Assembly: GCA_051867285.1 (NCBI GenBank)
Contig: JBJDYL010000097.1
Location: 740-64,739, forward strand
DNA length: 64,000 nucleotides
Reading direction: 5' to 3'
DNA from: Faecousia sp.
Lineage (GTDB): Bacteria; Bacillota; Clostridia; Oscillospirales; Oscillospiraceae
This document shows positions 1 through 64,000 of the stretch, piece by piece. Within the stretch, counting starts at the first letter, position 1; each line of letters starts with the position of its first letter. The translations under genes were made by a program, and so were the position numbers. Under the pieces are notes generated by a model. It did no database searches. It had not been told where the DNA came from and saw only the letters and a list, made by a program, of their open reading frames with translations.

Positions 1-855
1 GAGAATGTAGGACATGGCTTTCCACTTGACAGGAGCCTTTTCCAGCGCCTTGACAATGTCAGCAATCTCCTCCGGCTGGAAGTAGTCTGCCTCGTGCTTG
101 GGTACTTTGGGCGGCGAGGCTTTCGCGGCGGGATTATAAGGGACAAGCATTTCCTTATCCGCCTGCGCCATTATCATGGAGATCAGGCGGTGATGCTCCA
201 GAATGGTTTTGTTGGACAGGGGTTTCTTCCGATCAGACACGGTAAACAATTCGGATACGGTATACCCCAGTGCCTTTGCAATTCCTTCGGCGGTTTCCAG
301 TTTCACTGCATCCCCGTTCAGAATGGCGTTCAATGTGGTATGGGCAATGCCGGATTCTTTTGCGATAACATGCTTTGGCTGACCCAGTGCTTCCACTTTT
401 TTCTTCAACACCTTCTTCGCCACAGCGATGGCTCCCAGATTCCGGACACCATTCTCGGACAGCGTTTTGTAAAAATCATTCAGATGCTGCGGGCGAATCT
501 GTGTCAGCTTCAGATGCCCGATGGCGTCGTTAATCCTCGGGAGCATATCCCGATACCGCTCGATCGTGGTTGGTGCAAGACCGTTGCGCTCCTTCAAATC
601 CAGTACATAGTCTGCATAATCACAGAAGCGTTTGACTTTGTCGATCTCGTAGCCTGCCTGGATGACTTCCTCGAATTTGAAAGCAGCCGCCATCGCCTCC
701 CGCTCCATCTGCTTTTTACTCATGTTGGGACGGGGTGGTTTCCATATGATCCGCTTGCGAATCTGCTGCCCCTTCCAATTCAAACCGCCGGAAACATTCA
801 ATCGGTAGTGCAGTAGGTCACCATTTTTGTTATACCTTGGTTCAATATATGCCAT
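1..855 (-). CDS. int: Tyrosine recombinase/integrase, N-terminal part (runs off the left edge of the window)
   Basis: Absent from the ORF track because there is no stop in the window. Hand translation from ATG at 855 (SD GAAAGGAG): MAYIEPRYNKNGDLLHYRLNVSGGLNWKGQQIRKRIIWKP...LAPTTIERYRDML...IGHLKLTQIRPQHLNDFY...LSNKTILEHHRLISMIMAQADKEMLVPYNPAAKASPPK...YFQPEEI. This fits arm-binding plus core-binding regions; it lies directly downstream of a xis-like gene. Confidence 0.88.
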   Translation of the reverse strand, partial: MAYIEPRYNKNGDLLHYRLNVSGGLNWKGQQIRKRIIWKPPRPNMSKKQMEREAMAAAFKFEEVIQAGYEIDKVKRFCDYADYVLDLKERNGLAPTTIERYRDMLPRINDAIGHLKLTQIRPQHLNDFYKTLSENGVRNLGAIAVAKKVLKKKVEALGQPKHVIAKESGIAHTTLNAILNGDAVKLETAEGIAKALGYTVSELFTVSDRKKPLSNKTILEHHRLISMIMAQADKEMLVPYNPAAKASPPKVPKHEADYFQPEEIADIVKALEKAPVKWKAMSYIL

Positions 856-928
856 ACAAAAACTCCTTTCTCAAATACTGGCTCACAGCTATCATAAACT
901 GTGAGCCGGCGTGTGACAAATGTGCGAC

Positions 929-1126
929 TTACTGTTCGCAGTTGACCCAACGCAGGAAGCCGTCCCAGGGAATCAGGTAGGTTCTGCCGATAACCTTGCA
1001 GGGCAGCTGCCTGGTGCGGATGGCACGGCGCAGGGTGTACTCGCTGATGTTGATGCCGGTGGCGTTGGCACGCTCCACGGTCTGCTTGATATTCATAACG
1101 CTCATATTCATAATCTTATCGTTCAT
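929..1126 (-). CDS. Excisionase-like helix-turn-helix protein
   Basis: 65 aa, ISEYTLRRAIRTRQLPCKVIGRTYLIPWDGFLRWV is a typical HTH_17/Xis pattern; immediately upstream of int. Confidence 0.8.
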   Translation of the reverse strand: MNDKIMNMSVMNIKQTVERANATGINISEYTLRRAIRTRQLPCKVIGRTYLIPWDGFLRWVNCEQ

Positions 1127-1967
1127 CGATGGATCTCCTTTTCCAGTTTCGTTCGAATTTTTCCAGTAATTGCAGAATTGTTTTCTGAATTCTCTCTGTG
1201 GTATAGTTCTTGGGGAAGTAACGGCGGATGTCTTTCATATCGAACCGCAGTTTTTCTTCCTGATTGGCTTTGGGCTGCTGCAACAGCTCCAAAATCCGGT
1301 CCATGTCCAGCGCTCCTGACTGGCTCAACTTTTTCAGCTGCTGGGACTGGGAAAGCGAGGGCGTGCAATCCTCGCTTTCCATGGTCTCCAGCAAATCCCG
1401 CTGCTGAGATTCCGTCAGATAGGAAAGCTCCACGGCGGGGGTCAAGGCAATTTTCTTTTCATCCACCATCTGCAAAATCTCAGGGATGAGATAGGTCAGG
1501 CGTACATATCTCTGAATCTGATTGCGGCTTTCGCCGGACTGTTGTGCAATGAGTTCGTCTGTTCTCAACTTCGTCCCAAGTTGAGACGAAGTTCCCTGAT
1601 GGCTCATTGCCTCCATCTTCATCTTGTACGCGAAGGCTTTCTCGCTGGGCAGCAGGTGCTCCCGGTGGAGGTTGCTGTCCACCAGTGCAATGATGGCGGC
1701 ATCCCGATCCATGGAATAGATTAAGGCAGGAACCGTTTCGATTCCTGCCTTTTGGCACGCCCGGAGTCTCCGATGACCGGAGATCACCTCATATTCCTCA
1801 GTATCGGTTTTTCGAACCACAATGGGCGTCAACAGCCCTTGGGTCAGGACGCTGAAAACCAGCTGGTCCATTTCGGCATCATCCTTCACCTGGAAAGGAT
1901 GATTTTCAAAGGGGCGTAGTTTGTCGATGGGTAAATACTCCGCGCGGGGTGGTGTGTTTGTCTGCAA
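1116..1967 (-). CDS. ParB/RepB/Spo0J family protein
   Basis: LPIDKLRPFENHPF, GLLTPIVVR, YEVISGHRRLRAC (ParB arginine patch), followed by an HTH. TTG start with SD AGGAGG. Confidence 0.92.
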   Translation of the reverse strand: MQTNTPPRAEYLPIDKLRPFENHPFQVKDDAEMDQLVFSVLTQGLLTPIVVRKTDTEEYEVISGHRRLRACQKAGIETVPALIYSMDRDAAIIALVDSNLHREHLLPSEKAFAYKMKMEAMSHQGTSSQLGTKLRTDELIAQQSGESRNQIQRYVRLTYLIPEILQMVDEKKIALTPAVELSYLTESQQRDLLETMESEDCTPSLSQSQQLKKLSQSGALDMDRILELLQQPKANQEEKLRFDMKDIRRYFPKNYTTERIQKTILQLLEKFERNWKRRSIDER

Positions 1968-2172
1968 GCTGTGTCCTCCTGTAATCCCGGTGCGTCAACG
2001 CACACCGAATAACTTGTTGCCGTGTCTTTTGCTCCATAGCTTTTTCTATATCCCCCTTGTTTACAAAAGGGAAGAGAAAAATAGTTGCAAGTTTTCAAGT
2101 AAAATCACCTCTTTTGAAAATTGGCTGGACAGAAAATGGTATTATCCTGTCAACAGGGCAAACCGGAGCTGT

Positions 2173-3480
2173 TTACGCCCAGCCATCCGGGAGTGCCAGC
2201 TGTTCTTCAATCAGCGGGAAGGATTCCTCTTTGATGCGCCGCCAGGAGCGTTGCTGCCCGTAGATTTCAAAGCGGTGCTGAGCACCCTTCTCCCAGCCGG
2301 TGACGGAATCATTCATGATACTGCCGATCTCCCGCAGCTCCTGTTGCTTCGGCTCAGACAAACCGTTGCCCAGCGCCTCCCGGTAGAGCATGAGAGAACA
2401 GACATATTCTCCCTTGTAGCTATCCAGGAATTTCTGAATCAGTCCGGCCTTGCTGTCCTCCGGCATAAATTCCCGCTGTGCAGTCCGTGCGATTTCTTCC
2501 AGCTCCGGGGGCAAAACCAGACTGTAGTTTCCGCTCTGGTAAATGGTCATAGCCTGTGCCCAGACCTGCTGAATGTACGCCCGGGAGGCAGCTTCGTCTG
2601 CCAGAATATGAGTTTCTGCTTTCTCCGCGTTGACCAGCACCGGGAGAAACCGGCGGTTGCCGCTTCTGTCCAGCGGCAGAAAGTCCATGGTATTGGAGGT
2701 GCCGGCAAACACGCACTGCCGGGGGCGATCCTTCGGGTATTTCTCATAGGGAACCTTATAGGTGTCCTTCTGGCGGCTCAGGAAGGATTTGATTTCCTCA
2801 ATGCTCTTGGCGTTGGCGGTTGCCAGCATCTCTGCCATCTCAATAATCCAGTGCCCGTAGAGCATCCGGTACAGATTGTCGTCCGACAGCTTTTTGATGT
2901 CATCCGAAAACCAACTGTCATTCATGGCCAGCAGGCGGATAAATGTGGACTTGCCTGCGCCCTGCCCGCCCACCAGACACAGCATGGTATCGAATTTGCT
3001 GCCCGGATGGAAAACCCGCTGAATCGCGCCCAGCAGAAAGATTTTGAAGGCTTCCGTTGTGTATGGGGTTTTCTCTACACCCAGAAACTTGGTCAGTGCA
3101 TTGCAGATGCGCTCCTCACCATCCCATTGCAGCCCCAGCAAAACATCACAGATGGGGTGGTAGTGCGCCTCGTTTGCCACAATATCCAGCGCGCACTGAA
3201 TGTTCTTTTCCGCAGTGATGCTGTAGTTCTCCTCGAAATACAGCCGCAGGTAGTTGAGATCCGTGTCTGTTACCGCTGTATCAGAACGCCGCCAGCCCAG
3301 ATCCTTCTCAATGTCGATCCGCTCGGTCAGACTGTTACGGCGGATGGAACCTTTCAGAAGCGGGTCATTCTGGAAGACTAGCATACAGTTTCCGAGGCTC
3401 TGCATGACGGCTCCCTTATTGTTCGTCTGGAGCATCAGACGGATTTCCTCTTTTGTCATAGTCGTGGATTCGCTGTTCAT
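2173..3480 (-). CDS. Virulence-associated E (VapE/VirE) family P-loop ATPase/helicase
   Basis: Walker A GGQGAGKST, WIIEMAEM, KSFLSRQKDTYKVPY, RQCVFAGTSN, DRSGNRRF. Start set at MNSEST (3480). Confidence 0.88.
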   Translation of the reverse strand: MNSESTTMTKEEIRLMLQTNNKGAVMQSLGNCMLVFQNDPLLKGSIRRNSLTERIDIEKDLGWRRSDTAVTDTDLNYLRLYFEENYSITAEKNIQCALDIVANEAHYHPICDVLLGLQWDGEERICNALTKFLGVEKTPYTTEAFKIFLLGAIQRVFHPGSKFDTMLCLVGGQGAGKSTFIRLLAMNDSWFSDDIKKLSDDNLYRMLYGHWIIEMAEMLATANAKSIEEIKSFLSRQKDTYKVPYEKYPKDRPRQCVFAGTSNTMDFLPLDRSGNRRFLPVLVNAEKAETHILADEAASRAYIQQVWAQAMTIYQSGNYSLVLPPELEEIARTAQREFMPEDSKAGLIQKFLDSYKGEYVCSLMLYREALGNGLSEPKQQELREIGSIMNDSVTGWEKGAQHRFEIYGQQRSWRRIKEESFPLIEEQLALPDGWA

Positions 3481-4006
3481 ATTCCTTGATTTTCTCCTTG
3501 TAGTGCAAATAAATATCCTGTTTATCTTCCTCCGCACCAAAGGACAGTTCCCACAGCAGTTCCTTTACTGTGGTACTGTTTTGAAGTGCTTCTGTAAAGA
3601 GGGGCGGGAAGTCCTCACCCGGATTGGGCGGTCTGGACTTCCACTTCACGAGCAGCAGATTGTATTCCCGCAGAACCTCCCGGGCGTGATACACCCAGTC
3701 CTCAAATTTTCGCTGCGCCGGGGATTTCTGGATGACAGGCACATCGCCGCCGACGATTCCGAAATCCACTTCCAGTTTCCGTGCAGCGGAACCGACGCTG
3801 ATTCCAAATAATCGGGCGGTGAAGGTGATCACATCTCCTACGGCCCCGCAGCCGAAGCAGTAGAAGGTTTCGTCCACCTTCATGCTGGGCGTGTGATCAT
3901 TGTGAAAGGGGCAGCGGCACATACCGCGGGAATTGACGGAAAGCCCGTAGGCATCCGCCGCCTGCCGGGTTGTGACTGCCTGTTTGATTTGTGCAAAGTT
4001 GATCAT
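3416..4006 (-). CDS. CHC2 zinc-finger protein (primase-type zinc-binding domain)
   Basis: CPFHNDHTPSMKV..FYCFGCGAVGDVI. SD AGAAAGGA before ATG at 4006. Confidence 0.88.
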   Translation of the reverse strand: MINFAQIKQAVTTRQAADAYGLSVNSRGMCRCPFHNDHTPSMKVDETFYCFGCGAVGDVITFTARLFGISVGSAARKLEVDFGIVGGDVPVIQKSPAQRKFEDWVYHAREVLREYNLLLVKWKSRPPNPGEDFPPLFTEALQNSTTVKELLWELSFGAEEDKQDIYLHYKEKIKEYEQRIHDYDKRGNPSDAPDEQ

Positions 4007-4142
4007 GGCGATTCCTTTCTTGCGTTTCTGGGAGGTGATTCTTTCAGGCATAAGAAAAGGCCTCCACCTCCGCAAAAAGCGGAAATGGAGGCGTGATTGG
4101 AACAATTCGTCCCCGTGCCGAGTAAAGCGTGAGTCTAGAATG

Positions 4143-4181
4143 AAAAAGCCCGTCGAGCGTGCTGCGCTCGATGGGCTTTTT
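4143..4181. terminator. Bidirectional intrinsic terminator
   Basis: AAAAAGCCCGTCGAGCG-TGCTG-CGCTCGATGGGCTTTTT. Confidence 0.6.
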
Positions 4182-4183
4182 GT

Positions 4184-4495
4184 TCAGGTATATGCTGTTT
4201 TTAGTTCCTTTGCCAGAAGCATTCCCACTTGCACACCATGCACAAATCCGGCTTGTTCGTAGTCCCGGCAAAGGGCGCAGACGGGATTCACGATCGTATC
4301 CATCTCCCGCAGGGGTAATTCGTTCATTGCCTGGTACAATTCCCGGAAACCGGCTTTAATCTCATCATTATCCATGTTGTTTGCATCATTGTATGCTTCA
4401 TACAAAAGGGTCAGGGCAGAATTGCCATCGCCAAAGTTCGGCGGTTTATCGGCAATATAGCGGTCAAGAAAAGAAACAAATTCCTGTGCAGTCAT
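4184..4495 (-). CDS. Hypothetical protein of mobile-element type
   Basis: 103-aa ORF overlapping the tnpV stop; helical, ending in a GFVHGVQVGMLLAKEL motif. Confidence 0.65.
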   Translation of the reverse strand: MTAQEFVSFLDRYIADKPPNFGDGNSALTLLYEAYNDANNMDNDEIKAGFRELYQAMNELPLREMDTIVNPVCALCRDYEQAGFVHGVQVGMLLAKELKTAYT

Positions 4496-4839
4496 TTATA
4501 AATCAGCTCCTCACGGAGTATTTCCTCCGCCCTGTCCCGGATGTTGTTCATGCGCTGCACCCATTGCATTGGGTCTCTGGCTTTCAATGCTTCCGTGATT
4601 TCCTCGGCGGCTTTCATCTGGGATACCAGCGTGTCCAGCCGTAGCTGCGCCTGTTCGTTCAGGTCTGAAAGATAGGTCCAAAGCTTCCCGGACAGAATCA
4701 GATTGGTGTAGGTAATGGGATGCGTTGCCTTCAGGTATTCCCGGTGCATCCGCCCCCATTTCCCGATGGGTCGTGTCTCCTCCGGCAAGGTCAGGTCGGG
4801 AATGTAATAATCCCCACATTTGACATATGCGATTTCCAT
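4492..4839 (-). CDS. tnpV: TnpV family protein
   Basis: MEIAYVKCGDYYIPDL...IGKWGRMHREYLK...ITEALKARDPMQWVQRMNNIRDRAEEILREELIY. SD GGAGG supports the start at 4839. Confidence 0.88.
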   Translation of the reverse strand: MEIAYVKCGDYYIPDLTLPEETRPIGKWGRMHREYLKATHPITYTNLILSGKLWTYLSDLNEQAQLRLDTLVSQMKAAEEITEALKARDPMQWVQRMNNIRDRAEEILREELIYK

Positions 4840-5906
4840 ATTGCTTACCTCCTGATTTGGTGTAAACCCATTGTACTGGAGATTCACCCAATGCGCGAAT
4901 GTGCGAAAGAAGGCTTGCGTATAAACATGGATCTGTAATCCCATATTTGTCCTCGACGCCCTGAGATACGGGAAGTCACCAGATGGCAGCTTGCTGTGCT
5001 GCTCCATAGGAATCTAACCTCCCCGCCTTCCTTATGGCCGGGCCGCGAGTTACGGAAGTATCATTATCCCTGTGCAGGTTCGTCGCTGTGCCGGTTGCAA
5101 TCCGACATTTTGGGGCTGGCATGAATCGCTGTTCCTTTTCGGGAAGTCTCGGCGTGCCGCCCACATAGCTCCTTGCACGGTAATGTATCTGGTGAATGAT
5201 ATTCAGTTTTCAAGATTCAGGTTGTGGCTTTTTACATGCGTATTGTACCGATTCCAAAGGGCTTCCAACAGGGACTGGTTGTGCTACTTTTTCCTACTTT
5301 GCTAGCACAAATAGTGCTAGTTCCACCTGACGGGTGGTAACGGACTGCACGCTCAGAACGTTCGCTCTGTTTGCTATTATTCTAAAGGAAATGGATTCCG
5401 TTTTTTAGGAACTAACTTGTCACATTATGGTAGCGGTTGATCACATTTGCGTATTTTTCGCCAGCGCGGTCAGCTGCGAGGCGATATCCAGAAGCGCTGT
5501 ATCTTCATCCTCCAAATGTTGCAAAGGAGCTGCAGGCCATGGCAGGCTTCCCTTTTTCTACATCGTGCAAACGAACTTTGTAAACGCACAGGGGAAAAGC
5601 TGGACTGGGGAAATGGATTATATGAACCACCGGGTAGAAACACATTGCAATAATGCCGGGGTGTCGCGTTTCGCGACTCCCCGGCATCTCTTCACAGATA
5701 ACCGGTCAAGCGTCTTCTGTACAAACTGTCCTGTATTCTGTATAGTTTCCTCTGCCTCCGGTCGCCCCTGTAAATCTTCCCGATTTTATTCATTTGATTA
5801 TCTTTAACGTTAGAAGGGTGTCGCGAAACGCGACACCCTTTCGAGATTTGACAAAAGTGCGCACGACTGATCACCGCGCGGAATACTATTAATTTCATCT
5901 TTATTC

Positions 5907-6004
5907 TCACACACATTTATTCAACGAGTGTGTGTGAATTTTTGTTGCATTCTTGTCACCTGGTGGATATAATAAAATAAGGGCACACAAAAACAGCATG
6001 TGTG
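5907..6004 (+). promoter_or_regulatory. sigmaA promoter of the abiE operon, flanked by two inverted repeats
   Basis: TTGCAT (5945-5950)-17 bp-TATAAT (5968-5973). IR1 TCACACACA-N13-TGTGTGTGA (5907-5937); IR2 CACACA-N9-TGTGTG (5984-6004). Confidence 0.7.
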
Positions 6005-6035
6005 AGCGAATTTTATGTTGAAAGCAGGTGATTGC

Positions 6036-6641
6036 GTGGATCTTCGTGCAGCCGCAAGGGATGTAATCGAGAGCAAAGGCGGCATCGCCAAATCCGCTGA
6101 TTTTGTAACAGCAGGAATCCGTGCAGTCGATGTTATCAGTCTGTGCAATGCCGGTTACCTGGATCGTGTTCGGCATGGCTACTATCAAATGGCCGAGCAG
6201 AATAAAGCCACGGAGGAGCAGATGCTGGCGACACTGATTCCCCAAGGCATCGTATGCGTGGAATCCGCGCTATTCTATTACGGATACAGTGACTTTGCAC
6301 CGCGTAAGTGGTCTGTTGCCGTTCCACGAACGATATCCAGAACGAAGCTGGATGTAGATGCTCTTCCTCTGCAAACCTATTTTGTTCAGCAGGATCTGTA
6401 TGAGCTGGGAAAAACCACCGGGGACTTCCATGGTGTTACGCTGCCTGTATATGACAGGGAGCGTACAATCTGCGATTGCTTCAAGTATCGTTCCCGACTG
6501 GATACAGAACTGTTTTCCAAGGCACTGAATGCTTATGCAAACGATCCCAAAAAGAACCTGAACAACCTTTCCATATACGCAAAAAAACTGCGAGTATATA
6601 AAAAAGTAATCGAACTGATGGAGGTGCTTCTTAATGGCTGA
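6036..6641 (+). CDS. abiEi: AbiEi family type IV TA antitoxin/transcriptional regulator
   Basis: N-terminal wHTH (LDRVRHGYY), GIVCVESALFYYG, VYDRERTICDCFKYR. GTG at 6036 follows SD AGGTGA (the track ORF starts at 6015). Confidence 0.88.
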   Translation: MDLRAAARDVIESKGGIAKSADFVTAGIRAVDVISLCNAGYLDRVRHGYYQMAEQNKATEEQMLATLIPQGIVCVESALFYYGYSDFAPRKWSVAVPRTISRTKLDVDALPLQTYFVQQDLYELGKTTGDFHGVTLPVYDRERTICDCFKYRSRLDTELFSKALNAYANDPKKNLNNLSIYAKKLRVYKKVIELMEVLLNG

Positions 6642-7533
6642 TATGGCAGCGTCTGTACTGGCAAGACTGAAAAATAAAGCCGCTGCAAGCGGGAGAAGCC
6701 ACCAGCTGTGCCTGCAGCTCTTTTGCCAGGAAGAATTCCTGCGTCGTCTGGAAAAATCCAGATATGCCGAGAACTTTGTTCTGAAGGGCGGACTGTTTGT
6801 ATATGCGGTTACGGACTTTGACAGCCGAGTGACCGTTGATGTGGACTTCCTGCTTCGCAGGATTCCCAATACCCCGGAGCAGGTAAAAGCGGTGCTTGAG
6901 GAGATTATTGCCGTTCCCAGCGAAAATGATTTTGTGACCTTTGAAATCAAGAGTGTTGCGCCGATTGCCGTAACCAAGAAATATGCCGGTGTGGGCGCAA
7001 CGGTGGTGGCCAGGATCAAAAACACCCGGACACCTTTCGGCATTGATTTTGGTATCGGCGATGTCATCGTTCCGAAGCAGGAGAAGCGGAAAATCCCCAC
7101 TCAGCTGGAAGGGTTCGATGCTCCGATGGTCAATACATATTCTCTGGAGACCACCATTGCGGAAAAGCTGGACGCGATTCTGAATCTGATGGAGTTCTCC
7201 AGCCGCATGAAGGATTACTACGATATTTATTATCTTGCCAATAAGTTCGATTTTGACGGAGCAGTGCTGACGGAGGCTCTGAGAAAGACCTTTGCCAATC
7301 GCAGCCATGTCTTCACAGTTGCACAGTTTGAGCAGATTGTCGCATTCGATGGTGATGAAGCCATGCAGAAAAAGTGGCGGGCGTTCTGCCGGAAAACGGA
7401 CATCAAGACCGATGATTATAGCACCGTGCTGCAAACGATCAAGGTTTTCCTTACAAAACCATTCACTGCAGCGGTGGACGGTGGATCATTTAATGAGAAG
7501 TGGTACGCATCAACGCAGTGTTGGCTGTTCTGA
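6634..7533 (+). CDS. abiEii: AbiEii family nucleotidyltransferase toxin
   Basis: FVLKGGLF...RVTVDVDF, YSLETTIAEKLDAI, SRMKDYYDIY; overlaps abiEi. Confidence 0.92.
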   Translation: MADMAASVLARLKNKAAASGRSHQLCLQLFCQEEFLRRLEKSRYAENFVLKGGLFVYAVTDFDSRVTVDVDFLLRRIPNTPEQVKAVLEEIIAVPSENDFVTFEIKSVAPIAVTKKYAGVGATVVARIKNTRTPFGIDFGIGDVIVPKQEKRKIPTQLEGFDAPMVNTYSLETTIAEKLDAILNLMEFSSRMKDYYDIYYLANKFDFDGAVLTEALRKTFANRSHVFTVAQFEQIVAFDGDEAMQKKWRAFCRKTDIKTDDYSTVLQTIKVFLTKPFTAAVDGGSFNEKWYASTQCWLF

Positions 7534-7649
7534 ACAAGCAGCATGGAATCAATAAGCAGTAAAGAACAGTACACGATTCTACGATAAAAGATATATTGCA
7601 GCATACTGCAACGGACTAACTACTAAATACTGATCAGGGTGGCGATTAG

Positions 7650-8435
7650 ATGAGATTTGGTACTTTTTTACTTCGTGTTGATAACAGGCAGGAAGCATCG
7701 CTGGACGATCTGAAACGGGTATGTGAAATTGGTTTAAAGAGGTTTCAGCCTCTTGGTCAAAAGAATCTATATATGATTGATACGGATATCATAGATGACC
7801 GTTATTTCTGGTTGTCATGTGACTATGATGATGCTGTTATCTTTAAGGATTATGTTGTCAACCAAGAAACCGGTGAGACCGAGCCCAATCCGAGAAGTAA
7901 AAACCAAGTTGAGCTCAAGAAACAGTTTTTCGTGTGTTATGATACCCAGAGCCATTTTCTGTATATAAGCGATTTGGGACGCAGAGCGACACTGACTGCA
8001 TATTTATCTGACTCAATCCAAAAGAATTTTTCAATCAAAAATGTATATGCTTCGGTCGATGAATTCTGTGAAAGGATAAAATCCATTCGCGGGTTTAAGT
8101 ACACCCAGGTCAATAATATTTTTGGTCGGGCAAGCGATATCTTTCAGCAGGTCGGCGATATATGGGGATTAGATTTGCCTTCCAAAGTGCAGTTGAAGGT
8201 TGGCTATGACGATATCCCTGTTCATGAAGGCCGCGCATTGATTGACAGGTTCCATCGGAAACGAGAGGAGTTTCAAGAAGTAATCGTTATTGGTGTAGAC
8301 GACGAAGGTGTTGAGCAGACATTTGACTTCTCCTCTGTCATCAAAAGAATTGACATTTCTCCAATAAAGGATGAAAATGAGCAGTATGACCCACGAGAAG
8401 TCAGAGAATTGCTACTGGCTGAGTTGAGGAAATAG
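7650..8435 (+). CDS. Hypothetical soluble protein (261 aa), candidate defence component
   Basis: Long ORF, visibly AT-richer than the flanks; only 3 bp from the next gene. Confidence 0.75.
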   Translation: MRFGTFLLRVDNRQEASLDDLKRVCEIGLKRFQPLGQKNLYMIDTDIIDDRYFWLSCDYDDAVIFKDYVVNQETGETEPNPRSKNQVELKKQFFVCYDTQSHFLYISDLGRRATLTAYLSDSIQKNFSIKNVYASVDEFCERIKSIRGFKYTQVNNIFGRASDIFQQVGDIWGLDLPSKVQLKVGYDDIPVHEGRALIDRFHRKREEFQEVIVIGVDDEGVEQTFDFSSVIKRIDISPIKDENEQYDPREVRELLLAELRK

Positions 8436-8438
8436 TTT

Positions 8439-8918
8439 ATGTACAAACGTCATAAGTGGCTAATTGCAGCGATTTTTGTTGCCGTTTTTATTGTGGCAGC
8501 GTTTCTGAAAGCCGACTATTCCGAGATTGCAGAGTCTAGTATTTCTGTTATGGCGATTGCCATAGCGGTGTATATTGGAGCAACCTCTGTTATACTTGGA
8601 AGTGCCTATGCAGAGAAAATGAAAAGTCAAGTTGATCCTGAGATTAGAACAAGTAGCAGTCTTGGGGTATTGGCTTCGTATTTAAGGACGGCAGGCGCTT
8701 TTGGCATTGGAACAATTGTAATCAGCACCATGTATTCTCTTGGGATTGACAACCAACAACTTATGGTCCATTTTTCGGGCAATCATCATTTAGAGTGGAT
8801 TGTGGTGTCGATACATAATGTTATTTCTTCGCTGGCTTGTGGCTTATTCGCTGTAAACATTGTCTTCATGTATTTGATCCTTGTCTTTCTAATTAACTCT
8901 ATGACAAAATCTGTGTAA
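8439..8918 (+). CDS. Hypothetical membrane protein (about 4 TM segments)
   Basis: Four hydrophobic stretches; coupled to the upstream ORF; AT-rich. Confidence 0.75.
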   Translation: MYKRHKWLIAAIFVAVFIVAAFLKADYSEIAESSISVMAIAIAVYIGATSVILGSAYAEKMKSQVDPEIRTSSSLGVLASYLRTAGAFGIGTIVISTMYSLGIDNQQLMVHFSGNHHLEWIVVSIHNVISSLACGLFAVNIVFMYLILVFLINSMTKSV

Positions 8919-9018
8919 TCATACCAAGCCCCTAAACGTTCTGAATCTGAACAGTTCCGATTACACAAGGTGCCTTAGGGACGACGAGATTATTTGAATG
9001 ATTGTGGAGGGAAATACA

Positions 9019-9579
9019 ATGAGAAAAAGTTTTGGTGCAAAGACGATCTGCTACCCCATGCCGGTATTCATCATCGGCACCTATAACGCGAATGGAACCC
9101 CCAACGCCATGAACGCAGCCTGGGGCGGCATCAGCGAGGAGACCGAAATCACCATCTGTGTGGACTCGGGTCACAAGACCGCTGAGAACCTGATGACCCG
9201 CAAAGCGTTCACGGTATCCATGGCGACTACCAACTATGTGTCAGCCTGTGACTATGTGGGCCTCGTGTCCGGGAACAAGGAGCCGGACAAGTTCGCCAAG
9301 GCGGGTTTCCACGCAACAAAGTCCGAATTTGTGGACGCGCCCCTTATCGACGAGCTGCCCATGGCATTGGAGTGCGAGGTGATCTCCTACGACCCCGAAA
9401 CCTGCCGCCTGGTGGGGCGGATTGTCAATGTGTCTGTGGAGGAATCCGTGCTGGGGCAGAACGGCAAGGTGGATGTGAGTAAGCTCCGTCCCATCACCTT
9501 TGACACCATGAACAATCAGTATCTGGTTCTGGGCGAAAAGGTCGGACAGGCGTTCCACGATGGCATGGCACTCAAGTAA
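9019..9579 (+). CDS. Flavin reductase-like (flavoredoxin) protein
   Basis: YPMPVFIIGTY..NAMNAAWGG, HKTAENL, DYVGLVSG, APLIDELPMALEC. SD GGAGG. Confidence 0.9.
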   Translation: MRKSFGAKTICYPMPVFIIGTYNANGTPNAMNAAWGGISEETEITICVDSGHKTAENLMTRKAFTVSMATTNYVSACDYVGLVSGNKEPDKFAKAGFHATKSEFVDAPLIDELPMALECEVISYDPETCRLVGRIVNVSVEESVLGQNGKVDVSKLRPITFDTMNNQYLVLGEKVGQAFHDGMALK

Positions 9580-9585
9580 ACAGCG

Positions 9586-9612
9586 GAAGCCCGGGCGTGA
9601 ACCCGGGCTTCA
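9586..9612 (+). terminator. Intrinsic terminator
   Basis: GAAGCCCGGG-CGTGAA-CCCGGGCTTC followed by T-rich sequence. Confidence 0.6.
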
Positions 9613-10169
9613 TTCTATCTTTTCAATCAGATCTTCTATATCACAACACAGTGTACGGGCAAGCATCAAAACCTGATGTTTGGTCAACGCTTTCACTTGG
9701 CAAGCTCCTCATACACATGCTTATTGCGATGCATCAGCTTACTGGATGCTGCGAGGACATCATCGTCCGATGCGGCCTGCATAGAATCGGCCTGATTGGC
9801 GAGGGAATTGGGAACAACGTTGTTTGTGTCGATGTGCATACAGTAAGCCTCCTTCCGCAAATAGTATAATTGAATATTAGGATGAAATCAACCTGGAGTT
9901 TTTGCATTATTGGGGACAAAGCATTTGTGGAAGGCTGCGACCACGCCTCAACATCAAAGACAATCAAGAGCTTTGACCACTGTAAGGCGAACTTGTCAAA
10001 TGTGTAAAATTCCGAACTTTTTGAGAAATTTCCGTGGGGTTAGCTGTGGGGCTAATTTATTTTAAGCTCAAACCCCACAGTTTCAGTTTCTCAATATTTT
10101 ACTATCGATATTTTAAGTTATACACGATAATTTTGGGTAAATACGAACATTTTGAGCCTCAAAAATGCC

Positions 10170-10214
10170 CTCATAACCCGGAGGTCGTAGGTTCAAGTCC
10201 TGCCTCCGCAACCA
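10170..10214 (+). other. att site: duplicated 3' half of tRNA-Met/fMet (anticodon loop to CCA), not a full tRNA
   Basis: CTCATAACCCGGAGGTCGTAGGTTCAAGTCCTGCCTCCGCAACCA contains the CAT anticodon loop, T-loop GTTCAAG and CCA end. The upstream sequence cannot supply a D-arm or acceptor 5' strand. Confidence 0.88.
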
Positions 10215-10215
10215 T

Positions 10216-10251
10216 AAAAAGTCCTGAAATCGTACGATTTCAGGACTTTTT
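10216..10251. terminator. Terminator hairpin after the tRNA fragment
   Basis: AAAAAGTCCTGAAATCG-TA-CGATTTCAGGACTTTTT. Confidence 0.75.
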
Positions 10252-10914
10252 CTTGCTTTTTGGGGAGCTAAAAAGTTCGGAATATTTTTATAGATTCTCG
10301 GATAAAACCGGCTGACCCATATTTTGACCCATAATAGGATAGCACGAAGTGGATTTTCGTTACTTTTTTGATTTTCTGCGGTCAATATTTTGTTTTCCGC
10401 CATACTATTTTTGCTGGCACCATAGAAACGTTTATTTGTTATTTCGTTTTATTAGATGCCGTTCAGCGGTATTCTCTGCTGCCGCTGAACAGGGTTGTAA
10501 CTATCCCAGTTGAACAACAGAAGTTCAAAACAGCCCGGACTAGTCGTCCGGGCTGTCAGTCTTTCTGCGTGCATACGGGGGTATCCTAAATATGTGACTA
10601 AGGTTCTGGCAGTTTCCGAATATCACAAAACCTCGCCAGTTTCAACCCGATAAAATTTGGAGTTTTTCATCCTGCAATCGCTGTCATTATGGAAGTATTA
10701 TCCCCCAGCAATTATGTGGAGTCTGTGTAAACTCCTAGAAAGAGCGCCAAGCCAAAATCCTCCTGCCTGTAAAAAATCCATTGCATCGCATGAGAATACC
10801 GATCGTGCTAAGTAATGGGAAAACTGCTTTTCTCCCACACTTGTAAGCAACACCGGTCATCCCCCGGAGAATGTACAGCCCGGAGTGTCTGTCTTATTTC
10901 ATCTCCGTTATGGC

Positions 10915-11943
10915 TTAGCCGAACTGCTTTGTCATTTCCACCAATGTACGGATATTTTCACCAGGGGTATCCGGTCCCAGTGCGCAACCGGGTCCGATTA
11001 CCAGACCACCCTGACCGCGGAACAGATCCAGCAGTTCCTTGCAGGCAGCCTTCACCTCATCCACACTGCCGCTGTTGAGCATTGCAGGGTCCAGATTGCC
11101 GGACAGCACATAATGACCCTTGCCAATTTCCCTGGCCTTGCGAATATCCGTGCGGGCATCAAATTCAAACATGGGACAGCCGGTCTCCGTCAGATCCTCC
11201 AGAATGGGGTCTGCCCAGCCGCAGATGTGGCAAATGGTGGGGATACCATCTTCCTTCAGCTTCTGATTGAGGCGGATCTCAAAGGGCTTGCCGAATTGCC
11301 GGAAAATGGCGGGAGACACCACGGAGCAGCCCTCAGAGCTGTTGCCGTAGCTAGTGCAGTGTCCGCCTGCTTCAAAGCAGAGATGATGCATCTGGAGGGC
11401 GATCCGGGAAGTCTGCTCCATCAGCGCCATCAGATTGTCCTCTTCATCCTCATCCAGCAGCGTCATGAGAAATTCGTTCATGCCTACCAGCAGGCAGCCC
11501 AGAGAAAAGGGTCCCTGGTCGGCATTGGCACGCAGAAACACATCGTTGGCATTGCACCAGACGGAAAGTTTGTTGATGGCTTCCAGGTAGATTTTGATAC
11601 GGTCACTGTCCAACAGATTCACTTTGCTCAGATCATCAATAATCTGTTCAATGGAACGGGGCTGGACATCCTTGGTAACAGCGGCGATGTCCTTTGGGTA
11701 GATGACATCTGCGCCGCAGGCGCTGGCCAGCAGGGCGGTATCCACGTCCAGCAGGATTCCGTCTGTGCCGTAGCGGGCGGCTGCATCACTCATGGTTTTT
11801 GCCATCACATCGGGGCTGCTGCGGAATTCCTCCATGGTGACCCCTGCTTCCCGGGCAGCCATCAGGAAATTGTGGGTCATAACCGGGATCCTGTCAGGGA
11901 TGCCGCCGGACATGACCGTTCTGATTCGTTCAATGCGTGTCAT
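10915..11943 (-). CDS. Uroporphyrinogen decarboxylase / MtaA-CmuA methyltransferase family protein
   Basis: PDRIPV, QGPFSL, VSPAIFRQF, ICHICG (HxC), LSGNLDP, GPGCAL (third putative Zn ligand). Confidence 0.85.
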   Translation of the reverse strand: MTRIERIRTVMSGGIPDRIPVMTHNFLMAAREAGVTMEEFRSSPDVMAKTMSDAAARYGTDGILLDVDTALLASACGADVIYPKDIAAVTKDVQPRSIEQIIDDLSKVNLLDSDRIKIYLEAINKLSVWCNANDVFLRANADQGPFSLGCLLVGMNEFLMTLLDEDEEDNLMALMEQTSRIALQMHHLCFEAGGHCTSYGNSSEGCSVVSPAIFRQFGKPFEIRLNQKLKEDGIPTICHICGWADPILEDLTETGCPMFEFDARTDIRKAREIGKGHYVLSGNLDPAMLNSGSVDEVKAACKELLDLFRGQGGLVIGPGCALGPDTPGENIRTLVEMTKQFG

Positions 11944-12222
11944 AGTGTTATCTCTCCTTTTTCGGAAAAGTAAGGATAAATCCTGCTTATCATTTTACTG
12001 AAAAACCCGCGCAGTCTCAATGGGCACGATTTGAACTATTCTGGAAATAGTGTGCAATATTTTGTTCTGCCGCAAGAAAAATATCACCTATAGTGCAAAA
12101 AAGTTAAAAACGCTTGCATAAAAGTGCACATGAACAAAGTAGAAATATAGGCATTTTTTGTGTATTATAGACACAGTAAAGTTGCTCCGGCAACAGACAT
12201 ATTACAACGGGAGGTTTTCGCC

Positions 12223-13272
12223 ATGTCACGCACAAACACAAACCCCCGGTCCTCCAGAAATCTGTTAAAGGTGTTCTTTGATTGGTTCCTGCGCAGGCCG
12301 GAAAGCGGCATCATTTTAATTCTTCTGGTTTTCGTCACAATCGCAACCATCGTGAACCCAACATTCCTCAGCCCCAAAAACATTATTAATATCCTGCGCG
12401 CTTCCGGCTTTACCATGATCAGTGTCGTCGGTATGTCCATGATCCTGGTTACCGGCGGCCTGGACCTTTCCATCGGATCCACTTACGCATTGAGCGCGCT
12501 GATGTGTGCGCTGGCAATCACGGACTGGGGTCTGCCGGTACCTGTGGGCATTCTGATCGGTCTGTTGGTCGGTGCTGTCTGCGGCTCCATCAACGGCTTG
12601 CTGATTGTGAAAACCAGCATTCCTCCTATGATTGTTACCCTGGGTATGCAGTATGCCCTGCGCGGTATGGTTTCCGTTCTGACAAAGGGTGTTCCGATTT
12701 ATCCGCTGCCGGACAGCTTTGTAAGTCTGGAGCCGCACCGGATTCTGGGCATCCCGATGATCGTCATTATTGCAATTGCCATTGCCGTGATTGGACATGT
12801 GTGTCTGTCCAGTACATACTTCGGCAGAACCGTTTATGCTCTGGGCGGCAACCAGGAAGCTGCCCGGATTTCCGGCATCAACATCAAGCGAACCAAAATG
12901 CTGGTTTATGCGATTATGGGTGTTCTGGTGGCGTTTGCCGGTATCATGACCGCTTCCCGTCTGGGTTCCGCAGAGCCTTCCACCGGTACCGGCCTGGAAA
13001 TGAAGGTTATCTGCGGCGCGATCATCGGAGGCATCTCCATTTCCGGCGGCATGGGCACCATGATGGGCGCCGCCCTGGGCGCGGTATTTATGGAGGCATT
13101 GACCAACAGCCTTACCGTTATGAAGATTTCCGTCTACTGGCAGAATGTCGTGTTTGGCATTGTCATGATTCTGTCCGTGCTGCTTGACCAGTATAAGCGT
13201 TCTCTGATTCAGCGCCAGTCCATCAAAAACACTGAGTTGAAGAAAACTGCCGCTGCCGCCACAGAACAGTAA
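12223..13272 (+). CDS. Monosaccharide ABC transporter permease (RbsC-like)
   Basis: TGGLDLSIGS, FGRTVYALGGNQEAARISGI; SD GGAGG before 12223. Confidence 0.92.
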   Translation: MSRTNTNPRSSRNLLKVFFDWFLRRPESGIILILLVFVTIATIVNPTFLSPKNIINILRASGFTMISVVGMSMILVTGGLDLSIGSTYALSALMCALAITDWGLPVPVGILIGLLVGAVCGSINGLLIVKTSIPPMIVTLGMQYALRGMVSVLTKGVPIYPLPDSFVSLEPHRILGIPMIVIIAIAIAVIGHVCLSSTYFGRTVYALGGNQEAARISGINIKRTKMLVYAIMGVLVAFAGIMTASRLGSAEPSTGTGLEMKVICGAIIGGISISGGMGTMMGAALGAVFMEALTNSLTVMKISVYWQNVVFGIVMILSVLLDQYKRSLIQRQSIKNTELKKTAAAATEQ

Positions 13273-13283
13273 GGAGGTAGGCC

Positions 13284-14801
13284 ATGAGCAGCGCCATTCT
13301 GACTGTTAAGAATATCATCAAACGCTTCAGCGGCACCATTGCGCTGAAGGGCGTAGACATGGAACTGTATCCCAACGAAATTTTGGCCCTGGTGGGAGAA
13401 AACGGAGCGGGAAAATCTACGCTTATGAAAATCCTCAGCGGCATCTATCCTTACGGCTCCTACGAGGGAGAGCTGCTTCTGGGCGATCAGCTGTGTAAGT
13501 TCCAGGGACCTGCGGATTCTGAAAACGCAGGTATCGCAATGATCTATCAGGAGCTGAACCTGGAGCTGGACCTGACTGTGGGAGAGAATATCCTGTTGGG
13601 CCGCTATCCCCGCACAGCCATTGGACTGATCGATTGGGGCAAGGTGCACAGTGAATCCCGAAAGGCCCTGGATATGCTGGGTGTGGATATCGACACCAAG
13701 GTTACTGTGCGCAACCTGAATCCCTCCATGCAGCAGCTGGTTTCCATCGCCCGGGCTCTGTACCGCAAGCCCAAAATCCTGATTCTGGATGAGCCCACGT
13801 CCGTACTGACGGAAAAGGAAGCCCAAAGCCTCATGGACATTCTGCGTGGCCTAAAGGAAAAAGGTATTTCCTGCATCTATATTTCTCACAAACTGGATGA
13901 GATTTTCTCCCTGTGTGACCGCACCGTGGTGTTCCGTGACGGTGAGAAGATCAACGAGTACATCAAGGCAGATGGCTATGACAGCTCCAGAGTCATTGAG
14001 GATATGATCGGCCGTCATCTGAACGCCATGTATCCCGAGCGTAAAGCAAATATCGGACCGGAGGTTCTCCGGGTGGAGCATTTCCGGGTAGCGCACCCCT
14101 TTGCCTACGGAAAGTCCATCATCGAAGATGTCAGCTTTACCCTGAATAAGGGTGAGATCCTGGGATTGTCGGGTCTGGTTGGTTCCGGTCGTTCGGAATT
14201 GATCAGCGCCATCTTCGGAGCACTTCCCAAGCTGTCTGGCAGAATGTATCTGGATGGCAAAGAGGTTGAGATCAACGAGCCAATCCAGGCAATCCGAAAC
14301 GGAATCGGTTTCCTGTCTGAAGACCGGAAGAAAAACGGCTTCATCTGGACTATGTCCATCCGGGAAAATATGACACTGGTTTGCCTGCGTGAACTGGTAC
14401 GGGGGTTATTTATCGACCCGCACCAGGAACGGGAATCCGCCCAGAACTACTTTGACAAGCTTCGTGTCAAGGCCCCTTCTCTGGAAACCCAGATCACCAA
14501 TCTCTCCGGCGGCAACCAGCAGAAAGTCATTCTGGCGAAGTGGCTCATGAGTGATATTAAGATCCTGATGCTGGATGAACCTACTCGCGGTATCGACGTG
14601 GGAACCAAGTCTGAGATCTATCGGCTGATGCAGGAATTGACCGATATGGGTATCTCCATCATCCTGATCAGCTCGGAAATGCCTGAACTGCTGGCGATGT
14701 GTGACCGGCTGGTAGTTCTTGGAAAGGGCGTCGTCCAATGCGAGATGCTGCGGGGCGAGGCCAACGAGGTCAACCTGATGCGGGCGGCCTCTTGCACCTG
14801 A
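13284..14801 (+). CDS. Monosaccharide ABC transporter ATP-binding protein (two NBDs, RbsA/XylG-like)
   Basis: GENGAGKST, LILDEPT, LSGGNQQKV, LDEPTRGIDVG. Confidence 0.95.
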   Translation: MSSAILTVKNIIKRFSGTIALKGVDMELYPNEILALVGENGAGKSTLMKILSGIYPYGSYEGELLLGDQLCKFQGPADSENAGIAMIYQELNLELDLTVGENILLGRYPRTAIGLIDWGKVHSESRKALDMLGVDIDTKVTVRNLNPSMQQLVSIARALYRKPKILILDEPTSVLTEKEAQSLMDILRGLKEKGISCIYISHKLDEIFSLCDRTVVFRDGEKINEYIKADGYDSSRVIEDMIGRHLNAMYPERKANIGPEVLRVEHFRVAHPFAYGKSIIEDVSFTLNKGEILGLSGLVGSGRSELISAIFGALPKLSGRMYLDGKEVEINEPIQAIRNGIGFLSEDRKKNGFIWTMSIRENMTLVCLRELVRGLFIDPHQERESAQNYFDKLRVKAPSLETQITNLSGGNQQKVILAKWLMSDIKILMLDEPTRGIDVGTKSEIYRLMQELTDMGISIILISSEMPELLAMCDRLVVLGKGVVQCEMLRGEANEVNLMRAASCT

Positions 14802-14858
14802 TACACAGGCAAGCGCCTTTGTATAATAAAAACACAAACCATATGGAGGAAACGAATC

Positions 14859-15902
14859 ATGAAAAAAATCATCGCGATGCTTTTAGTCCTTTCCATGCTG
14901 TTTGCTCTGGCTGCCTGCGGCAGCAGCAACAGCAATGCTGCTGAAAAGCCTGCTGACAGCGCTGCTAACAATGCCGGTACTGCCGACAATACCGACAAGG
15001 CCACTGCCGAAAAGCAGCTGCACTTCGTCTATGTCTCTCCCTTGCTGAGCCATCCCATCTGGCTGATTGCCAAGAATGGTTTTGAGGCTGCCTGCCAGGA
15101 ACTGGGCGTCCAGGGCGACTGGGTTGGTCCCCAGGGCCTGTCCTCCGAGGAAATGGCACAGCTGGTGGACACCGCTGTCGCACAGGGTGCAGACGGTATT
15201 ATCTCTCAGTCTATCTGTCCCGTTACTCCTCTGCAGAATGCCGTCAATGAGGGCATCGCGGTTCTGCTGGTAGACGGTGACCTGGATGACCTGGACGGCC
15301 GTCTGGCATACCTGGGCAAGGATCTGACCAAGCAGGCAGAACTGATGTATGAAGAGGTGGCAAAGGTCATCCCCGCAGACGAGAAGATCACCATGTCCAT
15401 CCAGTGCGCCGATCTGAACGCTCAGTTCTATGTTGACCAGAACAACGAGGTCGAAAAAGCATTCTCCAAGCATCCCGGTGGTTTTGAACTGGTGAATACC
15501 ACCCTGTCCAAGTCCGATAAGGCTACCGGCACCAACGAATGGCTGAATACCTTCAACACCTATCCCGAAGTCAATGTCTGCATCAACCTGGCTGCCGAGG
15601 CCGCTTCCGCCTGCGTCACCGCCGCTGACGAGCTGGGTATCACTGAGAATCTGGTTATCATTGGCGTAGATGACACCGACGAGAATCTGGCGCTGCTGCG
15701 CGAAGGCAAGATTCTGTGTACTTCCGTCGTCTCCTTCTGGAACTACGGCTACCAGGCTGCCTACTGGCTGTACCAGAACATCACTGAGGGCCGTGTCCCC
15801 GAGCAGATTAAGAATGACGGCGGTACCATGATGGTCAACCGTGAGAACGTGGATACTTACAATGACCTGCTGAAGGTCAAGGTGGATCTCCCCGCGAAGT
15901 AA
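14859..15902 (+). CDS. Sugar ABC transporter substrate-binding lipoprotein
   Basis: Lipobox LAAC; periplasmic binding protein type I pattern. Confidence 0.9.
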   Translation: MKKIIAMLLVLSMLFALAACGSSNSNAAEKPADSAANNAGTADNTDKATAEKQLHFVYVSPLLSHPIWLIAKNGFEAACQELGVQGDWVGPQGLSSEEMAQLVDTAVAQGADGIISQSICPVTPLQNAVNEGIAVLLVDGDLDDLDGRLAYLGKDLTKQAELMYEEVAKVIPADEKITMSIQCADLNAQFYVDQNNEVEKAFSKHPGGFELVNTTLSKSDKATGTNEWLNTFNTYPEVNVCINLAAEAASACVTAADELGITENLVIIGVDDTDENLALLREGKILCTSVVSFWNYGYQAAYWLYQNITEGRVPEQIKNDGGTMMVNRENVDTYNDLLKVKVDLPAK

Positions 15903-15919
15903 GCATAAACGCTGCGCGT

Positions 15920-15955
15920 TCCGGCAGCCGGATCCGTCCGGCTGCCGGATTTTTC
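15920..15955 (+). terminator. Intrinsic terminator
   Basis: TCCGGCAGCCGGA-TCCG-TCCGGCTGCCGGA-TTTTT. Confidence 0.7.
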
Positions 15956-16068
15956 AGATAAATCCGTTGCATCGACTTAGAATCTGCGCTATACTGAATA
16001 AAACAGTTTGTTTTCCATGAATACCTGACAAAAAGATTCAGGAAATACAGATTAAATAGGAAGGAGCG

Positions 16069-17538
16069 GTGGCATTGAAAGTAGGTACCAGCATTCGGAA
16101 ACAACTCTATATCGTCCTCGCGCTGACTGGATTCCTTTGCATTAGTGTGGTTCTGGTTTCCGGTCTGTCCACAAGAGAGGTTATCCGAAGCGCAAGAGCC
16201 CTGTTTACCAGCAACAGCACCCTGTCGGATTTTTACACCACAGTAGAAAAAATGGATGCTTCCGCCCGGGACTGGGTTTATTCCGGCAATGAAGAAGACT
16301 ACCGGAATTACCAGAGCCTGACAGCGCTTGCCAGAAAATATCTGGAGCAAATCAGCGCCAACGGGGATACACAGCTTGCCTGGCGTCTCGGCAGGCTGGA
16401 GAACATGCTGGACTATTACCACAAACCAATAGATGAATTTCAGGCCGGAGACCGGAGTGCCTACGAAACCTACAATGCCTTGGCATACCGCTGCCGTCTG
16501 ATCCGAAACACCGCTACGAAATACTATACCTATCTTGCGGAATACCTGCAAACCAACGCGGAGGATATTCAGGCGCGCTGGCAGAGCCGGTGGATGATTC
16601 AGCTCGTAACCCTCGGCGCATTTGCTTTGGCAGGTATGGCAGTAAGCGGCTATTACAGTAAGAGCATCCTGCGGCCCATTCAGACAATGATGGAAAACGC
16701 TCGGCGAATTCAGAAAGGAGACTTCAATCTGGAGCCGATCGGTCAGGCCTCGGCGGAGCTGGCTGTCATGGCGGACACCTTTTCCGAGATGGCGGGACAG
16801 GTGGAGAAGAACATGGATGTGCTGAAGGAAAACGCGCAGTTAGAGCAGAAGCTGCTGCGTGAAGAAAGTGAACGTCTTGCCATGCAGAATCTTGTGACCC
16901 AGGCGGAGCTGCGTTCCTTGCAGGCGCAAATCAATCCCCACTTTCTCTTTAACACCCTCAGCATGATCTCCAAAAGCGCCTATCTGAGTCAGGATACCAC
17001 CACCAGTGAGCTGATCGACCGTCTGGCAGGTTTTTTGCGCTACGCGCTGGATAAAAGCAGCACCACTTCAACGCTTCTGGAGGAGATCAACTCCATCGAA
17101 AACTATCTGTTCATCCAAAAGAAACGGTTTGCTGGGCGGCTCGACTTTGTGGTGGATGTGTCAGAACAGGTTCCAAATCTGAAAATGCCCGCCATTGTTT
17201 TGCAGCCGCTGGTGGAAAATGCCATTCAGCACGGTATTGGCCCCCTGACAGAGAAAGCAATCATCTCTCTGAAGGTGCGAAATTGGGATAACAAGGTGCG
17301 CATTAAAATTGAGGACAACGGCATCGGCATGTCCGCTGAGCAGTTGGAAACGCTGCAATCCTGCCTGAAGCTGGGACTGGAAAGCTCCCGCGGAAGCCGC
17401 GGTGCAGGCATCGGTCTGACCAATGTCTACCGAAGGCTGAAGATATACTATGGAAATGACATGCAGTTCAACATTGAAAGCGAGGAAAACTGCGGCACCC
17501 TCATCACGATCACTTTGCCAGCGGAGGTGGAAGCATGA
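16069..17538 (+). CDS. YesM/LytS-like sensor histidine kinase
   Basis: 2 TM plus HAMP, LQAQINPHFLFNTL, LQPLVENAIQHG, DNGIG, GIGLTNV. Confidence 0.93.
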   Translation: MALKVGTSIRKQLYIVLALTGFLCISVVLVSGLSTREVIRSARALFTSNSTLSDFYTTVEKMDASARDWVYSGNEEDYRNYQSLTALARKYLEQISANGDTQLAWRLGRLENMLDYYHKPIDEFQAGDRSAYETYNALAYRCRLIRNTATKYYTYLAEYLQTNAEDIQARWQSRWMIQLVTLGAFALAGMAVSGYYSKSILRPIQTMMENARRIQKGDFNLEPIGQASAELAVMADTFSEMAGQVEKNMDVLKENAQLEQKLLREESERLAMQNLVTQAELRSLQAQINPHFLFNTLSMISKSAYLSQDTTTSELIDRLAGFLRYALDKSSTTSTLLEEINSIENYLFIQKKRFAGRLDFVVDVSEQVPNLKMPAIVLQPLVENAIQHGIGPLTEKAIISLKVRNWDNKVRIKIEDNGIGMSAEQLETLQSCLKLGLESSRGSRGAGIGLTNVYRRLKIYYGNDMQFNIESEENCGTLITITLPAEVEA

Positions 17539-19088
17539 GCAAATCCTATCGTGTCCTGATTGTAGAGGATGAGGAAATTGAATGTAATGCCTTAAGAATG
17601 ATGCTCAAGTACAACCGGCCGGATATGCAGCAGATACAGACCGCCGCCAACGGCATTCAGGCATTGGCGCAGTACCAGAGTTTTCAGCCGGACATCGTTT
17701 TTATGGACATCAATCTGCCGGGTGTGAATGGCTTGGATGTCATTCGGCAAATGCGGCAGCTTCCCGGCTCACCCTGCTTCGTGATTATCTCCGCCCATAG
17801 CCAGTTTGCCTATGCGCAGGAGGCGATGCGTCTGGACGTGCAGGACTTTTTGGTCAAGCCCATACGGCTGGAGGATATTAACCGGGTGCTGGATGGGTTG
17901 GTGCAAGAGATTGAGCAGACCCGGTCCCGAAAGGAACGGATGCAGTACCAGCAGGCAAAACTCGACGCGATTCGCCCGGTGTTGGAAAGCGACTGCGTGC
18001 TTTCCATTGGTTCTATGCGGTCCAATGTCCCCATCGCCACGATCTTTGATTTTATGGAGATCAAGGTGGCATCAGGTTTTGTGTTTACCCTGCGGGGCGA
18101 GGGTGTCGGAAGTCTTTTGCTGCGTGAGATCAAATCAAAAATGCGGAATATGGGGCTGCGCTGCATTGGCGAAATGCTGTATGAAGTCTGCGTTTGCGTC
18201 GCCTTGAGTGACGAACCGATCCACCCCGCTCAGGTGCAGGAAATCATGACCTATCTGTCCCATTCGCTGAATTCCGCCGGACACAAATGTCAAATCGGTG
18301 TGGGCAGTGTAGCCGGCAGCGCCGATGATCTTCGCCGCTCCTACGAACAGGCGATGGCAGCAGCCAAAGGCAGCACTGCACCGGATTCCGCCATATCCTT
18401 CTTCAGTGATTTGAATATGCCGGAGCAAAACACGCTGGCATACGTTACAGATGTCACCGCAAAAATCACCCAAAGCATTCGAACCGGAAAGACGGAGGAA
18501 GTAATCTGCCAGCTTCAGGCCTTCTTTACATCTTGTCAGTTATCAACCTCCTTCCGCCGTCTGCAGGAGGCTTCTTACTGGCTGTACATTATGGTGATCG
18601 GCAATTTTTCAGAGCATGCCGCCGCCATTACGCCCCTTTCCGCAGAAGAGCTGTTTACGATTCAGGATATCAACGCGCTTCAGGCGACCTTGGAAAGACT
18701 GTTTCTCAGCCTGATAGGCATGCCAAACGAGGACAGCGGTCTGCAGCCAAACCAGATTGTCCGAAAAGCGATTCAAATTGTAAAAAGCCGGTTTCAGGAG
18801 GACATTACGCTGGATAATGTGGCGGAAGAGCTGAATATTTCGCTGTTTTATCTAAGCAAACTGTTCCGCAAGCATACGGGCACCAATTTTACGGAATATC
18901 TGACCCAGATTCGGGTAGAACATTCGAAAAAACTGCTTGAAGCAGGAGAACTGAGCGTGAAAGAAGTTGCCTATGCGGTGGGCTTTAACAGTCAGAGCTA
19001 CTTTTCTAAAATTTTCAAAAAATATACAGGTACTGCGCCAAGCGATTATAAGGAATCGCTTTCCTCCGGCGTTGAATCTGGCGTTTGA
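17535..19088 (+). CDS. YesN-like response regulator (receiver + AraC HTH)
   Basis: VEDE, DINLPGVNG, FLVKP; C-terminal YLSKLFRK...VGFNSQSYFSKIFKK. Confidence 0.93.
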   Translation: MSKSYRVLIVEDEEIECNALRMMLKYNRPDMQQIQTAANGIQALAQYQSFQPDIVFMDINLPGVNGLDVIRQMRQLPGSPCFVIISAHSQFAYAQEAMRLDVQDFLVKPIRLEDINRVLDGLVQEIEQTRSRKERMQYQQAKLDAIRPVLESDCVLSIGSMRSNVPIATIFDFMEIKVASGFVFTLRGEGVGSLLLREIKSKMRNMGLRCIGEMLYEVCVCVALSDEPIHPAQVQEIMTYLSHSLNSAGHKCQIGVGSVAGSADDLRRSYEQAMAAAKGSTAPDSAISFFSDLNMPEQNTLAYVTDVTAKITQSIRTGKTEEVICQLQAFFTSCQLSTSFRRLQEASYWLYIMVIGNFSEHAAAITPLSAEELFTIQDINALQATLERLFLSLIGMPNEDSGLQPNQIVRKAIQIVKSRFQEDITLDNVAEELNISLFYLSKLFRKHTGTNFTEYLTQIRVEHSKKLLEAGELSVKEVAYAVGFNSQSYFSKIFKKYTGTAPSDYKESLSSGVESGV

Positions 19089-19269
19089 GGAGAAAGCATA
19101 CCAATCAGGGATGTTCTTGGAAGGTCGTGCGTGATTTCCGAGCCACCCAGTACACTTCATCAGGGAATATTGTCTGAGTAGCAGCTGATAAGAATACCTG
19201 ATGTATATTTTCTGAAAGGTTTTTGCAGGCTACGATGAACGGGCACCGTAGCCTGCATTGTCCGCATTA

Positions 19270-19505
19270 TTGTTTCTATGCCGAGTATATTCTCCATAGT
19301 TTGTGCGGTTTCCTTTTGCGCTGAGGTGGTCACATGGGCGTAGGCATCCAGTGTGAATCCCGCAGAAAAGTGACCCAGCATGCCGGAGACGGTCTTGATA
19401 TCTACACCATTTTGCAGGGCGATGGTCGCGAACGTATGTCTAAGTCGTGGAATCTGACTTTGGGAATCCCCGCCCGTTCCAGCACACGCTTCAGCATATG
19501 ATTCA
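19270..19505 (-). pseudogene. Tyrosine integrase C-terminal relic, frameshifted
   Basis: HMLKRVLERAGIPKVRFHDL in one frame and RHTFATIALQNGVDIKTVSGMLGHFSAGFTLDAYAHV in another; an apparent 1-nt deletion near 19441-19443. Confidence 0.85.
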
Positions 19506-19580
19506 GCCGCTGACACTGTCCGTACCGGAAGTGGCTGCGGTGCTGGGAATCTCCAGAGCGGGCGGGATTTATGGAGGGTG
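19504..19580 (+). pseudogene. Excisionase-like HTH fragment
   Basis: QPLTLSVPEVAAVLGISRA abuts the integrase relic on the opposite strand and has no clear start. Confidence 0.6.
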
Positions 19581-19820
19581 TGAAGGTTGGCATGCGGTTG
19601 GAGGCAGAATTGACAGAGGGAGAATGAGACAACATGCGGCTTGTTACCAGAGATATCCGTGGTGAGGTGTTTCCTATTGCCGACGTTGGCGTGAACTATT
19701 CCGCCCACAATCATGGAGACAGGCGCCGACAGATGCATTTCCTTTTTGACTCTCTTGCGTCACTCGCTTGACAGCACAAACGCCGTCCGGGATATCCAGG
19801 CGGCGTTTGGTCATTCTATC

Positions 19821-21002
19821 TTATTGTTTTCCCTCATTTGCGGCGGCTTCCCGCTGCCGGCAGATTTCTGCCCAGCTGGGGAGCTTGCTTAGTTTTTCTG
19901 CAAAGTCTTTCATAGCACCGGGGATGTCAATCTTCTGAGGACAGATTTGGGCGCACTTCCCGCATCCGATGCAGGCCGTGGGCTTTTTCTCTTCCGGCAT
20001 GAACTCAATTCGCATGGCAACGTTCACGGCTGGAGAAAACCGCAATTCGTTGTAGGCGCTGATCAGCCCGGGAATATCCAGTCCCATGGGGCAGCCGTCG
20101 CAGCAGTAGCGGCAGGCAGTGCAGGGAATGGAGTCCTTCATCCCCTCAGCGATATCCAGCAGCAGAGCAGTTTCTCCGGCAGAAAGGGGCTTAGGTGCGG
20201 AAAAGGTTTTTACATTGTCCTGCATCTGCTCCATATTGGACATGCCGCTGAGAACCATCTTCACGTTGAGCAGTCCTTGCAGGAAACGGAAGCCCCAGGC
20301 GGCAGTGGATTCGTCGGGACGTATCACTTTCAGCTTTGCTTCGTCGGTGCCATCCAGCTTTGCCAGTCTGCCGCCCCGAACAGGCTCCATGACCCAGACC
20401 GGGATGCCCCGTTCGCTGAGCAATTCGTATTTCCCTTTGGCATCCTGCAAGGTCCAGTCCAGATAATTCAGCTGAATTTGGCAGAACTCCATATCCTCCC
20501 CGCAGGCGTCCAGAAACGCTTTCAGTCCTCTGGTTTCCGCGTGACAGGAAAAGCCCAGGTGTTTGATGCGTCCCAGCCGTCTCTGTTCCTTGAAGTAATC
20601 CACAATGCCCCACCGGGGGTCCAGGTATGTCTCCATGGACTTTTCATAAACATTGTGCAGCAGATAAAAATCGAAATACTCCACACCGCACTTCTGCAGC
20701 TGTTCCTCAAAAATCTCGGCAGGATTGTAACCGCTGCTGAGAATCTGGTGACCGGGATATTTGGTAGCGAGATAGTAGCTCTCACGGGGATATTCCTTAA
20801 GGACTCTGCCAATGACACGTTCGGACTCGCCGTTGTGATAGGGATAGGCTGTGTCAAAATAGTTCACGCCATGCCCGATGGCATAGGCAACCATTTCTTT
20901 GACCTGGGCTTCATCAATGGTTCCGTCCGTCCGTGTGGGCAGGCGCATGGTGCCGAAGCCCAACAGGCTGAGCTGGTTATCCCCAAATTGGCTGTAAATC
21001 AT
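19821..21002 (-). CDS. Aldo/keto reductase with C-terminal 4Fe-4S dicluster
   Basis: LGFGTMRLP, NYFDTAYPY, YLATK, YLLHN; CTACRYCCDGCP and CIGCGKCAQICP. Confidence 0.92.
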   Translation of the reverse strand: MIYSQFGDNQLSLLGFGTMRLPTRTDGTIDEAQVKEMVAYAIGHGVNYFDTAYPYHNGESERVIGRVLKEYPRESYYLATKYPGHQILSSGYNPAEIFEEQLQKCGVEYFDFYLLHNVYEKSMETYLDPRWGIVDYFKEQRRLGRIKHLGFSCHAETRGLKAFLDACGEDMEFCQIQLNYLDWTLQDAKGKYELLSERGIPVWVMEPVRGGRLAKLDGTDEAKLKVIRPDESTAAWGFRFLQGLLNVKMVLSGMSNMEQMQDNVKTFSAPKPLSAGETALLLDIAEGMKDSIPCTACRYCCDGCPMGLDIPGLISAYNELRFSPAVNVAMRIEFMPEEKKPTACIGCGKCAQICPQKIDIPGAMKDFAEKLSKLPSWAEICRQREAAANEGKQ

Positions 21003-21004
21003 GG

Positions 21005-21538
21005 TTACACCCCTTTGCCCATGTCATAGGCCTGCTGCATATAGACGGTGTTCTTCACGTCGCCAGCTTCATAGACACCCTTGCCATAGAGGACGCCTTT
21101 TTCTACGGAGCCATTGAGACAGGCGGCGAAGCCCCGGAAACACTCCAGTGTACAGTCCATGACGGTATCCGAATCCTCGGCTGCGGTCATGATGTAATAG
21201 AATTCCTTGTTCTCCAGCTTTGTCCACTGGGCCAGGGTCCGGTCAATCAGCGCTTTCATCTGGGCGTCAATGGAATAGAAATATACAGGGCTTGCCATGA
21301 CGATCACATCCGCCCAGTGCATCTTCTCCAGAACCTTCGCCATGTCGTCCTTAATGACGCATTTCCCGGTCTTGCGGCAGCCGTAGCAGGCATTGCAGTA
21401 ACCGATTTTCTGATCCCGGACAAAAATCTTTTCCACCGCATTTCCGGCCTGCGCTGCACCTGCGCCAAATGCATCGCAAAGCAAATCCGAATTGCCGCTC
21501 CGTCTGGGGCTGCCGGAAAGAATCAATATCTTCTTCAT
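21005..21538 (-). CDS. Flavodoxin family / iron-sulfur flavoprotein (NADPH-dependent FMN reductase fold)
   Basis: GSPRRSGNS, CNACYGC...C, ASPVYF. Confidence 0.9.
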   Translation of the reverse strand: MKKILILSGSPRRSGNSDLLCDAFGAGAAQAGNAVEKIFVRDQKIGYCNACYGCRKTGKCVIKDDMAKVLEKMHWADVIVMASPVYFYSIDAQMKALIDRTLAQWTKLENKEFYYIMTAAEDSDTVMDCTLECFRGFAACLNGSVEKGVLYGKGVYEAGDVKNTVYMQQAYDMGKGV

Positions 21539-21586
21539 TATAAAACACTCCTTCTTGCCTGATCTGTCAGGTTATGGTATGATATC

Positions 21587-21617
21587 AGTGTACCATCCGG
21601 TAGTTGCTACCGGTCAA
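21587..21617 (-). promoter_or_regulatory. MerR-type promoter with 19-bp spacer and dyad operator
   Basis: Minus strand TTGACC-19 bp-TACACT; dyad CCGGTAG-TTG-CTACCGG at 21597-21613; divergent from a merR-family gene. Confidence 0.8.
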
Positions 21618-21649
21618 GAGCGAATTTTACCAAAATTGGAAGTGTTGCT

Positions 21650-22048
21650 ATGTACACAATGAAAGAAACCTGCCAAAAGACCGGCCTGGCTTATGAGACG
21701 CTAAAATTCTACTGCAATCAGGGTCTTGTCCCCAATGTGAAACGGGACAGCCAGAACCACCGGGTATTCGACGACCGGGATATTGCGTGGATCAACAGTC
21801 TGACCTGCCTGAAAAACTGCAACATGGGCATTGCAGAAATGAAGGAATACCTTGCCCTCTGTCTGAAAGGCGAGGAAACCATCCCCCAGCGCAAGGCGAT
21901 TCTGGAGAACAAACGCCGGGCGTTAGAAGTGGAACGCAGGCGCATAGAGGATGCCATTGCCTACATCAGCTGGAAGCAGGGCTTCTACGATGACGTACTC
22001 TCCGGAAAAACCAAATACTTCAGCAATCTGATTGACACACAGGACTGA
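21650..22048 (+). CDS. MerR family transcriptional regulator
   Basis: YTMKETCQKTGLAYETLKFYCNQGLVPNVKRDSQNHRVFDD. Confidence 0.92.
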   Translation: MYTMKETCQKTGLAYETLKFYCNQGLVPNVKRDSQNHRVFDDRDIAWINSLTCLKNCNMGIAEMKEYLALCLKGEETIPQRKAILENKRRALEVERRRIEDAIAYISWKQGFYDDVLSGKTKYFSNLIDTQD

Positions 22049-22121
22049 GAATGGAAACGTGAAATAGGATAATCCACTGCTTTCGACTTTCCGGATGCCA
22101 GCTCAAATTACAGCGGATTGC

Positions 22122-22158
22122 AAAGCCCCCGGTATTCACGAGGAATACCGGGGGTTTT
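22122..22158. terminator. Terminator between convergent genes
   Basis: AAAGCCCCCGGTATTC-ACGAG-GAATACCGGGGGTTTT. Confidence 0.7.
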
Positions 22159-22308
22159 ACGCTAAATCTCAAAGTGGAAATGGGAACAGTCATTTGAAAA
22201 ACGACTTTGAAGCAGCCGCAAAACGGCATATTCCCTGTTTTCCTAGCGTCAGGGTCAGTTTCCTTTGATATCGTGTGGCGCTGAAACAACCGCCACGCAG
22301 CAGACCCA

Positions 22309-24102
22309 TTAAGGATGTGTTCTGCTCTCTTCCGGCTCTTCCGGGAAGGCGTACTGCGCTTTATAGCGGGCAAACCGCTCGGCGAAAGCCGCGCTTTCCT
22401 GAAGCTCGCCGGACTTCAGAGAATTTAAGTATTCATGCGCCTCCAGTTTTCCCTCAGAAACCTGAAGCATCTCCACCGCTACATTGGAGCAATGATCCGC
22501 TGTACGCTCAAAGGCGGTCAGCAGGTCCTCCAGCACAAAGCCGTATTCCACGCTGCACAGTCCGTCCCGCAGACGGCGGATATGCCGGGATTTGACCTCC
22601 CGCACCAGCGCGTCCACAACCTGCTCCTGGGGTTCCACCTTCCTGGCGAGATTCTGGTCAAAACTGCTGTAAGCTTCTACGGTACGGCTGAGAATGTCCG
22701 AAACCGCCCGCTCCAGGACGCCAAGCTCCGCCTTCGCCTGATCAGAAAAGTTGATCTTCTTCTCTTCCATCTCCAGCGCCGCCCGGCCTACGGCTACCGC
22801 GTGGTCGGCAATCCGCTCAATGTCGGAAACGGTGTAGAGCAGGGTGTTGAGAATCCGGTTGTCGGACACGGACAGACTGATGCCGGAGAGCTTTACAAGG
22901 TAGGTGCCCAGTGCGTCCTCATAGCGGTCAGTGCTGTCCTCCAGCGCGAGCACCTGATCCAGGGTTTTGCTGTCAAAGTCCCGGATCAGCCCCATAGCAA
23001 GGGACATGGCCTCAGCGGAATCCTCCGCCATCCGCACGGCAATTTCGTGGGCACGCTGAATGGCGACGGCAGGAGTGCCCAGCAGGCGCTCGTCCAGCAG
23101 CTCTGTTTTTTCTTCCTGCTTGTCATCGGGCACCGAAAGTGTTGCCAGCTTCACCAGCAAGCCGTTTAAGGGCAGCAGCACAGCGGTAGCCGCCACGTTG
23201 AAGGCTGTGTGAATGACCGCAATATTCATCTCGTTGCATGGATTATTCAGGAATTTCCACGGGAAGAACAGCCCAATGCCGTAAAACAGCACCACGAAAA
23301 TCAGGGTTCCCAGGATATTGAAATACAGGTGCACCATAGCAGTGCGGCGGGCGTTCTTATTGGCGCCGATGGCACCCATCATGGCGGTGACGCAGGTGCC
23401 GATGTTCTGCCCCAGAATCACAGGAATGGCGCAGCCGTAGGAAACCACACCGGTGGAGCACATGCTCTGCAAAATACCCACGGACGCCGACGAAGACTGA
23501 ATGACTGCCGTCAATGCTGCGCCCACCAGAATGCCAATGACGGGATTGGAGAAGGACACCATCAATTGGGCAAACCAGGCTTCCTCCTTCAGGAATTTCA
23601 TGGAGCTGCTCATCAGCTCCATACCGGTCATCAGCGCCATGAAGCCCAGCAGGATGCAGCCGATATTCTTCTTTTTCTCCGATTTCGTGAACATGTACAG
23701 GATGATGCCCACGGTTCCCAGCAGCGGGGAAAGCGTAGAGGGCTTAAACAGCTGAATCAGGAAGCTGTCCCCTTCCAGACCGCTTAAGGACAGAATCCAC
23801 GCCGTAACCGTAGTGCCCACGTTGCTGCCCATGATCACGCCCACGGCCTGCTTCAACGTCATAATACCGGAATTTACAAAGCCCACCACCATCACGGTAG
23901 TCGCCGATGAGGACTGGATGACCGCAGTGACCGCCAGACCCAGCAGAAACCCTTTGGGCACATTGGAACTCATTTTTGCCAGGATGGTCTGAAGTTTGCC
24001 GCCGGCAGTCCGTTCCAGAGATTTGCCCATAATGTCCATACCGAACAGGAACAGCGCCAGACCGCCTAAAAGAGAAACCAGCTTCAAAATATAAGTTGTC
24101 AT
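22309..24102 (-). CDS. Na+/Pi cotransporter with C-terminal PhoU-like domains
   Basis: Two QSSS motifs, GSNVGTT/GQNIGT; C-terminal ERIADHA and ERTADHCSN. Confidence 0.93.
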   Translation of the reverse strand: MTTYILKLVSLLGGLALFLFGMDIMGKSLERTAGGKLQTILAKMSSNVPKGFLLGLAVTAVIQSSSATTVMVVGFVNSGIMTLKQAVGVIMGSNVGTTVTAWILSLSGLEGDSFLIQLFKPSTLSPLLGTVGIILYMFTKSEKKKNIGCILLGFMALMTGMELMSSSMKFLKEEAWFAQLMVSFSNPVIGILVGAALTAVIQSSSASVGILQSMCSTGVVSYGCAIPVILGQNIGTCVTAMMGAIGANKNARRTAMVHLYFNILGTLIFVVLFYGIGLFFPWKFLNNPCNEMNIAVIHTAFNVAATAVLLPLNGLLVKLATLSVPDDKQEEKTELLDERLLGTPAVAIQRAHEIAVRMAEDSAEAMSLAMGLIRDFDSKTLDQVLALEDSTDRYEDALGTYLVKLSGISLSVSDNRILNTLLYTVSDIERIADHAVAVGRAALEMEEKKINFSDQAKAELGVLERAVSDILSRTVEAYSSFDQNLARKVEPQEQVVDALVREVKSRHIRRLRDGLCSVEYGFVLEDLLTAFERTADHCSNVAVEMLQVSEGKLEAHEYLNSLKSGELQESAAFAERFARYKAQYAFPEEPEESRTHP

Positions 24103-24151
24103 AGGTTCATTTGTCTCCTTCTCAGGAATTTTACACGACTGATCGAAATAT

Positions 24152-24217
24152 ATTATAAAACAGCAGGTTTCCGGAAGCCACGGTATTCACGCAAAACTTA
24201 GGTAAAATCTATGTAAA
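24152..24217 (-). promoter_or_regulatory. Promoter with Pho-box-like 11-bp periodic repeats
   Basis: -10 TATAAT (24152-24157); plus-strand CGCAAA/GGTAAA/TGTAAA at 24190, 24201, 24212. Confidence 0.6.
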
Positions 24218-24261
24218 GGAAAGCAGCCGCGTACAGGAAAAGGCGGTACGGGCTGCTTTTT

Positions 24262-25908
24262 TCAGAATGTGACAGTAATGGTTGTTCCCTTCCCGGGGGT
24301 GCTTTGCAGGAAAAGCTTGGCGTTATGGTACTGCACCGCGTGCTTGACGATGGACAGTCCCAGTCCGGTACCCCCAGAGGCCCTGGAGTGGCTCTTGTCC
24401 ACCCGATAGAACCGCTCGAATACCCGGCTCTGATGCTCCGGCGGAATTCCGATACCGGTGTCCGCCACCTTCAGGACAACGTGTCCGTTTTCCTTCGTGA
24501 CACGGACATCCACCCTGCCGCCCTCCACGTTGTACTTCACCGCATTGTTGCACAGGTTCTGGACGATCTCATAGACCAGTCCCCGAATGCCCCGGAACGT
24601 AAAGTGCTCCCCGGATATATGAATGGTGACGCCTTTCTCCTGGGCCGACACCTGAAGGCATTCCGCAACCTCCTGGACAATGGCAAACAGATCCACGTCC
24701 TCTTTGGGCATCTCCACGCCCTCGTCCAGATGGCTCAGACGAATCACATCTTCAATCAACTGCACCAGACGGGAAGCTTCCCGGCGAATATTGCCAATAA
24801 AACGGGGCACGTCCTCCGGCTTTACCAGACCGCTTTCCAGCAGCTCCGCGCTGCCCAGAATGGATTGCAGGGGCGTTTTCAGCTCGTGAGACACGTTGGC
24901 GGAAAATTCCCGGCGGTTCTGCTCCGCGTTTTCCACCTCTGTGATATCCACTGCCAAAATGACCAGTCCGATCACGTCTGTGCCGGATGTGATGCGGTTG
25001 AACAGGAACTGATAGATTCTCCCCTTCCTGCCGGCTTTCATTTCGTGCAGGCCGTCCCGGAATGCGGCCTCCACCGCAGCGGACATATCCGACCTGCGGT
25101 CTACGGTGCGGAAGGCGCAGCCGATGCAGTCGCTGTCCGCGTTGAACAGGATTCTCGCCGCCGGATTGATACTCAGCACAACGCCGTGCCGATCAAGCAG
25201 CACCAGTCCTTCCCGCATATTGGTGGTAATCTGTTCAAATTCGTCGGTTTTCTGCTGGAGCGTCCGCATCTGAGACGCGATTTTGTCGTGCTGCTGGTGG
25301 ATACGGCACAGCAGAGGCGACAGCTCTTCGTAGGTGTCGTTTTCCAATGGATGCTCCAGATCCAGATGGTTCAGAGGCTCCACAATCTTTCTGGCAGTTC
25401 GTTTCGCCAGGAATGCCGACAGAATCAGCGCCAGTGCTGCCACAACGCAGGCAGGGCACAGCATCCCCACCATCAGCGCCATCAGGGTCTGCTGGCTGAC
25501 GGAGATCCGCAGCACGCTTCCATCCGGCAGCCGTTTGGCCTCATAAATCCACCGCTGCAGCAGAGTATCTGACCGCCGTACTGCGCTGCCGGATCCACAG
25601 CGCAGCGCCTGCTGGATTTCCTCCCGCTGCAAGTGGTTTTCCATCTGCTTTGCATCGGCATGGGAATCATAGAGGACGCTGCCATCGGCCTGCACCCAGG
25701 TGACACGAAAGCGCTCTGACTCCACCTGATTCAGAAAATCGATGCCGCTTTGCTCCGTTCCGATGGCAGCCAGGCTTAGTTCGTCCTTTAACTGCGTCAC
25801 CTGCACATCGTTGGCGTAGCCATAAAATACACCTACCACAATGACAAGAGAGCACAAAAGAATCACCGCGGCGATCAACACGGTGGAACGAAAGATCCTA
25901 CTTGTCAT
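24262..25908 (-). CDS. phoR: PhoR-like sensor histidine kinase (PAS)
   Basis: FSANVSHELKTPL, NAVKYN, DTGIGI, FERFYRVDKS, GTGLGLSIVKH; lies in the pst operon. Confidence 0.92.
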   Translation of the reverse strand: MTSRIFRSTVLIAAVILLCSLVIVVGVFYGYANDVQVTQLKDELSLAAIGTEQSGIDFLNQVESERFRVTWVQADGSVLYDSHADAKQMENHLQREEIQQALRCGSGSAVRRSDTLLQRWIYEAKRLPDGSVLRISVSQQTLMALMVGMLCPACVVAALALILSAFLAKRTARKIVEPLNHLDLEHPLENDTYEELSPLLCRIHQQHDKIASQMRTLQQKTDEFEQITTNMREGLVLLDRHGVVLSINPAARILFNADSDCIGCAFRTVDRRSDMSAAVEAAFRDGLHEMKAGRKGRIYQFLFNRITSGTDVIGLVILAVDITEVENAEQNRREFSANVSHELKTPLQSILGSAELLESGLVKPEDVPRFIGNIRREASRLVQLIEDVIRLSHLDEGVEMPKEDVDLFAIVQEVAECLQVSAQEKGVTIHISGEHFTFRGIRGLVYEIVQNLCNNAVKYNVEGGRVDVRVTKENGHVVLKVADTGIGIPPEHQSRVFERFYRVDKSHSRASGGTGLGLSIVKHAVQYHNAKLFLQSTPGKGTTITVTF

Positions 25909-26578
25909 ATCCAGCCTCCAGGCGGTAACCGACTCCGCGAACCGTTTCAATCAAATGCCCGTAGCTGCCCAGCTTCTGCCGCAGGGTGCGGATATGCATA
26001 TCCACAGTACGGGTTTCCGCGACATAATCGGTATTCCAGATTTTTTGCAGCAGTTGTTCCCGGGTAAATGCCGCCCCTGGCTGGGAAAGGAAGAGCTTCA
26101 GCAGCTCGAATTCCTTGTAGGTCAGCGCAATCCGCTGCCCCGCCAGAGAAACCGTATGCTGCTCCAGATCCACCGTCAGTTCGTTCATCTGTAAAAGTCT
26201 GGTCGCCTGTTTCGGCTGGGTGCGGCGCAGAACCGCTTTGACCCTGGAAACCATCTCCATCATGCCAAAGGGTTTGGTGATATAATCGTCTGCACCCATA
26301 TCCAGAGAGCGCACTTTGTCAAATTCTGACCCCTTGGCAGTGGCCATAATGACAGGAAGATCCCGAAATCTTTCGCTTGCTTTTAACCGCGCCAGCAGTT
26401 CCAAACCGTCCATACCGGGCAGCATAACGTCCAACAGAACCAGATCCGGCTGCTTCTGCTGCAGGGCTTCCCAGAAAGCGCTGCCGTCTTCAAACCCGCA
26501 GGCTTCCAAACCCGTGGAATTCAGAGCGTATACTTCGATTTCCCGGATGCTGGGATCATCCTCCACGCACCAGATCAT
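25898..26578 (-). CDS. phoP: PhoP/PhoB-like OmpR-family response regulator
   Basis: VEDD, LDVMLP, GADDYITKPF, TRTVDMHIRTLRQKL. Confidence 0.9.
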   Translation of the reverse strand: MIWCVEDDPSIREIEVYALNSTGLEACGFEDGSAFWEALQQKQPDLVLLDVMLPGMDGLELLARLKASERFRDLPVIMATAKGSEFDKVRSLDMGADDYITKPFGMMEMVSRVKAVLRRTQPKQATRLLQMNELTVDLEQHTVSLAGQRIALTYKEFELLKLFLSQPGAAFTREQLLQKIWNTDYVAETRTVDMHIRTLRQKLGSYGHLIETVRGVGYRLEAGYDK

Positions 26579-27222
26579 TGACAGTCCTTATGGATTCCGG
26601 TTACAGAGAACTCCACCCATTCCGCGATATTGGTGCAGTGGTCGCCGATGCGCTCAAAATATTTGGCAATCATCAGCAGATCCAGGGCGTATTCTCCCTC
26701 GTTGGGATTGGCCGCGATGATGCCGAGAATGTCCTTCTTGACCTGATTGAAAAAGTTATCCACTACATCGTCGTAGTCCATGACGGCCTTTGCCAGACGC
26801 AAATCCTGCTTGACGTAGGCATTCACCGCCTCGGTGACCATGTATTGGGCAGCCTTTGCCATCTCCTGAATCTGGGGGTAACTTCCCTCCACGCCCTTTT
26901 CCATTTTGGGCACCAGATCCACAATATCCTCCGCCTGATCGCCGATGCGCTCCATGTCGGTGATCATTTTCATGGCGGCGCTGATCTGCCGCAGATCCTT
27001 GGCCACGGGCTGCTGCCGCAGCAGGAGCTTCAGGCAGGTGGTTTCGATGCTGCGCTCACTTTCGTCGATCACAGCGCCCACCTGCTTGGTTTTCTCTTCC
27101 AGTTCCGGGCTGTAGTCCGTCAAAGCCTTGGCGGCAAGGTCGATGATCTCCTCGCAGGCCGCTCCCATCTGAATCAACTCCTGATTCAGATTCCACAGCT
27201 GTTCCTGATACAGATTTCTCAT
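26575..27222 (-). CDS. phoU: Phosphate signalling protein PhoU
   Basis: QQPVAKDLR, DMERIGDQAEDI, ERIGDHCTNIAE. Confidence 0.95.
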   Translation of the reverse strand: MRNLYQEQLWNLNQELIQMGAACEEIIDLAAKALTDYSPELEEKTKQVGAVIDESERSIETTCLKLLLRQQPVAKDLRQISAAMKMITDMERIGDQAEDIVDLVPKMEKGVEGSYPQIQEMAKAAQYMVTEAVNAYVKQDLRLAKAVMDYDDVVDNFFNQVKKDILGIIAANPNEGEYALDLLMIAKYFERIGDHCTNIAEWVEFSVTGIHKDCQ

Positions 27223-27235
27223 GGTATTCCCTCCA

Positions 27236-27988
27236 TCAGCCAAATCGGCCTGTAATGTAATCCTCGGTGCGTTTGTCTTTCGGATTGGAGAACATCTCCT
27301 CCGTACTGCCGTACTCCACCAGATCGCCCAGCAGGAAGAATGCGGTCTGGTCGGAAATCCGGACGGCCTGCTGCATATTGTGGGTGACGATGACGATGGT
27401 GTACTTCTCCTTCAGCTCCATTGCCAGATCCTCAATCCGGGAGGTGGAAATGGGATCCAGGGCGGAGGTGGGTTCGTCCATCAGCAGCACCTCCGGCTCC
27501 ACCGCCAGGGCACGGGCGATGCACAGCCGCTGCTGCTGGCCACCGGACATGCCCAGGGCGTTCTTTTTCAGGCGATCCTTCACCTCGTCCCAGATGGCGG
27601 CACCCCGGAGGGCCTTCTCCACAATTTCGTCCAGTTTGGCCTTGTTTTTAATCCCATGGGTACGGGGGCCGTAGGCGATGTTGTCATAAATGCTCATAGG
27701 AAAGGGATTGGGCTTCTGAAACACCATGCCAACTTCTTTGCGCAGGTTATTGACCTCCGCTTCAAAAATATTCTCCCCATGATAGAGAACCTCCCCGGTG
27801 ATTTTCACACTGGGAATCAGGTCGTTCATCCGGTTCAGGGTTTTCAGGAAGGTGGACTTACCACAGCCCGAGGGACCGATGAGGGCGGTGATGGACTTTT
27901 CGGGGATCTCCAGGCTGATATTCTTCAGCGCCTGTGTTTGACCGTACCAAAGGTTCAGATCATTGACAGTAATAATCGGGTTGTTCAT
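27236..27988 (-). CDS. pstB: Phosphate ABC transporter ATPase
   Basis: [38 protein letters not shown]. Confidence 0.96.
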
Positions 27989-27998
27989 ACTATTTCTC

Positions 27999-28856
27999 CT
28001 ATGCTGCATTTTTCTTCTGGAAATGCTTTGTCACGGCGGATGCGGACAGATTGATGCCGAAGGCCAGCACCAGCAGAATCGACGCAATGCCGAAAGCCAC
28101 GCCGAATTCCCCCTGCTCTTTGGCGTAGACGTACAGGGCGACAGTCAGGGTTGCGCCGGCGCTTCCCAGCCCCTTGACCAGCCCGTTGAGGGCATGGGCA
28201 AAGCCAGCGGTGAACAGCAGCGCAGCAGATTCTCCCAGAATTCTGCCCACGCTCAGGATGCATCCGGTAATCACGCCGTCTACACAGCCCGGCAGCACCA
28301 CGGTGCGTACCACCCGCCATTTTCCTGCACCCAAGCCGAAGGCGCCTTCCCGATAGGACTGGGGCACGGTTTTCAGGCTCTCCTGGGTATTGCGCAGAAT
28401 GGTAGGCAGGTTCATAATCACCAGCGTCAGACCGCCTGCCATCAGACAGGTGCCGATGGAATTGGAGAAAATCAGCATGCCCACCAGGCCGTAGATGATG
28501 GAGGGGATGCCGCTGAGGGCTTCCGCAGCGTACTCAATGACGGCGACCACTTTTTTGTTGGACGCATACTCCGTCAGATACACCGCCGCGCCCACACCCA
28601 GGGGAATCACAATCACAAGGGTCACGAGCACGATGTACACCGTGTTGAGAATGTCCGGCAGGATCCCGATATTCCCGCTTAAGTAGCTGGGCTTAGTGCT
28701 GACAAATTCCCAGCTTAAATTGGGAATACCCTGAATCAGCACATAAGCCACAATAAAAAGAGTGAGTAACCCTGTCAGCGCCGTGGCGAGGTACATCCCG
28801 CCCCGGACGGTCCACAGAAACAGCCGGCGGCTGCCCGTAATTTTACCATTTCTCAT
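27999..28856 (-). CDS. pstA: Phosphate ABC transporter permease
   Basis: [28 protein letters not shown]. Confidence 0.94.
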
Positions 28857-29725
28857 GCTTGCTTCTCTCCTTTCAGGAAGAAATTCAATGCCGCATTGAT
28901 GAGCATGATGAACAGGAACAGCACCAGCGCGATGGAAAACAGCGCCTGCCGCTGTAAGCCGCTTGAGTAGGACATTTCCGACGCCACGGCTGTGGTCAAA
29001 AACCGGACAGACTGGAACAGGGAATTGGGCATATTCGCCGCGTTGCCTGCCACCATCATCACCGCCATGGCCTCTCCGATGGCCCGGCCTACCCCCAGCA
29101 CCACAGCGGCGGCAATGCCGCTTTTCGCTGCCGGGACGGATACCCGGAACCAGGTCTCCTCCGGAGTGGCTCCCAGCGCCAGGGAGGCGTCCTCATACTC
29201 CTTGGGCACGGCCTCCAGCGCAGTGACGGACATTTTGATGATGGAGGGCAAAATCATAATCGCCAGCACCACGATTGCCGCCAATAGGCTTGCTCCATCC
29301 GGCACATGGAACAGCTTCCGGATGCCCGGCACCAGCACCATCATGCCCACCAGGCCATAGACCACGGAGGGAATCCCCGCCAGCATGGACACCGCCTGTC
29401 CCATGATCTCCTTTACCGTTTTCGGCGCCATTTTTGCCAGATACACAGCGGTGAGAAAGCCGATGGGCACACCAAGCAGAATGGCTCCGGCGGTGCCGTA
29501 CACACTGGTAAGAATAAAAGGGAGAATGCCGTATTTCGGCTCCGCCGCCGTGGAGGCCCAGGTATCCCCGAACAGGAATTCCACCAATCCGATCTGACGG
29601 ATGGCGGGAATGCCGGAAATCACCAGATACACGGTAATCAGCAGCACGCAGCCCACCGTCACCAGTCCCAGCAGCAGGAAAATGCCATGAACCACATTTT
29701 CCAGAATATTTTGTTTTGTTTTCAT
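28853..29725 (-). CDS. pstC: Phosphate ABC transporter permease
   Basis: YGILPFI, AGIPSVVYG, GRAIGEAMAV. Confidence 0.94.
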   Translation of the reverse strand: MKTKQNILENVVHGIFLLLGLVTVGCVLLITVYLVISGIPAIRQIGLVEFLFGDTWASTAAEPKYGILPFILTSVYGTAGAILLGVPIGFLTAVYLAKMAPKTVKEIMGQAVSMLAGIPSVVYGLVGMMVLVPGIRKLFHVPDGASLLAAIVVLAIMILPSIIKMSVTALEAVPKEYEDASLALGATPEETWFRVSVPAAKSGIAAAVVLGVGRAIGEAMAVMMVAGNAANMPNSLFQSVRFLTTAVASEMSYSSGLQRQALFSIALVLFLFIMLINAALNFFLKGEKQA

Positions 29726-29767
29726 AATACCTGCCTTTCCGATACGCCTGATTTTTGCTACACCGTT

Positions 29768-29822
29768 ATCATACTGCCGGTATGTAAAAAGCGAAATCCA
29801 GGCTTTGTAAAAAGCATGTCAA
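29768..29822 (-). promoter_or_regulatory. pstC promoter with Pho boxes
   Basis: -10 TATGAT (29768-29773); TTTACA/TTTACA/TTGACA at 29783, 29806, 29817. Confidence 0.75.
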
Positions 29823-29966
29823 ATAACAGGCGCTGTCATTGCCGGAGGCGGGAGAATTTGGCCGCTTGCCGGGAAATTGCTCCACCAGTGCAGGCTGTGG
29901 TTCTCCATAACAGGCTGTTTTCCAGAATGCAGAGGCCCCCTCTTTCGAGGGGGCCGTGGATCTTAC

Positions 29967-30866
29967 TTAGTTGGCGGGAACCACACCGGCTGCCACGATG
30001 ACTTCGTTGGCCTCGGTGGAGGTTGCATAGTCAAAGAAGGCCTGAGCCGCTTCGCCCAGCTGGACGCCTTCCTTGGTGACCAGCACGAAGGGACGCTGGA
30101 TGGCGTAGGTGCCGTCCTTGACGGTTGCCTCACTGGGGGTCACGCCTGCGACCTTGACCGCCTTCACGGTGTCCTTAACGGAGGCCAGGGAAGCGTAGCC
30201 GATGGCGCCGGGGTTCTGGGCAACGGTGGTAATCACATCACCGGTGGAGCTCAGCTCCTGACGGTACTGACACAGATCCACCACTCCAACGATTTCCTCA
30301 AAGCCGCCCCGGGTGCCGGAACCGGCTTCCCGTCCGATGAGGACGATTTCACCGTCGGTGCCGCCCACCTCAGACCAGTTGGTGATCTTGCCGGTGTAAA
30401 TGTCAGCGATCTGCTCCAGGGTCAGATCCTCCACGGTGTTTTCAGGATTGACGATGATGGCGATGCCGTCATAGGAGAGGATGGTCTCCTGCAGGCCGGA
30501 GGATTTCTCCTCGTCCTTCAGAGCACGGGAGCTAAGGCCGATGTCACAGCGGCCTTCCTGCACCGCCTTAATGCCGGTGCCGGAGCCGGTGGGGTTGTAA
30601 GTAAACGTAACGTCACTGTTGGCCTCCATGAAAGCTTCGCCCAGAGCGCCGATCACCTTCTCCATGGAAGTGGAGCCGTCGGTGGAAACGGTGCCGGAGA
30701 GCTTAGCGGGAGCAGCGGGTGCCGCGGGTGCTTCCGTTGCGGCGGGAGCCGCAGAGGCTGCAGGGGCAGCGGTAGCAGCAGTTTCGGCAGGTTTCTGACC
30801 GCAGGCGGCCAAACTCAGTGCCATGACCAGGCACAGCAAGGTACAAATAACTCGTTTCATTTTCAT
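29967..30866 (-). CDS. pstS: Phosphate-binding lipoprotein
   Basis: LAAC lipobox, DGSTSM, GSGTG, REAGSGTR. Confidence 0.95.
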   Translation of the reverse strand: MKMKRVICTLLCLVMALSLAACGQKPAETAATAAPAASAAPAATEAPAAPAAPAKLSGTVSTDGSTSMEKVIGALGEAFMEANSDVTFTYNPTGSGTGIKAVQEGRCDIGLSSRALKDEEKSSGLQETILSYDGIAIIVNPENTVEDLTLEQIADIYTGKITNWSEVGGTDGEIVLIGREAGSGTRGGFEEIVGVVDLCQYRQELSSTGDVITTVAQNPGAIGYASLASVKDTVKAVKVAGVTPSEATVKDGTYAIQRPFVLVTKEGVQLGEAAQAFFDYATSTEANEVIVAAGVVPAN

Positions 30867-30912
30867 TATCTCCTTTGGATTTATGTTTGGGACTTGCATC
30901 CTTTACGCCCTC

Positions 30913-30967
30913 ATCATACGCCCCGTATGTAAAATCCGAAAGGCAGGATATGTAAAATGTCTGTCAA
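30913..30967 (-). promoter_or_regulatory. pstS promoter with Pho boxes
   Basis: -10 TATGAT (30913-30918); TTTACA/TTTACA/TTGACA at 30928, 30951, 30962, the same geometry as the pstC promoter. Confidence 0.75.
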
Positions 30968-32130
30968 ACTTTCCGGCTGTCAATGGTGTCCAATGATTCA
31001 TGCGGATGCCGGCCGGTCAGCAGCAGTCCGCTGGTAATGGCTGTCAGGGGTGCCACTGTTACCAGGCCGAAGGAGCCGACAATGGTGTGGACGATTTCCG
31101 CCGCCACATATTTGTAATTGAGCATCAGCGCCACCGGCGTACCCTGTGCCATGAAAACCATCAGCAGAGCAATGTAGCTGCCAGAATAGGCCAGCAGCAG
31201 CGTGGTGGTAGTAGACCCGCAGGCCGCCCGTCCCACGGCGAAGCCGGAGGCGATGGCCTCTCTTGCCCGGATGTCTGGCTTCTTCTCCACCACCTCGCAG
31301 ACAGCGGAGCAGATATCTACGGACAAATCCATCACCGCCCCGGAGGAGCCGAGGAAAATGGAAGCCACGAAGATTTTCGTCAGATTCAAGTGCTGATACC
31401 CGGCGTACAGCAGGCTTTCGCTGGACTCCATCACCGCCCCGTGAATCTGAAACAGGCCGGTAAAGAAATACCCCAGCACCGCGGTCACCAGAATTCCCAG
31501 CGCCGCACCGGAGGTGGCCGCCAGGCACCGGCGATCCCAGCCATAAATCAGGCTCAGTACCAGAAAGGTCAGCAGCAGCACCAGCCCCATGGACACCCAG
31601 ATGGGGTTCCAGCCCTTCAGCAGACTGGGAATGAGTACCTTCCACAATAGCAGAACCGTATCCACAAAGGACAGAATCGCCCGCAGTCCCGTGCCTCTGG
31701 CAAACAGCAGAAGCAGCAGCAGAAACAGCCCCGCGAGAATTGCTTCCTTATCCAACCGGAAATGGTCGGTCATATACACCGTGGTGATTTTGCCGCCGGA
31801 ATGGCTGACCACCACAAAGGCCCGGTCTCCCGGGGAAAAGAGCTTGTCCTCCGCCAGGGAACCATTGAGCCGGTTGACGGCGGTGCATTCCGTATCCTTG
31901 AACTGCCCAGCCAGAATCCGCACCTGACACCGCTGTTCCCCGCTGCGCACCAGTCCGGTGTCCACAATATCGCTTTCATCTGTGGCAAGCACCAGCGCAT
32001 CCACCCGGTCGGCGTTTTTGTAGGACAGGGCGCTTTCATAGCCCGTAGGCAGCACCAGCAGCACCGCCAGCAGGCACAGCCACAGCACCACCGGCCCAAG
32101 GGTTTTACTTGTTTTCAATCTGCGAATCAT
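30964..32130 (-). CDS. YibE/F family membrane protein
   Basis: Multi-TM, GAVMDLSV, TTLLLAYSG, GLVTVAPLT. Confidence 0.88.
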   Translation of the reverse strand: MIRRLKTSKTLGPVVLWLCLLAVLLVLPTGYESALSYKNADRVDALVLATDESDIVDTGLVRSGEQRCQVRILAGQFKDTECTAVNRLNGSLAEDKLFSPGDRAFVVVSHSGGKITTVYMTDHFRLDKEAILAGLFLLLLLLFARGTGLRAILSFVDTVLLLWKVLIPSLLKGWNPIWVSMGLVLLLTFLVLSLIYGWDRRCLAATSGAALGILVTAVLGYFFTGLFQIHGAVMESSESLLYAGYQHLNLTKIFVASIFLGSSGAVMDLSVDICSAVCEVVEKKPDIRAREAIASGFAVGRAACGSTTTTLLLAYSGSYIALLMVFMAQGTPVALMLNYKYVAAEIVHTIVGSFGLVTVAPLTAITSGLLLTGRHPHESLDTIDSRKV

Positions 32131-32201
32131 TTAGTTTCCTCTCCGTATGCGCAATACAGGGAGCGTGTTGCACCGCTCCCTGTATCCCTTAGATCAATCG
32201 G

Positions 32202-33779
32202 TTACTTTATTTCCAGCATAGCTGCCAGCTTGTTGTAGATATCGGTGTTGTCGTAGTAGCCGCCAAAATTCTCAGCGCCGGTACCATCGGCAAAGACTGC
32301 AACCGGCAGTCCCGTGTGGGAGTAGCTGGTGAAATCCACGCCTGCCTTGTTGTTCAGGATATGGGTCACGGTGACGGAGAAGGGATTGTAGGTGCCGTAG
32401 AGCACGTACTGTTCCTGGGTGAAATCACCAGCATCGTAGTCGCTCATGATCAGGTCGTAGGCTGTGCGCAGGCGCTGGGTCTCATACTCGGTCAGCACCA
32501 GCCGGTCGTTTTCCTCGCCGGTGAGCTTCAGGCCGAACAGGGCTTCCACATCCTTCATGGCATCTTCAAAGGAGGTGCCGTTCTCCTTGTAGTGGCTGAC
32601 ATACTGCTCGTCGAACTGTGCGTAGGAAATGGTCTGATTGGCCAGGGTATCCAGATAGGTATCGTAGTCCGTTCCGGCGAAGCCGATGGTCAGACCGCCG
32701 GTTTCATGGTCGCCGGTGACCAGAATCAGGGTTTCGGCGGGGTGCTCCTTGGCGAAATCCACGGCAACCTGCACAGCATCTGCCAGGGCAAGGGTATCGG
32801 TGACGGTGGCGCCGGCATCGTTCGCGTGGCAGGCCCAGTCGATCTTGCCGCCCTCGCACATCATGAAGAAGCCGGTATCGTTGTCCAGAACCTCGATGCC
32901 CTTGGCAACGTAATCCGCCAGCGCCCATTCACCGCTTTCCCGGTCCATATCGTAATCCATGGAGTCGGAGTCTGCCAGATGCTCGTCAATCAGGATGACC
33001 TTTCCGTCAGCGGCGGTGACAGCCTGGGCATCCGCCTGGGTGTAGGTGACCTTATAACCGGCAGCTTCCGCCAGATCGTACAGGCTGGTCTTGTCCTTGT
33101 CGTTGCCGGTAATCTTCTTCAGTCCACCGCCGGCAAAGTATTCAAAACCGGACTCTACCATTTCCACGCCGATCTCATAGTAGTTGTTGCGGCTTGCCTG
33201 GTGGGCATAGAAAGCGGCAGGGGTGGCATGGTTCAGGTTCACGGAGCTGATGACGCCTACCTTCCAGCCCTTCTGGGCGTGGAGCTTTTCCGCGATGGTC
33301 TCATAGGGGGTGGAGCCGCTTTCGTCCACATTGATCATACCGGAGTAGGTCTTTTTACCGGTGGCAATGGAGGTTGCGGTGGAGGCGGAGTCCGGGGCAA
33401 AGCTGCAGGAATCGTAGGTCACGGCAGAACCGGCAACCGCAAAGTCCATAAAGCTCAGCTTCACAGGGCCATCCAGCACTGCGCCTTCGCGGGTGTCATA
33501 ATCGGTGCTGGGCAGAGCTTTTTCGTAGTCGTCGTCTGCAATGGCTCCCAGATAATCGGCAGCAGCCTGGAACTGGGGATAGCTCATGCCGTCGCCGATG
33601 AACAGGAATACGTACTTGGGTGTTGCAGGAATTTCTTCCGCCGCCACGGTCTCAACAACCTCCGGGGCAGGCGCAGCAGGCTGTGCGGTGGTCTCCGGTA
33701 CCTGCTGCTGCGCGCCGCATCCGGCGAACATGGTCAGCACCATGCACAGGGCAAGCAGGCCTGTAATCATTCTCTTCAT
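32202..33779 (-). CDS. phoA: Alkaline phosphatase (lipoprotein)
   Basis: FLFIGDGM, PDSASTATS, HATPAAF, EGGKIDWACHAND, TGDHETGG; lipobox FAGC. Confidence 0.93.
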   Translation of the reverse strand: MKRMITGLLALCMVLTMFAGCGAQQQVPETTAQPAAPAPEVVETVAAEEIPATPKYVFLFIGDGMSYPQFQAAADYLGAIADDDYEKALPSTDYDTREGAVLDGPVKLSFMDFAVAGSAVTYDSCSFAPDSASTATSIATGKKTYSGMINVDESGSTPYETIAEKLHAQKGWKVGVISSVNLNHATPAAFYAHQASRNNYYEIGVEMVESGFEYFAGGGLKKITGNDKDKTSLYDLAEAAGYKVTYTQADAQAVTAADGKVILIDEHLADSDSMDYDMDRESGEWALADYVAKGIEVLDNDTGFFMMCEGGKIDWACHANDAGATVTDTLALADAVQVAVDFAKEHPAETLILVTGDHETGGLTIGFAGTDYDTYLDTLANQTISYAQFDEQYVSHYKENGTSFEDAMKDVEALFGLKLTGEENDRLVLTEYETQRLRTAYDLIMSDYDAGDFTQEQYVLYGTYNPFSVTVTHILNNKAGVDFTSYSHTGLPVAVFADGTGAENFGGYYDNTDIYNKLAAMLEIK

Positions 33780-33827
33780 TTTGGATTTCCTCCATATTTT
33801 TTAGGTTTTGTGTTATCCACGGGGTTA

Positions 33828-33893
33828 AGTATACCCTCCGGATGTAAAATACAAAACCGACAATCGGTAAAACCTTTTTGAAACCTGCGTAAA
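33828..33893 (-). promoter_or_regulatory. phoA promoter with Pho boxes
   Basis: -10 TATACT (33828-33833); plus-strand TGTAAA 33843, GGTAAA 33866, TTTGAA 33877, CGTAAA 33888. Confidence 0.7.
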
Positions 33894-34158
33894 GTATGTA
33901 TTGGAAATTTTACATTCCAACCGTTACCGCGAGAATGCCGGCACTGGAATTTCCTGCACCATTTTTGTGTGCGGACTGTGATTCCAAAGGGATAACTCTT
34001 TTTGTTATGAAACAGCCGTGTACAAATAGATTCTTTTTCAAAAATTGCGAGATACCGGGAAAACGGCAAATCGGCCAACTCCTTTCGGAGCTGGCCGATT
34101 TTTACCGGATACGATTGGGGTGTGTTTTCAAAGCCGCTAAGTGCAGTCCTTTATTGGG

Positions 34159-37100
34159 TCATTTGATCTGCAGCTTCAGCGTAGCCGTTGCGTTGGGTTT
34201 GTCCGAGTAATTACCCTCCATGAAAACATTCAGAGCAATACTGTAGGTCTTTGCGGCAGGTTTCGTGACGCCGTCCTTGAAACCGATGGTGAATTCTCCG
34301 CCGCCCAGGTTGTGGATTTCGTACAACGCAGCCAGCTTCTGATCCTTGATCTCCACTTTTTCAATCGGATTCAGGGTCTGATCTGTCACGGTGAACTGGA
34401 AAATGCTGCGGTCGCCGGGAATGTCCTTATACAGCACGACGGTATCGGCAAGCTTGACGGAAGCCGTGCCGGACTTTACCGTGAGCGCGACATAAGCGCT
34501 CTTGCTGTTTTCCTCAATCTCGGAGAAGGACATCACAGCCCGGTATTTCAGCGTAATATCCAGCTCTGCGCCGGGCCACTTGGCGATGGTGTAGGTGCCG
34601 TCTTCATTGTGCGTGATGTCGAACAGGCTCGTCACATCGTCCTCGTAGACCTTGCCATCCTTGCTGCTGTAAATAGTGATGGTCTCGCCAATGTAGGACT
34701 CTCCGGCATAGTTCTTGTAGGCGGGCGTGATGACCACGGAAGTGCCGTCCCGAACCACGTCGATGGTTCCCTTGGCTTTCAGAGAAGCGGTCACAGTGGA
34801 GTTTTTCTCAGTAAGGATTTTGACCGTCAGCGTTACGGGAGAATCCAACTCGGTTGCCTTGACCTGAACCTTATAGGTTGCGCCGGGAACCGTATCCTCA
34901 TTTGTTCCGACGTACAGCATACCGCCGGGCAGGTATCTTACATCCAAGTTATCGTCTCCGGTAATTACCAGATCATCGAGGTCGTAACCGGCAGTCAGGC
35001 AAGTCACGTCCACGGTTGCCCAATCCTCAATCACCTTATTCAGGCTCAGGCTGGTCTTGGACAGCTTCAGCTTGATTGCCGTGCGCTTCACGGGAATCTT
35101 TACGGTGCAGCTATATTCGCTGCCGTCACTCAGAGAGAAGGTCATGGTCAGCTGGTAGGTGCTGCCCACTGCCAGATTGTCCATATCCGTTGCCCAGACC
35201 CGGTACTGACCGTCCACATAGTCAAAGCCAAAGGAATCTGTCACGTCGACAGGTGCATTTTTGCCCTGGGAAGCGGTGACGGAGTAGCCTTCCAGCGTGC
35301 ACAATCCGCTGGCGTAGTTTTTGAAGGTGGCCGTTACCACAGCGTAGGAATCCGGGAAGGACAGGTCAATAGAACCGGTGACCTTGGCAGACAGGGTAAC
35401 CGTGCTCTTATTCTCTGCCAGTGTCTTTACCGTAATCAGGGTTTCCTTTGCGGTATCCGCAGTGGAAACATACAGCTTGTAGGTTGCGCCGGGCAGGGTA
35501 TTATCGTTGGTATCGATGAAAATGACACCATCCTGATAGCCGAGATCCAGTGCACCCTCAGCATCCAGATTCTTGCTGTCCAGAAGTCTGAAATCAACAT
35601 CGTCCGCAGCATAATCTGCCGGGGAAGCGGTGAGGGCAATGCTCGCGCTGTCGCCCACCACGCTGTTCAGGGTGACGGTGGAAGGCTTGACGGAGATCGT
35701 AACAGACTTCACACTGACAGTAACGGTAAGCGCAAGTACCTTGTCCGTATCGTAGAAGGAAACGTTCAGCGTCTTTTTGCCGGATGTGACATTCCCTGTG
35801 GGAATCAGGGTGAAGCTGCCATCAGCCAGGTCAAAATCCTGAACGGCGAGGTTGTCGTCGAGCACCGTAATATCCCGCACATTCAACGCTTCCAGCGTGT
35901 CCGTCTTGCTGGTGCACAGCAGCTTCAGCGTAACACCCCGGCTGTTGGCATTGGCAAAGGTCGCGGAGGAAGCAGACAGCTTCAGGCCGGGAGCCTTATA
36001 GGTAAGCTTCACAGACACCGTCACCGCGGTGGGAATCGCCCATTCCTCGGTTTCCACCAGCAGGGTCACGCTGCCGGAAGTCGACTTTTCGGGAGCGTTC
36101 TCATTGAGCGCCAGAACGCCTTCCGACTGTTCCTCAAGCCATACCGGCAGGGCTGTTGCTTCCATACCGGTAACCGTTGCGCCGGTGATGATGACGGGCT
36201 GGCTCTGACCGGTGTAGAAGGAGTTGAAGGTCAGCGCGGCAGCCTTCAGCTTGGGCATCGTTTTCTTTACGGTGAGCTTCAGTACGGTTTCCGTGGTCAG
36301 CGGGTTAGACGCCCCCACGATGGTGACCATCACCTTGCTGGAATAGGTACCGGAGACGGCCTTACCGTTATCCGCAAGCGCCTTGGCAGTGGGCTTCACC
36401 AGCAGGGTCCGGTCGTTCTTTACCTCCAGATCGAACAACTCGGCAACCGCAGAATCTGCGAAGGAGGCTTCCAGAATGGATGCGCCGGAGGCGGTTCCAT
36501 CTGCCTTCCGGAAGATAACGTCGAACTCTGCGTAATCCGTGCGGAACAGCTCCGTGGTCAGAGCAGTGGTGCCAAGCTGAACACCGGTGATTTCGCTTGC
36601 AGAAGTAACGTCAATTCTGCACCGGGCGGCATAGGTCTCGCCGCAAATGGTGACGGAGGCGATAACATAAGTGCTGCCAACCTTGTTGGCGGTTGCGATG
36701 CCGTTTTCCATGGTGACGATGTCCGTGTTATCCACAGTCCACACAACATCCTCCGGACGCAGGAAATCGTAGGCAAGCGTCAGCGCCAGCTCCGCAGTTT
36801 CCCCTTCCTTAAGTGCCAGGTAATCCTTAACGAATGCAATGGGGGCAGACAGTTCCGTAATGCACAGGGCGTATTGGCCCACAGTCTGTTCATCCTGCTC
36901 CGTGTACAGAGCGGATTCCACCAGGTAGATCTGGCCGCCTTCCAGCTCCAGGGCCACTTCCTTCTGGTCGCCGCCCAGCGTGACCGCCTGTATGAACTCA
37001 GCGTCCGCAATGGTACCGCCCGTGTAGATCCAGATCTTAAGAATCTGATCCGTATCCGCTTTCAGCACATAGGTGCCGGTTTCTTCCGGAGTAAAGCTAT

Positions 37101-40100
37101 CCAGAGAGAACTCCAGCTCATTGCGCTGGCGGATCGGCTGGGTTTCGCCCAGTGTCAGTTGGCCAATGGATTTGATCACCAGCGTCCGCTCGTCGCTGAA
37201 ACCCGTTTCGGTGTCTGTCACAGTCAGTGTGGTCGTACCCGCCTTACGCAGAGCCACATGGCAGTCATCCCCCATGGGGTCGAAATCCTCGATCATTTCC
37301 AAATACGCAGGATCATACTCCCATTCCAGCTTCCCATGGCTGCCGTTAATGGGATCCATGTAGACGCAAGGCCACAGATGCTGACCGACATAGACATAGG
37401 CGGTATCCACTGTGCCCAGGCGCAGCCCGTTGGCTTTCGTCATTGCTTCCAGATGCAGTCTCATGTTAACGACACTGATGCTCTCGATATAGTGAATGAC
37501 ATGGATGTAGTAGGTCCGTCCTGCCTCTGCATTGATGACCAACCGGGCGTCGCTGGAACTACCCAGCCAATTTGCGTCTGCGTCGCACAGCTCGATGTAA
37601 GTTCTCTGCTGGTATTCATCCCAGAAGACATACGTTCCGCTTTCCGCAGGCGTGAACACAAATCCGGCTGTCTCTCCGGACGCCAGAGAGATATCCTTGA
37701 CCTCGCCGACACGGAGTTCCACGGGGGCCTTTACGGTAACAGTACACTTCGCCTCCAGCGTGCCGACGGTGGCCGTCACCGTCGCGGTGCCCTCGCCCAC
37801 CAGAAGAACCTCGGCCCGGGCAGAGTAGCTGTTGCGGATCCGGATGACACTCTCGTCGTCAACCTGCCACTGCAGGTCCTGACGATAGCCATTCTCCGGG
37901 GTGAAGAGGGTATCAATCCACAAAACATCGCCGATAAATCCGGAGAAATTCTCCTCGCTCAGCTGGATGGAAACCACATCCTCGCACTTTTCCAGACAGA
38001 ATTCGCTTTCGTGATCATCGTTAATATTGCGGGGGATGATCAGATAGGACTTGCCCGCTTCGGCGTCAAACTGGACAAAATTGCTGACGAAATCGATATG
38101 GTCGCCGAATTCCTCGCAGACCGGAATATCGCTCCAGGCATAGTTCTTGTCCCAGAACAGGTAGGTACCACTCTCCGTGGGGGTGAAGCGGTAGCCGATG
38201 CGGTCGCCGTACGTCAGCTGCACCGTGCGGTCAAAGCCCAGTGCGATATCCTCCGGCTTCTGGACATGGAAGGTGCAGGAGGTGCTGACCTCGCCGGAAG
38301 CAGCAGTAATCGTCACATCGCCTTCGCCCCGGAACACCAGCTCGCAGCCGTATTCATGGGTGTATTCAAATTCCACGATGCCCGCGGGCTCTGCCGTCCA
38401 CTGGATGTCTTCCCGCAGGGCGTAGTAAGGCTGACTGTTCAGATCTATATAGAACCGCTCGCCGACATAGGCGTTGACAGTCTCGGGAACTCTGCCGGGA
38501 TCCAAATCCAGGAAATGCAGGTCAAGTTCCTGAACCGGTTCGCTCAGCTGAACGTGAACCGTGGCCTCCACCGGATGATCGTTGGTGTTAACGACGCTGA
38601 TGAGATAGGTTTCACCCTCGGTAAAGTCAAAGTGCATCAGGTTGCTGCCCTCGGTGACCTCCTTGCTTACAGGGTCGGTGATCATCAGGGAAATCCATTC
38701 CTCGGACTCGACCCAGACGGTGTATGTACCGCTTACAGTGGGTGTGAAGCTGTAGGACTGCACCCACTTTGCGGGGAAGGTAGCGGTGATACCGTCGGTG
38801 GTAATGGCATCCGGTACGGTAGCGGTGTAGGTGCAGGTGGAGGTGAGACGGCCGTCTGCCGTGGAGGCGGTCAGGGTGAATTCGCCCTCTTTCAGCACCT
38901 CAAAGTACACGAAGCCGTAGTTGCTCTGGATAATCTGAGCGCTGCCCTCGGGGTAGACGCTCCAAATGATCTCCTCGGGAATGGAGTTGATGGGGTCATA
39001 ATTCAGGGGCCGGTCAAGGATGTCGCCCACGCAGACCGACTCCGACTCAAAGGCCGGGTAAATGCGCTCTGCCCGAACGCTCTTCTCCACGCGGAAGGTG
39101 TAATCCTGCGTCTCGTCGGAGGTGTTCAGGACCTTGAACATGTAAGTTTGACCCGCTTCGGCATTCAAGGGAACGGCGAAGTCCTGCTCAATATAGCCCT
39201 CGGGGTCGAGGAGGCAGACACGGTAGGGTGCATCGCTTTCGTTCCACAGGGTGTAGGGGCCGCTTTCGCTGGCAGTGAAGCGGAAGCCCCTTTCCTCCCA
39301 GGGCTGCAGGGAGAAGTCCACAGCTTCGCCCTCGTAGATGTCCGTCACATCCAGTACATGAATGGTGAAGCTGGTGCTTACGCCTTCCACGCGATTATGG
39401 GTAGCGGTAATGGTGGCAGTGCCCGGCTCCTTCAGCAGGACACAGCAGCCATCCATGCTGCTCTCCACAACTTCCACGGAAGTGGGGTTATCGCATTCCC
39501 ATGTGATCTGTCCCCGGGAAGCGTTTCCAGGGGTGAAGTCCAGCATCAGCCAGATGCTCTCACCGCTGTAGGCATACAGTTCCTCCGCATAACGGGGAGA
39601 AATTCCTGTCGCCGGCACAAGGTTATCCAGATGGAACACCGCCTGGTAGGTGTCGTCCGAATTGGCCCAGAGTTTAATGAGATACGTCTGATTCGCCTGT
39701 GCGTCGAACTGAACAAATCCGCCGCCGTTGACACCGGTCCGCTCACCATCCTGGTCATATACTTCAATCCAGGCCCGGTCGCTGCCATCCTCCCAGACGA
39801 TGTAGCCATTGTCCTCAGGCGCGGTGAACTGATACACCACAGGATCCCAGCCCTGCATGGACAGTTCCTTCGTTTCGCCAAGCGCCCAGGTTTCGGTTTC
39901 CATGACGGTGATGGTGCAGGAGGCAGTCAGCGTCGAACCCTCCTGCGTGGACTTAGCAGTCAGGGTAATCTCACCAGCCTGCGTCAGCAGCAAATTGGTA
40001 CCAACTCTCCAGGAGTCAGCCAGCGTCGCTCCGCCGTCGCCCTCCATGGTATACTCCATGTCCTCAAACAGGCCGTTGGCCGGTTCATAATACAGCTTTG

Positions 40101-41847
40101 CTTCAATCCGCTCGCCCACATAGCCGGTGTAATTTTCCTGCTGGAAACGGACACCGGTTGCGGTTTGGGCTTTCTCAGCGATGTAGGATACCGTGGAAAT
40201 GGTATCATCCCAGGTCTCGGCGGTGATGGTGTAGGTTTCGCCCGCTGTCATGTATGCCTGCACCCAGTCGTGGTTCCACATATCCACGTCAGGGCCCCAC
40301 AGATGCATCCAGGCGTTTTCGTTATTGACGTACCGGATGACGTAGTTGCCGCTTGCGCTGGGGGTGAAGGTGAACCATTTTTCTTCGCCAAAGGTGGTAG
40401 GCACAGTGACGGTCTCCCCCTCAGGCAACACGATCGCATCCAATACATGAATGGTGAGGGTCGCGGAGTTGCCATAGCCGTCGGTGGCAGTCAGCGTTGT
40501 ATCACCGGCTTGCAGGCCCCGGTACTGGCAGTCGTTCTGCTGACCTTCCAAAATCTCAACGACGCTAGAATCCGCAACCGACCAAGTGACCATTGTGCGG
40601 TCGGCATTCCCGGGATTCATTTGCAGCCAAACGCCCTGCTGCTGCCCAACCGTGATGGTGGTTTCGTCGTAATCCAACTGCAGGCTGTCAGCTTCAACTG
40701 CGTTGTCCAGATGCAGGTCGAAATTCCAGACATCCCCGGAGTAATTAAAGACGAGAACCTTGTAGGTATTGTCAGCCTCTGCGGTGAAGGCGTTGTTCAG
40801 CCAGGACAGGCTGACCGTCTCACCGTTCTCGTCAAATACCTCGATGTGGGGCCATCCGCTGAGTTCTCCCTCGCACCAGAAAACATAACTGCCGGAGGTG
40901 GGAACCGTGAATTCAAAGAACACCTGCTCCTGAGGCTCCATGGTCAGCTGTTTCACCTCACCAACCTGAAAGGTCTCAACACTCTTAGCGGTGATCTTGT
41001 AGCTGGCAGTTTTACCATTGGAGGCTGTTGCCGTAATGGTCGTTTCACCGACCCCAACCAGCTTCACTTCACAAGCAGTTCCCTGCGGATTGGAAACGAT
41101 GGCAACGCTTTCATCGTTGCTTGCCCATGTGATCTGCCCATGATCGGAATTCGCAGGCGTACGGGAAAGCCGGTTCCAGAAGTATTGTCCAACATACCCT
41201 TCCAACTCACTGTCCCAGAAGGCTATGCCTTCCAGTTCCGCAATTTCGTCCAGAGAGAATACAGCCTCATAGGACTGATCCGAGCAGGCGCTGATCGTGA
41301 TCCTGTATTGCTCACCCTGCTGCGCACCATAAAGACACGCGTAGGCGTTTCCGCCTCCGACCACTCCACCCGACGCGTGTGTGATCTCTACGAAGGGATC
41401 AAACCCACGAATTTCTTCTTCGTTCCACGAGACGATAAAATTACCATCTTCTGGCGCAGTAAATAGGAACGTATAGCAGGGAGCATTGTCCTCCATGGGC
41501 TGCATGGTCAGACTCTTTTCTTCTCCCAGACTCCAGGTATCGAAGTCCTCCTCTAATGCTTCCGGCTCCTCACTGAAAACGACAATTCCCGGCTCTGTCT
41601 CCGAAACCGTTTCCAGTTCTGTCTCCGGAGTGGTCTCGGGAACGGTCCCCGGAACCGTTTCCGGAACTGTTTCCGGTACGGTTTCCGGCTCGGTGGCCGG
41701 CTCCGTCTGCGGCTCGGTTTCGGCAACCGTCTCAAGCACAGTACTATCTACATTCTCCGTGGCAGTCTCTTCCGCTGCTGCACTTAGCGGCAGCAGGGAA
41801 AAAACCATTGAAAATGCCAGAAACAGGGATAGTGTACGTTTTAACAT
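34159..41847 (-). CDS. Giant secreted/surface protein (2562 aa) with tandem Ig-like repeats
   Basis: SD AGGAG then MLKRTLSLFLAFSMVFSLLPLSAAA (signal peptide), a PET-rich linker, and about 9 units with FTPxxSGxY alternating with Big_2-like W..s..sV....G...ITAT segments. Confidence 0.85.
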   Translation of the reverse strand: MLKRTLSLFLAFSMVFSLLPLSAAAEETATENVDSTVLETVAETEPQTEPATEPETVPETVPETVPGTVPETTPETELETVSETEPGIVVFSEEPEALEEDFDTWSLGEEKSLTMQPMEDNAPCYTFLFTAPEDGNFIVSWNEEEIRGFDPFVEITHASGGVVGGGNAYACLYGAQQGEQYRITISACSDQSYEAVFSLDEIAELEGIAFWDSELEGYVGQYFWNRLSRTPANSDHGQITWASNDESVAIVSNPQGTACEVKLVGVGETTITATASNGKTASYKITAKSVETFQVGEVKQLTMEPQEQVFFEFTVPTSGSYVFWCEGELSGWPHIEVFDENGETVSLSWLNNAFTAEADNTYKVLVFNYSGDVWNFDLHLDNAVEADSLQLDYDETTITVGQQQGVWLQMNPGNADRTMVTWSVADSSVVEILEGQQNDCQYRGLQAGDTTLTATDGYGNSATLTIHVLDAIVLPEGETVTVPTTFGEEKWFTFTPSASGNYVIRYVNNENAWMHLWGPDVDMWNHDWVQAYMTAGETYTITAETWDDTISTVSYIAEKAQTATGVRFQQENYTGYVGERIEAKLYYEPANGLFEDMEYTMEGDGGATLADSWRVGTNLLLTQAGEITLTAKSTQEGSTLTASCTITVMETETWALGETKELSMQGWDPVVYQFTAPEDNGYIVWEDGSDRAWIEVYDQDGERTGVNGGGFVQFDAQANQTYLIKLWANSDDTYQAVFHLDNLVPATGISPRYAEELYAYSGESIWLMLDFTPGNASRGQITWECDNPTSVEVVESSMDGCCVLLKEPGTATITATHNRVEGVSTSFTIHVLDVTDIYEGEAVDFSLQPWEERGFRFTASESGPYTLWNESDAPYRVCLLDPEGYIEQDFAVPLNAEAGQTYMFKVLNTSDETQDYTFRVEKSVRAERIYPAFESESVCVGDILDRPLNYDPINSIPEEIIWSVYPEGSAQIIQSNYGFVYFEVLKEGEFTLTASTADGRLTSTCTYTATVPDAITTDGITATFPAKWVQSYSFTPTVSGTYTVWVESEEWISLMITDPVSKEVTEGSNLMHFDFTEGETYLISVVNTNDHPVEATVHVQLSEPVQELDLHFLDLDPGRVPETVNAYVGERFYIDLNSQPYYALREDIQWTAEPAGIVEFEYTHEYGCELVFRGEGDVTITAASGEVSTSCTFHVQKPEDIALGFDRTVQLTYGDRIGYRFTPTESGTYLFWDKNYAWSDIPVCEEFGDHIDFVSNFVQFDAEAGKSYLIIPRNINDDHESEFCLEKCEDVVSIQLSEENFSGFIGDVLWIDTLFTPENGYRQDLQWQVDDESVIRIRNSYSARAEVLLVGEGTATVTATVGTLEAKCTVTVKAPVELRVGEVKDISLASGETAGFVFTPAESGTYVFWDEYQQRTYIELCDADANWLGSSSDARLVINAEAGRTYYIHVIHYIESISVVNMRLHLEAMTKANGLRLGTVDTAYVYVGQHLWPCVYMDPINGSHGKLEWEYDPAYLEMIEDFDPMGDDCHVALRKAGTTTLTVTDTETGFSDERTLVIKSIGQLTLGETQPIRQRNELEFSLDSFTPEETGTYVLKADTDQILKIWIYTGGTIADAEFIQAVTLGGDQKEVALELEGGQIYLVESALYTEQDEQTVGQYALCITELSAPIAFVKDYLALKEGETAELALTLAYDFLRPEDVVWTVDNTDIVTMENGIATANKVGSTYVIASVTICGETYAARCRIDVTSASEITGVQLGTTALTTELFRTDYAEFDVIFRKADGTASGASILEASFADSAVAELFDLEVKNDRTLLVKPTAKALADNGKAVSGTYSSKVMVTIVGASNPLTTETVLKLTVKKTMPKLKAAALTFNSFYTGQSQPVIITGATVTGMEATALPVWLEEQSEGVLALNENAPEKSTSGSVTLLVETEEWAIPTAVTVSVKLTYKAPGLKLSASSATFANANSRGVTLKLLCTSKTDTLEALNVRDITVLDDNLAVQDFDLADGSFTLIPTGNVTSGKKTLNVSFYDTDKVLALTVTVSVKSVTISVKPSTVTLNSVVGDSASIALTASPADYAADDVDFRLLDSKNLDAEGALDLGYQDGVIFIDTNDNTLPGATYKLYVSTADTAKETLITVKTLAENKSTVTLSAKVTGSIDLSFPDSYAVVTATFKNYASGLCTLEGYSVTASQGKNAPVDVTDSFGFDYVDGQYRVWATDMDNLAVGSTYQLTMTFSLSDGSEYSCTVKIPVKRTAIKLKLSKTSLSLNKVIEDWATVDVTCLTAGYDLDDLVITGDDNLDVRYLPGGMLYVGTNEDTVPGATYKVQVKATELDSPVTLTVKILTEKNSTVTASLKAKGTIDVVRDGTSVVITPAYKNYAGESYIGETITIYSSKDGKVYEDDVTSLFDITHNEDGTYTIAKWPGAELDITLKYRAVMSFSEIEENSKSAYVALTVKSGTASVKLADTVVLYKDIPGDRSIFQFTVTDQTLNPIEKVEIKDQKLAALYEIHNLGGGEFTIGFKDGVTKPAAKTYSIALNVFMEGNYSDKPNATATLKLQIK
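41620..41720 (-). repeat. 12-bp coding tandem repeat (PETV/PGTV linker)
   Basis: EPETVPETVPETVPGTVPETTPETE. Confidence 0.7.
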
Positions 41848-42219
41848 GGTGCATTCTCCTTTTTGGCACATTTGAAACAAGACGCTGCTGTCAGCAATCC
41901 GGGAAGCAGGAGCGCGGAAACCAAGCATCCATTTCATCATTTTACATTATATATTACTGCTTTGAAAATTTCCATACATTTTTTACAAATTATTCCATCT
42001 TTCTTTGCGCAAATCCGTCAGTTTTCCGTGTACCTGCCATTGGGCGGCAAGAGACGGATTTCCGGAAAAGGAAACAAAAAAACACGCAGTCCAGTGCGGC
42101 TCCCGAATATCTGCCCTTACGGGCGTTCTCCGCCCGCATCTGTTTCAATAATGGTTCTTTTCCTGTCATTTTGTCAGTTGTTTTCTCAAAAAAAGGAGAA
42201 ACTTCTCCATATTCGGCAA

Positions 42220-42248
42220 TTTACAGCCGGCGTGCCGGATGCTATACT
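42220..42248 (+). promoter_or_regulatory. sigmaA promoter of the purine permease
   Basis: TTTACA-17 bp-TATACT, with TG immediately upstream of the -10 region (TGc). Confidence 0.6.
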
Positions 42249-42278
42249 AATGAAAGTTCTGGAAAGAGAGGTTTTTCT

Positions 42279-43685
42279 ATGAAGAAATCATACCGGCTGT
42301 CCGAGGCAGCTTTTTCTCTGGACGGCAAAATGCCCCTGAAGCAGGCAATTCCTCTGGGCTTGCAGCATGTGCTCGCCATGTTCGTGGGCAACCTGACGCC
42401 CCTGCTGATTATCACCGGCGCCTGCGGCATCGCCGGCGGTGAGTTCGCAGATCTGCAGCTGCACCTGCTGCAGAACGCCATGCTGGTGGCGGGCATCGTC
42501 ACGCTGGTTCAGCTGTTCTCCGTGGGCCCCATCGGCGGCAAGGTTCCCATTATCATGGGCACTTCCTCCGGATTTATCGGGGTGTTCAACAGTGTGGCTG
42601 CCACTATGGGCGGCGGCGTTCTCGCCTACGGCGCGATTATGGGTGCGTCCATCATCGGCGGCCTGTTTGAAACTGTGCTGGGCTTCTTCCTCAAGCCCCT
42701 GCGGAAGTTCTTCCCCGCAGTGGTCACCGGCACCGTGGTCATGTCCATCGGTCTGAGCCTGATCTCCGTAGGCATCAACTCCTTCGGCGGCGGCAGCGGA
42801 GCCAAGGATTTCGGCTCCATGGAAAACCTGCTGCTGGCAATCTTCGTGCTGGTGATGATCCTGGTTTTCAAGCACGGCACCAAAGGCTTTGCCAGTTCTT
42901 CCGCCATTCTGCTGGGCATTATTTGCGGTTACATTGCGGCGTTTGTTATGGGTTTTGTTCTTCCCACCACCGGCGTGACTGCCGAGGGCGTGGAGTACAC
43001 CAAGGCATGGGTTCTGAATTGGAATAAGGTCGCCGACGCGGCCTGGTTTGAGATCCCCAAGCTGATGCCTGTAAAGCCTGTTTTTGATCTGCGGGCGATT
43101 GCACCGGTACTGATTATGTTCGTAGTCACCGCTGTGGAAACCGTGGGCGACATTTCCGGCGTTATGGAGGGCGGTTTGGGCCGGGAGGCTACCGACAAGG
43201 AGCTGTCCGGCGGCATCATCTGCGATGGTATCGGTTCTTCCTTTGCCGCTCTGTTCGGCGTGCTGCCCAACACCTCCTTCAGCCAGAACGTGGGTCTGGT
43301 TGCCATGACCAAGGTGGTCAACCGTTTTGCCCTGGCTACCGGCGCGGTGTTCCTGATTCTGTGCGGCCTGTGCCCCAAGCTGGGCGCACTGGTGTCCATC
43401 ATGCCCCAGTCCGTGCTGGGCGGCGCTGCGGTGATGATGTTCTCCTCCATTGTCATCAGCGGCATCCAGCTGATCACCAAGGAGCCGCTGACCGCCCGGA
43501 ACCTGTCCATCGTCTCCGTGGCGCTGGGCGTAGGCTACGGCATGGGCGCCAACACCGGCATTCTGGCTCAGGCGCCTCAGGCTGTCAGCCTGATCTTCGG
43601 CGGCTCCGGCATTGTGCCCGCCGCTGTAGTGGCAATTGCGCTGAATATTCTGCTGCCCAAGGAAGCAGAAAAAGTGGAGCAGTGA
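42279..43685 (+). CDS. NCS2 family xanthine/uracil permease
   Basis: LGLQHVLAMF, VETVGD, NTSFSQNVGLVAMTKV (NAT signature); start set at MKKSY. Confidence 0.93.
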   Translation: MKKSYRLSEAAFSLDGKMPLKQAIPLGLQHVLAMFVGNLTPLLIITGACGIAGGEFADLQLHLLQNAMLVAGIVTLVQLFSVGPIGGKVPIIMGTSSGFIGVFNSVAATMGGGVLAYGAIMGASIIGGLFETVLGFFLKPLRKFFPAVVTGTVVMSIGLSLISVGINSFGGGSGAKDFGSMENLLLAIFVLVMILVFKHGTKGFASSSAILLGIICGYIAAFVMGFVLPTTGVTAEGVEYTKAWVLNWNKVADAAWFEIPKLMPVKPVFDLRAIAPVLIMFVVTAVETVGDISGVMEGGLGREATDKELSGGIICDGIGSSFAALFGVLPNTSFSQNVGLVAMTKVVNRFALATGAVFLILCGLCPKLGALVSIMPQSVLGGAAVMMFSSIVISGIQLITKEPLTARNLSIVSVALGVGYGMGANTGILAQAPQAVSLIFGGSGIVPAAVVAIALNILLPKEAEKVEQ

Positions 43686-43691
43686 GGTTCC

Positions 43692-44591
43692 TCACCGCTC
43701 CAGCAATTCCTGTAGAGTTTGCGGACAATCTACATCCATCAACTCATATTTATCCCGGACGGGCAGCGTACGCACCTGTTCGGGATATTTTTTTGCCACA
43801 TAGCCGCCGCCTTTCCCCTGCGGCAGGGTGCGCAGTTCGCCAAATGCCCATCGGGGAAAGAGCACCGGCGCGCCGGGCTGGCCTTCAAATTCCGTGCGCC
43901 AGATGGCGTCGGGCGTGTCCCTCCAGGACGAAACCAGCGCCGCCACAGTTTCCTGCCGGAGAAGGGGCTGATCCCCGGGGCAGAACAGGCAGCCCTCCAC
44001 ATCGCCCACCGCTTCCAGCCCCAGACGCACGGTGTCGCTGCGGTTGGGCAGGTCGTGCAGCACAACCTCCACCCCCCGTTCCCGGCAGAAGGCAGCCACG
44101 TCTGCATGCCGGGTGACCACCACCCGCCGGGCAAAAAGTCCATCGGTAGCCGCAAGAATTCGAGAAATCATAGGCTGCCCCCGAAAATCCGCCATCAACT
44201 TGTTGCCGCCGAAGCGTTTTCCCAACCCGGACGCCATGATGACGCAGCCCACGGCTTGTTCCGGGAAAAACTGCGCATACAGCTTCCGGTTGGCCTGAAT
44301 GCAGGCGTCCCTGTAGGCTTCGTATTTCGCAAGCCACACCCGTCCCTCCGGGGTCAGGGTGCTGCCGCCGCCGTCTTTTCCGCCCACGCTTCGCTGAGTC
44401 AGCGGAAAGCCCAGGGCAGTCTCCGCCTGCTTCACCAGCTTCAGCGCCTTGCTGTAGGCCATCTCCATGGAAGCTGCCGCGCAGCGCAGAGAGCCGGTTT
44501 CCTCCACTGCCCGCAGCAGACGGCAGGGGCCTTCTCCGAAGAATTTCTCACCGGAATCATCTAAAAACTGGATTTTTGTCACCGGTTTCAT
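43692..44591 (-). CDS. ModE-type wHTH fused to a MocA/MobA-like nucleotidyltransferase
   Basis: N-term FFGEGPCRLLRAVEETGSLRCAAASMEMAYSKA...GGKDGGGSTLT; C-term MASGLGKRFGGNKL, GDQP, DVD. Confidence 0.88.
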   Translation of the reverse strand: MKPVTKIQFLDDSGEKFFGEGPCRLLRAVEETGSLRCAAASMEMAYSKALKLVKQAETALGFPLTQRSVGGKDGGGSTLTPEGRVWLAKYEAYRDACIQANRKLYAQFFPEQAVGCVIMASGLGKRFGGNKLMADFRGQPMISRILAATDGLFARRVVVTRHADVAAFCRERGVEVVLHDLPNRSDTVRLGLEAVGDVEGCLFCPGDQPLLRQETVAALVSSWRDTPDAIWRTEFEGQPGAPVLFPRWAFGELRTLPQGKGGGYVAKKYPEQVRTLPVRDKYELMDVDCPQTLQELLER

Positions 44592-45202
44592 GTCTGTTCC
44601 TCCTTCAGCAGGGAAAACAGTCGCCGGACATCTTCGCCGGTTCCCCCGGCGGGATACACCGAAAGAGATATGCCCGGGTATCGTTCCCGCAGCGTGCGCA
44701 GATATCCCTGCAAGACCAGACGGGCAATGTGCTCCAGCGTAACGGCAGTGTCCTCTGATGCGCCAAGGCACCGCTTTACCAGCTCCGGACGGTGGGCGAC
44801 TTCTCCCAACGGCTTTCCCAAAGCGTGCAGCCCGCAGACAATCACGATTTCCTCCACATTGTCATAGATCACTGGCTCGGTGCTGTTGGGAAATTTGATG
44901 GGCTTACGGTTGGAACCGTCCGCTTCCACCAGTACAACGTCTGCATGGGCGCACACTTGGGCGTAGGTATCCCGGGAAAGCGACCTGATTTTCCCTCCCT
45001 CCGGGAGTCCTGCCATGGCGTAACCGGTTTTCTCCAGCTGCCGGATGATCGCGTCGGCATCGTCTGTCAGCAGGGTGTCCTCTTCGATCGCCATATGGGT
45101 GGAGGTGGTGACAAACACCCGCTTGCCCTCTTCCAGATACTGCCGCGCCTGTTTGTGAATCAGTGTCGTCTTTCCGCCGGAACCCACAAAGGCTCTAATC
45201 AT
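44588..45202 (-). CDS. yqeC: Selenium cofactor biosynthesis protein YqeC
   Basis: FVGSGGKTT, VTTSTHM, VEADGS..KPIKFP..TEPV. Confidence 0.88.
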   Translation of the reverse strand: MIRAFVGSGGKTTLIHKQARQYLEEGKRVFVTTSTHMAIEEDTLLTDDADAIIRQLEKTGYAMAGLPEGGKIRSLSRDTYAQVCAHADVVLVEADGSNRKPIKFPNSTEPVIYDNVEEIVIVCGLHALGKPLGEVAHRPELVKRCLGASEDTAVTLEHIARLVLQGYLRTLRERYPGISLSVYPAGGTGEDVRRLFSLLKEEQT

Positions 45203-46013
45203 CGTTCAGCCTTCCTCTCAAATGCAGAATGGCTTCCAGCACCCCGCCGGCAATGCACCGAGCTTTATCGGAGATGGTGAAGCAGTTGTCGTATTCCTCC
45301 GCTCTGGGGTCGATATCCGCAATTTTGAAGCCCTTCGTTACCGGATAGCCGTCCCGGATCAGCCCCCGGAGCAGGCCGTTGATGGTAGCGGTAACAGGAA
45401 CGATTCCGGTTTCCGTTTCCACAACGGCAATGGTTTCCCCTTTGACTACGGTATCCGTGATTTTCGCAATGTTACGAAGAACACCCGCCGCCGGACTGTG
45501 AATTACCCGCTCTTTTCCATAGCCGCCGATGACACCGGGAATTCCGGTGTTGGGAATGGCAGCGCCGGAATAGAGGACTCTTCCGAGACTGTGTCCCCGT
45601 TTGGTTTCCACCACGGCATCCACATCCACACCGGCGGTAAATCCGGGGCCAAGGGCAACCGTAACAGGTGCCATGCCTCTGTGGGTGCCAAGATTTTTCT
45701 TCGCCAGAATGGCATCCACAACGGCCAGGGGATGCAGCCGGGAAATGCTGCTGCTCTCCGGGTCAACCAGCATGACCAGCTTTCCTTCCCGCAGATATGC
45801 CTTTGCCTGTTCCAGGGAATCGGCTTTCCAGCAGGTCACGCCCTCCACGGTCTGGCTTCCCTGATAAACGGCCTCGCTGAAACAGACGTTTCTGCGGATT
45901 GCGGAAGGATGCTCCGCTTCCAGAATCAGCACGGGAAATCCGCACTGGTAAAGTTTATAGATCGTTCCGGTGGCAAGGTCGCCGCCGCCGCGAACGATGA
46001 TGAGATTCTCCAT
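45195..46013 (-). CDS. yqeB: Selenium-dependent molybdenum hydroxylase system protein YqeB
   Basis: VRGGGDLATG, DAILAKKNLGT, ETKRGH, ISDKARCIAGGVLEA. Confidence 0.92.
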   Translation of the reverse strand: MENLIIVRGGGDLATGTIYKLYQCGFPVLILEAEHPSAIRRNVCFSEAVYQGSQTVEGVTCWKADSLEQAKAYLREGKLVMLVDPESSSISRLHPLAVVDAILAKKNLGTHRGMAPVTVALGPGFTAGVDVDAVVETKRGHSLGRVLYSGAAIPNTGIPGVIGGYGKERVIHSPAAGVLRNIAKITDTVVKGETIAVVETETGIVPVTATINGLLRGLIRDGYPVTKGFKIADIDPRAEEYDNCFTISDKARCIAGGVLEAILHLRGRLNDD

Positions 46014-46022
46014 AGTTCTTTG

Positions 46023-47060
46023 TTATTCCAGGCACAGCCAGGAATCTTCCTTTTCTGTAACATAGCCGATGACTGCGGCCTGGGGAATTGTCTCCTGCAA
46101 TTTCCGCAGGCAGTCTCCGGCAGCCTCCCGGGGCAGGGTGAACAGCAGACCGCCGCTGGTCTGGGGATCGTAGAGAATGTCCTGCACGGGAAGGGGAACG
46201 TCCCGGCAGAGCCTGACGCTGCTTTCCGCATACCCCCGGTTCCGGTACGCGCCCGCTGGGACAAAGCCCATGGACGCAAGCTCATAGGCTTCCGGGTGGA
46301 AGGGCACCGCGTCCACGGAAATGTGGATGGTGCAGCCGCTGCCCTGGGCCATTTCCAGACTGTGCCCCAGCAGGGAAAAGCCGGTAACGTCGGTGCAGCT
46401 ATGTACGGGGTACTGCACCATGATGTCCCGGGCGGATTTATTCAGGGTTGCCATCTGGGCATGGATTCGATCCAGAACTGCCTGTTCCACCAGATCCGCT
46501 TTGGCGCCTGTGGTGAGAATGCCGATGCCCAGGGGCTTTGTCAGAATCAGGGCATCCCCGGGCTTGGCGTTGCTGTTGGTCAGCACCTTTTCGGGATGCA
46601 CAAAGCCGGACACGGCAAGGCCATAGATCGGCTCTGCACCCCGGATGGTATGCCCTCCGGTGATGATGACGCCGGCCTCGTAGGCCGCGTCATAACCGCC
46701 CCGGAGAATCTCCCGGACGGTTTCGTCCCCCATACTCTCGGCAGCGCAGAGAATGTTCAGCGCCAGCTTTGGCTCGCCGCCCATGGCATAGACATCGCTC
46801 ATGGCGTTGGCAGCGGCGATTTTTCCATAGAGATAGGGATCGTCCACAATGGGTGGGAAAAAATCGGTGGTCTGAATCAGGGCGGTATTTTCGTCCAGAA
46901 CATAGACGCTGGCATCGTCACTTTTGTCATAGCCCACGATGAGTCGGGGATCGGTGTGGGTTTTGAAATTCTCCAACATCCGTGCCAGGGTTCCGGCGGC
47001 CATTTTGGCGCCGCAGCCGGCGCAGTTCGCCAGCTTGGTCAGCTTCACTTCTGTTTCCAT
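46023..47060 (-). CDS. selD: Selenide, water dikinase (Cys form)
   Basis: LTKLANCAGCGAK, DDASVY, TTDFFPPIVDDP, DVTGFSLLGH, DPQTSGGLL. Confidence 0.95.
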   Translation of the reverse strand: METEVKLTKLANCAGCGAKMAAGTLARMLENFKTHTDPRLIVGYDKSDDASVYVLDENTALIQTTDFFPPIVDDPYLYGKIAAANAMSDVYAMGGEPKLALNILCAAESMGDETVREILRGGYDAAYEAGVIITGGHTIRGAEPIYGLAVSGFVHPEKVLTNSNAKPGDALILTKPLGIGILTTGAKADLVEQAVLDRIHAQMATLNKSARDIMVQYPVHSCTDVTGFSLLGHSLEMAQGSGCTIHISVDAVPFHPEAYELASMGFVPAGAYRNRGYAESSVRLCRDVPLPVQDILYDPQTSGGLLFTLPREAAGDCLRKLQETIPQAAVIGYVTEKEDSWLCLE

Positions 47061-47061
47061 A

Positions 47062-47673
47062 TCAGGGTCTGAGCACAATGCGCGCGGATTCCATCCGCTC
47101 CACAATATCGTACATATTGGTGACGCCGCCCACCGCCAGCTTGTCCTTCAGTCCGTAGAAGTCCAGGCAGGTGCCGCAGGTGAGAATGGTAACGCCCTCC
47201 GATTCCAGCAGCTTCAGATCTTCCAGGGTGTCCGCGCCCTCGCAGGTCAGATACGCGCCGGTGTTGTAGCATAGAATCGTCTCGGGCAGAACGTCCTGCC
47301 GGGTCAGCGCGAACACAAAGGCCTTCATCAGGGATTTGCCCAGCCGCTCGTCTCCGGTTCCCATGCAGTTGGCGGACAATACCACCAGCATTCCCTTCCT
47401 CCGGGAATCCGGGCTGCAGGCAGCTTCCTCCGGCTTTGGGACTTCCGCAGCCGCGCCGATGTGCATGGTGACGGCGTATTCTTGTTCGCCCTTCTTTTCG
47501 CCGGAGGCGGCGAAGCCCTTGTGCCCGGCGAACCGCTGCAAATTCTGCACGGCAATTTCATTGTCCACCAGAACGATGAGGGTATCGCCGGGATTCAGGG
47601 TTTCGGCGGCTTTTTTTGCGTTGACCACAGGCAGGGGACAGGCCATACCCCGGGCGTCTACGATTTTTTCCAT
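47062..47673 (-). CDS. yedF: Selenium metabolism protein YedF (TusA/SirA + DsrE domains)
   Basis: DARGMACPLPVV, CGTCLDFYG, VTNMYDIVE. Confidence 0.9.
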   Translation of the reverse strand: MEKIVDARGMACPLPVVNAKKAAETLNPGDTLIVLVDNEIAVQNLQRFAGHKGFAASGEKKGEQEYAVTMHIGAAAEVPKPEEAACSPDSRRKGMLVVLSANCMGTGDERLGKSLMKAFVFALTRQDVLPETILCYNTGAYLTCEGADTLEDLKLLESEGVTILTCGTCLDFYGLKDKLAVGGVTNMYDIVERMESARIVLRP

Positions 47674-47676
47674 ATG

Positions 47677-48816
47677 TTATTCCTCCTGTGCAAGTTCCTG
47701 TATGGCGGAAATTGCGGTGTTGATTTCGTCCATGGTATTGTAGTGGGAAAAGCTGAACCGGACGGTGCCCTGGGTGCCGGTGCCCAGCGCGTCGTGCAGA
47801 AGCGGCGCGCAATGCGCACCGGGACGGGTGGCAATGCCGTATTGGGTAAAGAGCACGTCGCTGACCTGGGCGGAGTCGTAATCCCGGATATTCAGGGAGA
47901 CGATGGGGCAGCGACTCTCGCAGGAAAAGTCCCCGTAAACGGTGACCCCGGGAATATTCCGGATTCCGTCGTAGAATGCCCACACCAGCTCCAGTTCTTT
48001 TTCCCGGATGGTATGGATTCCGGTTTCCAGCAGATATCGAACCCCGGCATTCAATCCAGCAAGGCCGTGGGTGTTCAGTGTGCCGGCTTCCAGCGCGGTG
48101 GGCATCTGGGCAGGGTGGGTTTTGCTGTGGGACTGGACGCCGCTGCCGCCGGTGAGCAAGGGACGAACCGTTATTCCTTCCCGAACGTAGATGCCGCCGG
48201 TGCCCTGAGGGCCAAGCAGCCCCTTGTGTCCGGTGAAGCAGAGAATGCCGATGTTCATTTTCTGCACGTCGATGGGAAATACCCCAGCCGTCTGGGCGGC
48301 GTCCACCACAAACAGCAGGCCATGGGCTTTGGCAATGGCGCCCACCTGCCCAATGTCGATCAGATTTCCAGTCAGATTGGAACCGTGGGTGCAGACGATG
48401 GCACGGGTGTTTCTCCGGATAGCGGCTACCAGATCCGCGCAGGAAATTCGCCCCCTCTCATCGGCAGGGAGAATGGTCAGTTCCACTCCCAGCTGCTCCA
48501 TTTCATATAGAGGGCGCAGCACAGAGTTGTGCTCCAGCGCGGTGGTGATCACATGATCCCCGGGATTCAGGATTCCCTTGATGGCGATATTCAGGCTTTC
48601 CGTTGCGTTGGCGGTGAAGGCAATACGGGAGGGACTTTCTCCATGGAACAGCTGTGCCAGCGCGCACCGGGCATCATAAACGGCTCTGGAAGCTTCCAGA
48701 GCCGCTTCGTGGACGCCCCGCCCGGGATTTCCGTAAGCGGTCAGTCCGTGGGTCACAGCGGAGATAACGGATTGCGGCTTTTGCAGCGTGGTTGCGGCGT
48801 TGTCAAAGTAGATCAT
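47677..48816 (-). CDS. Cysteine desulfurase / selenocysteine lyase family (class V PLP enzyme)
   Basis: IYFDNAATT, EHNSV, DAAQTAG, TGHKGLLGPQG, RPGAHCAP. Confidence 0.92.
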   Translation of the reverse strand: MIYFDNAATTLQKPQSVISAVTHGLTAYGNPGRGVHEAALEASRAVYDARCALAQLFHGESPSRIAFTANATESLNIAIKGILNPGDHVITTALEHNSVLRPLYEMEQLGVELTILPADERGRISCADLVAAIRRNTRAIVCTHGSNLTGNLIDIGQVGAIAKAHGLLFVVDAAQTAGVFPIDVQKMNIGILCFTGHKGLLGPQGTGGIYVREGITVRPLLTGGSGVQSHSKTHPAQMPTALEAGTLNTHGLAGLNAGVRYLLETGIHTIREKELELVWAFYDGIRNIPGVTVYGDFSCESRCPIVSLNIRDYDSAQVSDVLFTQYGIATRPGAHCAPLLHDALGTGTQGTVRFSFSHYNTMDEINTAISAIQELAQEE

Positions 48817-48828
48817 AAAACCTCTCCA

Positions 48829-49065
48829 TCAAACCAGCAGATGATACACGCCCTGACAGGACAGCCCGGCGGCTTTCATCAGCTCCAGAAGCACTGCCTC
48901 CAGCGGGGGATCGGAACACCAGGCAAGTCCGCAGTCGGCGGTGATGGCGCCCGGTACCGGGATAATCCGGCCGCCGATGTTGTGGGTTTTGCAAAGCTGC
49001 TCCATGTCCATGGCGTCCGTGGTGGTATGGAAGGTCACCACAACCTTTGGGGATTTTCGGATCAT
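48829..49065 (-). CDS. DUF3343-like small putative Se/S carrier
   Basis: VTFHTTTDAM, GRIIPVPGAITADCGLAW; first gene of the selD operon. Confidence 0.8.
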   Translation of the reverse strand: MIRKSPKVVVTFHTTTDAMDMEQLCKTHNIGGRIIPVPGAITADCGLAWCSDPPLEAVLLELMKAAGLSCQGVYHLLV

Positions 49066-49076
49066 TGGATCACCAG

Positions 49077-49147
49077 CGTTATATTTTCAAAAGTACAACG
49101 GTATTATAACAAATCCGCTTCCCAAAATCAACAGCAACTGCTATAAT
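49077..49147. promoter_or_regulatory. Divergent promoters with a ModE-like operator
   Basis: CGTTATAT-N8-GTACAACG (49077-49100); minus-strand TTGATT-17-TATAAT; plus-strand TATAAT at 49142-49147. Confidence 0.6.
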
Positions 49148-49188
49148 ATAGGCGAGAGTTTGCAAACAAACCGAGAAGGAGCTTTTCC

Positions 49189-49977
49189 ATGATTACCATA
49201 CAGAAATATGTCCGGGCGCAGAGCCTGGAAGAAGCCTACCAGCTCAACCAGAGCAGGCGCAACCGCATCGTAGGCGGCATGATGTGGATGCGGCTGGGAA
49301 AGGGCGGCGTGAGCACCGCCATTGATCTGTGCGATCTGGGGCTGGACACCATCGAGGAGACGGGGGAAGCCTTTTCCATCGGCGCCATGGTGCCCCTGCG
49401 CCAGCTGGAGCTGCACGAGGGGCTGAATGCCTATGCCAATGGCGCGGTGAGAAACGCCGTAAAGGACATTGTGGGCGTCCAGTTCCGGAATATGGCGACG
49501 GTGGGCGGCAGCATCTGGGGACGCTTTGGTTTTTCCGACGTGCTCACGATGTTCCTCGCTATGGATAGCTATGTAGAGCTGTACAAGGGCGGCATTGTGC
49601 CTTTGGAGCAGTTCGCCGCCATGAAAAAGGATAACGACATTCTGATGCGGCTGATCGTGAAGAAAACTCCCGGAAAATTCGTCTATACCTCCATGCGCAA
49701 CCAGCGCACGGATTTCCCGGTGATTGCCTGCGCCGTATCCCAATTGGACGGCGAATACCGGGCGGTGATCGGCGCCCGGCCTGCCAAGGCCATGGTGATC
49801 CGGGATGAACAGGGTCTGCTGACCCAGGGAATCACCCCGGACGGCGCCGCAGCATTTGCCGCATTTGTAGCGGAGAGCGCACCTACAGACAGCAACGTCC
49901 GCGCCAGCGCCGCTTACCGCAGCCATCTGATCCGGGTGCTGACGACCCGCGTTGCGCTGGAACTGGGAGGTATCTGA
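49189..49977 (+). CDS. Xanthine dehydrogenase-family FAD-binding subunit
   Basis: IVGGMMW, QFRNMATVGGS, ASAAYRSHL. Confidence 0.9.
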   Translation: MITIQKYVRAQSLEEAYQLNQSRRNRIVGGMMWMRLGKGGVSTAIDLCDLGLDTIEETGEAFSIGAMVPLRQLELHEGLNAYANGAVRNAVKDIVGVQFRNMATVGGSIWGRFGFSDVLTMFLAMDSYVELYKGGIVPLEQFAAMKKDNDILMRLIVKKTPGKFVYTSMRNQRTDFPVIACAVSQLDGEYRAVIGARPAKAMVIRDEQGLLTQGITPDGAAAFAAFVAESAPTDSNVRASAAYRSHLIRVLTTRVALELGGI

Positions 49978-49978
49978 T

Positions 49979-50434
49979 ATGGAAATCAAACTGAAACTCA
50001 ATGGGAAAACGATTGTTGACCATATTGATGCCGACACCGTGCTGCTGGATTTTCTGAGAGAACACGGCTGCTACAGCGTCAAGCGGGGCTGCGACACCTC
50101 CAACTGCGGCCTGTGTACCGTGCTCATGGACGGAACCCCGGTTCTGTCCTGCTCCATGCTGGCTGCCCGGGCGGATGGGCACAGCATTCAGACGCTGGAG
50201 GGGCTTCAGGAAGAGGCCGCCGACTTTGTGGGCTTCATCGCCGATCAGGGCGCGGACCAATGCGGCTTCTGCAATCCCGGCTTCGTGATGAACATCATCG
50301 CCCTGCTCCGGGAAAATCCCGACCCCACGGACGATGAAATCCGCGCCTATCTGGCAGGCAACCTGTGCCGCTGCTCCGGCTACGACGGGCAGCTCCGGGG
50401 GATCCGCAATTACTTAACCAGCCGCAAGGGCTAA
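49979..50434 (+). CDS. Xanthine dehydrogenase-family 2Fe-2S subunit
   Basis: KRGCDTSNCGLCTV, QCGFCNPG, GNLCRCSGY. Confidence 0.93.
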   Translation: MEIKLKLNGKTIVDHIDADTVLLDFLREHGCYSVKRGCDTSNCGLCTVLMDGTPVLSCSMLAARADGHSIQTLEGLQEEAADFVGFIADQGADQCGFCNPGFVMNIIALLRENPDPTDDEIRAYLAGNLCRCSGYDGQLRGIRNYLTSRKG

Positions 50435-50444
50435 GGAGGACGCA

Positions 50445-52739
50445 ATGGAACACAGACAATATAAGACGGTGGGCAAGTCCTTCCGCAAAAAGGATTCCAT
50501 GCAGCTCCTGCTGGGAAAGCCCGTTTATGTGAACGATGTCGCCCCCAGGGGCGCGCTGGTGGTCAAGCTGCTGCGCAGTCCCCACGCCAACGCCATCGTG
50601 CAGGAAATCAACACGAAAGCAGCCCGGCTGGTTCCCGGGGTGGTGGATATTTACACCTGGGAGGACGTGCCCCAGACCCGGTTTGCCATTGCCGGACAGA
50701 CCTATCCCGAACCGTCGCCCTATGACCGGCTGATTCTGGACCGTCATGTGCGCTTCGCCGGGGACGCCGTGGCCATTGTTGCCGCGGAAACCGAAAAAGC
50801 GGCGCAAAAGGCATTGAAACTGATTAAGGTTAAATATGAGGTTCTGGAAGCGGTGCTGGATTACCATACCGCCCTGGACAACCCCATTCTGGTGCATCCC
50901 GAGGAGGACTGGGAGCCTCCCTGCGAGGTGGGCGGCACCAACAAGCGGAATCTGGTGGCCAGCGGCGTAGATGCCGACGGGGATGTGGACGACATTTTGG
51001 CAGACTGTGATATTGTGCTGGACCGCACCTTCCACACCAAGGCCTTCCAGCAGGCCATGATGGAACCCTTCACCGCTTATGCTGAGATGGATCGCTATGG
51101 GCGGCTCCATCTGATTTCCTCCACCCAGATTGTGTTCCACACCCGCCGGATTCTGTCCCGGGCGCTGGGGATTCCCAAGAGCCGCATCCGGGTGGAGAAG
51201 CCCCGGATCGGCGGCGGCTTCGGCGCCAAGCAGACGGCAGTGTGCGATGTCTATCCCGCCTTCGTCACCCTGAAAACTGGACGCCCTGCCCAGATCACCT
51301 ACACCCGGGAAGAGTCCCAGATTGCCGGTTCTCCCCGGCATGAAATGGAAATCCGGGTGCGTCTGGGTGCCAACAAAGACGGAAAAATCCGGGTTCTGGA
51401 TCTTTACACCTTATCCAATTCCGGCGCTTACGGCGAGCACGGCCCCACCACCGTGGGTCTGTCCGGTCACAAGTCCATCCCCCTGTATACCGGCTCTCTG
51501 GAAGCCTACCGCTTCGGCTACGACGTGGTGTACACCAATTTGCAGGCCGCCGGCGCCTACCGTGGCTACGGCGCGACCCAGGGTATCTTTGCTGTGGAGT
51601 CCGTGGTGAACGAACTGGCGGAGACCCTGGGCATCGATCCCACAGTGATTCGTGACAAGAACATGGTGAGAGAGGGCATGGTCATGCCCGCCTACTATGG
51701 CGAAACCGCCAACGCCTGCGCTTTGGATCGCTGCATGGAGCACTGCCGGAAGATGTTCGGTTGGGAGGAAAAGTACCCCGTCCGGGATATGGGCAACGGC
51801 AAGGTGCGCGCCGCCGGCGTTGCCATGGCCATGCAGGGCAGCTGCATCTCTAACGTGGACGTTGGTTCCGCCACGGTGAAGCTCAGCGAGGACGGCACCT
51901 ACAATCTGATTATCGGCGCGGCGGACATGGGCACCGGCTGCGATACCATTCTGGCGCAGATGGTGGCGGAAATGATGGATTGCAGTCTGGACGATGTGGC
52001 AGTGTTCGGCGCGGATACCGACGCATCCCCCTATGATTCCGGTTCTTACGCCTCCTCCACCACCTACATTACCGGCAAAGCAGCGGAAAAAGCCTGCACG
52101 GAGCTGAAACAGAAAATCTGCGCCATTGCCGCGGACATGATGGGCTGCGAGCCGGAGGCGGTGGTGATGGAAAGCGGCTGTGTTCGCAAAATCCACACCG
52201 ACCAGACCGTTTCCCTGACGGATATCGCCTACCGAACCCAGGTGGGCAACAACGCCGTTGCGGAAGCCACGGCAACCCACTCCTCCCCCGTTTCGCCTCC
52301 GCCCTACATGGTGGGCATGGTGGAAATTGAGCTGGATAAGCTGACCGGCCTGGTGACCATTCTGGACTACATGGCGGTAGTGGATTGCGGTATTCCCATT
52401 AACCCGGCTCTGGCCCGGATTCAGACCGAGGGCGGCATCGTTCAGGGCATCGGACACACCCTGATGGAGAATGTGACCTATGACCACAACGGACGTCCTG
52501 TAGAATCCTCTTTTATGCAGTACAAGCTGCCCACCCGGCTGGATATGGGCAAGCTGAAGGTGGAATTTGAACACAGCTACGAGCCAACCGGCCCCTTCGG
52601 CGCCAAATCCATTGGCGAAATCGTCATCAACACCCCCGCCCCGGCCATTGCCCACGCCATCGCCCGGGCCACCGGCGTCTGGCACAGGGAGCTGCCCATC
52701 ACCCCGGAAAAAGTCGCCATGTCCATGGTGGAGAAATAA
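50445..52739 (+). CDS. Xanthine dehydrogenase-family molybdopterin-binding subunit
   Basis: IGGGFGAKQ, AYRGYGATQG, DMGTG, YASSTT, GPFGAKSIGE. Confidence 0.93.
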   Translation: MEHRQYKTVGKSFRKKDSMQLLLGKPVYVNDVAPRGALVVKLLRSPHANAIVQEINTKAARLVPGVVDIYTWEDVPQTRFAIAGQTYPEPSPYDRLILDRHVRFAGDAVAIVAAETEKAAQKALKLIKVKYEVLEAVLDYHTALDNPILVHPEEDWEPPCEVGGTNKRNLVASGVDADGDVDDILADCDIVLDRTFHTKAFQQAMMEPFTAYAEMDRYGRLHLISSTQIVFHTRRILSRALGIPKSRIRVEKPRIGGGFGAKQTAVCDVYPAFVTLKTGRPAQITYTREESQIAGSPRHEMEIRVRLGANKDGKIRVLDLYTLSNSGAYGEHGPTTVGLSGHKSIPLYTGSLEAYRFGYDVVYTNLQAAGAYRGYGATQGIFAVESVVNELAETLGIDPTVIRDKNMVREGMVMPAYYGETANACALDRCMEHCRKMFGWEEKYPVRDMGNGKVRAAGVAMAMQGSCISNVDVGSATVKLSEDGTYNLIIGAADMGTGCDTILAQMVAEMMDCSLDDVAVFGADTDASPYDSGSYASSTTYITGKAAEKACTELKQKICAIAADMMGCEPEAVVMESGCVRKIHTDQTVSLTDIAYRTQVGNNAVAEATATHSSPVSPPPYMVGMVEIELDKLTGLVTILDYMAVVDCGIPINPALARIQTEGGIVQGIGHTLMENVTYDHNGRPVESSFMQYKLPTRLDMGKLKVEFEHSYEPTGPFGAKSIGEIVINTPAPAIAHAIARATGVWHRELPITPEKVAMSMVEK

Positions 52740-53229
52740 TCGGGGCAGCCGCCGATTCCCCCAATGCCCGGACACCGGCAGGGCGTCATTCCCGACGTCT
52801 GCGGGAAAAGCTGCGCAGGCGTTCCGTTCCAATCTTCCGATGACTTTTCAACAATGTAGCCAGTGCTGCCAGGCACTGGCTACATTGTTTATCAAACGGC
52901 TGCACCCGGGCAGGCGGACACGTTTCCGGATCTCCCCATGCTCAATAACCAACGAACCGCCGGTCTGCTGGTTCTGCGTTCTGTTGTCCCTGACTTTGCG
53001 GGCGGGTGTGTCCCTGTTTCCAATACCGGCACCCGCCGCAGAAAAAAACTATCGGCATCGCCCCTTGCTGCGGGTGATGCCGATAGCTTGCATTGGTAGT
53101 ACCAACGCAAACAGCCGCAGGGATATTCCCTGCGGCTGCTTAAGATATTCCTGAAACGTTACCGGGCGATCCCGATGCCCTATCCTGGGGACATCACCAG
53201 AGCGCACACCGCCTGGCGGTGCTGCCACC

Positions 53230-55293
53230 TTAGTCGTCGTTCTTGGCCTCTGCAATGATCTTGGCCTGGTTGGCCTTGGGCACTTCCTCGTAGCGGACGA
53301 AGTCCAGCGTGAAGCTGCCGCGGGCCTGGGTCATGGCGCGCAGGTCGATGGCATAGCTGCCCATCTCTGCCATGGGAACTTCTGCCTCGATGACGGTATT
53401 GCCGTCATGGTCAGGGTTCATACCCATGGGACGGCCGCGGCGCTTGCTCAGATCGCCCATAACATCGCCCACATAAGCCTCGGGGACGCTGACTGCCAGC
53501 GCGCCGATAGGCTCCAGCAGAGTGGGGTTGGCATTGGGCATAGCTTCCTTGTAAGACAGGATGGCCGCCAGCTTGAAGGCCATTTCGTTGGAGTCAACGG
53601 GATGGTAGGAGCCATCGTACAGCACGGCCTTCAGACCGACCATGGGATAGCCAGCCAGGGGGCCCTTCTGAACGGCTTCCTGCAGACCCTTTTCCACAGC
53701 GGGGTAGAAGTTTCTGGGCACGCTGCCGCCGAACACTTCCTCTGCGAAAATCAGATCATCCTGCTCGTCCTGGGGCTCGAAGCGTACCCAAACGTCGCCG
53801 AACTGACCGGAACCACCGGTCTGCTTCTTGTGACGGCCATGGGCCTGCACAGTCTTTTTGATCTTCTCCCGATAAGCGACCTTGGCAGGAGCCAGCACTG
53901 CGTCCACGCCAAAGCGGCTCTTCAGCTTGGAAACCAGCACGTCCAGATGCTGGTCGCCCAGACCGGACAGCACCAGCTGCTTGGTCTCAGCATTGTTCAC
54001 CAGATGGAAGGACGGATCTTCCTCGTTCAGGCGGTTCAGGCCAGCGCCAACCTTGTCTTCCTGACCCTTGGTCTTGGGAGCAATGGCCATGGAGTAGCAG
54101 GCAGGGGCGTAGGGAATCTGCTTCAGGGAGACAACCTTTCTGGGATCGCACAGGGTATCGCCGGTCTTGACCTTATCCATCTTGCCGATGGCGCCGATAT
54201 CGCCGCAGCCCAGAACCTTGACCTCGGTCGCCTTCTTGCCGCACATGGCGTACAGACGGCCCAGCTTCTCGGTCTCGCCGGTACGGGCGTTGACCAGCGC
54301 AGTGTCAGAGGTGATTTCGCCGGACAGAACCTTGACATAAGAGTACTTGCCGTACTGATCGGACACGGTCTTCCACACGAAAGCAGAGGGCACGCCGCCG
54401 GGAGAAACCACGAATTCCTCGGTCTCACCGTCAGCGTTGGTGGCCTTATGGTAGTTGCCCTGCACAGGGTTGGGCAGCAGGTCAACGATGTGATCCATGA
54501 GCATCAGGCTTCCCAGGCAGGTAACGCCGGAGCCGCACAGCACGGGGAACAGGCTCAGCTCTTCCACACCGGTATGCAGGCCGTCCAGCATTTCCCGGTA
54601 AGTAAACTCGTCACCCTCGAAGAAGCGGTCCATCAGAGCCTCGTCGGTTTCGGCCACTGCTTCCTTCAGGGCGTCGTTGAACTCCTCGATGACCGCCAGC
54701 TTATCCTCGGGCACCGCAATTTCCACCCGCTTCAGCTTCTGCATCTCGTAGGCGCGCTTGTTCAGCACGTCGATGATGCCGGTGACCTTGTGGCTCGCAT
54801 CCCAGATGGGCACGACCACGGGGGCAATCTTGTTGCCGTACTTCTCCCGCAGGGCTTCAAAGGTGGCATTGTAGTCGGAGTTATCCTCGTCCACCTTGGA
54901 AATGTAGACAAACCGGGGCATATTCCGCTCTTCGCAGTATTTCCAGGCCTTCTCAAAGCCAACCGTAATGCCGTCCTTGGCGGAGCACACCAGGATAGCC
55001 GCATCAGCAGCACGGAGCGCCTCCATCACGGCACCGGAGAAGTCGAAAGCGCCGGGGGTGTCCAGCAGATTGATCTTGATGTTCTTGTACTCCAGCGGCA
55101 CCACAGAGGTGGAGATGGAAATATGGCGCTTGATCTCCTCAGGATCGTAGTCGCAAACGGTGTTGCCGTCGGCATTCTTGCCGATACGGTCGATGGCACC
55201 GGTCATGTACAGTAAGCTTTCCGCCAGTGCGGACTTGCCGCTGCCGCTATGGCCCAGCAGACAGATGTTACGGATGGAATTAACAGTATACAT
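53230..55293 (-). CDS. Elongation factor G paralogue (EF-G-like)
   Basis: GHSGSGKS, DTPG, SKVD, HKKQTGGSGQFGDV, DGSYHPVDS. Not in an rpsL-rpsG-tuf context; G1 differs from canonical AHIDAGKT. Confidence 0.9.
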   Translation of the reverse strand: MYTVNSIRNICLLGHSGSGKSALAESLLYMTGAIDRIGKNADGNTVCDYDPEEIKRHISISTSVVPLEYKNIKINLLDTPGAFDFSGAVMEALRAADAAILVCSAKDGITVGFEKAWKYCEERNMPRFVYISKVDEDNSDYNATFEALREKYGNKIAPVVVPIWDASHKVTGIIDVLNKRAYEMQKLKRVEIAVPEDKLAVIEEFNDALKEAVAETDEALMDRFFEGDEFTYREMLDGLHTGVEELSLFPVLCGSGVTCLGSLMLMDHIVDLLPNPVQGNYHKATNADGETEEFVVSPGGVPSAFVWKTVSDQYGKYSYVKVLSGEITSDTALVNARTGETEKLGRLYAMCGKKATEVKVLGCGDIGAIGKMDKVKTGDTLCDPRKVVSLKQIPYAPACYSMAIAPKTKGQEDKVGAGLNRLNEEDPSFHLVNNAETKQLVLSGLGDQHLDVLVSKLKSRFGVDAVLAPAKVAYREKIKKTVQAHGRHKKQTGGSGQFGDVWVRFEPQDEQDDLIFAEEVFGGSVPRNFYPAVEKGLQEAVQKGPLAGYPMVGLKAVLYDGSYHPVDSNEMAFKLAAILSYKEAMPNANPTLLEPIGALAVSVPEAYVGDVMGDLSKRRGRPMGMNPDHDGNTVIEAEVPMAEMGSYAIDLRAMTQARGSFTLDFVRYEEVPKANQAKIIAEAKNDD

Positions 55294-55605
55294 AGTGGTC
55301 AAATACTCCTTTCGGGAAGGGAAGCCTTCCTCGCAACTATAGGTAGGGGTGCACGGCACCGCAATACAGACATTATACACGAAAGGAGCGGTTTATGCAA
55401 TGCTTATTTTCGTCAGAATGCAAAATTGTGTAAAATCCCCCATGGACACTTGTTTTCCTGTGCAAAACACACAAATTATATTTCTGTTTTCCAGCAAGGT
55501 GCATAAAAGAAAGGAAGGTGCGGAACTGGGTGTGTGCAGTGTGAGCTTGGCAGTTTCCCGCATTTCCGACCAATCTTCTACGCGCGTCCGCCCCGGACGG
55601 CGCGA

Positions 55606-55635
55606 AAAAGCCGCCGGAAACATTCCGGCGGCTTT
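55606..55635. terminator. Intrinsic terminator downstream of the spoIIQ-like gene
   Basis: AAAGCCGCCGGAA-ACA-TTCCGGCGGCTTT. Confidence 0.7.
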
Positions 55636-55677
55636 CGCCCTCTTTACAGAGGCAAGGAGGAAAAACGCAGATTCTTT

Positions 55678-56358
55678 TTACTGTCCCAGCGCCAGAAATT
55701 CCGCCGGATCCACCGGCTCATCGTGGCAGGTGACACCAAAGTGCACATGGGCGCCCAGAGTGCTCTCCACGATGGCGCTGTCAGAGGCATAGCCGATGGT
55801 CTGCCCCATGGTCACGGTATCCCCGGGTTTTACCGTCAGATTTTCCGCCAAGGAAGAATACTTGCTGGTATACCCGTCGGCATGGCGGATGACCACGGTA
55901 TAGCCCATGGCGTCGTCCTCATACACGGTGTACACCTCGCCGTCCGCAGCAGCGCGGACTTCTGCCCCCGCCTCCGCCGCCAGATCTACGCCGTTGTGAA
56001 CCCGCCAGTCCCGGGTGGTCTGGTTATAGCTCAGCGCTTCCATGGAATATCCGAAGATGGATTCCCCCTCCACGGGAGACATGGTTTTCAGGGGTTTCTT
56101 CTCCGTGGGGACGGGGGTGTTTTCCGTTGCCGCCGGAGCCGTGGTCTGCGCCGGAGGCTGGGTGGCGATCACCGGCACATCCTCCGTCTGCGGAGTCAGC
56201 GCCGGAATCTCTCCAACGGTTTCCTGAAGAGAAACCTCCTGCGTCAGATTTGCGTTTCTGTAGTACACATAGCCAGTGATCCCGATTGCCGCGGCACACA
56301 GGATCAGGGCTATGTAGTAGCCCTTACCGCCGCGACCGGATCGTTTCTTGTCGCTCAT
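55678..56358 (-). CDS. Membrane-anchored M23/LytM peptidase, SpoIIQ-like
   Basis: N-terminal TM (GYYIALILCAAAIGITGY), low-complexity linker, YNQTTRDWRVHNGVD, HVHF; sigmaF-like promoter upstream. Confidence 0.82.
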   Translation of the reverse strand: MSDKKRSGRGGKGYYIALILCAAAIGITGYVYYRNANLTQEVSLQETVGEIPALTPQTEDVPVIATQPPAQTTAPAATENTPVPTEKKPLKTMSPVEGESIFGYSMEALSYNQTTRDWRVHNGVDLAAEAGAEVRAAADGEVYTVYEDDAMGYTVVIRHADGYTSKYSSLAENLTVKPGDTVTMGQTIGYASDSAIVESTLGAHVHFGVTCHDEPVDPAEFLALGQ

Positions 56359-56379
56359 AACTAAGCACCTCCGAGGCTG

Positions 56380-56408
56380 ATTATGGGCAGGTTTTTCAGA
56401 AGTTAAAC
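56380..56408 (-). promoter_or_regulatory. sigmaF/sigmaG-type forespore promoter
   Basis: GTTTA-15 bp-GCCCATAAT on the minus strand, resembling the sigmaF consensus (GYWTA-N15-GGnnAnAnT). Confidence 0.6.
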
Positions 56409-56425
56409 AGTTTTTTATAAAAAAA

Positions 56426-56548
56426 CCTTCCCCTTTGGGGAAGGCGAAACGGAAGAGGGAAACACGCGCACATACACCTTGGGACAAATCAACCAGAAAA
56501 CCTCTCCTGACCTCGCTGGCGCCCGGCCACCCTCCCCAAAGGGGAGGG
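56426..56548. repeat. REP-like element with palindromic ends
   Basis: CCTTCCCC-TTT-GGGGAAGG at 56426-56444 and CCCTCCCC-AAA-GGGGAGGG at 56530-56548. Confidence 0.6.
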
Positions 56549-56558
56549 CATATTGGTT

Positions 56559-56921
56559 CTACTTCGGCACAATACCGTTGGTCAGCGCCTGCGTAAAGGT
56601 GAATTGATAACTGACCACATTCTCCTTTGGCTCCTGGGTCAGCTCCAGCCCGGTGAAGTAGCAGTAACGAATGCCCCAGATGGGGTGTTCCAAATTGCCG
56701 GGGGTGCTGTCCTCTATCAGCAGCGCCAGCTGTTTGAACTGGTCGTAGGCGTCCGCACCATAGAATACGCCGGTACCGGTGATGGTTCGTTTCAAATCCC
56801 CCATGCCATCGAAATAGGTCACGCCGCTTTCCGTATGGTATTGAGGATCCCGGCTGGTTTTTTCCTCATAAGTGTGGGGATTCCGGGGCCAGACAAAGGT
56901 TTTATAGCTAAGACAATCCAT
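56559..56921 (-). CDS. Phage tail-tube-initiator / DNA-circularisation N-terminal-like protein
   Basis: LSYKTFVWPRNP, MGDLKRTITGTGVFYG, PGNLEHP, FTGLELTQEP..VSYQFTF. Confidence 0.6.
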   Translation of the reverse strand: MDCLSYKTFVWPRNPHTYEEKTSRDPQYHTESGVTYFDGMGDLKRTITGTGVFYGADAYDQFKQLALLIEDSTPGNLEHPIWGIRYCYFTGLELTQEPKENVVSYQFTFTQALTNGIVPK

Positions 56922-57623
56922 TTATACCTCCCTGCGCGCCAGCGCCACGCCTTTGCGGGTGCGCCGCATTCCTTCTTTGGTAAATTCCCGCCGGGTACTG
57001 AGCCAGGTGCAGCCGGTGAATTCCTCGGTTTTCTGATCCGTCACCAGCCGCAGGGTAAATCCCGGTTCCGGCTCTTCCGTGATGCCGGAACCTGCCGGAA
57101 TCAGCTCCTCCAGATCGATGCTCCAGTAATGGCTGCCCTCGCTGACGCCTGTGGGAACCGCTTCGCCCATGACAAACTCCACCTGTCTGCCAGTGTATTC
57201 CTCCACCGTGATCTTCATGGCGAACCGCTGAACCAGATCGTCGATGTAGCAGTAAAACCCTGGCCAGATTACGCAGTTGTCCGCGTCGGTAATTCCGGTA
57301 AAGGTTGCCAGTACGCTCACCACATACACCTGAGACACCCCGTCGTAGGTACATCCGTTCTGCACGCACACCGCCCCGGCCCAACGCAGAATCTCCGTCG
57401 CCCGCAGGGCTTCCACCTCACAGGCGGTGCCGCCGGTGGAGGCGGGGCAAATAATGCTGACCTCCATAGTCACCGTCAGATTGGCGCGGTCCACCTTTTC
57501 GATATGTACCGTTGCCACGGTTTCCCCGATCTGGGGATACTTCTGGCCGGGGTAGGCAGCATCCGCACGGAACCCTGCTTCCCGCAGCCGCCGCAGCACC
57601 AACTCTAGGATTGAGTACCCCAT
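56922..57623 (-). CDS. Putative tail terminator, possibly fused to a tube-like domain
   Basis: Position after the head-closure gene; apparent two-domain beta-rich pattern; start set at MGYSIL. Confidence 0.5.
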   Translation of the reverse strand: MGYSILELVLRRLREAGFRADAAYPGQKYPQIGETVATVHIEKVDRANLTVTMEVSIICPASTGGTACEVEALRATEILRWAGAVCVQNGCTYDGVSQVYVVSVLATFTGITDADNCVIWPGFYCYIDDLVQRFAMKITVEEYTGRQVEFVMGEAVPTGVSEGSHYWSIDLEELIPAGSGITEEPEPGFTLRLVTDQKTEEFTGCTWLSTRREFTKEGMRRTRKGVALARREV

Positions 57624-57949
57624 GTATCGTTCACACCCTTCTCCACGCACAGCCCCCATTGGTAAATGGGCTGATTTCCATAGTAATATGGCTCCACCCG
57701 ACGAAACAGATAGGTTCGATTCCCCAGAATCAGGGTATCCCCCTCCTTCACCGTCACGCCCACGGGGCCCATGTATACATACTGCCCCCGGGAGATTTCT
57801 CCCAGCAACGACACAACACTCTCCATATTCTGCCAGCTTTTGGAATTCACCGCCCGGAAGAATCCCCGGGCGGCTTTGGTTTCCTCACCGCTGACAATGG
57901 TCATGTCCGTGCCGTACCGAGCCATGACCTTTTCCACGGTCTGCCGCAT
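57605..57949 (-). CDS. Putative head-closure (stopper) protein
   Basis: 114 aa, beta-rich, VKEGDTLILGNRTYLFRRVE; canonical position. Confidence 0.6.
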   Translation of the reverse strand: MRQTVEKVMARYGTDMTIVSGEETKAARGFFRAVNSKSWQNMESVVSLLGEISRGQYVYMGPVGVTVKEGDTLILGNRTYLFRRVEPYYYGNQPIYQWGLCVEKGVNDTWGTQS

Positions 57950-57952
57950 TGG

Positions 57953-58315
57953 TCACACCCCCTGGAAGCAGAAGGAATCCTTGAGATACGGGCGCAGCAA
58001 TCCCAACGCCTGCCGCGTCAGGCTCTCGGGAGAGAGTTGGCTGTTGCTCTGCCCCTGCTTCACCGTCAGATCTCCGGCCTGGAATTCCTGAATTTCCCCG
58101 CCGGCTCTGCCCTGGTACCACTGCCCCAGTGCATACAGGCTGGCAGCCGCCACAAAATCCTCCCGGCACTGTTCCGGCGTCACATCTTCTCTCAGCTGTG
58201 CCCCCAGCGTATTCACGGCAGCGCTGCACAGCAGCCGCAGCAGCTCCCGGCCGGGGGCGTCCAACTCCCCCGCCAGCAGCTCTGCCTGAGAAAAAGCCTG
58301 ATCAGCTACCATCAT
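57953..58315 (-). CDS. Putative head-tail connector (adaptor)
   Basis: 120 aa, helical with an IQEFQAGDLTV hairpin and LLRPY end; ATGA overlap with the capsid gene. Confidence 0.65.
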   Translation of the reverse strand: MMVADQAFSQAELLAGELDAPGRELLRLLCSAAVNTLGAQLREDVTPEQCREDFVAAASLYALGQWYQGRAGGEIQEFQAGDLTVKQGQSNSQLSPESLTRQALGLLRPYLKDSFCFQGV

Positions 58316-59337
58316 ACGTTCAGCACGCAGGCCGCGCCGTCGCAGATTTTGCCGAAACCGGAGATGGAGGTGATGGCGGCACGCTCCAGCTGCCGGTCAA
58401 TGAGCTTGTCGTACTCCACCAGCACATCCCCAGCGCGAACCAGCTCCAGCGCGTAGCGATTATCCAGTCCGATAATTACGCCGTCCGCCACGGCGGAGGT
58501 GCGGTGCAGCTGTGCGCCCAGAGGAGATGTCAGCTTGCCGGTACCCTGGAAATTCAGCCCGGTGAGGGGATTCTGCAGTTCAGGCACCTTCAAAAGCTTC
58601 ATCATGGTGGCAGTGGAGCACAGAATGGTGTTCATGGTGTAGGGGTCAAACTGTCCCCAGAACTCCACCAGCTGGTCGTAGCCCAGTGTGCCTCTGGTGC
58701 CGGAAATGGGGCTGGTGCCGATAGTGTACTGGACGGCGGCATTGTCGTTGCCATCCCCCTCGATCAGAACCTTCACCGCGTCGGCAAGCTGCTGCTTCTG
58801 GATGTGCGCGCCGATCTGCCGCAGCATGACGCTGAACAGATCCAGCTTCTGGAACCGCAGCGCCTCATAGGAAGCCACCAGCATTCTGCCCCGCTTGGTC
58901 AGGCTCACCAGATGCTCCTTGGTTTTGACCTCGGTTTCGGGGATGGACGCACCTTCCTCCACATCCTTCAGCTCCTTGTCGCTGTCCGTGGGGTTGGAAT
59001 AGATGGAACGGTAGTCCATGGCGTCGATCACCGTGGTGGTAGCGGTGATGGCAGGCAGAATATCGTTTTCCTCCATACCCTGCCGGACGGTTCTGGCGAT
59101 GTACTCCGGGAACAGCACCGCAGAATCCATAGTACGGAAGAATTTCTCCACGGGAGAAGATCCTGCCCCCTTTGCCCGGATGCCGAAGCGCTTCAGCTGA
59201 CGCTGAAAGGCATCGGTGCCCTCCAGCGCGGTGCCCCGGTAATTCTCGCTGGGATCCAGAGACTCCAGCACCTGGGTAAAGCTCATGCCCGCCTGCCGGT
59301 ACATGCCCTTTTCCAGTTTCAGATTGTCATAACCCAT
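58312..59337 (-). CDS. Major capsid protein (HK97 fold)
   Basis: VLFPEYIARTV, VEEGASIPET, LTKRGRMLVASYEAL, LIEGDG; canonical position after the protease; SD GGAGG. Confidence 0.88.
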   Translation of the reverse strand: MGYDNLKLEKGMYRQAGMSFTQVLESLDPSENYRGTALEGTDAFQRQLKRFGIRAKGAGSSPVEKFFRTMDSAVLFPEYIARTVRQGMEENDILPAITATTTVIDAMDYRSIYSNPTDSDKELKDVEEGASIPETEVKTKEHLVSLTKRGRMLVASYEALRFQKLDLFSVMLRQIGAHIQKQQLADAVKVLIEGDGNDNAAVQYTIGTSPISGTRGTLGYDQLVEFWGQFDPYTMNTILCSTATMMKLLKVPELQNPLTGLNFQGTGKLTSPLGAQLHRTSAVADGVIIGLDNRYALELVRAGDVLVEYDKLIDRQLERAAITSISGFGKICDGAACVLNV

Positions 59338-59397
59338 AATTTCATTTCCTCCTGTAATTGTAATAGTGTATGGTCACCGGATTTCACCGATTGTCCA

Positions 59398-60294
59398 TCA
59401 AATCAAAAAACCGCTCTCCACGGCATCCGCCTTCCCGGAAAAGCCCCCCAGCTGAGTAACAACGGGGAGCATCTCATCCAGCCGCGCCTGCAAAGCCTCC
59501 TTCAGCGCCAGCAGATCCTCGGCGGCGGCGGTCTTTGCCAGATTCCGCAGAACCTGCTCAGAAACCCCCAGCTCCAACGCCAGACCCAGCCGCACCACGC
59601 TGTCCTCCAGTTCCTTCTGATACCGCTTTCCCAGCTCCGCCTGCTTGCACAGAACCCGGTATTCCCCCTGCGCGCCGTGGAGCTCCGCCAGCTCCTTCAG
59701 CGCCGGGGTTTTTCCACCCATGGCCTTCAGCACGCCGGCCTCCCGCTGGGCAGGCACCGCCACGAAGGAAAATTCGTAGGCATCCACCGGCTCCTTCAGA
59801 ATCACCGCACAGGTCTGCCCCTCGTAATCTTCCCCCTTGACGTGCCCGCAGGTGCCGTACTCGCTGCCGCAGATGGAGCATACCGCCTGCCCCATGGCGC
59901 AGCCCACGCTCACCTCTTTTTTGATACCTGCCTCAATGTCGGCGATGATTTCGTCGTTGCTGCCGCCCCGGCGGATGTACGCCCAGGCCTTGATGTAGCT
60001 GACGCCCTGCTCTTTGACCACCTGGGTCTCAAAAATCCGGGCCACCTGTTTCTCCGCGCTCCACTTGTGATCCACGATGCCGGTTTTTCCGATGAACAGC
60101 TTCGCCAGCGCAGGCAGCGCCCCGGTGTCGAATCGCTCCCCATCCCGGTCAACCTGGTCATCGCACAGCCGCAGGGAGAACACATACACCTGCTCCCCAT
60201 TCAGCCGTGATTTTGCCAGCGCATTGATTTGCTCCAGCTGCATGGCGGTGGGCGCCCCGCTGTTTACCGCCTCCGCCGCTTTCCTTACTTCCAT
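59398..60294 (-). CDS. Prohead protease-scaffold fusion
   Basis: DRDGERF, IVDH, EVSVG, YEFSFVAVPAQ (HK97-type protease pattern), a CSIC...CGH insert and a C-terminal coiled coil. Confidence 0.78.
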   Translation of the reverse strand: MEVRKAAEAVNSGAPTAMQLEQINALAKSRLNGEQVYVFSLRLCDDQVDRDGERFDTGALPALAKLFIGKTGIVDHKWSAEKQVARIFETQVVKEQGVSYIKAWAYIRRGGSNDEIIADIEAGIKKEVSVGCAMGQAVCSICGSEYGTCGHVKGEDYEGQTCAVILKEPVDAYEFSFVAVPAQREAGVLKAMGGKTPALKELAELHGAQGEYRVLCKQAELGKRYQKELEDSVVRLGLALELGVSEQVLRNLAKTAAAEDLLALKEALQARLDEMLPVVTQLGGFSGKADAVESGFLI

Positions 60295-60316
60295 TTCATT
60301 TCCTCCTGTGATACTT

Positions 60317-60418
60317 TTGTCATTGCGCGCCAGTCCGCACAGAAACTATGGTATGATTGCCACTGACAATCATGGATTATCTTGATTCGCTGCGCGGAGC
60401 ACCACTGGCGTGGCAATC
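60317..60418. repeat. Nested REP-like palindrome
   Basis: GCCAGT...ACTGGC outer stem with a ~60-bp inner segment containing the ATGATTG...CAATCAT hairpin. Confidence 0.55.
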
Positions 60419-60421
60419 TCC

Positions 60422-61564
60422 TCAATTACCGCGCGCCTCTGCCCGGTATTTTTCCGCCTGCGCCCGGTTCAGTTCTGCCTGAGATTCCTGCGTGATGTCC
60501 TGCAGGCTGATGTCATCCCACTCAATCTGCACCCGGTTGTCCAAGCCCTCCAGCGCGAGGTAAGTCTGGCAAATTTTCCGCATGGCAGGCTCCACCGCCC
60601 GGCGGAGCGCCCACAGTTCCGAGGTCAGCAAATCCGCCTGCTGGGTGCTCATCCGTTCCGTAGTGCTCCAGCTTAAGCCCAGCAGGAAGGGCGGCAGACC
60701 GGTTTTCGCCACCAGCTGTTCCAGGATCTGCCGCACGGGCACTTCGGAATCCAGAATGGGAGCTTCCCCGCCGATGACCTTGATTTCCACGTCTCCCACC
60801 GCCACAAAATCCCGGACGGTGCCGTTTTTGGTGTCCTCCATGGCCTTCGCCCATTCCTCCGCAATGGCCTTGCCCCGCTCCTGAGCTGCTGCGCCGTCCA
60901 GTTCCTCGCCGCCCTTGCAGACCACACTGTAGCGAACGTTGCCTGCACGCTCCCAGTTCACACCGATGGTGTTGTAAATTTTCAGCAGCACGTCCGCCAG
61001 GAAGGGCATTCCCCGGAACATACTCACGCCATAGGGGTGGGAGGGTTCCGGATGCCAGGTGGTAAACAGCAGCAGATTCTGATAGGGCAGCGGGCGCATC
61101 AGCCCGTGCTCATCCATGCCCCACAGCACCGTTTCCAGGGCATTCTCCCCTTCCTGCACCTCCAGTGTCGTTACGTCCCCCCAGCAGACTGCCCGCAGCC
61201 GTCCACCGGCCACTATCAGTTCCCCCACAGCCCGGCCGTAGGTCAACAGGCTGTCCAGGTAGCCGCTTAAGAAACTCTCAATGCCCATCTGCCCCCGACC
61301 GCAGGGCATCATTTCCAAAAAGGTGTTGAGCCTTTTCTGAGCTTCCGGGCTGCCGCACTTTACCTGAAAACCGCCGCACAGCCGAACCATCTTCCCCACA
61401 GCGGCATCCAGTACCGGGATGGCCTCCCGCATTTCCCGGTATACCCGTTCCTCCCCGCCGCCCAGGGGTACGAAGCCCCGCATGGCGCCGAAGGGATGGG
61501 TGTCCCCGCAGCGCAGCTGACACACCGCCGCCACACCGCCGGATTCCTTCTTTTTCCGTTTCAA
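60422..61564 (-). CDS. Phage portal protein
   Basis: TTG start with SD AAGGAG; LLTYGRAVGE, PYGVSMF, GLPPFLLG, VQIEWDDI; directly after terL. Confidence 0.85.
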   Translation of the reverse strand: MKRKKKESGGVAAVCQLRCGDTHPFGAMRGFVPLGGGEERVYREMREAIPVLDAAVGKMVRLCGGFQVKCGSPEAQKRLNTFLEMMPCGRGQMGIESFLSGYLDSLLTYGRAVGELIVAGGRLRAVCWGDVTTLEVQEGENALETVLWGMDEHGLMRPLPYQNLLLFTTWHPEPSHPYGVSMFRGMPFLADVLLKIYNTIGVNWERAGNVRYSVVCKGGEELDGAAAQERGKAIAEEWAKAMEDTKNGTVRDFVAVGDVEIKVIGGEAPILDSEVPVRQILEQLVAKTGLPPFLLGLSWSTTERMSTQQADLLTSELWALRRAVEPAMRKICQTYLALEGLDNRVQIEWDDISLQDITQESQAELNRAQAEKYRAEARGN

Positions 61565-61585
61565 TCAAACAACTCCTTCCATATT

Positions 61586-61696
61586 TGAAATGCAAAATGC
61601 TGAATGCGAAATGCAGAATTGTAGGATTTCCTTCGGAAATGATTTTATTTTTATCCGAGGAGCGGACACCACTCTGCATTTTTCATTTTGCATTCA
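61586..61696. repeat. Heptamer-armed inverted repeat element
   Basis: Left arm TGCAAAA/TGCTGAA/TGCGAAA/TGCAGAA; right arm CTCTGCA/TTTTTCA/TTTTGCA. Confidence 0.65.
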
Positions 61697-62941
61697 TCTT
61701 CTTCCCCGTTCCACGCTGCACGCCGCGAAGCCCCCGCTTTTCTCCCCCAGTACAGTGGATACGAAGTAGCGCATATCGTCCATGGCGTGATCGTGCTCCT
61801 TGCGCACCCGATCTTTGCCGCTGCCTCCCGGCTCCCACAGGTACTCCCCCAGCTCCCGGATACAGTCGGCACAGGTTTCGCAGATCACGATTTTTCCGGT
61901 TTTCAGGCAGTCCGAAGTGAGACGAATGCCGCTGAGCACATCGTTTTTCGCCTTTCGCACCCGCCAACCCTTCCGCCGCAGCACCTCAATAAAGCTCGCC
62001 GCAGACGGATCCACGATCACGCCCCGAATCTCCCTGCCTCCAGCCAGAGCCGCCAGCGCATCGGCGTATTCCGCGTCGGTCATCTGCCGCTGCTGCTTCC
62101 GGGAGTCGAAATAGAATTCCTTCACCCGGTACCACACGCCTGCGCTTCTGCCCCAAAGGCCCATGGAGGTGGGATTTACCGTTCCATAATCGCAGGAAAT
62201 GTACCATTGCTCGCAGGCTTCCGGGACTTTTCCCAGCATATCTGCCGTAAAAAAGTCATAAACCCGTCCTTCCGCCTGCACCCACTGTCCTAAAATGTAC
62301 CGCTGGTAGAATACGCCCGTATACAGCCGCTGGTAACGCCCGCGAATGGCCTCCGTCAGGGAAGGATTATCCTCCATGGTAAAGGAAAGCCGCAGGCAGT
62401 TCCGTTTTTCCGCTTCCAGAATCCAGGTTTTGTAGAACCAGTGCTCCGGCCCCTCCGGGTTGCAGTTGAACCACAGGCGGCTTCCGGCAATGCTGCACCT
62501 AGCGCAGGCCTGCTCCACAAAGCTGCGGGGCATCAGCGCCGTTTCGTCCAGCAGCACCCCGGCAAAGGTAATGCCCTGGATCAGTGACGCGGAGCTTTCG
62601 TCCCGCCCGCCGAAGGTGTAAAAGTGGTTTTTGTGCCCCCACAGGGTCACCGTCACCAGATTTTCCGTTCTTTTTTCCCGCCAGACAGCTCCCAGGGCGG
62701 TCAGCTGGGGCAGAATTTCCGACAGCACATTCCGCCGCAGGGACGCGATGGTTTTTCCGCACACGCCAAATTTCTGCCCGTCAAAACAGCACATGGCCCA
62801 CAGGAAAAAGCTCAAGCCCATGGCCAGAGTTTTTCCGGAACGAACCGCCCCGTCGCAGACAATGGCCTCCTTCTCCCGATAAGGCGAATCCGGCATCCAC
62901 CAGGTCAGTACAATTCTCTGCTTGGGAGAAAACTCCCTCAT
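61694..62941 (-). CDS. terL: Terminase large subunit (PBSX-like)
   Basis: Walker A DGAVRSGKT, Walker B VLLDE, NCNP, nuclease motifs SCDYG, VDPSA, DHAMDDMRY. Confidence 0.93.
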   Translation of the reverse strand: MREFSPKQRIVLTWWMPDSPYREKEAIVCDGAVRSGKTLAMGLSFFLWAMCCFDGQKFGVCGKTIASLRRNVLSEILPQLTALGAVWREKRTENLVTVTLWGHKNHFYTFGGRDESSASLIQGITFAGVLLDETALMPRSFVEQACARCSIAGSRLWFNCNPEGPEHWFYKTWILEAEKRNCLRLSFTMEDNPSLTEAIRGRYQRLYTGVFYQRYILGQWVQAEGRVYDFFTADMLGKVPEACEQWYISCDYGTVNPTSMGLWGRSAGVWYRVKEFYFDSRKQQRQMTDAEYADALAALAGGREIRGVIVDPSAASFIEVLRRKGWRVRKAKNDVLSGIRLTSDCLKTGKIVICETCADCIRELGEYLWEPGGSGKDRVRKEHDHAMDDMRYFVSTVLGEKSGGFAACSVERGRR

Positions 62942-63261
62942 GGAGTGTCACCGCCCCGCAGTGCCTGCAAAAATTCTGCCATTTCCCCTTCCTGTCCGCC
63001 GGTTTCCGCGGAAAGTGCCTCCAACGCCCGCAGGCGGTCAATGAGCCTGACCTCCACGGTCCCCTTGTCGTTGCGTTTGACTTCACTGAGCAGGCTCAAA
63101 TCCAGCCCCTCCAGATCCGGCTGTTCCTCCAGCACCAGCTTCACGCAATCGTTGGCTCTGCCGAACGCCAGCTCTGCCAGCCGCCGTATCACATCCTGCT
63201 TTCGGATTTTCCCGGAACGGATTCTTCTGTCCAGCGCGCCCGCTGATTCTTCCCGTTTCAT
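62938..63261 (-). CDS. terS: Terminase small subunit (short form)
   Basis: VIRRLAELAFG...LSEVKRNDKGTVEVRLIDRLRALEAL; ATGA overlap with terL; SD GAAAGGAGG. Confidence 0.78.
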   Translation of the reverse strand: MKREESAGALDRRIRSGKIRKQDVIRRLAELAFGRANDCVKLVLEEQPDLEGLDLSLLSEVKRNDKGTVEVRLIDRLRALEALSAETGGQEGEMAEFLQALRGGDTP

Positions 63262-63365
63262 TGCAGCCTCCTTTCACCAGTAGCCCCAAACAGGCCGAAA
63301 GTTGCACACGGACGTGCAACCTCGGAAAAATTTTTAATGCTTATCGCGTTTACTCAGCTGCGTAA

Positions 63366-63487
63366 TTGACAGTTGGAAATTGAAAGCAGAAAGTAAAGGA
63401 ACCCCTGCGGGACAATTTGAAAAAATATTTTCCGTCATCCCCGAAGGGGATACCATAACTTTCCACTGTCAGCTTTCCACTTTCCAC
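63366..63487. repeat. Heptamer-armed inverted repeat element
   Basis: Left TTGACAG/TTGGAAA/TTGAAAG/CAGAAAG; right CTTTCCA/CTGTCAG/CTTTCCA/CTTTCCA. Confidence 0.65.
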
Positions 63488-63622
63488 GCGGCAAAACTGC
63501 CGAACGGCAGTTGTCCGCTTGCTGCATGAAGCCGATAAGCATTCAATGATTGAAACTCCCTTCCGGCTGTTTCCCACACACAAAAATAACCCCTTCGGAT
63601 CCTTACGATTCCGAAGGGGGCA

Positions 63623-63654
63623 AAAACCGCCGCGGAGATTTCCGCGGCGGTTTT
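63623..63654 (-). terminator. Terminator downstream of galE
   Basis: AAAACCGCCGCGGA-GATT-TCCGCGGCGGTTTT; a second hairpin lies at about 63591-63619. Confidence 0.72.
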
Positions 63655-63676
63655 GTATGTTGTTAGTCTTTGACGC

Positions 63677-64000
63677 TTATTCGCCATAGCCCATGGGGTT
63701 CTGGGACTGCCAACGCCAGGAATCCCGGCACATATCCACCAGATTCTTTTCCGCCTTCCAGCCCAGGACTTCCGCGCTCTTGGTGGGATCGGCGTAGCAG
63801 GTAGCCAGATCTCCGGGGCGACGATCCACGATCTTGTAGGGCAGGGTCAGGTTGTTGGCCTGCTCAAAGGCCTTCACCATGTCCAGCACGCTGTAGCCGG
63901 TGCCGGTGCCCAGATTGAATACCTCGCAGCCCAGATTGCCGACGGCGTACTTCACCGCAGCCACATGGCCTTTGGCCAGATCCACTACATGGATATAGTC
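63677..64000 (-). CDS. galE: UDP-glucose 4-epimerase, C-terminal part (5' end outside the window)
   Basis: [47 protein letters not shown]. Confidence 0.92.

Follow-up and report, generated by a model that had tools for sequence, protein, structure and literature searches.

A phage-derived head and packaging operon with a reduced tail in Faecousia, a candidate for production of GTA-like particles

The operon, its flanks and its products

The window, i.e., the whole stretch of DNA that was analysed, is 64 kb long and originates from Faecousia sp., of the family Oscillospiraceae. An ORF check of the window gave nine co-oriented, intact genes on the minus strand, spanning positions 56559-63261; all features of the operon described below are on this strand. 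The products are, in order, TerS, TerL, portal, prohead protease/scaffold, HK97-type capsid protein, two neck proteins, a terminator-tube fusion and a hub N-domain. The block is flanked by galE on one side and by a gene for an M23 peptidase on the other, and an EF-G-like gene was also found among the adjacent host genes. According to the preliminary description of this DNA, all nine reading frames were open, terS and terL as well as the capsid gene and g6 overlapped by 4 nt, and g8 abutted g9. All minus-strand frames were indeed open at the coordinates given here, and both the overlaps (62938-62941 and 58312-58315) and the junction (56922/56921) were confirmed. The same was true for the host-like base composition, the GC content of the block being close to that of the flanks, and for the terminator of galE, which a terminator scan placed at 63623-63654. 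The contig ends within galE, approximately 437 nt past the window. At the 3' end of the operon (56425-56548) there are two G+C-rich hairpins, the second of which (56445-56425) is followed by a T-run and appeared intrinsic-terminator-like in the scan. Homology between the modules of different species ended at the operon ends, at about 56560 on the 3' side.

The absence of selfish genes was upheld, since integrase, att repeats and replication genes were found neither in the block nor adjoining it. No att-like direct repeats bracketed the block, and a primase-replicase and regulators, including those of the AlpA type, were absent from the block and the adjoining flanks examined. When the flanking ORFs of the window and of four relatives were scanned against Pfam, they matched either nothing or domains of host type, and no integrase appeared; for most of the 45 loci, the flanks were compared at the DNA level only. 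In the closest relative, G106, the upstream region contained galE, a kinase and a sugar ABC transporter, and no integrase.

The packaging genes come first. The gene terS (62938-63261) encodes a small terminase of 107 aa (Pfam Terminase_2, E 1.9e-5; phrog_51). Its match covers only positions 54-126 of the 141 in the Terminase_2 profile, and the N-terminal DNA-binding part of the family profile is therefore missing. The large terminase gene, terL (61694-62941), encodes 415 aa with matches to Terminase_6N (E 2.8e-14), Terminase_6C and phrog_2 (E 7e-51). Its motifs had been described as intact, and Walker A (GAVRSGKT), Walker B (VLLDE) and the nuclease Asp motifs could all be read in the translation. 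The portal gene (60422-61564) has an uncertain TTG start and encodes up to 380 aa (phrog_30703, E 1e-148). The dN/dS values were 0.16-0.32 for terS, about 0.09-0.12 for terL and 0.05-0.08 for the portal gene.

The head genes comprise g4 and the gene of the major capsid protein (MCP). The g4 product (59398-60294, 298 aa) was assigned as a prohead protease from its match to phrog_16951 (E 2e-95) and its assemblin fold. The structural model (pLDDT 75) has a helical, scaffold-like C-terminus, and its top PDB match was the T4 gp21 prohead protease (5jbl, E 3.6e-3, prob 0.99), with herpesvirus assemblins and proteases as the other top matches. In the alignment H76 was nearly invariant and S129 invariant, as were all residues of an inserted Cys/His cluster (C132, C139, C142, C149, H151 and C162). 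The MCP (58312-59337) is of HK97 type (Phage_capsid_4, E 6e-16; phrog_3922, E 3e-104). It was exactly 341 aa long in all 45 Faecousia species loci examined, with dN/dS of 0.04-0.06.

The four remaining genes encode neck and stub proteins. For the g6 product (57953-58315, 120 aa) no sequence matches were found in Pfam, PHROG or PDB, and for that of g7 (57605-57949, 114 aa) there was none in PDB. The atlas feature search placed g6 next to Phage_connect_1/DUF3199 clusters (score 0.97) and g7 next to Phage_attach and head-tail joining clusters (score 0.94), both taken as leads only; in addition, the position of g6 was kept in all loci examined. With language-model look-alikes as the sole basis, g6 is probably the head-tail adaptor and g7 probably the head-closure or head-tail joining protein. 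The g8 product (56922-57623, 233 aa) appeared in AlphaFold/Foldseek analysis as a fused tail-terminator-like and tube-like protein. Its model (pLDDT 83) consists of two tube-fold domains; its PDB matches were the neck-tail junction of phage 812 (8r5g_C, E 2e-6), the Mu terminator, the phiCD508 tube and a two-domain T5 tip protein. An alternative g8 start at 57659 was rejected in favour of 57623, because orthologues carry stops in the upstream extension. The last gene, g9 (56559-56921, 120 aa), encodes a stand-alone Mu-type baseplate hub N-domain, i.e., a tube initiator (Pfam DNA_circ_N, E 7e-7; phrog_184 baseplate hub, E 2e-8). The terminator-tube and initiator identities proposed earlier thus agree with the folds of g8 and the profile matches of g9. 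With a hub domain as its cap, a terminator-tube fusion would seem to form a closed stub and not a face open for docking.

Distribution and selection in Faecousia and related genera

Of 201 Faecousia species, 79 (39%) had an intact MCP gene in a single copy, and the module was present in 48% of the high-quality Faecousia genomes. All species compared are uncultured MAGs. As expected for a resident module, one MCP copy was found per module-bearing genome. Among the 20 closest relatives six were without the module, some of these being 97-99% complete genomes. Across 45 Faecousia loci the block had the same boundaries, a constant size of 6.0-6.8 kb and constant gene lengths, and 43 of them were free of stops, which occurred in G172 and G119. 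Purifying selection had been predicted, and dN/dS was well below 1 throughout (0.24-0.56 for g6, 0.04-0.32 for the other eight genes). In the syntenic closest clade, the dS of the module genes (0.5-1.2) was similar to that of the adjacent EF-G-like, M23 and galE genes (0.44-1.0).

Synteny was less conserved than had been predicted: galE/M23 flanks were confined to the six closest species, and flanks elsewhere varied. Congruence with the host tree was partial. Distances of the module correlated with those of host markers (Mantel r 0.55, p 2e-4) and the two trees shared 8 of 33 splits, with 0.13 expected, but there were supported conflicts involving G101 and G080/G098/G168, so that some exchange between species is likely. 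Patchy presence with pseudogenes had been put forward as evidence against a selected module; presence was patchy, but pseudogenes were limited to the two loci mentioned above. The view that the block is not a decaying prophage was sustained by the intact loci, purifying selection, a dS similar to that of the flanks and the lack of selfish genes, and we regard domestication of the operon as supported.

The same MCP family was single-copy in 129 of 295 high-quality Oscillospiraceae genomes (approximately 44%), in 57 of 101 genera. A tblastn comparison with 20 loci outside Faecousia showed homologous head genes in the same order, with MCPs 61-75% identical. These clusters are 11-14 kb long, with the head genes first, followed by sheath, tube and baseplate genes, and a g9-like gene lies between the tube and baseplate genes. 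Nineteen of the 20 had this long form with sheath, tube or baseplate J, while one was intermediate. Genes for sheath, tube, hub and baseplate J downstream of the neck were absent from all 45 Faecousia loci. The long form in other genera indicates that the Faecousia operon is a tail-reduced derivative.

The leader and its shared lysis cassette

A conserved 5' leader (63253-63338) was recognised in an alignment of 35 species. It consists of an A/T-rich stretch, a hairpin, a T-rich stretch and the CTACTGGTGAAAGGAGG Shine-Dalgarno block, followed by the ATG of terS. The hairpin, GTTGCAC-N6-GTGCAAC, lies at 63301-63320. Its stem was 90% paired across the alignment and showed covariation, with 38 double-change cells where shuffles gave 12.9 (0/500). 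In the leader of G000, the genome that the window comes from, the stem extends to 12/13 stacked pairs, and the leader as a whole (77 nt) folds at -25.1 kcal/mol. The palindrome noticed earlier upstream of terS is accordingly a real element, kept across genus and family as judged from the alignment, the covariation and the model matches. Leader model R1 had matches upstream of terS in other genera, including 8 of the 20 loci compared there, and also upstream of unlinked holin cassettes.

Of 18 close holin orthologues, 17 had the leader in front of the PF05105 holin or of an Amidase_3 plus holin cassette, all of them in module-bearing genomes; an unlinked cassette, with the holin alone or together with an amidase, thus lies behind the leader in at least 17 Faecousia species. 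This sharing between the operon and the holin cassette is new here. G000 has an empty site where sister species hold the cassette, and in its 83.6%-complete assembly no PF05105, holin homologue or amidase homologue was detected, no Baseplate_J or tape-measure match, and no fibre, RBP or baseplate gene. The suggestion that lysis and baseplate genes might lie elsewhere in the genome was thus borne out for the holin cassette in at least 17 sister species, but not for a holin or a baseplate gene in G000. Leader copies of lower similarity were also seen in AT-rich mobile islands, in front of Panacea/toxin-antitoxin genes and of a D5-type primase gene (D5_N/DUF5906), so that the factor in control might come from a phage and not from the host.

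Interpretation and relation to known systems

RcGTA-type GTAs of Alphaproteobacteria are inherited vertically under purifying selection; their TerS is short, and their accessory lysis genes are located at other sites of the genome. RcGTA itself combines a complete tail of siphovirus type with head spikes, fibres, order-wide synteny and proven transfer. The Faecousia operon is like RcGTA in being a head-and-packaging cluster without replication or integration genes, but it has no full tail or fibres, and its synteny extends to the six closest species only. Capsid-forming PICIs (cf-PICIs) are islands that move between genomes and package their own DNA; they have att sites and encode an integrase, regulators and a primase-replicase. 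Alqurainy and colleagues reportedly gave in 2023 the morphogenetic genes of cf-PICIs as terS, terL, portal, protease, capsid and connectors, with no tail. The Faecousia block likewise has its own set of these genes and lacks a tail; unlike cf-PICIs, it is without integrase, att sites, regulators and primase, and it co-diverges with its flanks. The capsids that cf-PICIs release are tail-less (10.1101/2025.02.11.637232). PBSX of Bacillus subtilis packages random 13-kb pieces of host DNA and acts as a killing particle (PMC12946183). By architecture the Faecousia operon can be likened to PBSX, both being chromosomal, defective and phage-derived with the gene order terS-terL-portal-protease-capsid-neck. 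In contrast to PBSX and the long form, it has no sheath, free tube, hub body, baseplate J or linked holin, and their tail is here reduced to the terminator-tube fusion and the hub N-domain.

The preliminary description had proposed an undescribed GTA of gut Clostridia. An analogue, FpGTA of Faecalibacterium prausnitzii, was published in 2026 (Borodovich et al., Nat Commun 2026; PMC12946183); the proposal stands to the extent that FpGTA is of short-tailed-phage type and from another lineage. Operon I of FpGTA is 10.5 kb long with ten ORFs, encodes short-tailed-phage-type proteins and is near-ubiquitous in its genus, and a second, unlinked operon carries lysis, baseplate, fibre and RBP genes (PMC12946183). 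Its TerS is without an obvious DNA-binding domain, and the particles look tail-less (PMC12946183). The two systems have in common a chromosomal head and packaging operon in gut Clostridia and the missing N-terminal part of TerS, and in many Faecousia species the same leader is followed, at an unlinked site, by a holin gene alone or with an amidase gene, which resembles the unlinked lysis locus of FpGTA. They differ in that the Faecousia module is 6.7 kb long, is present in approximately 40-50% of the species and came with no detected fibre or RBP genes. Compared with FpGTA as described, g8 and g9 have the tube, terminator and Mu hub folds of long-tailed phages.

We consider the Faecousia operon a good candidate for a GTA-like particle and not a dying prophage. 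With a probability of about 0.6, the locus is a host-resident, selected and phage-derived operon for such a particle, tail-reduced and linked by its leader to a holin cassette in many species. The products would form an HK97-type capsid, which a motor of TerS, TerL and portal would load with DNA and which the neck and a one-ring stub, made of the terminator-tube fusion and the hub N-domain, would close in place of a tail. The leader hairpin would provide common control of the operon and the unlinked holin cassette, with or without amidase, in many species. Since the leader is common to both, production probably starts in a subpopulation of cells in response to a trans-acting factor, ending in lysis that would free DNA-filled particles in GTA style. 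Particle production, release by lysis and any delivery to recipients are steps that we infer; packaging of host DNA would presumably be non-specific, given a TerS without the DNA-recognition part. In G000 no holin was found that would account for release, and a particle without tail fibres or baseplate would seem to have no obvious route of DNA delivery. We think it rather doubtful that the locus is a host-owned, truly tail-less GTA with a one-ring stub, a holin co-produced through a family-wide leader regulon and unconventional delivery; as part of the same doubtful reading, DNA might reach other cells if the capsids attached to the tails of unrelated resident phages, a chromosomal counterpart of the tail piracy of cf-PICIs, or if cells took up capsid DNA after its release.

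An unlikely alternative is a satellite-like use of foreign tails, where tail-less, DNA-filled capsids would use their neck to attach to the tails of another phage, either co-resident or infecting, and the leader would be a late-control element activated by that phage. The gene content equals the cf-PICI morphogenetic module (10.1101/2025.02.11.637232), with the genes as reportedly given by Alqurainy and colleagues, neck and terminator-like proteins are retained under selection, leader-like sites precede D5_N/DUF5906 primase and Panacea genes in AT-rich islands, and presence is patchy with some tree conflicts. Such a satellite is at odds with the block and its flanks, whose examined parts lacked an integrase, att repeats, an AlpA-type regulator and replication genes, with a module dS close to the dS of the neighbouring host genes where synteny holds, and with one copy per genome derived from a family-wide chromosomal cluster that has its own tail; the hub-capped fusion, moreover, would resemble a closed stub.

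Selection on all nine genes speaks for a benefit of unspecified kind, and a host-kept capsid might serve other ends than transfer, such as interference with phages, in which capsids or terminase would divert the DNA or tails of an invader, DNA release for biofilm or nutrition, or a lost PBSX-like competition. G000, having neither a holin nor a delivery apparatus, fits this, and PBSX, the closest studied architecture, packages DNA yet kills (PMC12946183). The contractile tail needed for killing of that type, however, is missing here; the constraint on TerS, TerL and portal is as strong as that on the capsid, which argues that DNA packaging itself is under selection; and the leader common with a lysis cassette in many species fits particle release. 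We therefore hold a non-transfer role to be improbable. Less probable still is an inert prophage or long-form remnant whose decay is merely pending. The missing tail, baseplate and lysis genes, the stops in two of 45 species and the loss of the module from many species would suit it, but nine intact genes with low dN/dS across a dS of 0.5-1.2, an invariant MCP length, identical block boundaries in 45 species and a leader kept with compensatory changes all oppose it.

Long-read sequencing of gut VLPs recently showed that Ruminococcaceae and Oscillospiraceae package their chromosomal DNA in a GTA-like manner, the locus behind it being identified for Faecalibacterium only (PMC12946183). The MCP family, with its occurrence in more than half of the Oscillospiraceae genera surveyed, is thereby a concrete candidate for the missing packaging machinery. 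The Faecousia form indicates that the gene set of a particle can be reduced to a head and a stub while selection still keeps the operon, and the common leader offers a handle on the remaining regulon and its regulator. If the particles move DNA, they would represent a major overlooked route of gene flow among abundant anaerobes of the animal and human gut.

Composition of the particle operon

The operon consisted of nine open, closely packed ORFs on the minus strand, from 63261 to 56559, in the order terS, terL, portal, g4, MCP, g6, g7, g8 and g9. The preliminary description of a head and packaging operon was confirmed, including the junctions it claims, i.e., 4-nt overlaps of terS with terL and of the MCP gene with g6, and g8 directly abutting g9. 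The small terminase TerS matched Terminase_2 (E 1.9e-5) in the family scan over profile positions 54-126 of 141, hence the N-terminal portion of the profile has no counterpart here. The large terminase TerL was assigned to Terminase_6N/6C and phrog_2 (E 7e-51), and its Walker A, Walker B and nuclease aspartates could be read in translation, in agreement with the earlier statement of intact ATPase and nuclease motifs. The portal (phrog_30703, E 1e-148), g4 (59398-60294; phrog_16951, E 2e-95) and the HK97-type major capsid protein, MCP (Phage_capsid_4; phrog_3922, E 3e-104), were likewise recognized; g6, g7 and g8 were without any family in these scans. For the last protein, g9 (120 aa), the match was confined to the N-terminal domain found in baseplate hubs of the Mu type (DNA_circ_N, E 7e-7; phrog_184). 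The GC content of the module equalled that of its flanks and galE had its own terminator at 63623-63654, both as previously described. The operon ended in a hairpin and T-run at 56445-56425, and a search for direct repeats flanking the block found none. The start contexts of MCP and g4 were near-identical 20-nt repeats (59339-59358 and 60293-60312; ATTACAGGAGGAAATGAAAT on the coding strand).

Profile searches of g4, g6, g7 and g8 against PDB sequences gave nothing meaningful. The best match of the g4 model (pLDDT 75) was the T4 gp21 prohead protease (E 3.6e-3, probability 0.99), followed by herpesvirus assemblins. Among g4 orthologues His76 was nearly invariant, Ser129 was invariant and the C-terminal third was helical, which together with the fold match makes g4 a predicted protease with a scaffold-like tail. 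A cluster of C132, C139, C142, C149, H151 and C162, located between beta strands, was also invariant and resembles a zinc-binding insert; to our knowledge, no such insert is known from HK97- or T4-type prohead proteases. By language model only, g6 resembled Phage_connect_1/DUF3199 (0.97) and g7 Phage_attach/head-tail joining (0.94), leads that are consistent with adaptor and head-closure roles, respectively. The start of g8 was set from an alignment of 33 orthologues, where stops interrupted the upstream extension in many species, and is therefore placed at 57623, giving 233 aa. Its AlphaFold model (pLDDT 83) contained two beta-sandwich domains. Foldseek matched it to the tail terminators of phage 812 (E 2e-6) and Mu, to tube proteins of phiCD508, monocin and lambda, and to the two-domain T5 tip protein. 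These matches support reading g8 as a terminator-tube fusion, in keeping with the terminator and tube named earlier. The predicted complex of g8 with g9 (score 0.30, mark 0.32) gave no verdict either way.

Distribution and inheritance within Faecousia

Faecousia, a genus of Oscillospiraceae, is known from MAGs only. Patchy strain-level presence with pseudogenes had been named as evidence against a selected module, and the capsid gene was found in 79 of 201 species genomes, and in 23 of the 48 that are at least 90% complete. When relatives were ranked by EF-G identity, the module was carried by 14 of the closest 20 and absent from six, four of which are 90-99% complete. Among carriers the gene was nearly always single-copy, as had been expected of a domesticated module, and it was open in every match except that in genome G172. 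In 45 loci fetched for comparison, the block measured 6.0-6.8 kb, had one gene order, contained no tail genes and encoded an MCP of exactly 341 aa. Internal stops occurred in two species loci, G172 (L071; MCP codon 21 and g4 codon 77) and G119 (L062; portal codon 301), and these are the sole signs of decay among the 45.

Interspecies DNA similarity started approximately 70 nt upstream of terS and ended at the g9 stop codon. The synteny proposed earlier was conserved inside the block and, around it, among close relatives: the galE/M23/EF-G surroundings were common to the six closest species only, and other Faecousia had different host genes at the flanks (solute-binding proteins, adenine deaminase, aldolase), with one flank partly shared. 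In the closest relative, galE, a kinase and a sugar ABC transporter lay upstream of the module, and no integrase was found there. ORFs in the high-GC flanks were called by conservation. The M23 peptidase was rejected as a part of the system, because genomes that lack the module have orthologues too, and because those of G007 and G022 are far removed from the module. In eight of the fetched genomes the module is preceded by a conserved gene (about 287 aa), which proved to be an amidohydrolase-like host gene and not a regulator.

Substitution rates were estimated for the module and its neighbours against eight relatives. Module genes had dS of 0.5-1.2, the same as adjacent host genes (EF-G-like 0.48-0.65, M23 0.75-1.0, galE 0.44-0.74). 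The low dN/dS anticipated in the preliminary description was borne out against the seven closest relatives, with 0.04-0.06 for MCP, 0.05-0.08 for portal, 0.09-0.12 for TerL, 0.07-0.12 for g9, 0.12-0.16 for g4, 0.11-0.19 for g8, 0.16-0.32 for TerS and 0.24-0.56 for g6. Against the more distant G007 the ratio of every gene was higher (MCP 0.15, TerL 0.19, g8 0.39). The EF-G-like gene of G185 (L244, C49:4-2058) was unusually divergent in its protein, with 89% identity and dN/dS of 0.14; its sister species had 95-96% and about 0.04 at the same dS.

Trees of the EF-G-like host marker and of concatenated TerL, portal and MCP were compared for 36 genomes. Pairwise distances were correlated (Mantel r 0.55, p 2e-4), and 8 of 33 splits were shared, versus 0.13 expected by label shuffling, which gave at most 3 in 2000 runs. 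The proposed congruence held in this respect and failed in the supported conflicts of G101 and of the G080/G098/G168 arrangement. The picture is one of long-term residence, co-divergence, repeated loss and some within-genus exchange, and the module shows neither recent mobility nor decay. The absence of stops from 43 of 45 loci, the constant MCP length and the low dN/dS agree with the earlier view that it is not a decaying prophage; its domestication and selection are supported.

A shared leader and unlinked lysis genes

A near-universal 86-nt leader was found upstream of terS. In it an A/T-rich segment is followed by the hairpin GTTGCAC-N4-6-GTGCAAC, a T-rich segment and, ahead of the start codon, TAYGGGTGAAAGGAGG. 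The stem core TTG...CAA was invariant. Compensatory changes were recorded at 6 of 10 stem pairs, in the core and outside, UUCG loops and G-U pairs included. The stem was 90% paired, with 38 double-change cells versus 12.9 in shuffles (0 of 500 as high), and slid controls were far lower.

The covariance model of the leader, R1, found second sites in other genomes. In G007 and G103 such a site was directly followed by the gene of a 135-aa holin (PF05105, E 2e-32). Holin homologues occurred in 42 of 201 Faecousia genomes; all 17 close orthologues were in module-bearing genomes. At 17 of 18 loci (the orthologues plus G103) the leader preceded the holin itself or an endolysin of Amidase_3 type with the holin next in line, and distant holins of module-less genomes were without it. 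In several species the cassette occupied one host site, between DUF896-like and ygiQ-like radical-SAM genes. The leader common to terS and the lysis cassette is the hallmark of a small regulon, which would tie lysis to the particle genes, as it is in RcGTA and FpGTA.

In the studied genome this site was empty (C14:37350-37400, outside the window), the DUF896-like and ygiQ-like genes being about 17 nt apart; sister species have a leader-holin or leader-amidase-holin cassette of 0.6-1.3 kb there. The assembly (83.6% complete) gave no match to the holin, the amidase homologue, Baseplate_J or a tape measure. No unlinked tail genes were found when tail and baseplate proteins from G032, which has a long-form cluster, were searched by tblastn against the whole assembly, and regex and R1 searches found no leader copy upstream of lysis or tail genes. 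Unlinked lysis genes, as suggested earlier, were seen in other Faecousia and not here, where the release step may be missing or of another kind than the leader-holin cassette.

The regex and R1 searches gave one weak further site in this genome (C95:2472-2555, outside the window; L155:1501-1584; 25 bits), in an AT-rich island upstream of a SocA/Panacea gene followed by a weak PemK/MazF-like ORF. A leader-like site of 38 bits in G007 (C38:2039-2124; L170) also lay in an AT-rich island upstream of a SocA/Panacea gene, and a cis element of this type may also be used by mobile defence or toxin-antitoxin genes. In G185, from the clade closest to the studied genome, a copy of that clade's variant leader TTGCA...TGCAAAAAA...CCATTTGAGACTA (C6:23605-23689; L211:1501-1585) preceded a D5_N/DUF5906 primase-helicase-like gene, a hint that this control extends to a satellite- or phage-like element. 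Given these sites, the controlling factor could be shared with mobile elements. A weak R1 site in G210 was discarded as unrelated, since the genes around it are those of an ordinary prophage tail-lysis region (Dit-Tal-BppU-holin-amidase).

Metatranscriptomes were compared through assembled contigs. In two animal-gut runs, g9, g8, MCP and terS had short contigs, nearly identical in sequence, of depth 2-5, where DNA carry-over is possible; the neighbouring EF-G-like gene reached 35-600, and contig depth cannot rank genes. These data are compatible with low expression of the module and are not taken as evidence of it.

Origin of the module and comparison with known particles

Of 295 high-quality Oscillospiraceae genomes, 129 had a single copy of the capsid family, which was represented in 57 of the 101 sampled genera. 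In 20 loci of other genera the head genes were followed by sheath-like, tube, g9-like hub, further hub/baseplate and Baseplate_J-like genes in clusters of 11-14 kb, with a holin after them in three; the leader preceded terS in eight. One genus (G487) had an intermediate without sheath and baseplate J. Its cluster (L252, C67:8900-28899), about 8.5 kb, encodes the closest capsid outside Faecousia (75% identity), retains the tube gene, the g9-like gene and the next hub gene, and is possibly a step in tail reduction. Since homologous head genes lead tailed clusters in other genera, the Faecousia operon derives, by tail reduction, from a PBSX-like particle cluster that is spread across the family. 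GenBank "Bacteriophage sp." matches (MT835508 and others) were rejected as complete phages, at least the 46.7-kb record consisting largely of bacterial genes on either side of the cluster. Two human-faecal records, MT835508.1 (L018) and MT835769.1 (L019), are bacterial contigs with relatives of the cluster, surrounded in MT835508 largely by ABC-transporter and other host genes; if they came from VLP preparations, they would hint at host-DNA packaging.

GTA-like packaging has been shown in gut Ruminococcaceae and Oscillospiraceae, with no locus found for the latter (Onthomonas) (Borodovich et al., PMC12946183). FpGTA of Faecalibacterium has a 10.5-kb operon of short-tailed-phage type, a TerS without DNA-binding domain, and apparently tail-less 40-nm capsids containing 8.4-8.9 kb; at a distance of 125 kb, a second operon encodes baseplate, fibre and RBP proteins as well as holin and endolysin (PMC12946183). 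The Faecousia module would work much like FpGTA in outline. However, its stub proteins have long-tailed-phage folds and its relatives bear contractile tails, unlike the short-tailed type of FpGTA, from whose published description it is set apart. The predicted folds and these relatives suggest that it belongs to another lineage.

We favour a host-controlled, DNA-packaging, essentially tail-less particle, with a probability of about 0.6. A helper-dependent system that borrows tails is rather unlikely: the module shares the "head without tail" condition with capsid-forming PICIs, but these are mobile islands with integrase and replication genes (10.1101/2025.02.11.637232), neither of which was found in the module or its examined flanks. 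A particle with a role other than transfer deserves similarly little weight. An inert remnant is highly improbable given the low dN/dS and the 43 of 45 loci without stops. We rate the module as a variant of GTA-like/PBSX-like particle loci, for which a GTA function would be plausible.

What the first reader, a model, noticed from the sequence alone, without database searches (positions are those of the whole stretch)
62938..63261. Small terminase appears to lack the N-terminal DNA-recognition HTH
Seen: after a strong SD, the 107-aa protein reaches the oligomerisation-type segment (VIRRLAELAFG...EVRLIDRLRALEAL) within about 20 residues, leaving no room for an HTH domain. Known: in SPP1/SF6-type TerS the N-terminal HTH recognises pac, and the RcGTA small terminase is notably short. 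Inference: packaging has lost sequence specificity, which is the mechanistic expectation for a GTA.
Basis: partly seen in the sequence, partly recalled or inferred. Interest (0 to 1): 0.8.

Follow-up and report, generated by a model that had tools for sequence, protein, structure and literature searches.

The report
Small terminase lacking its DNA-recognition domain
The 107-residue protein is a real, conserved phage-type small terminase that has lost the roughly 40-residue domain that normally reads the packaging site. It heads a tail-less phage head cassette embedded among ordinary genes in many gut Oscillospiraceae, which fits the known pattern of gene transfer agents but does not prove random DNA packaging.

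Summary
The ORF at 62938-63261(-) encodes 107 aa, has a strong SD, overlaps terL by ATGA, and cannot be extended because a stop lies 4 codons upstream. It matches only positions 54-126 of Pfam Terminase_2. Full-length relatives (144-169 aa) carry about 40 extra N-terminal residues, and their profile hits the solved DNA-binding domain of phage SF6 G1P. The window protein begins in the basic helix that follows that domain.

The short form is not a local accident:
- 66 of 67 orthologous cassettes in Faecousia/Oscillospiraceae species have it.
- dN/dS is about 0.25.
- A conserved basic arm (R-I-R-x-G) remains.

Every cassette inspected lies among housekeeping genes, with no integrase or replication genes. 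No cultured phage in 50,697 records carries this lineage.

Equivalent host-embedded, tail-less cassettes exist with an intact HTH, so HTH loss does not define the domesticated state. Random packaging is untested.

A terminase without a DNA-binding domain is already described for RcGTA gp1 and for Faecalibacterium FpGTA. This scan also found the same cassette type earlier on other DNA (e1-4210383). I class it as a new member of a known kind, of moderate interest.

The parts
62938..63261 (-). terS: a 107-aa HTH-less small terminase of the Terminase_2 lineage
   Evidence: The ORF is. Pfam aligns residues 11-85 to profile positions 54-126 of 141. PHROG small-terminase families phrog_51 and phrog_2606 also match. 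About 3,900 homologues of the same length exist. dN/dS is 0.25.
63196..63261 (-). Basic N-terminal arm (residues 1-22, pI 11.5, 8 K/R) with the conserved motif L-x-x-R-I-R-x-G. It corresponds to the helix and linker that follow the HTH in full-length relatives and in SF6 G1P.
   Evidence: Residue conservation and dN/dS of 0.45 come. AF2 predicts helix 3-16 with pLDDT about 90 from residue 11 on.
63004..63195 (-). Conserved core (residues 23-86): two helices, a beta-hairpin and a helix. This is the inferred oligomerisation part.
   Evidence: dN/dS is 0.17. It matches Pfam profile positions about 62-126. In the AF2 model pLDDT is above 90, with H21-33, H37-44, E58-63, E69-73 and H76-87.
62941..63003 (-). 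Acidic C-terminal tail (residues 87-107) with the conserved F-L-x-A-L-x-G-G motif. This is the inferred TerL-binding segment.
   Evidence: Conservation and dN/dS of 0.43 come. AF2 predicts helix 93-101. The role is inferred from the general TerS architecture described in PMC6854486.
63267..63275 (-). Shine-Dalgarno GAAAGGAGG, 5 nt before the ATG
   Evidence: The sequence is. The same GAAAGG(G)AGG lies before the family start codon in nearly all 67 loci.
63295..63325 (-). Conserved stem-loop (core GTTGCAC-N6-GTGCAAC) about 40 nt upstream of terS. In most orthologues a T-run follows, making it terminator-like. In this window the T-run is weak.
   Evidence: It is present in nearly all 68 aligned loci, whatever the upstream host gene. 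Pairs covary and G.U pairs occur on the sense strand, with 0 of 500 shuffles reaching the observed score. It also occurs upstream of HTH-bearing terS genes in L046 and L127. No Rfam family matches.
61694..62941 (-). terL (415 aa), translationally coupled to terS by an ATGA overlap
   Evidence: Matches are Pfam Terminase_6N and Terminase_6C and phrog_2 at E=7e-51.
56559..61564 (-). Rest of the cassette: portal, protease/scaffold-like protein, HK97-type capsid, then proteins of 120, 114 and 245 aa, and a 120-aa protein with the N-terminal domain of a tail-hub protein. No sheath, tube, tape-measure, baseplate or lysis genes are present.
   Evidence: Family matches are. The gene order is collinear in 80 species-level loci. 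The flanks are galE on one side and an M23 peptidase plus an EF-G paralogue on the other.

Best explanation
The gene encodes a functional small terminase of the SF6/SPP1 (Terminase_2) lineage. [quoted passage not shown]

What remains:
- a conserved arginine-rich arm (residues 1-22);
- the oligomerisation core (residues 23-86);
- an acidic C-terminal segment.

The gene is translationally coupled to terL and heads a 6.7-kb phage head-and-packaging cassette. The cassette has no integration, replication, tail or lysis genes. It is kept as a single copy among housekeeping genes in about half of Faecousia species and in related families.

Inferred mechanism: the protein still forms a ring and recruits and regulates TerL. 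Without the HTH it binds DNA only weakly and without sequence preference, through the basic arm. Headful packaging would then start at many chromosomal sites, as proposed for the RcGTA small terminase.

Shown here: absence of the HTH, homology to Terminase_2, conservation, purifying selection and the host-embedded context. Inferred: ring formation, TerL binding, non-specific DNA binding and random packaging.
For: - ORF, SD and ATGA coupling are in the sequence, and the open frame of 111 codons rules out a longer N-terminus.
- Only the C-terminal two thirds of the Terminase_2 profile is matched. The same holds for other short family members.
- Full-length relatives (P0151, P0154, P0156, P0160 and the L030 ORF) match the profile from position 1-7 onward and pass the cut-off.
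- A profile of full-length relatives hits SF6 G1P at E=2e-10. Its first 54-61 positions correspond to the separately solved DNA-binding domain (4zc3, 2cmp). The window protein aligns only from about profile position 45 onward.
- 66 of 67 orthologous loci encode the short form behind a conserved SD.
- dN/dS is 0.25 overall and 0.17 in the core.
- The AF2 model with 101 sequences has pLDDT 85 and shows no extra domain.
- No second Terminase_2 gene exists in the genome. No conserved neighbouring HTH gene exists either, because the upstream flanks differ between species.
- No integrase or replication gene lies within 10 kb in any of the contexts read.
- The cassette is single-copy in 52 of 96 high-quality genomes of the genus. 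It is also common in two other families of the order.
- In 50,697 phage records this TerS lineage matches only unverified faecal virome scaffolds.
- Published precedents are RcGTA gp1 (PMC6854486) and FpGTA, together with GTA-like packaging in Oscillospiraceae (PMC12946183).
Against: - No packaging or DNA-binding data exist for this protein.
- HTH-bearing TerS genes head equivalent host-embedded cassettes. These include a tail-less one (L127/L130) and cassettes in the cultured species Clostridium facile and Phocea massiliensis. The HTH is therefore compatible with the same lifestyle.
- The conserved basic arm could confer some specificity.
- No tail or lysis genes were found in the 83.6%-complete genome, so release and delivery of DNA are unexplained.
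- The window protein scores just below the Pfam cut-off (25.8 against 26.1 bits).
- Fold searches gave no significant match to any solved TerS.
Confidence: 0.6

Rival explanations
1. The short TerS still directs site-specific packaging. The conserved arginine-rich arm, or another determinant such as TerL itself, recognises a pac-like site. The cassette would then package DNA starting at one chromosomal position, much as in lateral transduction, rather than at random.
For: - The arm carries a conserved R-I-R-x-G motif under selection, with dN/dS of 0.45.
- A strongly conserved cis element lies 40 nt upstream of terS in almost all cassettes.
- Some phage TerS proteins bind DNA through parts other than an N-terminal HTH; PMC6854486 discusses this for P22 and T4.
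Against: - The conserved element shows G.U pairs and compensatory changes on the sense strand, and in most loci a T-run follows it. That fits a transcript hairpin or terminator better than a protein-read pac site.
- The element is the same upstream of HTH-bearing and HTH-less terS genes.
- Only four loose matches to the motif occur in the genome.
Confidence: 0.2
2. The cassette is a helper-dependent element, similar to a capsid-forming satellite. It makes its own small heads and borrows tails and lysis functions from a co-resident phage. The short TerS is part of a discrimination mechanism rather than a sign of random packaging.
For: - The cassette has head, packaging and neck genes but no tail or lysis genes.
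- Capsid-forming satellites have a comparable structural gene set. A preprint mentions this when discussing Oscillospiraceae (10.64898/2026.07.08.737213).
Against: - No integrase, excisionase, primase or replication gene lies in any of the contexts read.
- The cassette sits between different housekeeping genes in different species, and no att-like boundaries were noticed.
- It is single-copy in about half of the species of a genus.
Confidence: 0.12
3. The gene is a decaying remnant. A 5' deletion truncated terS in a dead prophage, and the protein has no function.
For: - Some orthologous cassettes are visibly damaged. terL is split in L042/L116 and L080, and no terS or terL match was found in L108.
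- The cassette was not found in about half of the species of the genus.
Against: - The same short form with the same SD occurs in 66 of 67 species-level loci.
- dN/dS is 0.25 with saturated dS.
- All nine ORFs are intact here, and the capsid protein is 80-97% identical across species.
- About 3,900 homologues have the same length.
Confidence: 0.05

Closest known systems
G1P small terminase of Bacillus phages SF6/SPP1 (Pfam Terminase_2; PDB 3zqp/3zqq full length, 2cmp/4zc3 DNA-binding domain)
   Same: It belongs to the same sequence family, shown through full-length relatives whose profile hits 3zqp at E=2e-10. It shares the central conserved segment and the motif around the beta-hairpin (D-R-x-x-A-L-E). 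It sits directly upstream of a headful-type TerL.
   Different: It lacks the equivalent of the N-terminal HTH domain and begins in the basic helix that follows that domain. It is 107 aa, against about 145 aa. The gene sits in a host-embedded cassette, not in a phage genome.
RcGTA gp1 (rcc01682), the first described GTA small terminase (PMC6854486)
   Same: It is about 100 aa, lies directly upstream of terL, begins at the oligomerisation region and has no N-terminal DNA-binding domain. It belongs to a phage-derived cluster without replication or integration genes. The proposed consequence, weak non-specific DNA binding, is the same.
   Different: No sequence relationship was detected here. According to the paper, RcGTA gp1 was modelled on the T4-like 44RR TerS. 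RcGTA has a complete tail and a separate lysis locus, and its packaging is shown experimentally. None of that is known for this cassette.
FpGTA I of Faecalibacterium prausnitzii (PMC12946183)
   Same: It is a gut member of the same order. [quoted passage not shown] Its particles showed no visible tails. GTA-like packaging was also reported for Oscillospiraceae.
   Different: Homology could not be tested because no sequence was available here. This capsid lineage was found in only six of 26 families sampled in the order. FpGTA I is 10.5 kb with ten ORFs and has a second locus with baseplate, fibre and lysis genes. No such locus was found here.
PBSX-type defective prophage of Bacillus subtilis (the only control genome that matched Terminase_2)
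   Same: From general knowledge, it is a Firmicute phage-like element that packages host DNA, and its terminase is of the Terminase_2/headful type.
   Different: Also from general knowledge, PBSX is a full-length myovirus-like element with tail, lysis and regulatory genes.

Membership tests
Pfam Terminase_2 (SF6/SPP1-type small terminase) | Match to the family HMM above the curated cut-off (26.1 bits) | tested here: inconclusive
   The window protein scores 25.8 bits at E=1.9e-5, just below the cut-off. Close short homologues score 30.9 bits (P0070) and 27.7 bits (P0164). Full-length relatives score 40-61 bits.
Pfam Terminase_2 (SF6/SPP1-type small terminase) | [quoted passage not shown] | tested here: not met
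   Only profile positions 54-126 are matched. The alignment with full-length relatives shows about 40 residues missing. The profile of full-length relatives maps those residues onto 2cmp/4zc3. The open frame cannot be extended.
Pfam Terminase_2 (SF6/SPP1-type small terminase) | Central oligomerisation segment and C-terminal beta-hairpin region | tested here: met
   Residues 11-85 align to profile positions 54-126. In the AF2 model pLDDT is above 90, with two helices, a hairpin and a helix. Ring formation itself was not tested.
Pfam Terminase_2 (SF6/SPP1-type small terminase) | Gene directly upstream of a large terminase gene | tested here: met
   terS overlaps terL by ATGA. TerL matches Terminase_6N and Terminase_6C.
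GTA-type small terminase (as defined for RcGTA gp1, PMC6854486) | Small size, position before terL, and no N-terminal DNA-binding domain | tested here: met
   The protein is 107 aa, is coupled to terL, and has no HTH.
GTA-type small terminase (as defined for RcGTA gp1, PMC6854486) | Weak, sequence-independent DNA binding, and a requirement for packaging and particle maturation | not testable with these tools
   This needs EMSA and a deletion mutant.
Gene transfer agent (element level) | Phage-derived structural cluster without integration or replication genes, fixed in the host chromosome | tested here: met
   Housekeeping genes flank the cassette here and in every other context read, and no integrase is present.
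Gene transfer agent (element level) | Maintained by selection across a host clade | tested here: met
   It is single-copy in 52 of 96 high-quality genomes of the genus. The capsid protein is 80-97% identical. terS dN/dS is 0.25. The distribution is patchy and some copies are damaged.
Gene transfer agent (element level) | Particles carry random host DNA, with no preference for their own genes | not testable with these tools
   This needs particle DNA sequencing. Published virome data show GTA-like packaging in other Oscillospiraceae only (PMC12946183).
Gene transfer agent (element level) | Functions for release and delivery (tail or adsorption device, lysis) | tested here: not met
   No sheath, tube, baseplate or lysis genes are in the cassette. 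No homologues of the tail genes of related cassettes were found elsewhere in the genome, which is 83.6% complete. The search used relatives' proteins only, so divergent genes could have been missed.

The most novel reading that the evidence does not exclude
This cassette family offers a natural series in which otherwise equivalent, host-fixed head-and-packaging cassettes carry either an HTH-bearing or an HTH-less Terminase_2 small terminase. Several carriers are cultured species: Intestinimonas has the short form, and Clostridium facile and Phocea massiliensis have the full form.

If the short form packages DNA at random while the full form starts at a defined site, loss of the HTH would be shown to be the switch from site-directed to generalised packaging. 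It would have happened repeatedly after domestication, and in tail-less particles whose means of DNA delivery is unknown.
Probability: 0.3. Interest if true: 0.65.

Novelty: new member of a known kind. Interest (0 to 1): 0.45.

Why it matters
Recent virome studies report that gut Oscillospiraceae and related families package host DNA in a GTA-like way, but the responsible gene clusters in Oscillospiraceae have not been pinned down (PMC12946183; 10.64898/2026.07.08.737213).

This cassette is a concrete candidate. Its small terminase shows the one feature proposed to define GTA-type terminases. Close relatives with and without the HTH exist in cultured species, so the long-standing idea that the TerS DNA-binding domain sets packaging specificity can be tested directly by comparison.

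The concept itself is not new, and the same cassette type was already noted by this scan on other DNA.

Tried and rejected
- Fold searches of the confident AF2 model (pLDDT 85) against the PDB gave nothing significant. With Foldseek the best E was about 1, and SF6 3zqq_C ranked second at E=1.0. With VIA-align on 48,161 chains the best Z was 3.8. The extended monomer of a ring protein is probably a poor search object. This is no evidence about the fold.
- A first AF2 run with 23 sequences was of low confidence, pLDDT 54.
- A profile of the short family alone found no terminase among PDB sequences, only chance ankyrin matches. The link to SF6 G1P came only through the full-length relatives.
- Complex prediction with four copies, to test ring formation, was requested five times. 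The machine could not be reached, so no result exists.
- A tree of 136 TerS cores was built to count independent HTH losses. It has only 92 columns and is mostly unresolved. It needs 21 changes at the least, but well-supported branches force only one. Some 'short' rows are probably truncated gene calls. The number of losses is left open.
- Homology to FpGTA I could not be tested, because no sequence of it was reachable. The cluster look-ups named Intestinimonas, Clostridium facile, Massilioclostridium, Phocea/Merdimmobilis and Anaeromassilibacillus, but no Faecalibacterium.
- I looked for a separate HTH partner gene (a split TerS). The 415 bp upstream hold no conserved ORF. The Hpt gene found there in a sister species is absent here. 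Upstream neighbours differ between species.
- The 'viral' contigs (IMG/VR) and the 'Bacteriophage sp.' records that match are short host-like fragments or unverified virome scaffolds, not complete phages.

Full report
**The gene**

On the minus strand, 62938-63261 is an ATG-initiated ORF of 107 codons. A GAAAGGAGG Shine-Dalgarno lies 5 nt upstream of the ATG. The TGA stop overlaps the ATG of the next gene as ATGA. The frame is open for only 111 codons, so no longer N-terminus can be read.

The next gene is a 415-aa large terminase (Terminase_6N/6C; phrog_2 at E=7e-51). It is followed by:
- a portal (phrog_30703, E=1e-148);
- a protease/scaffold-like protein (phrog_16951);
- an HK97-type capsid protein (Phage_capsid_4; phrog_3922);
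- three small proteins without family matches;
- a 120-aa protein with the N-terminal domain of a tail-hub protein (DNA_circ_N; phrog_184).

The cassette (56559-63261) is bounded by galE on one side and by an M23 peptidase and an EF-G paralogue on the other.

**Is the HTH missing?**

Pfam Terminase_2 matches residues 11-85 to profile positions 54-126 of 141. The score is E=1.9e-5 and 25.8 bits, just under the 26.1-bit cut-off. Other short family members match from profile position 51-63 onward.

A profile search of 1.84 billion representatives gave 1,132 hits, whose lengths are bimodal. In proteins of about 95-112 aa the match begins at the N-terminus. In proteins of about 142-170 aa it begins near residue 38-60. 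Several 'long' hits are miscalled starts whose extension contains the translated SD. Thirty-nine of the 149 best representatives carry a real N-terminal domain with the Terminase_2 HTH signature. They match the Pfam profile from position 6-7 and pass its cut-off.

In the joint alignment the window protein lacks about 40 residues relative to these relatives. It starts in the segment that follows the HTH. Against a 169-aa relative from another family of the order the offset is 52 residues.

A profile of the full-length relatives hits the crystal structure of the SF6 small terminase (3zqp/3zqq, E=2e-10). Its first 54-61 positions coincide with the separately solved DNA-binding domain (4zc3, 2cmp). 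The window protein aligns only from about position 45 of that profile. This corresponds to the basic helix after the HTH and then the oligomerisation part.

An AlphaFold2 model built with 101 sequences is confident (pLDDT 85). It shows helix 3-16, helices 21-33 and 37-44, a beta-hairpin at 58-73, and helices 76-87 and 93-101, with no additional domain. Fold searches with this monomer were uninformative.

**Is the short form an accident?**

No. About 3,900 database homologues are almost all 106-107 aa. Among 80 species-level genomes carrying the cassette (Faecousia and other Oscillospiraceae), terS was found in 67. Sixty-six encode 102-118 aa behind the same SD. One (L127) encodes a 145-aa HTH-bearing protein.

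Pairwise dN/dS is 0.25 overall, 0.17 in the core, 0.45 in the N-terminal arm and 0.43 in the C-terminal tail. dS is saturated, so these values are rough. The arm is strongly basic (pI 11.5, 8 K/R in 22 residues) and keeps an L-x-x-R-I-R-x-G motif in about 90% of orthologues.

**Context**

The cassette is collinear in all 80 loci. Capsid identity is 80-97%, against 55-85% for TerS. Its neighbours are ordinary host genes, and they differ between species:
- galE and EF-G;
- a cation-efflux gene and alpha-amylase;
- ruvCAB and RNase J;
- nucleoside salvage genes;
- iscS and nifU.

No integrase, repressor or replication gene lies within 10 kb. The cassette is single-copy in 52 of 96 high-quality genomes of the genus. 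In an even sample of the order it is frequent in three families (11/21, 8/22 and 12/21).

More distant relatives have the same head genes plus a short contractile-tail module (sheath, tube, hub, Baseplate_J), again directly abutting host genes.

Both TerS forms occur in these host-embedded cassettes:
- Full-length: L044, L046, L030, L127/L130, Clostridium facile and Phocea massiliensis.
- Short: L048, Intestinimonas and Anaeromassilibacillus.

These assignments rest.

In the window's own genome there is no second Terminase_2 gene and no homologue of the relatives' tail genes. The genome is 83.6% complete. In 50,697 phage records the TerS lineage, short or long, matches only five unverified faecal virome scaffolds. 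The nearest named phage capsid is 25% identical.

**Interpretation**

A 2026 study reports GTA-like packaging of 4.6-8.9-kb fragments in Ruminococcaceae and Oscillospiraceae. It also describes an FpGTA operon in Faecalibacterium whose putative TerS lacks an obvious DNA-binding domain (PMC12946183). A preprint notes that GTA clusters in Oscillospiraceae remain unidentified (10.64898/2026.07.08.737213). The concept is therefore known. This is a further instance in the Terminase_2 lineage, in a tail-less cassette.

Two points limit the inference:
- HTH-bearing TerS genes head equivalent cassettes, so HTH loss follows domestication, or is independent of it, rather than defining it.
- The conserved basic arm may still bind DNA, and nothing is known about what the particles contain or how DNA would leave a tail-less head.

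I put about 0.6 on the GTA-type, low-specificity packaging role. I am far more certain (above 0.9) of the bare fact that this is a conserved HTH-less small terminase.

**A cis element relevant to the 'defined pac site' test**

About 40 nt upstream of terS, almost every cassette carries the same stem-loop (core GTTGCAC-N6-GTGCAAC). This holds whatever the upstream gene, and a T-run usually follows. Pairs covary, and G.U pairs occur on the sense strand. None of 500 shuffles reached the observed covariation. This favours a transcript hairpin, terminator-like, over a protein-read DNA site.

The element is present upstream of both HTH-bearing and HTH-less terS genes, so it does not track the HTH. 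In this window the T-run is weak and the simple terminator scan does not call it. No Rfam family matches. Its role is open. Options include insulation from read-through with antitermination, as described for CcGTA (from the title of PMC11150451, which I did not read), or an operator.

**Earlier notes of this scan**

The same cassette type was reported before on another genome as a tail-less domesticated head cassette (e1-4210383). An eroded TerS N-terminus was also noted elsewhere (e1-5175446). My results agree with both and were obtained independently here.

Noticed in passing
window 63295-63325 (-), and upstream of terS in L049-L128, L036, L038, L040, L042, L046, L048: A highly conserved stem-loop (GTTGCAC-N6-GTGCAAC, often with a longer stem) lies about 40 nt before terS in nearly all cassettes. 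It shows compensatory changes and is usually followed by a T-run. It looks like an element-borne terminator or regulatory hairpin and matches no Rfam family.
   Followed up: partly
L046 9181-13291; L048 11176-14931; L134 (Intestinimonas) 3800-8200; L037 14058-17810: Related cassettes carry a miniature contractile-tail module (sheath, tube, hub, LysM or Baseplate_J proteins). No tape-measure-sized gene is visible. They directly abut host genes. The Faecousia-type cassette has a single 200-245-aa protein in that position.
   Followed up: partly
L042/L116 6787-8036; L080 5655-6885; L108: Some orthologous cassettes are damaged. terL is split into two ORFs or matched in several separate pieces, one protease gene is shortened, and one locus gave no terS or terL match. 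Loss is therefore ongoing in part of the genus.
   Followed up: no
MT835769.1, MT835508.1, MT835952.1, MT836604.1, MT838993.1 (L037, L129): Five 'UNVERIFIED Bacteriophage sp.' records from a faecal virome are the only phage-database matches to this cassette. Two were inspected. One (L037) carries host-like genes such as DHFR, and in the other (L129) I saw no phage-like genes beyond the cassette. They may be host DNA recovered from the particle fraction.
   Followed up: partly
L130 15167-15952 and 311-559: In the locus with the HTH-bearing tail-less cassette, spo0A lies about 2.3 kb downstream and spoIIID lies upstream. Another note of this scan reported a similar cassette next to spo0A. This may be coincidence or a link to sporulation control.
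   Followed up: no
window 53230-56487 (-): An M23 peptidase (269 aa) and an EF-G paralogue (716 aa, 33% identical to a second EF-G-like gene on another contig) follow the cassette. The same pair follows it in the closest sister species, but not in more distant ones.
   Followed up: partly
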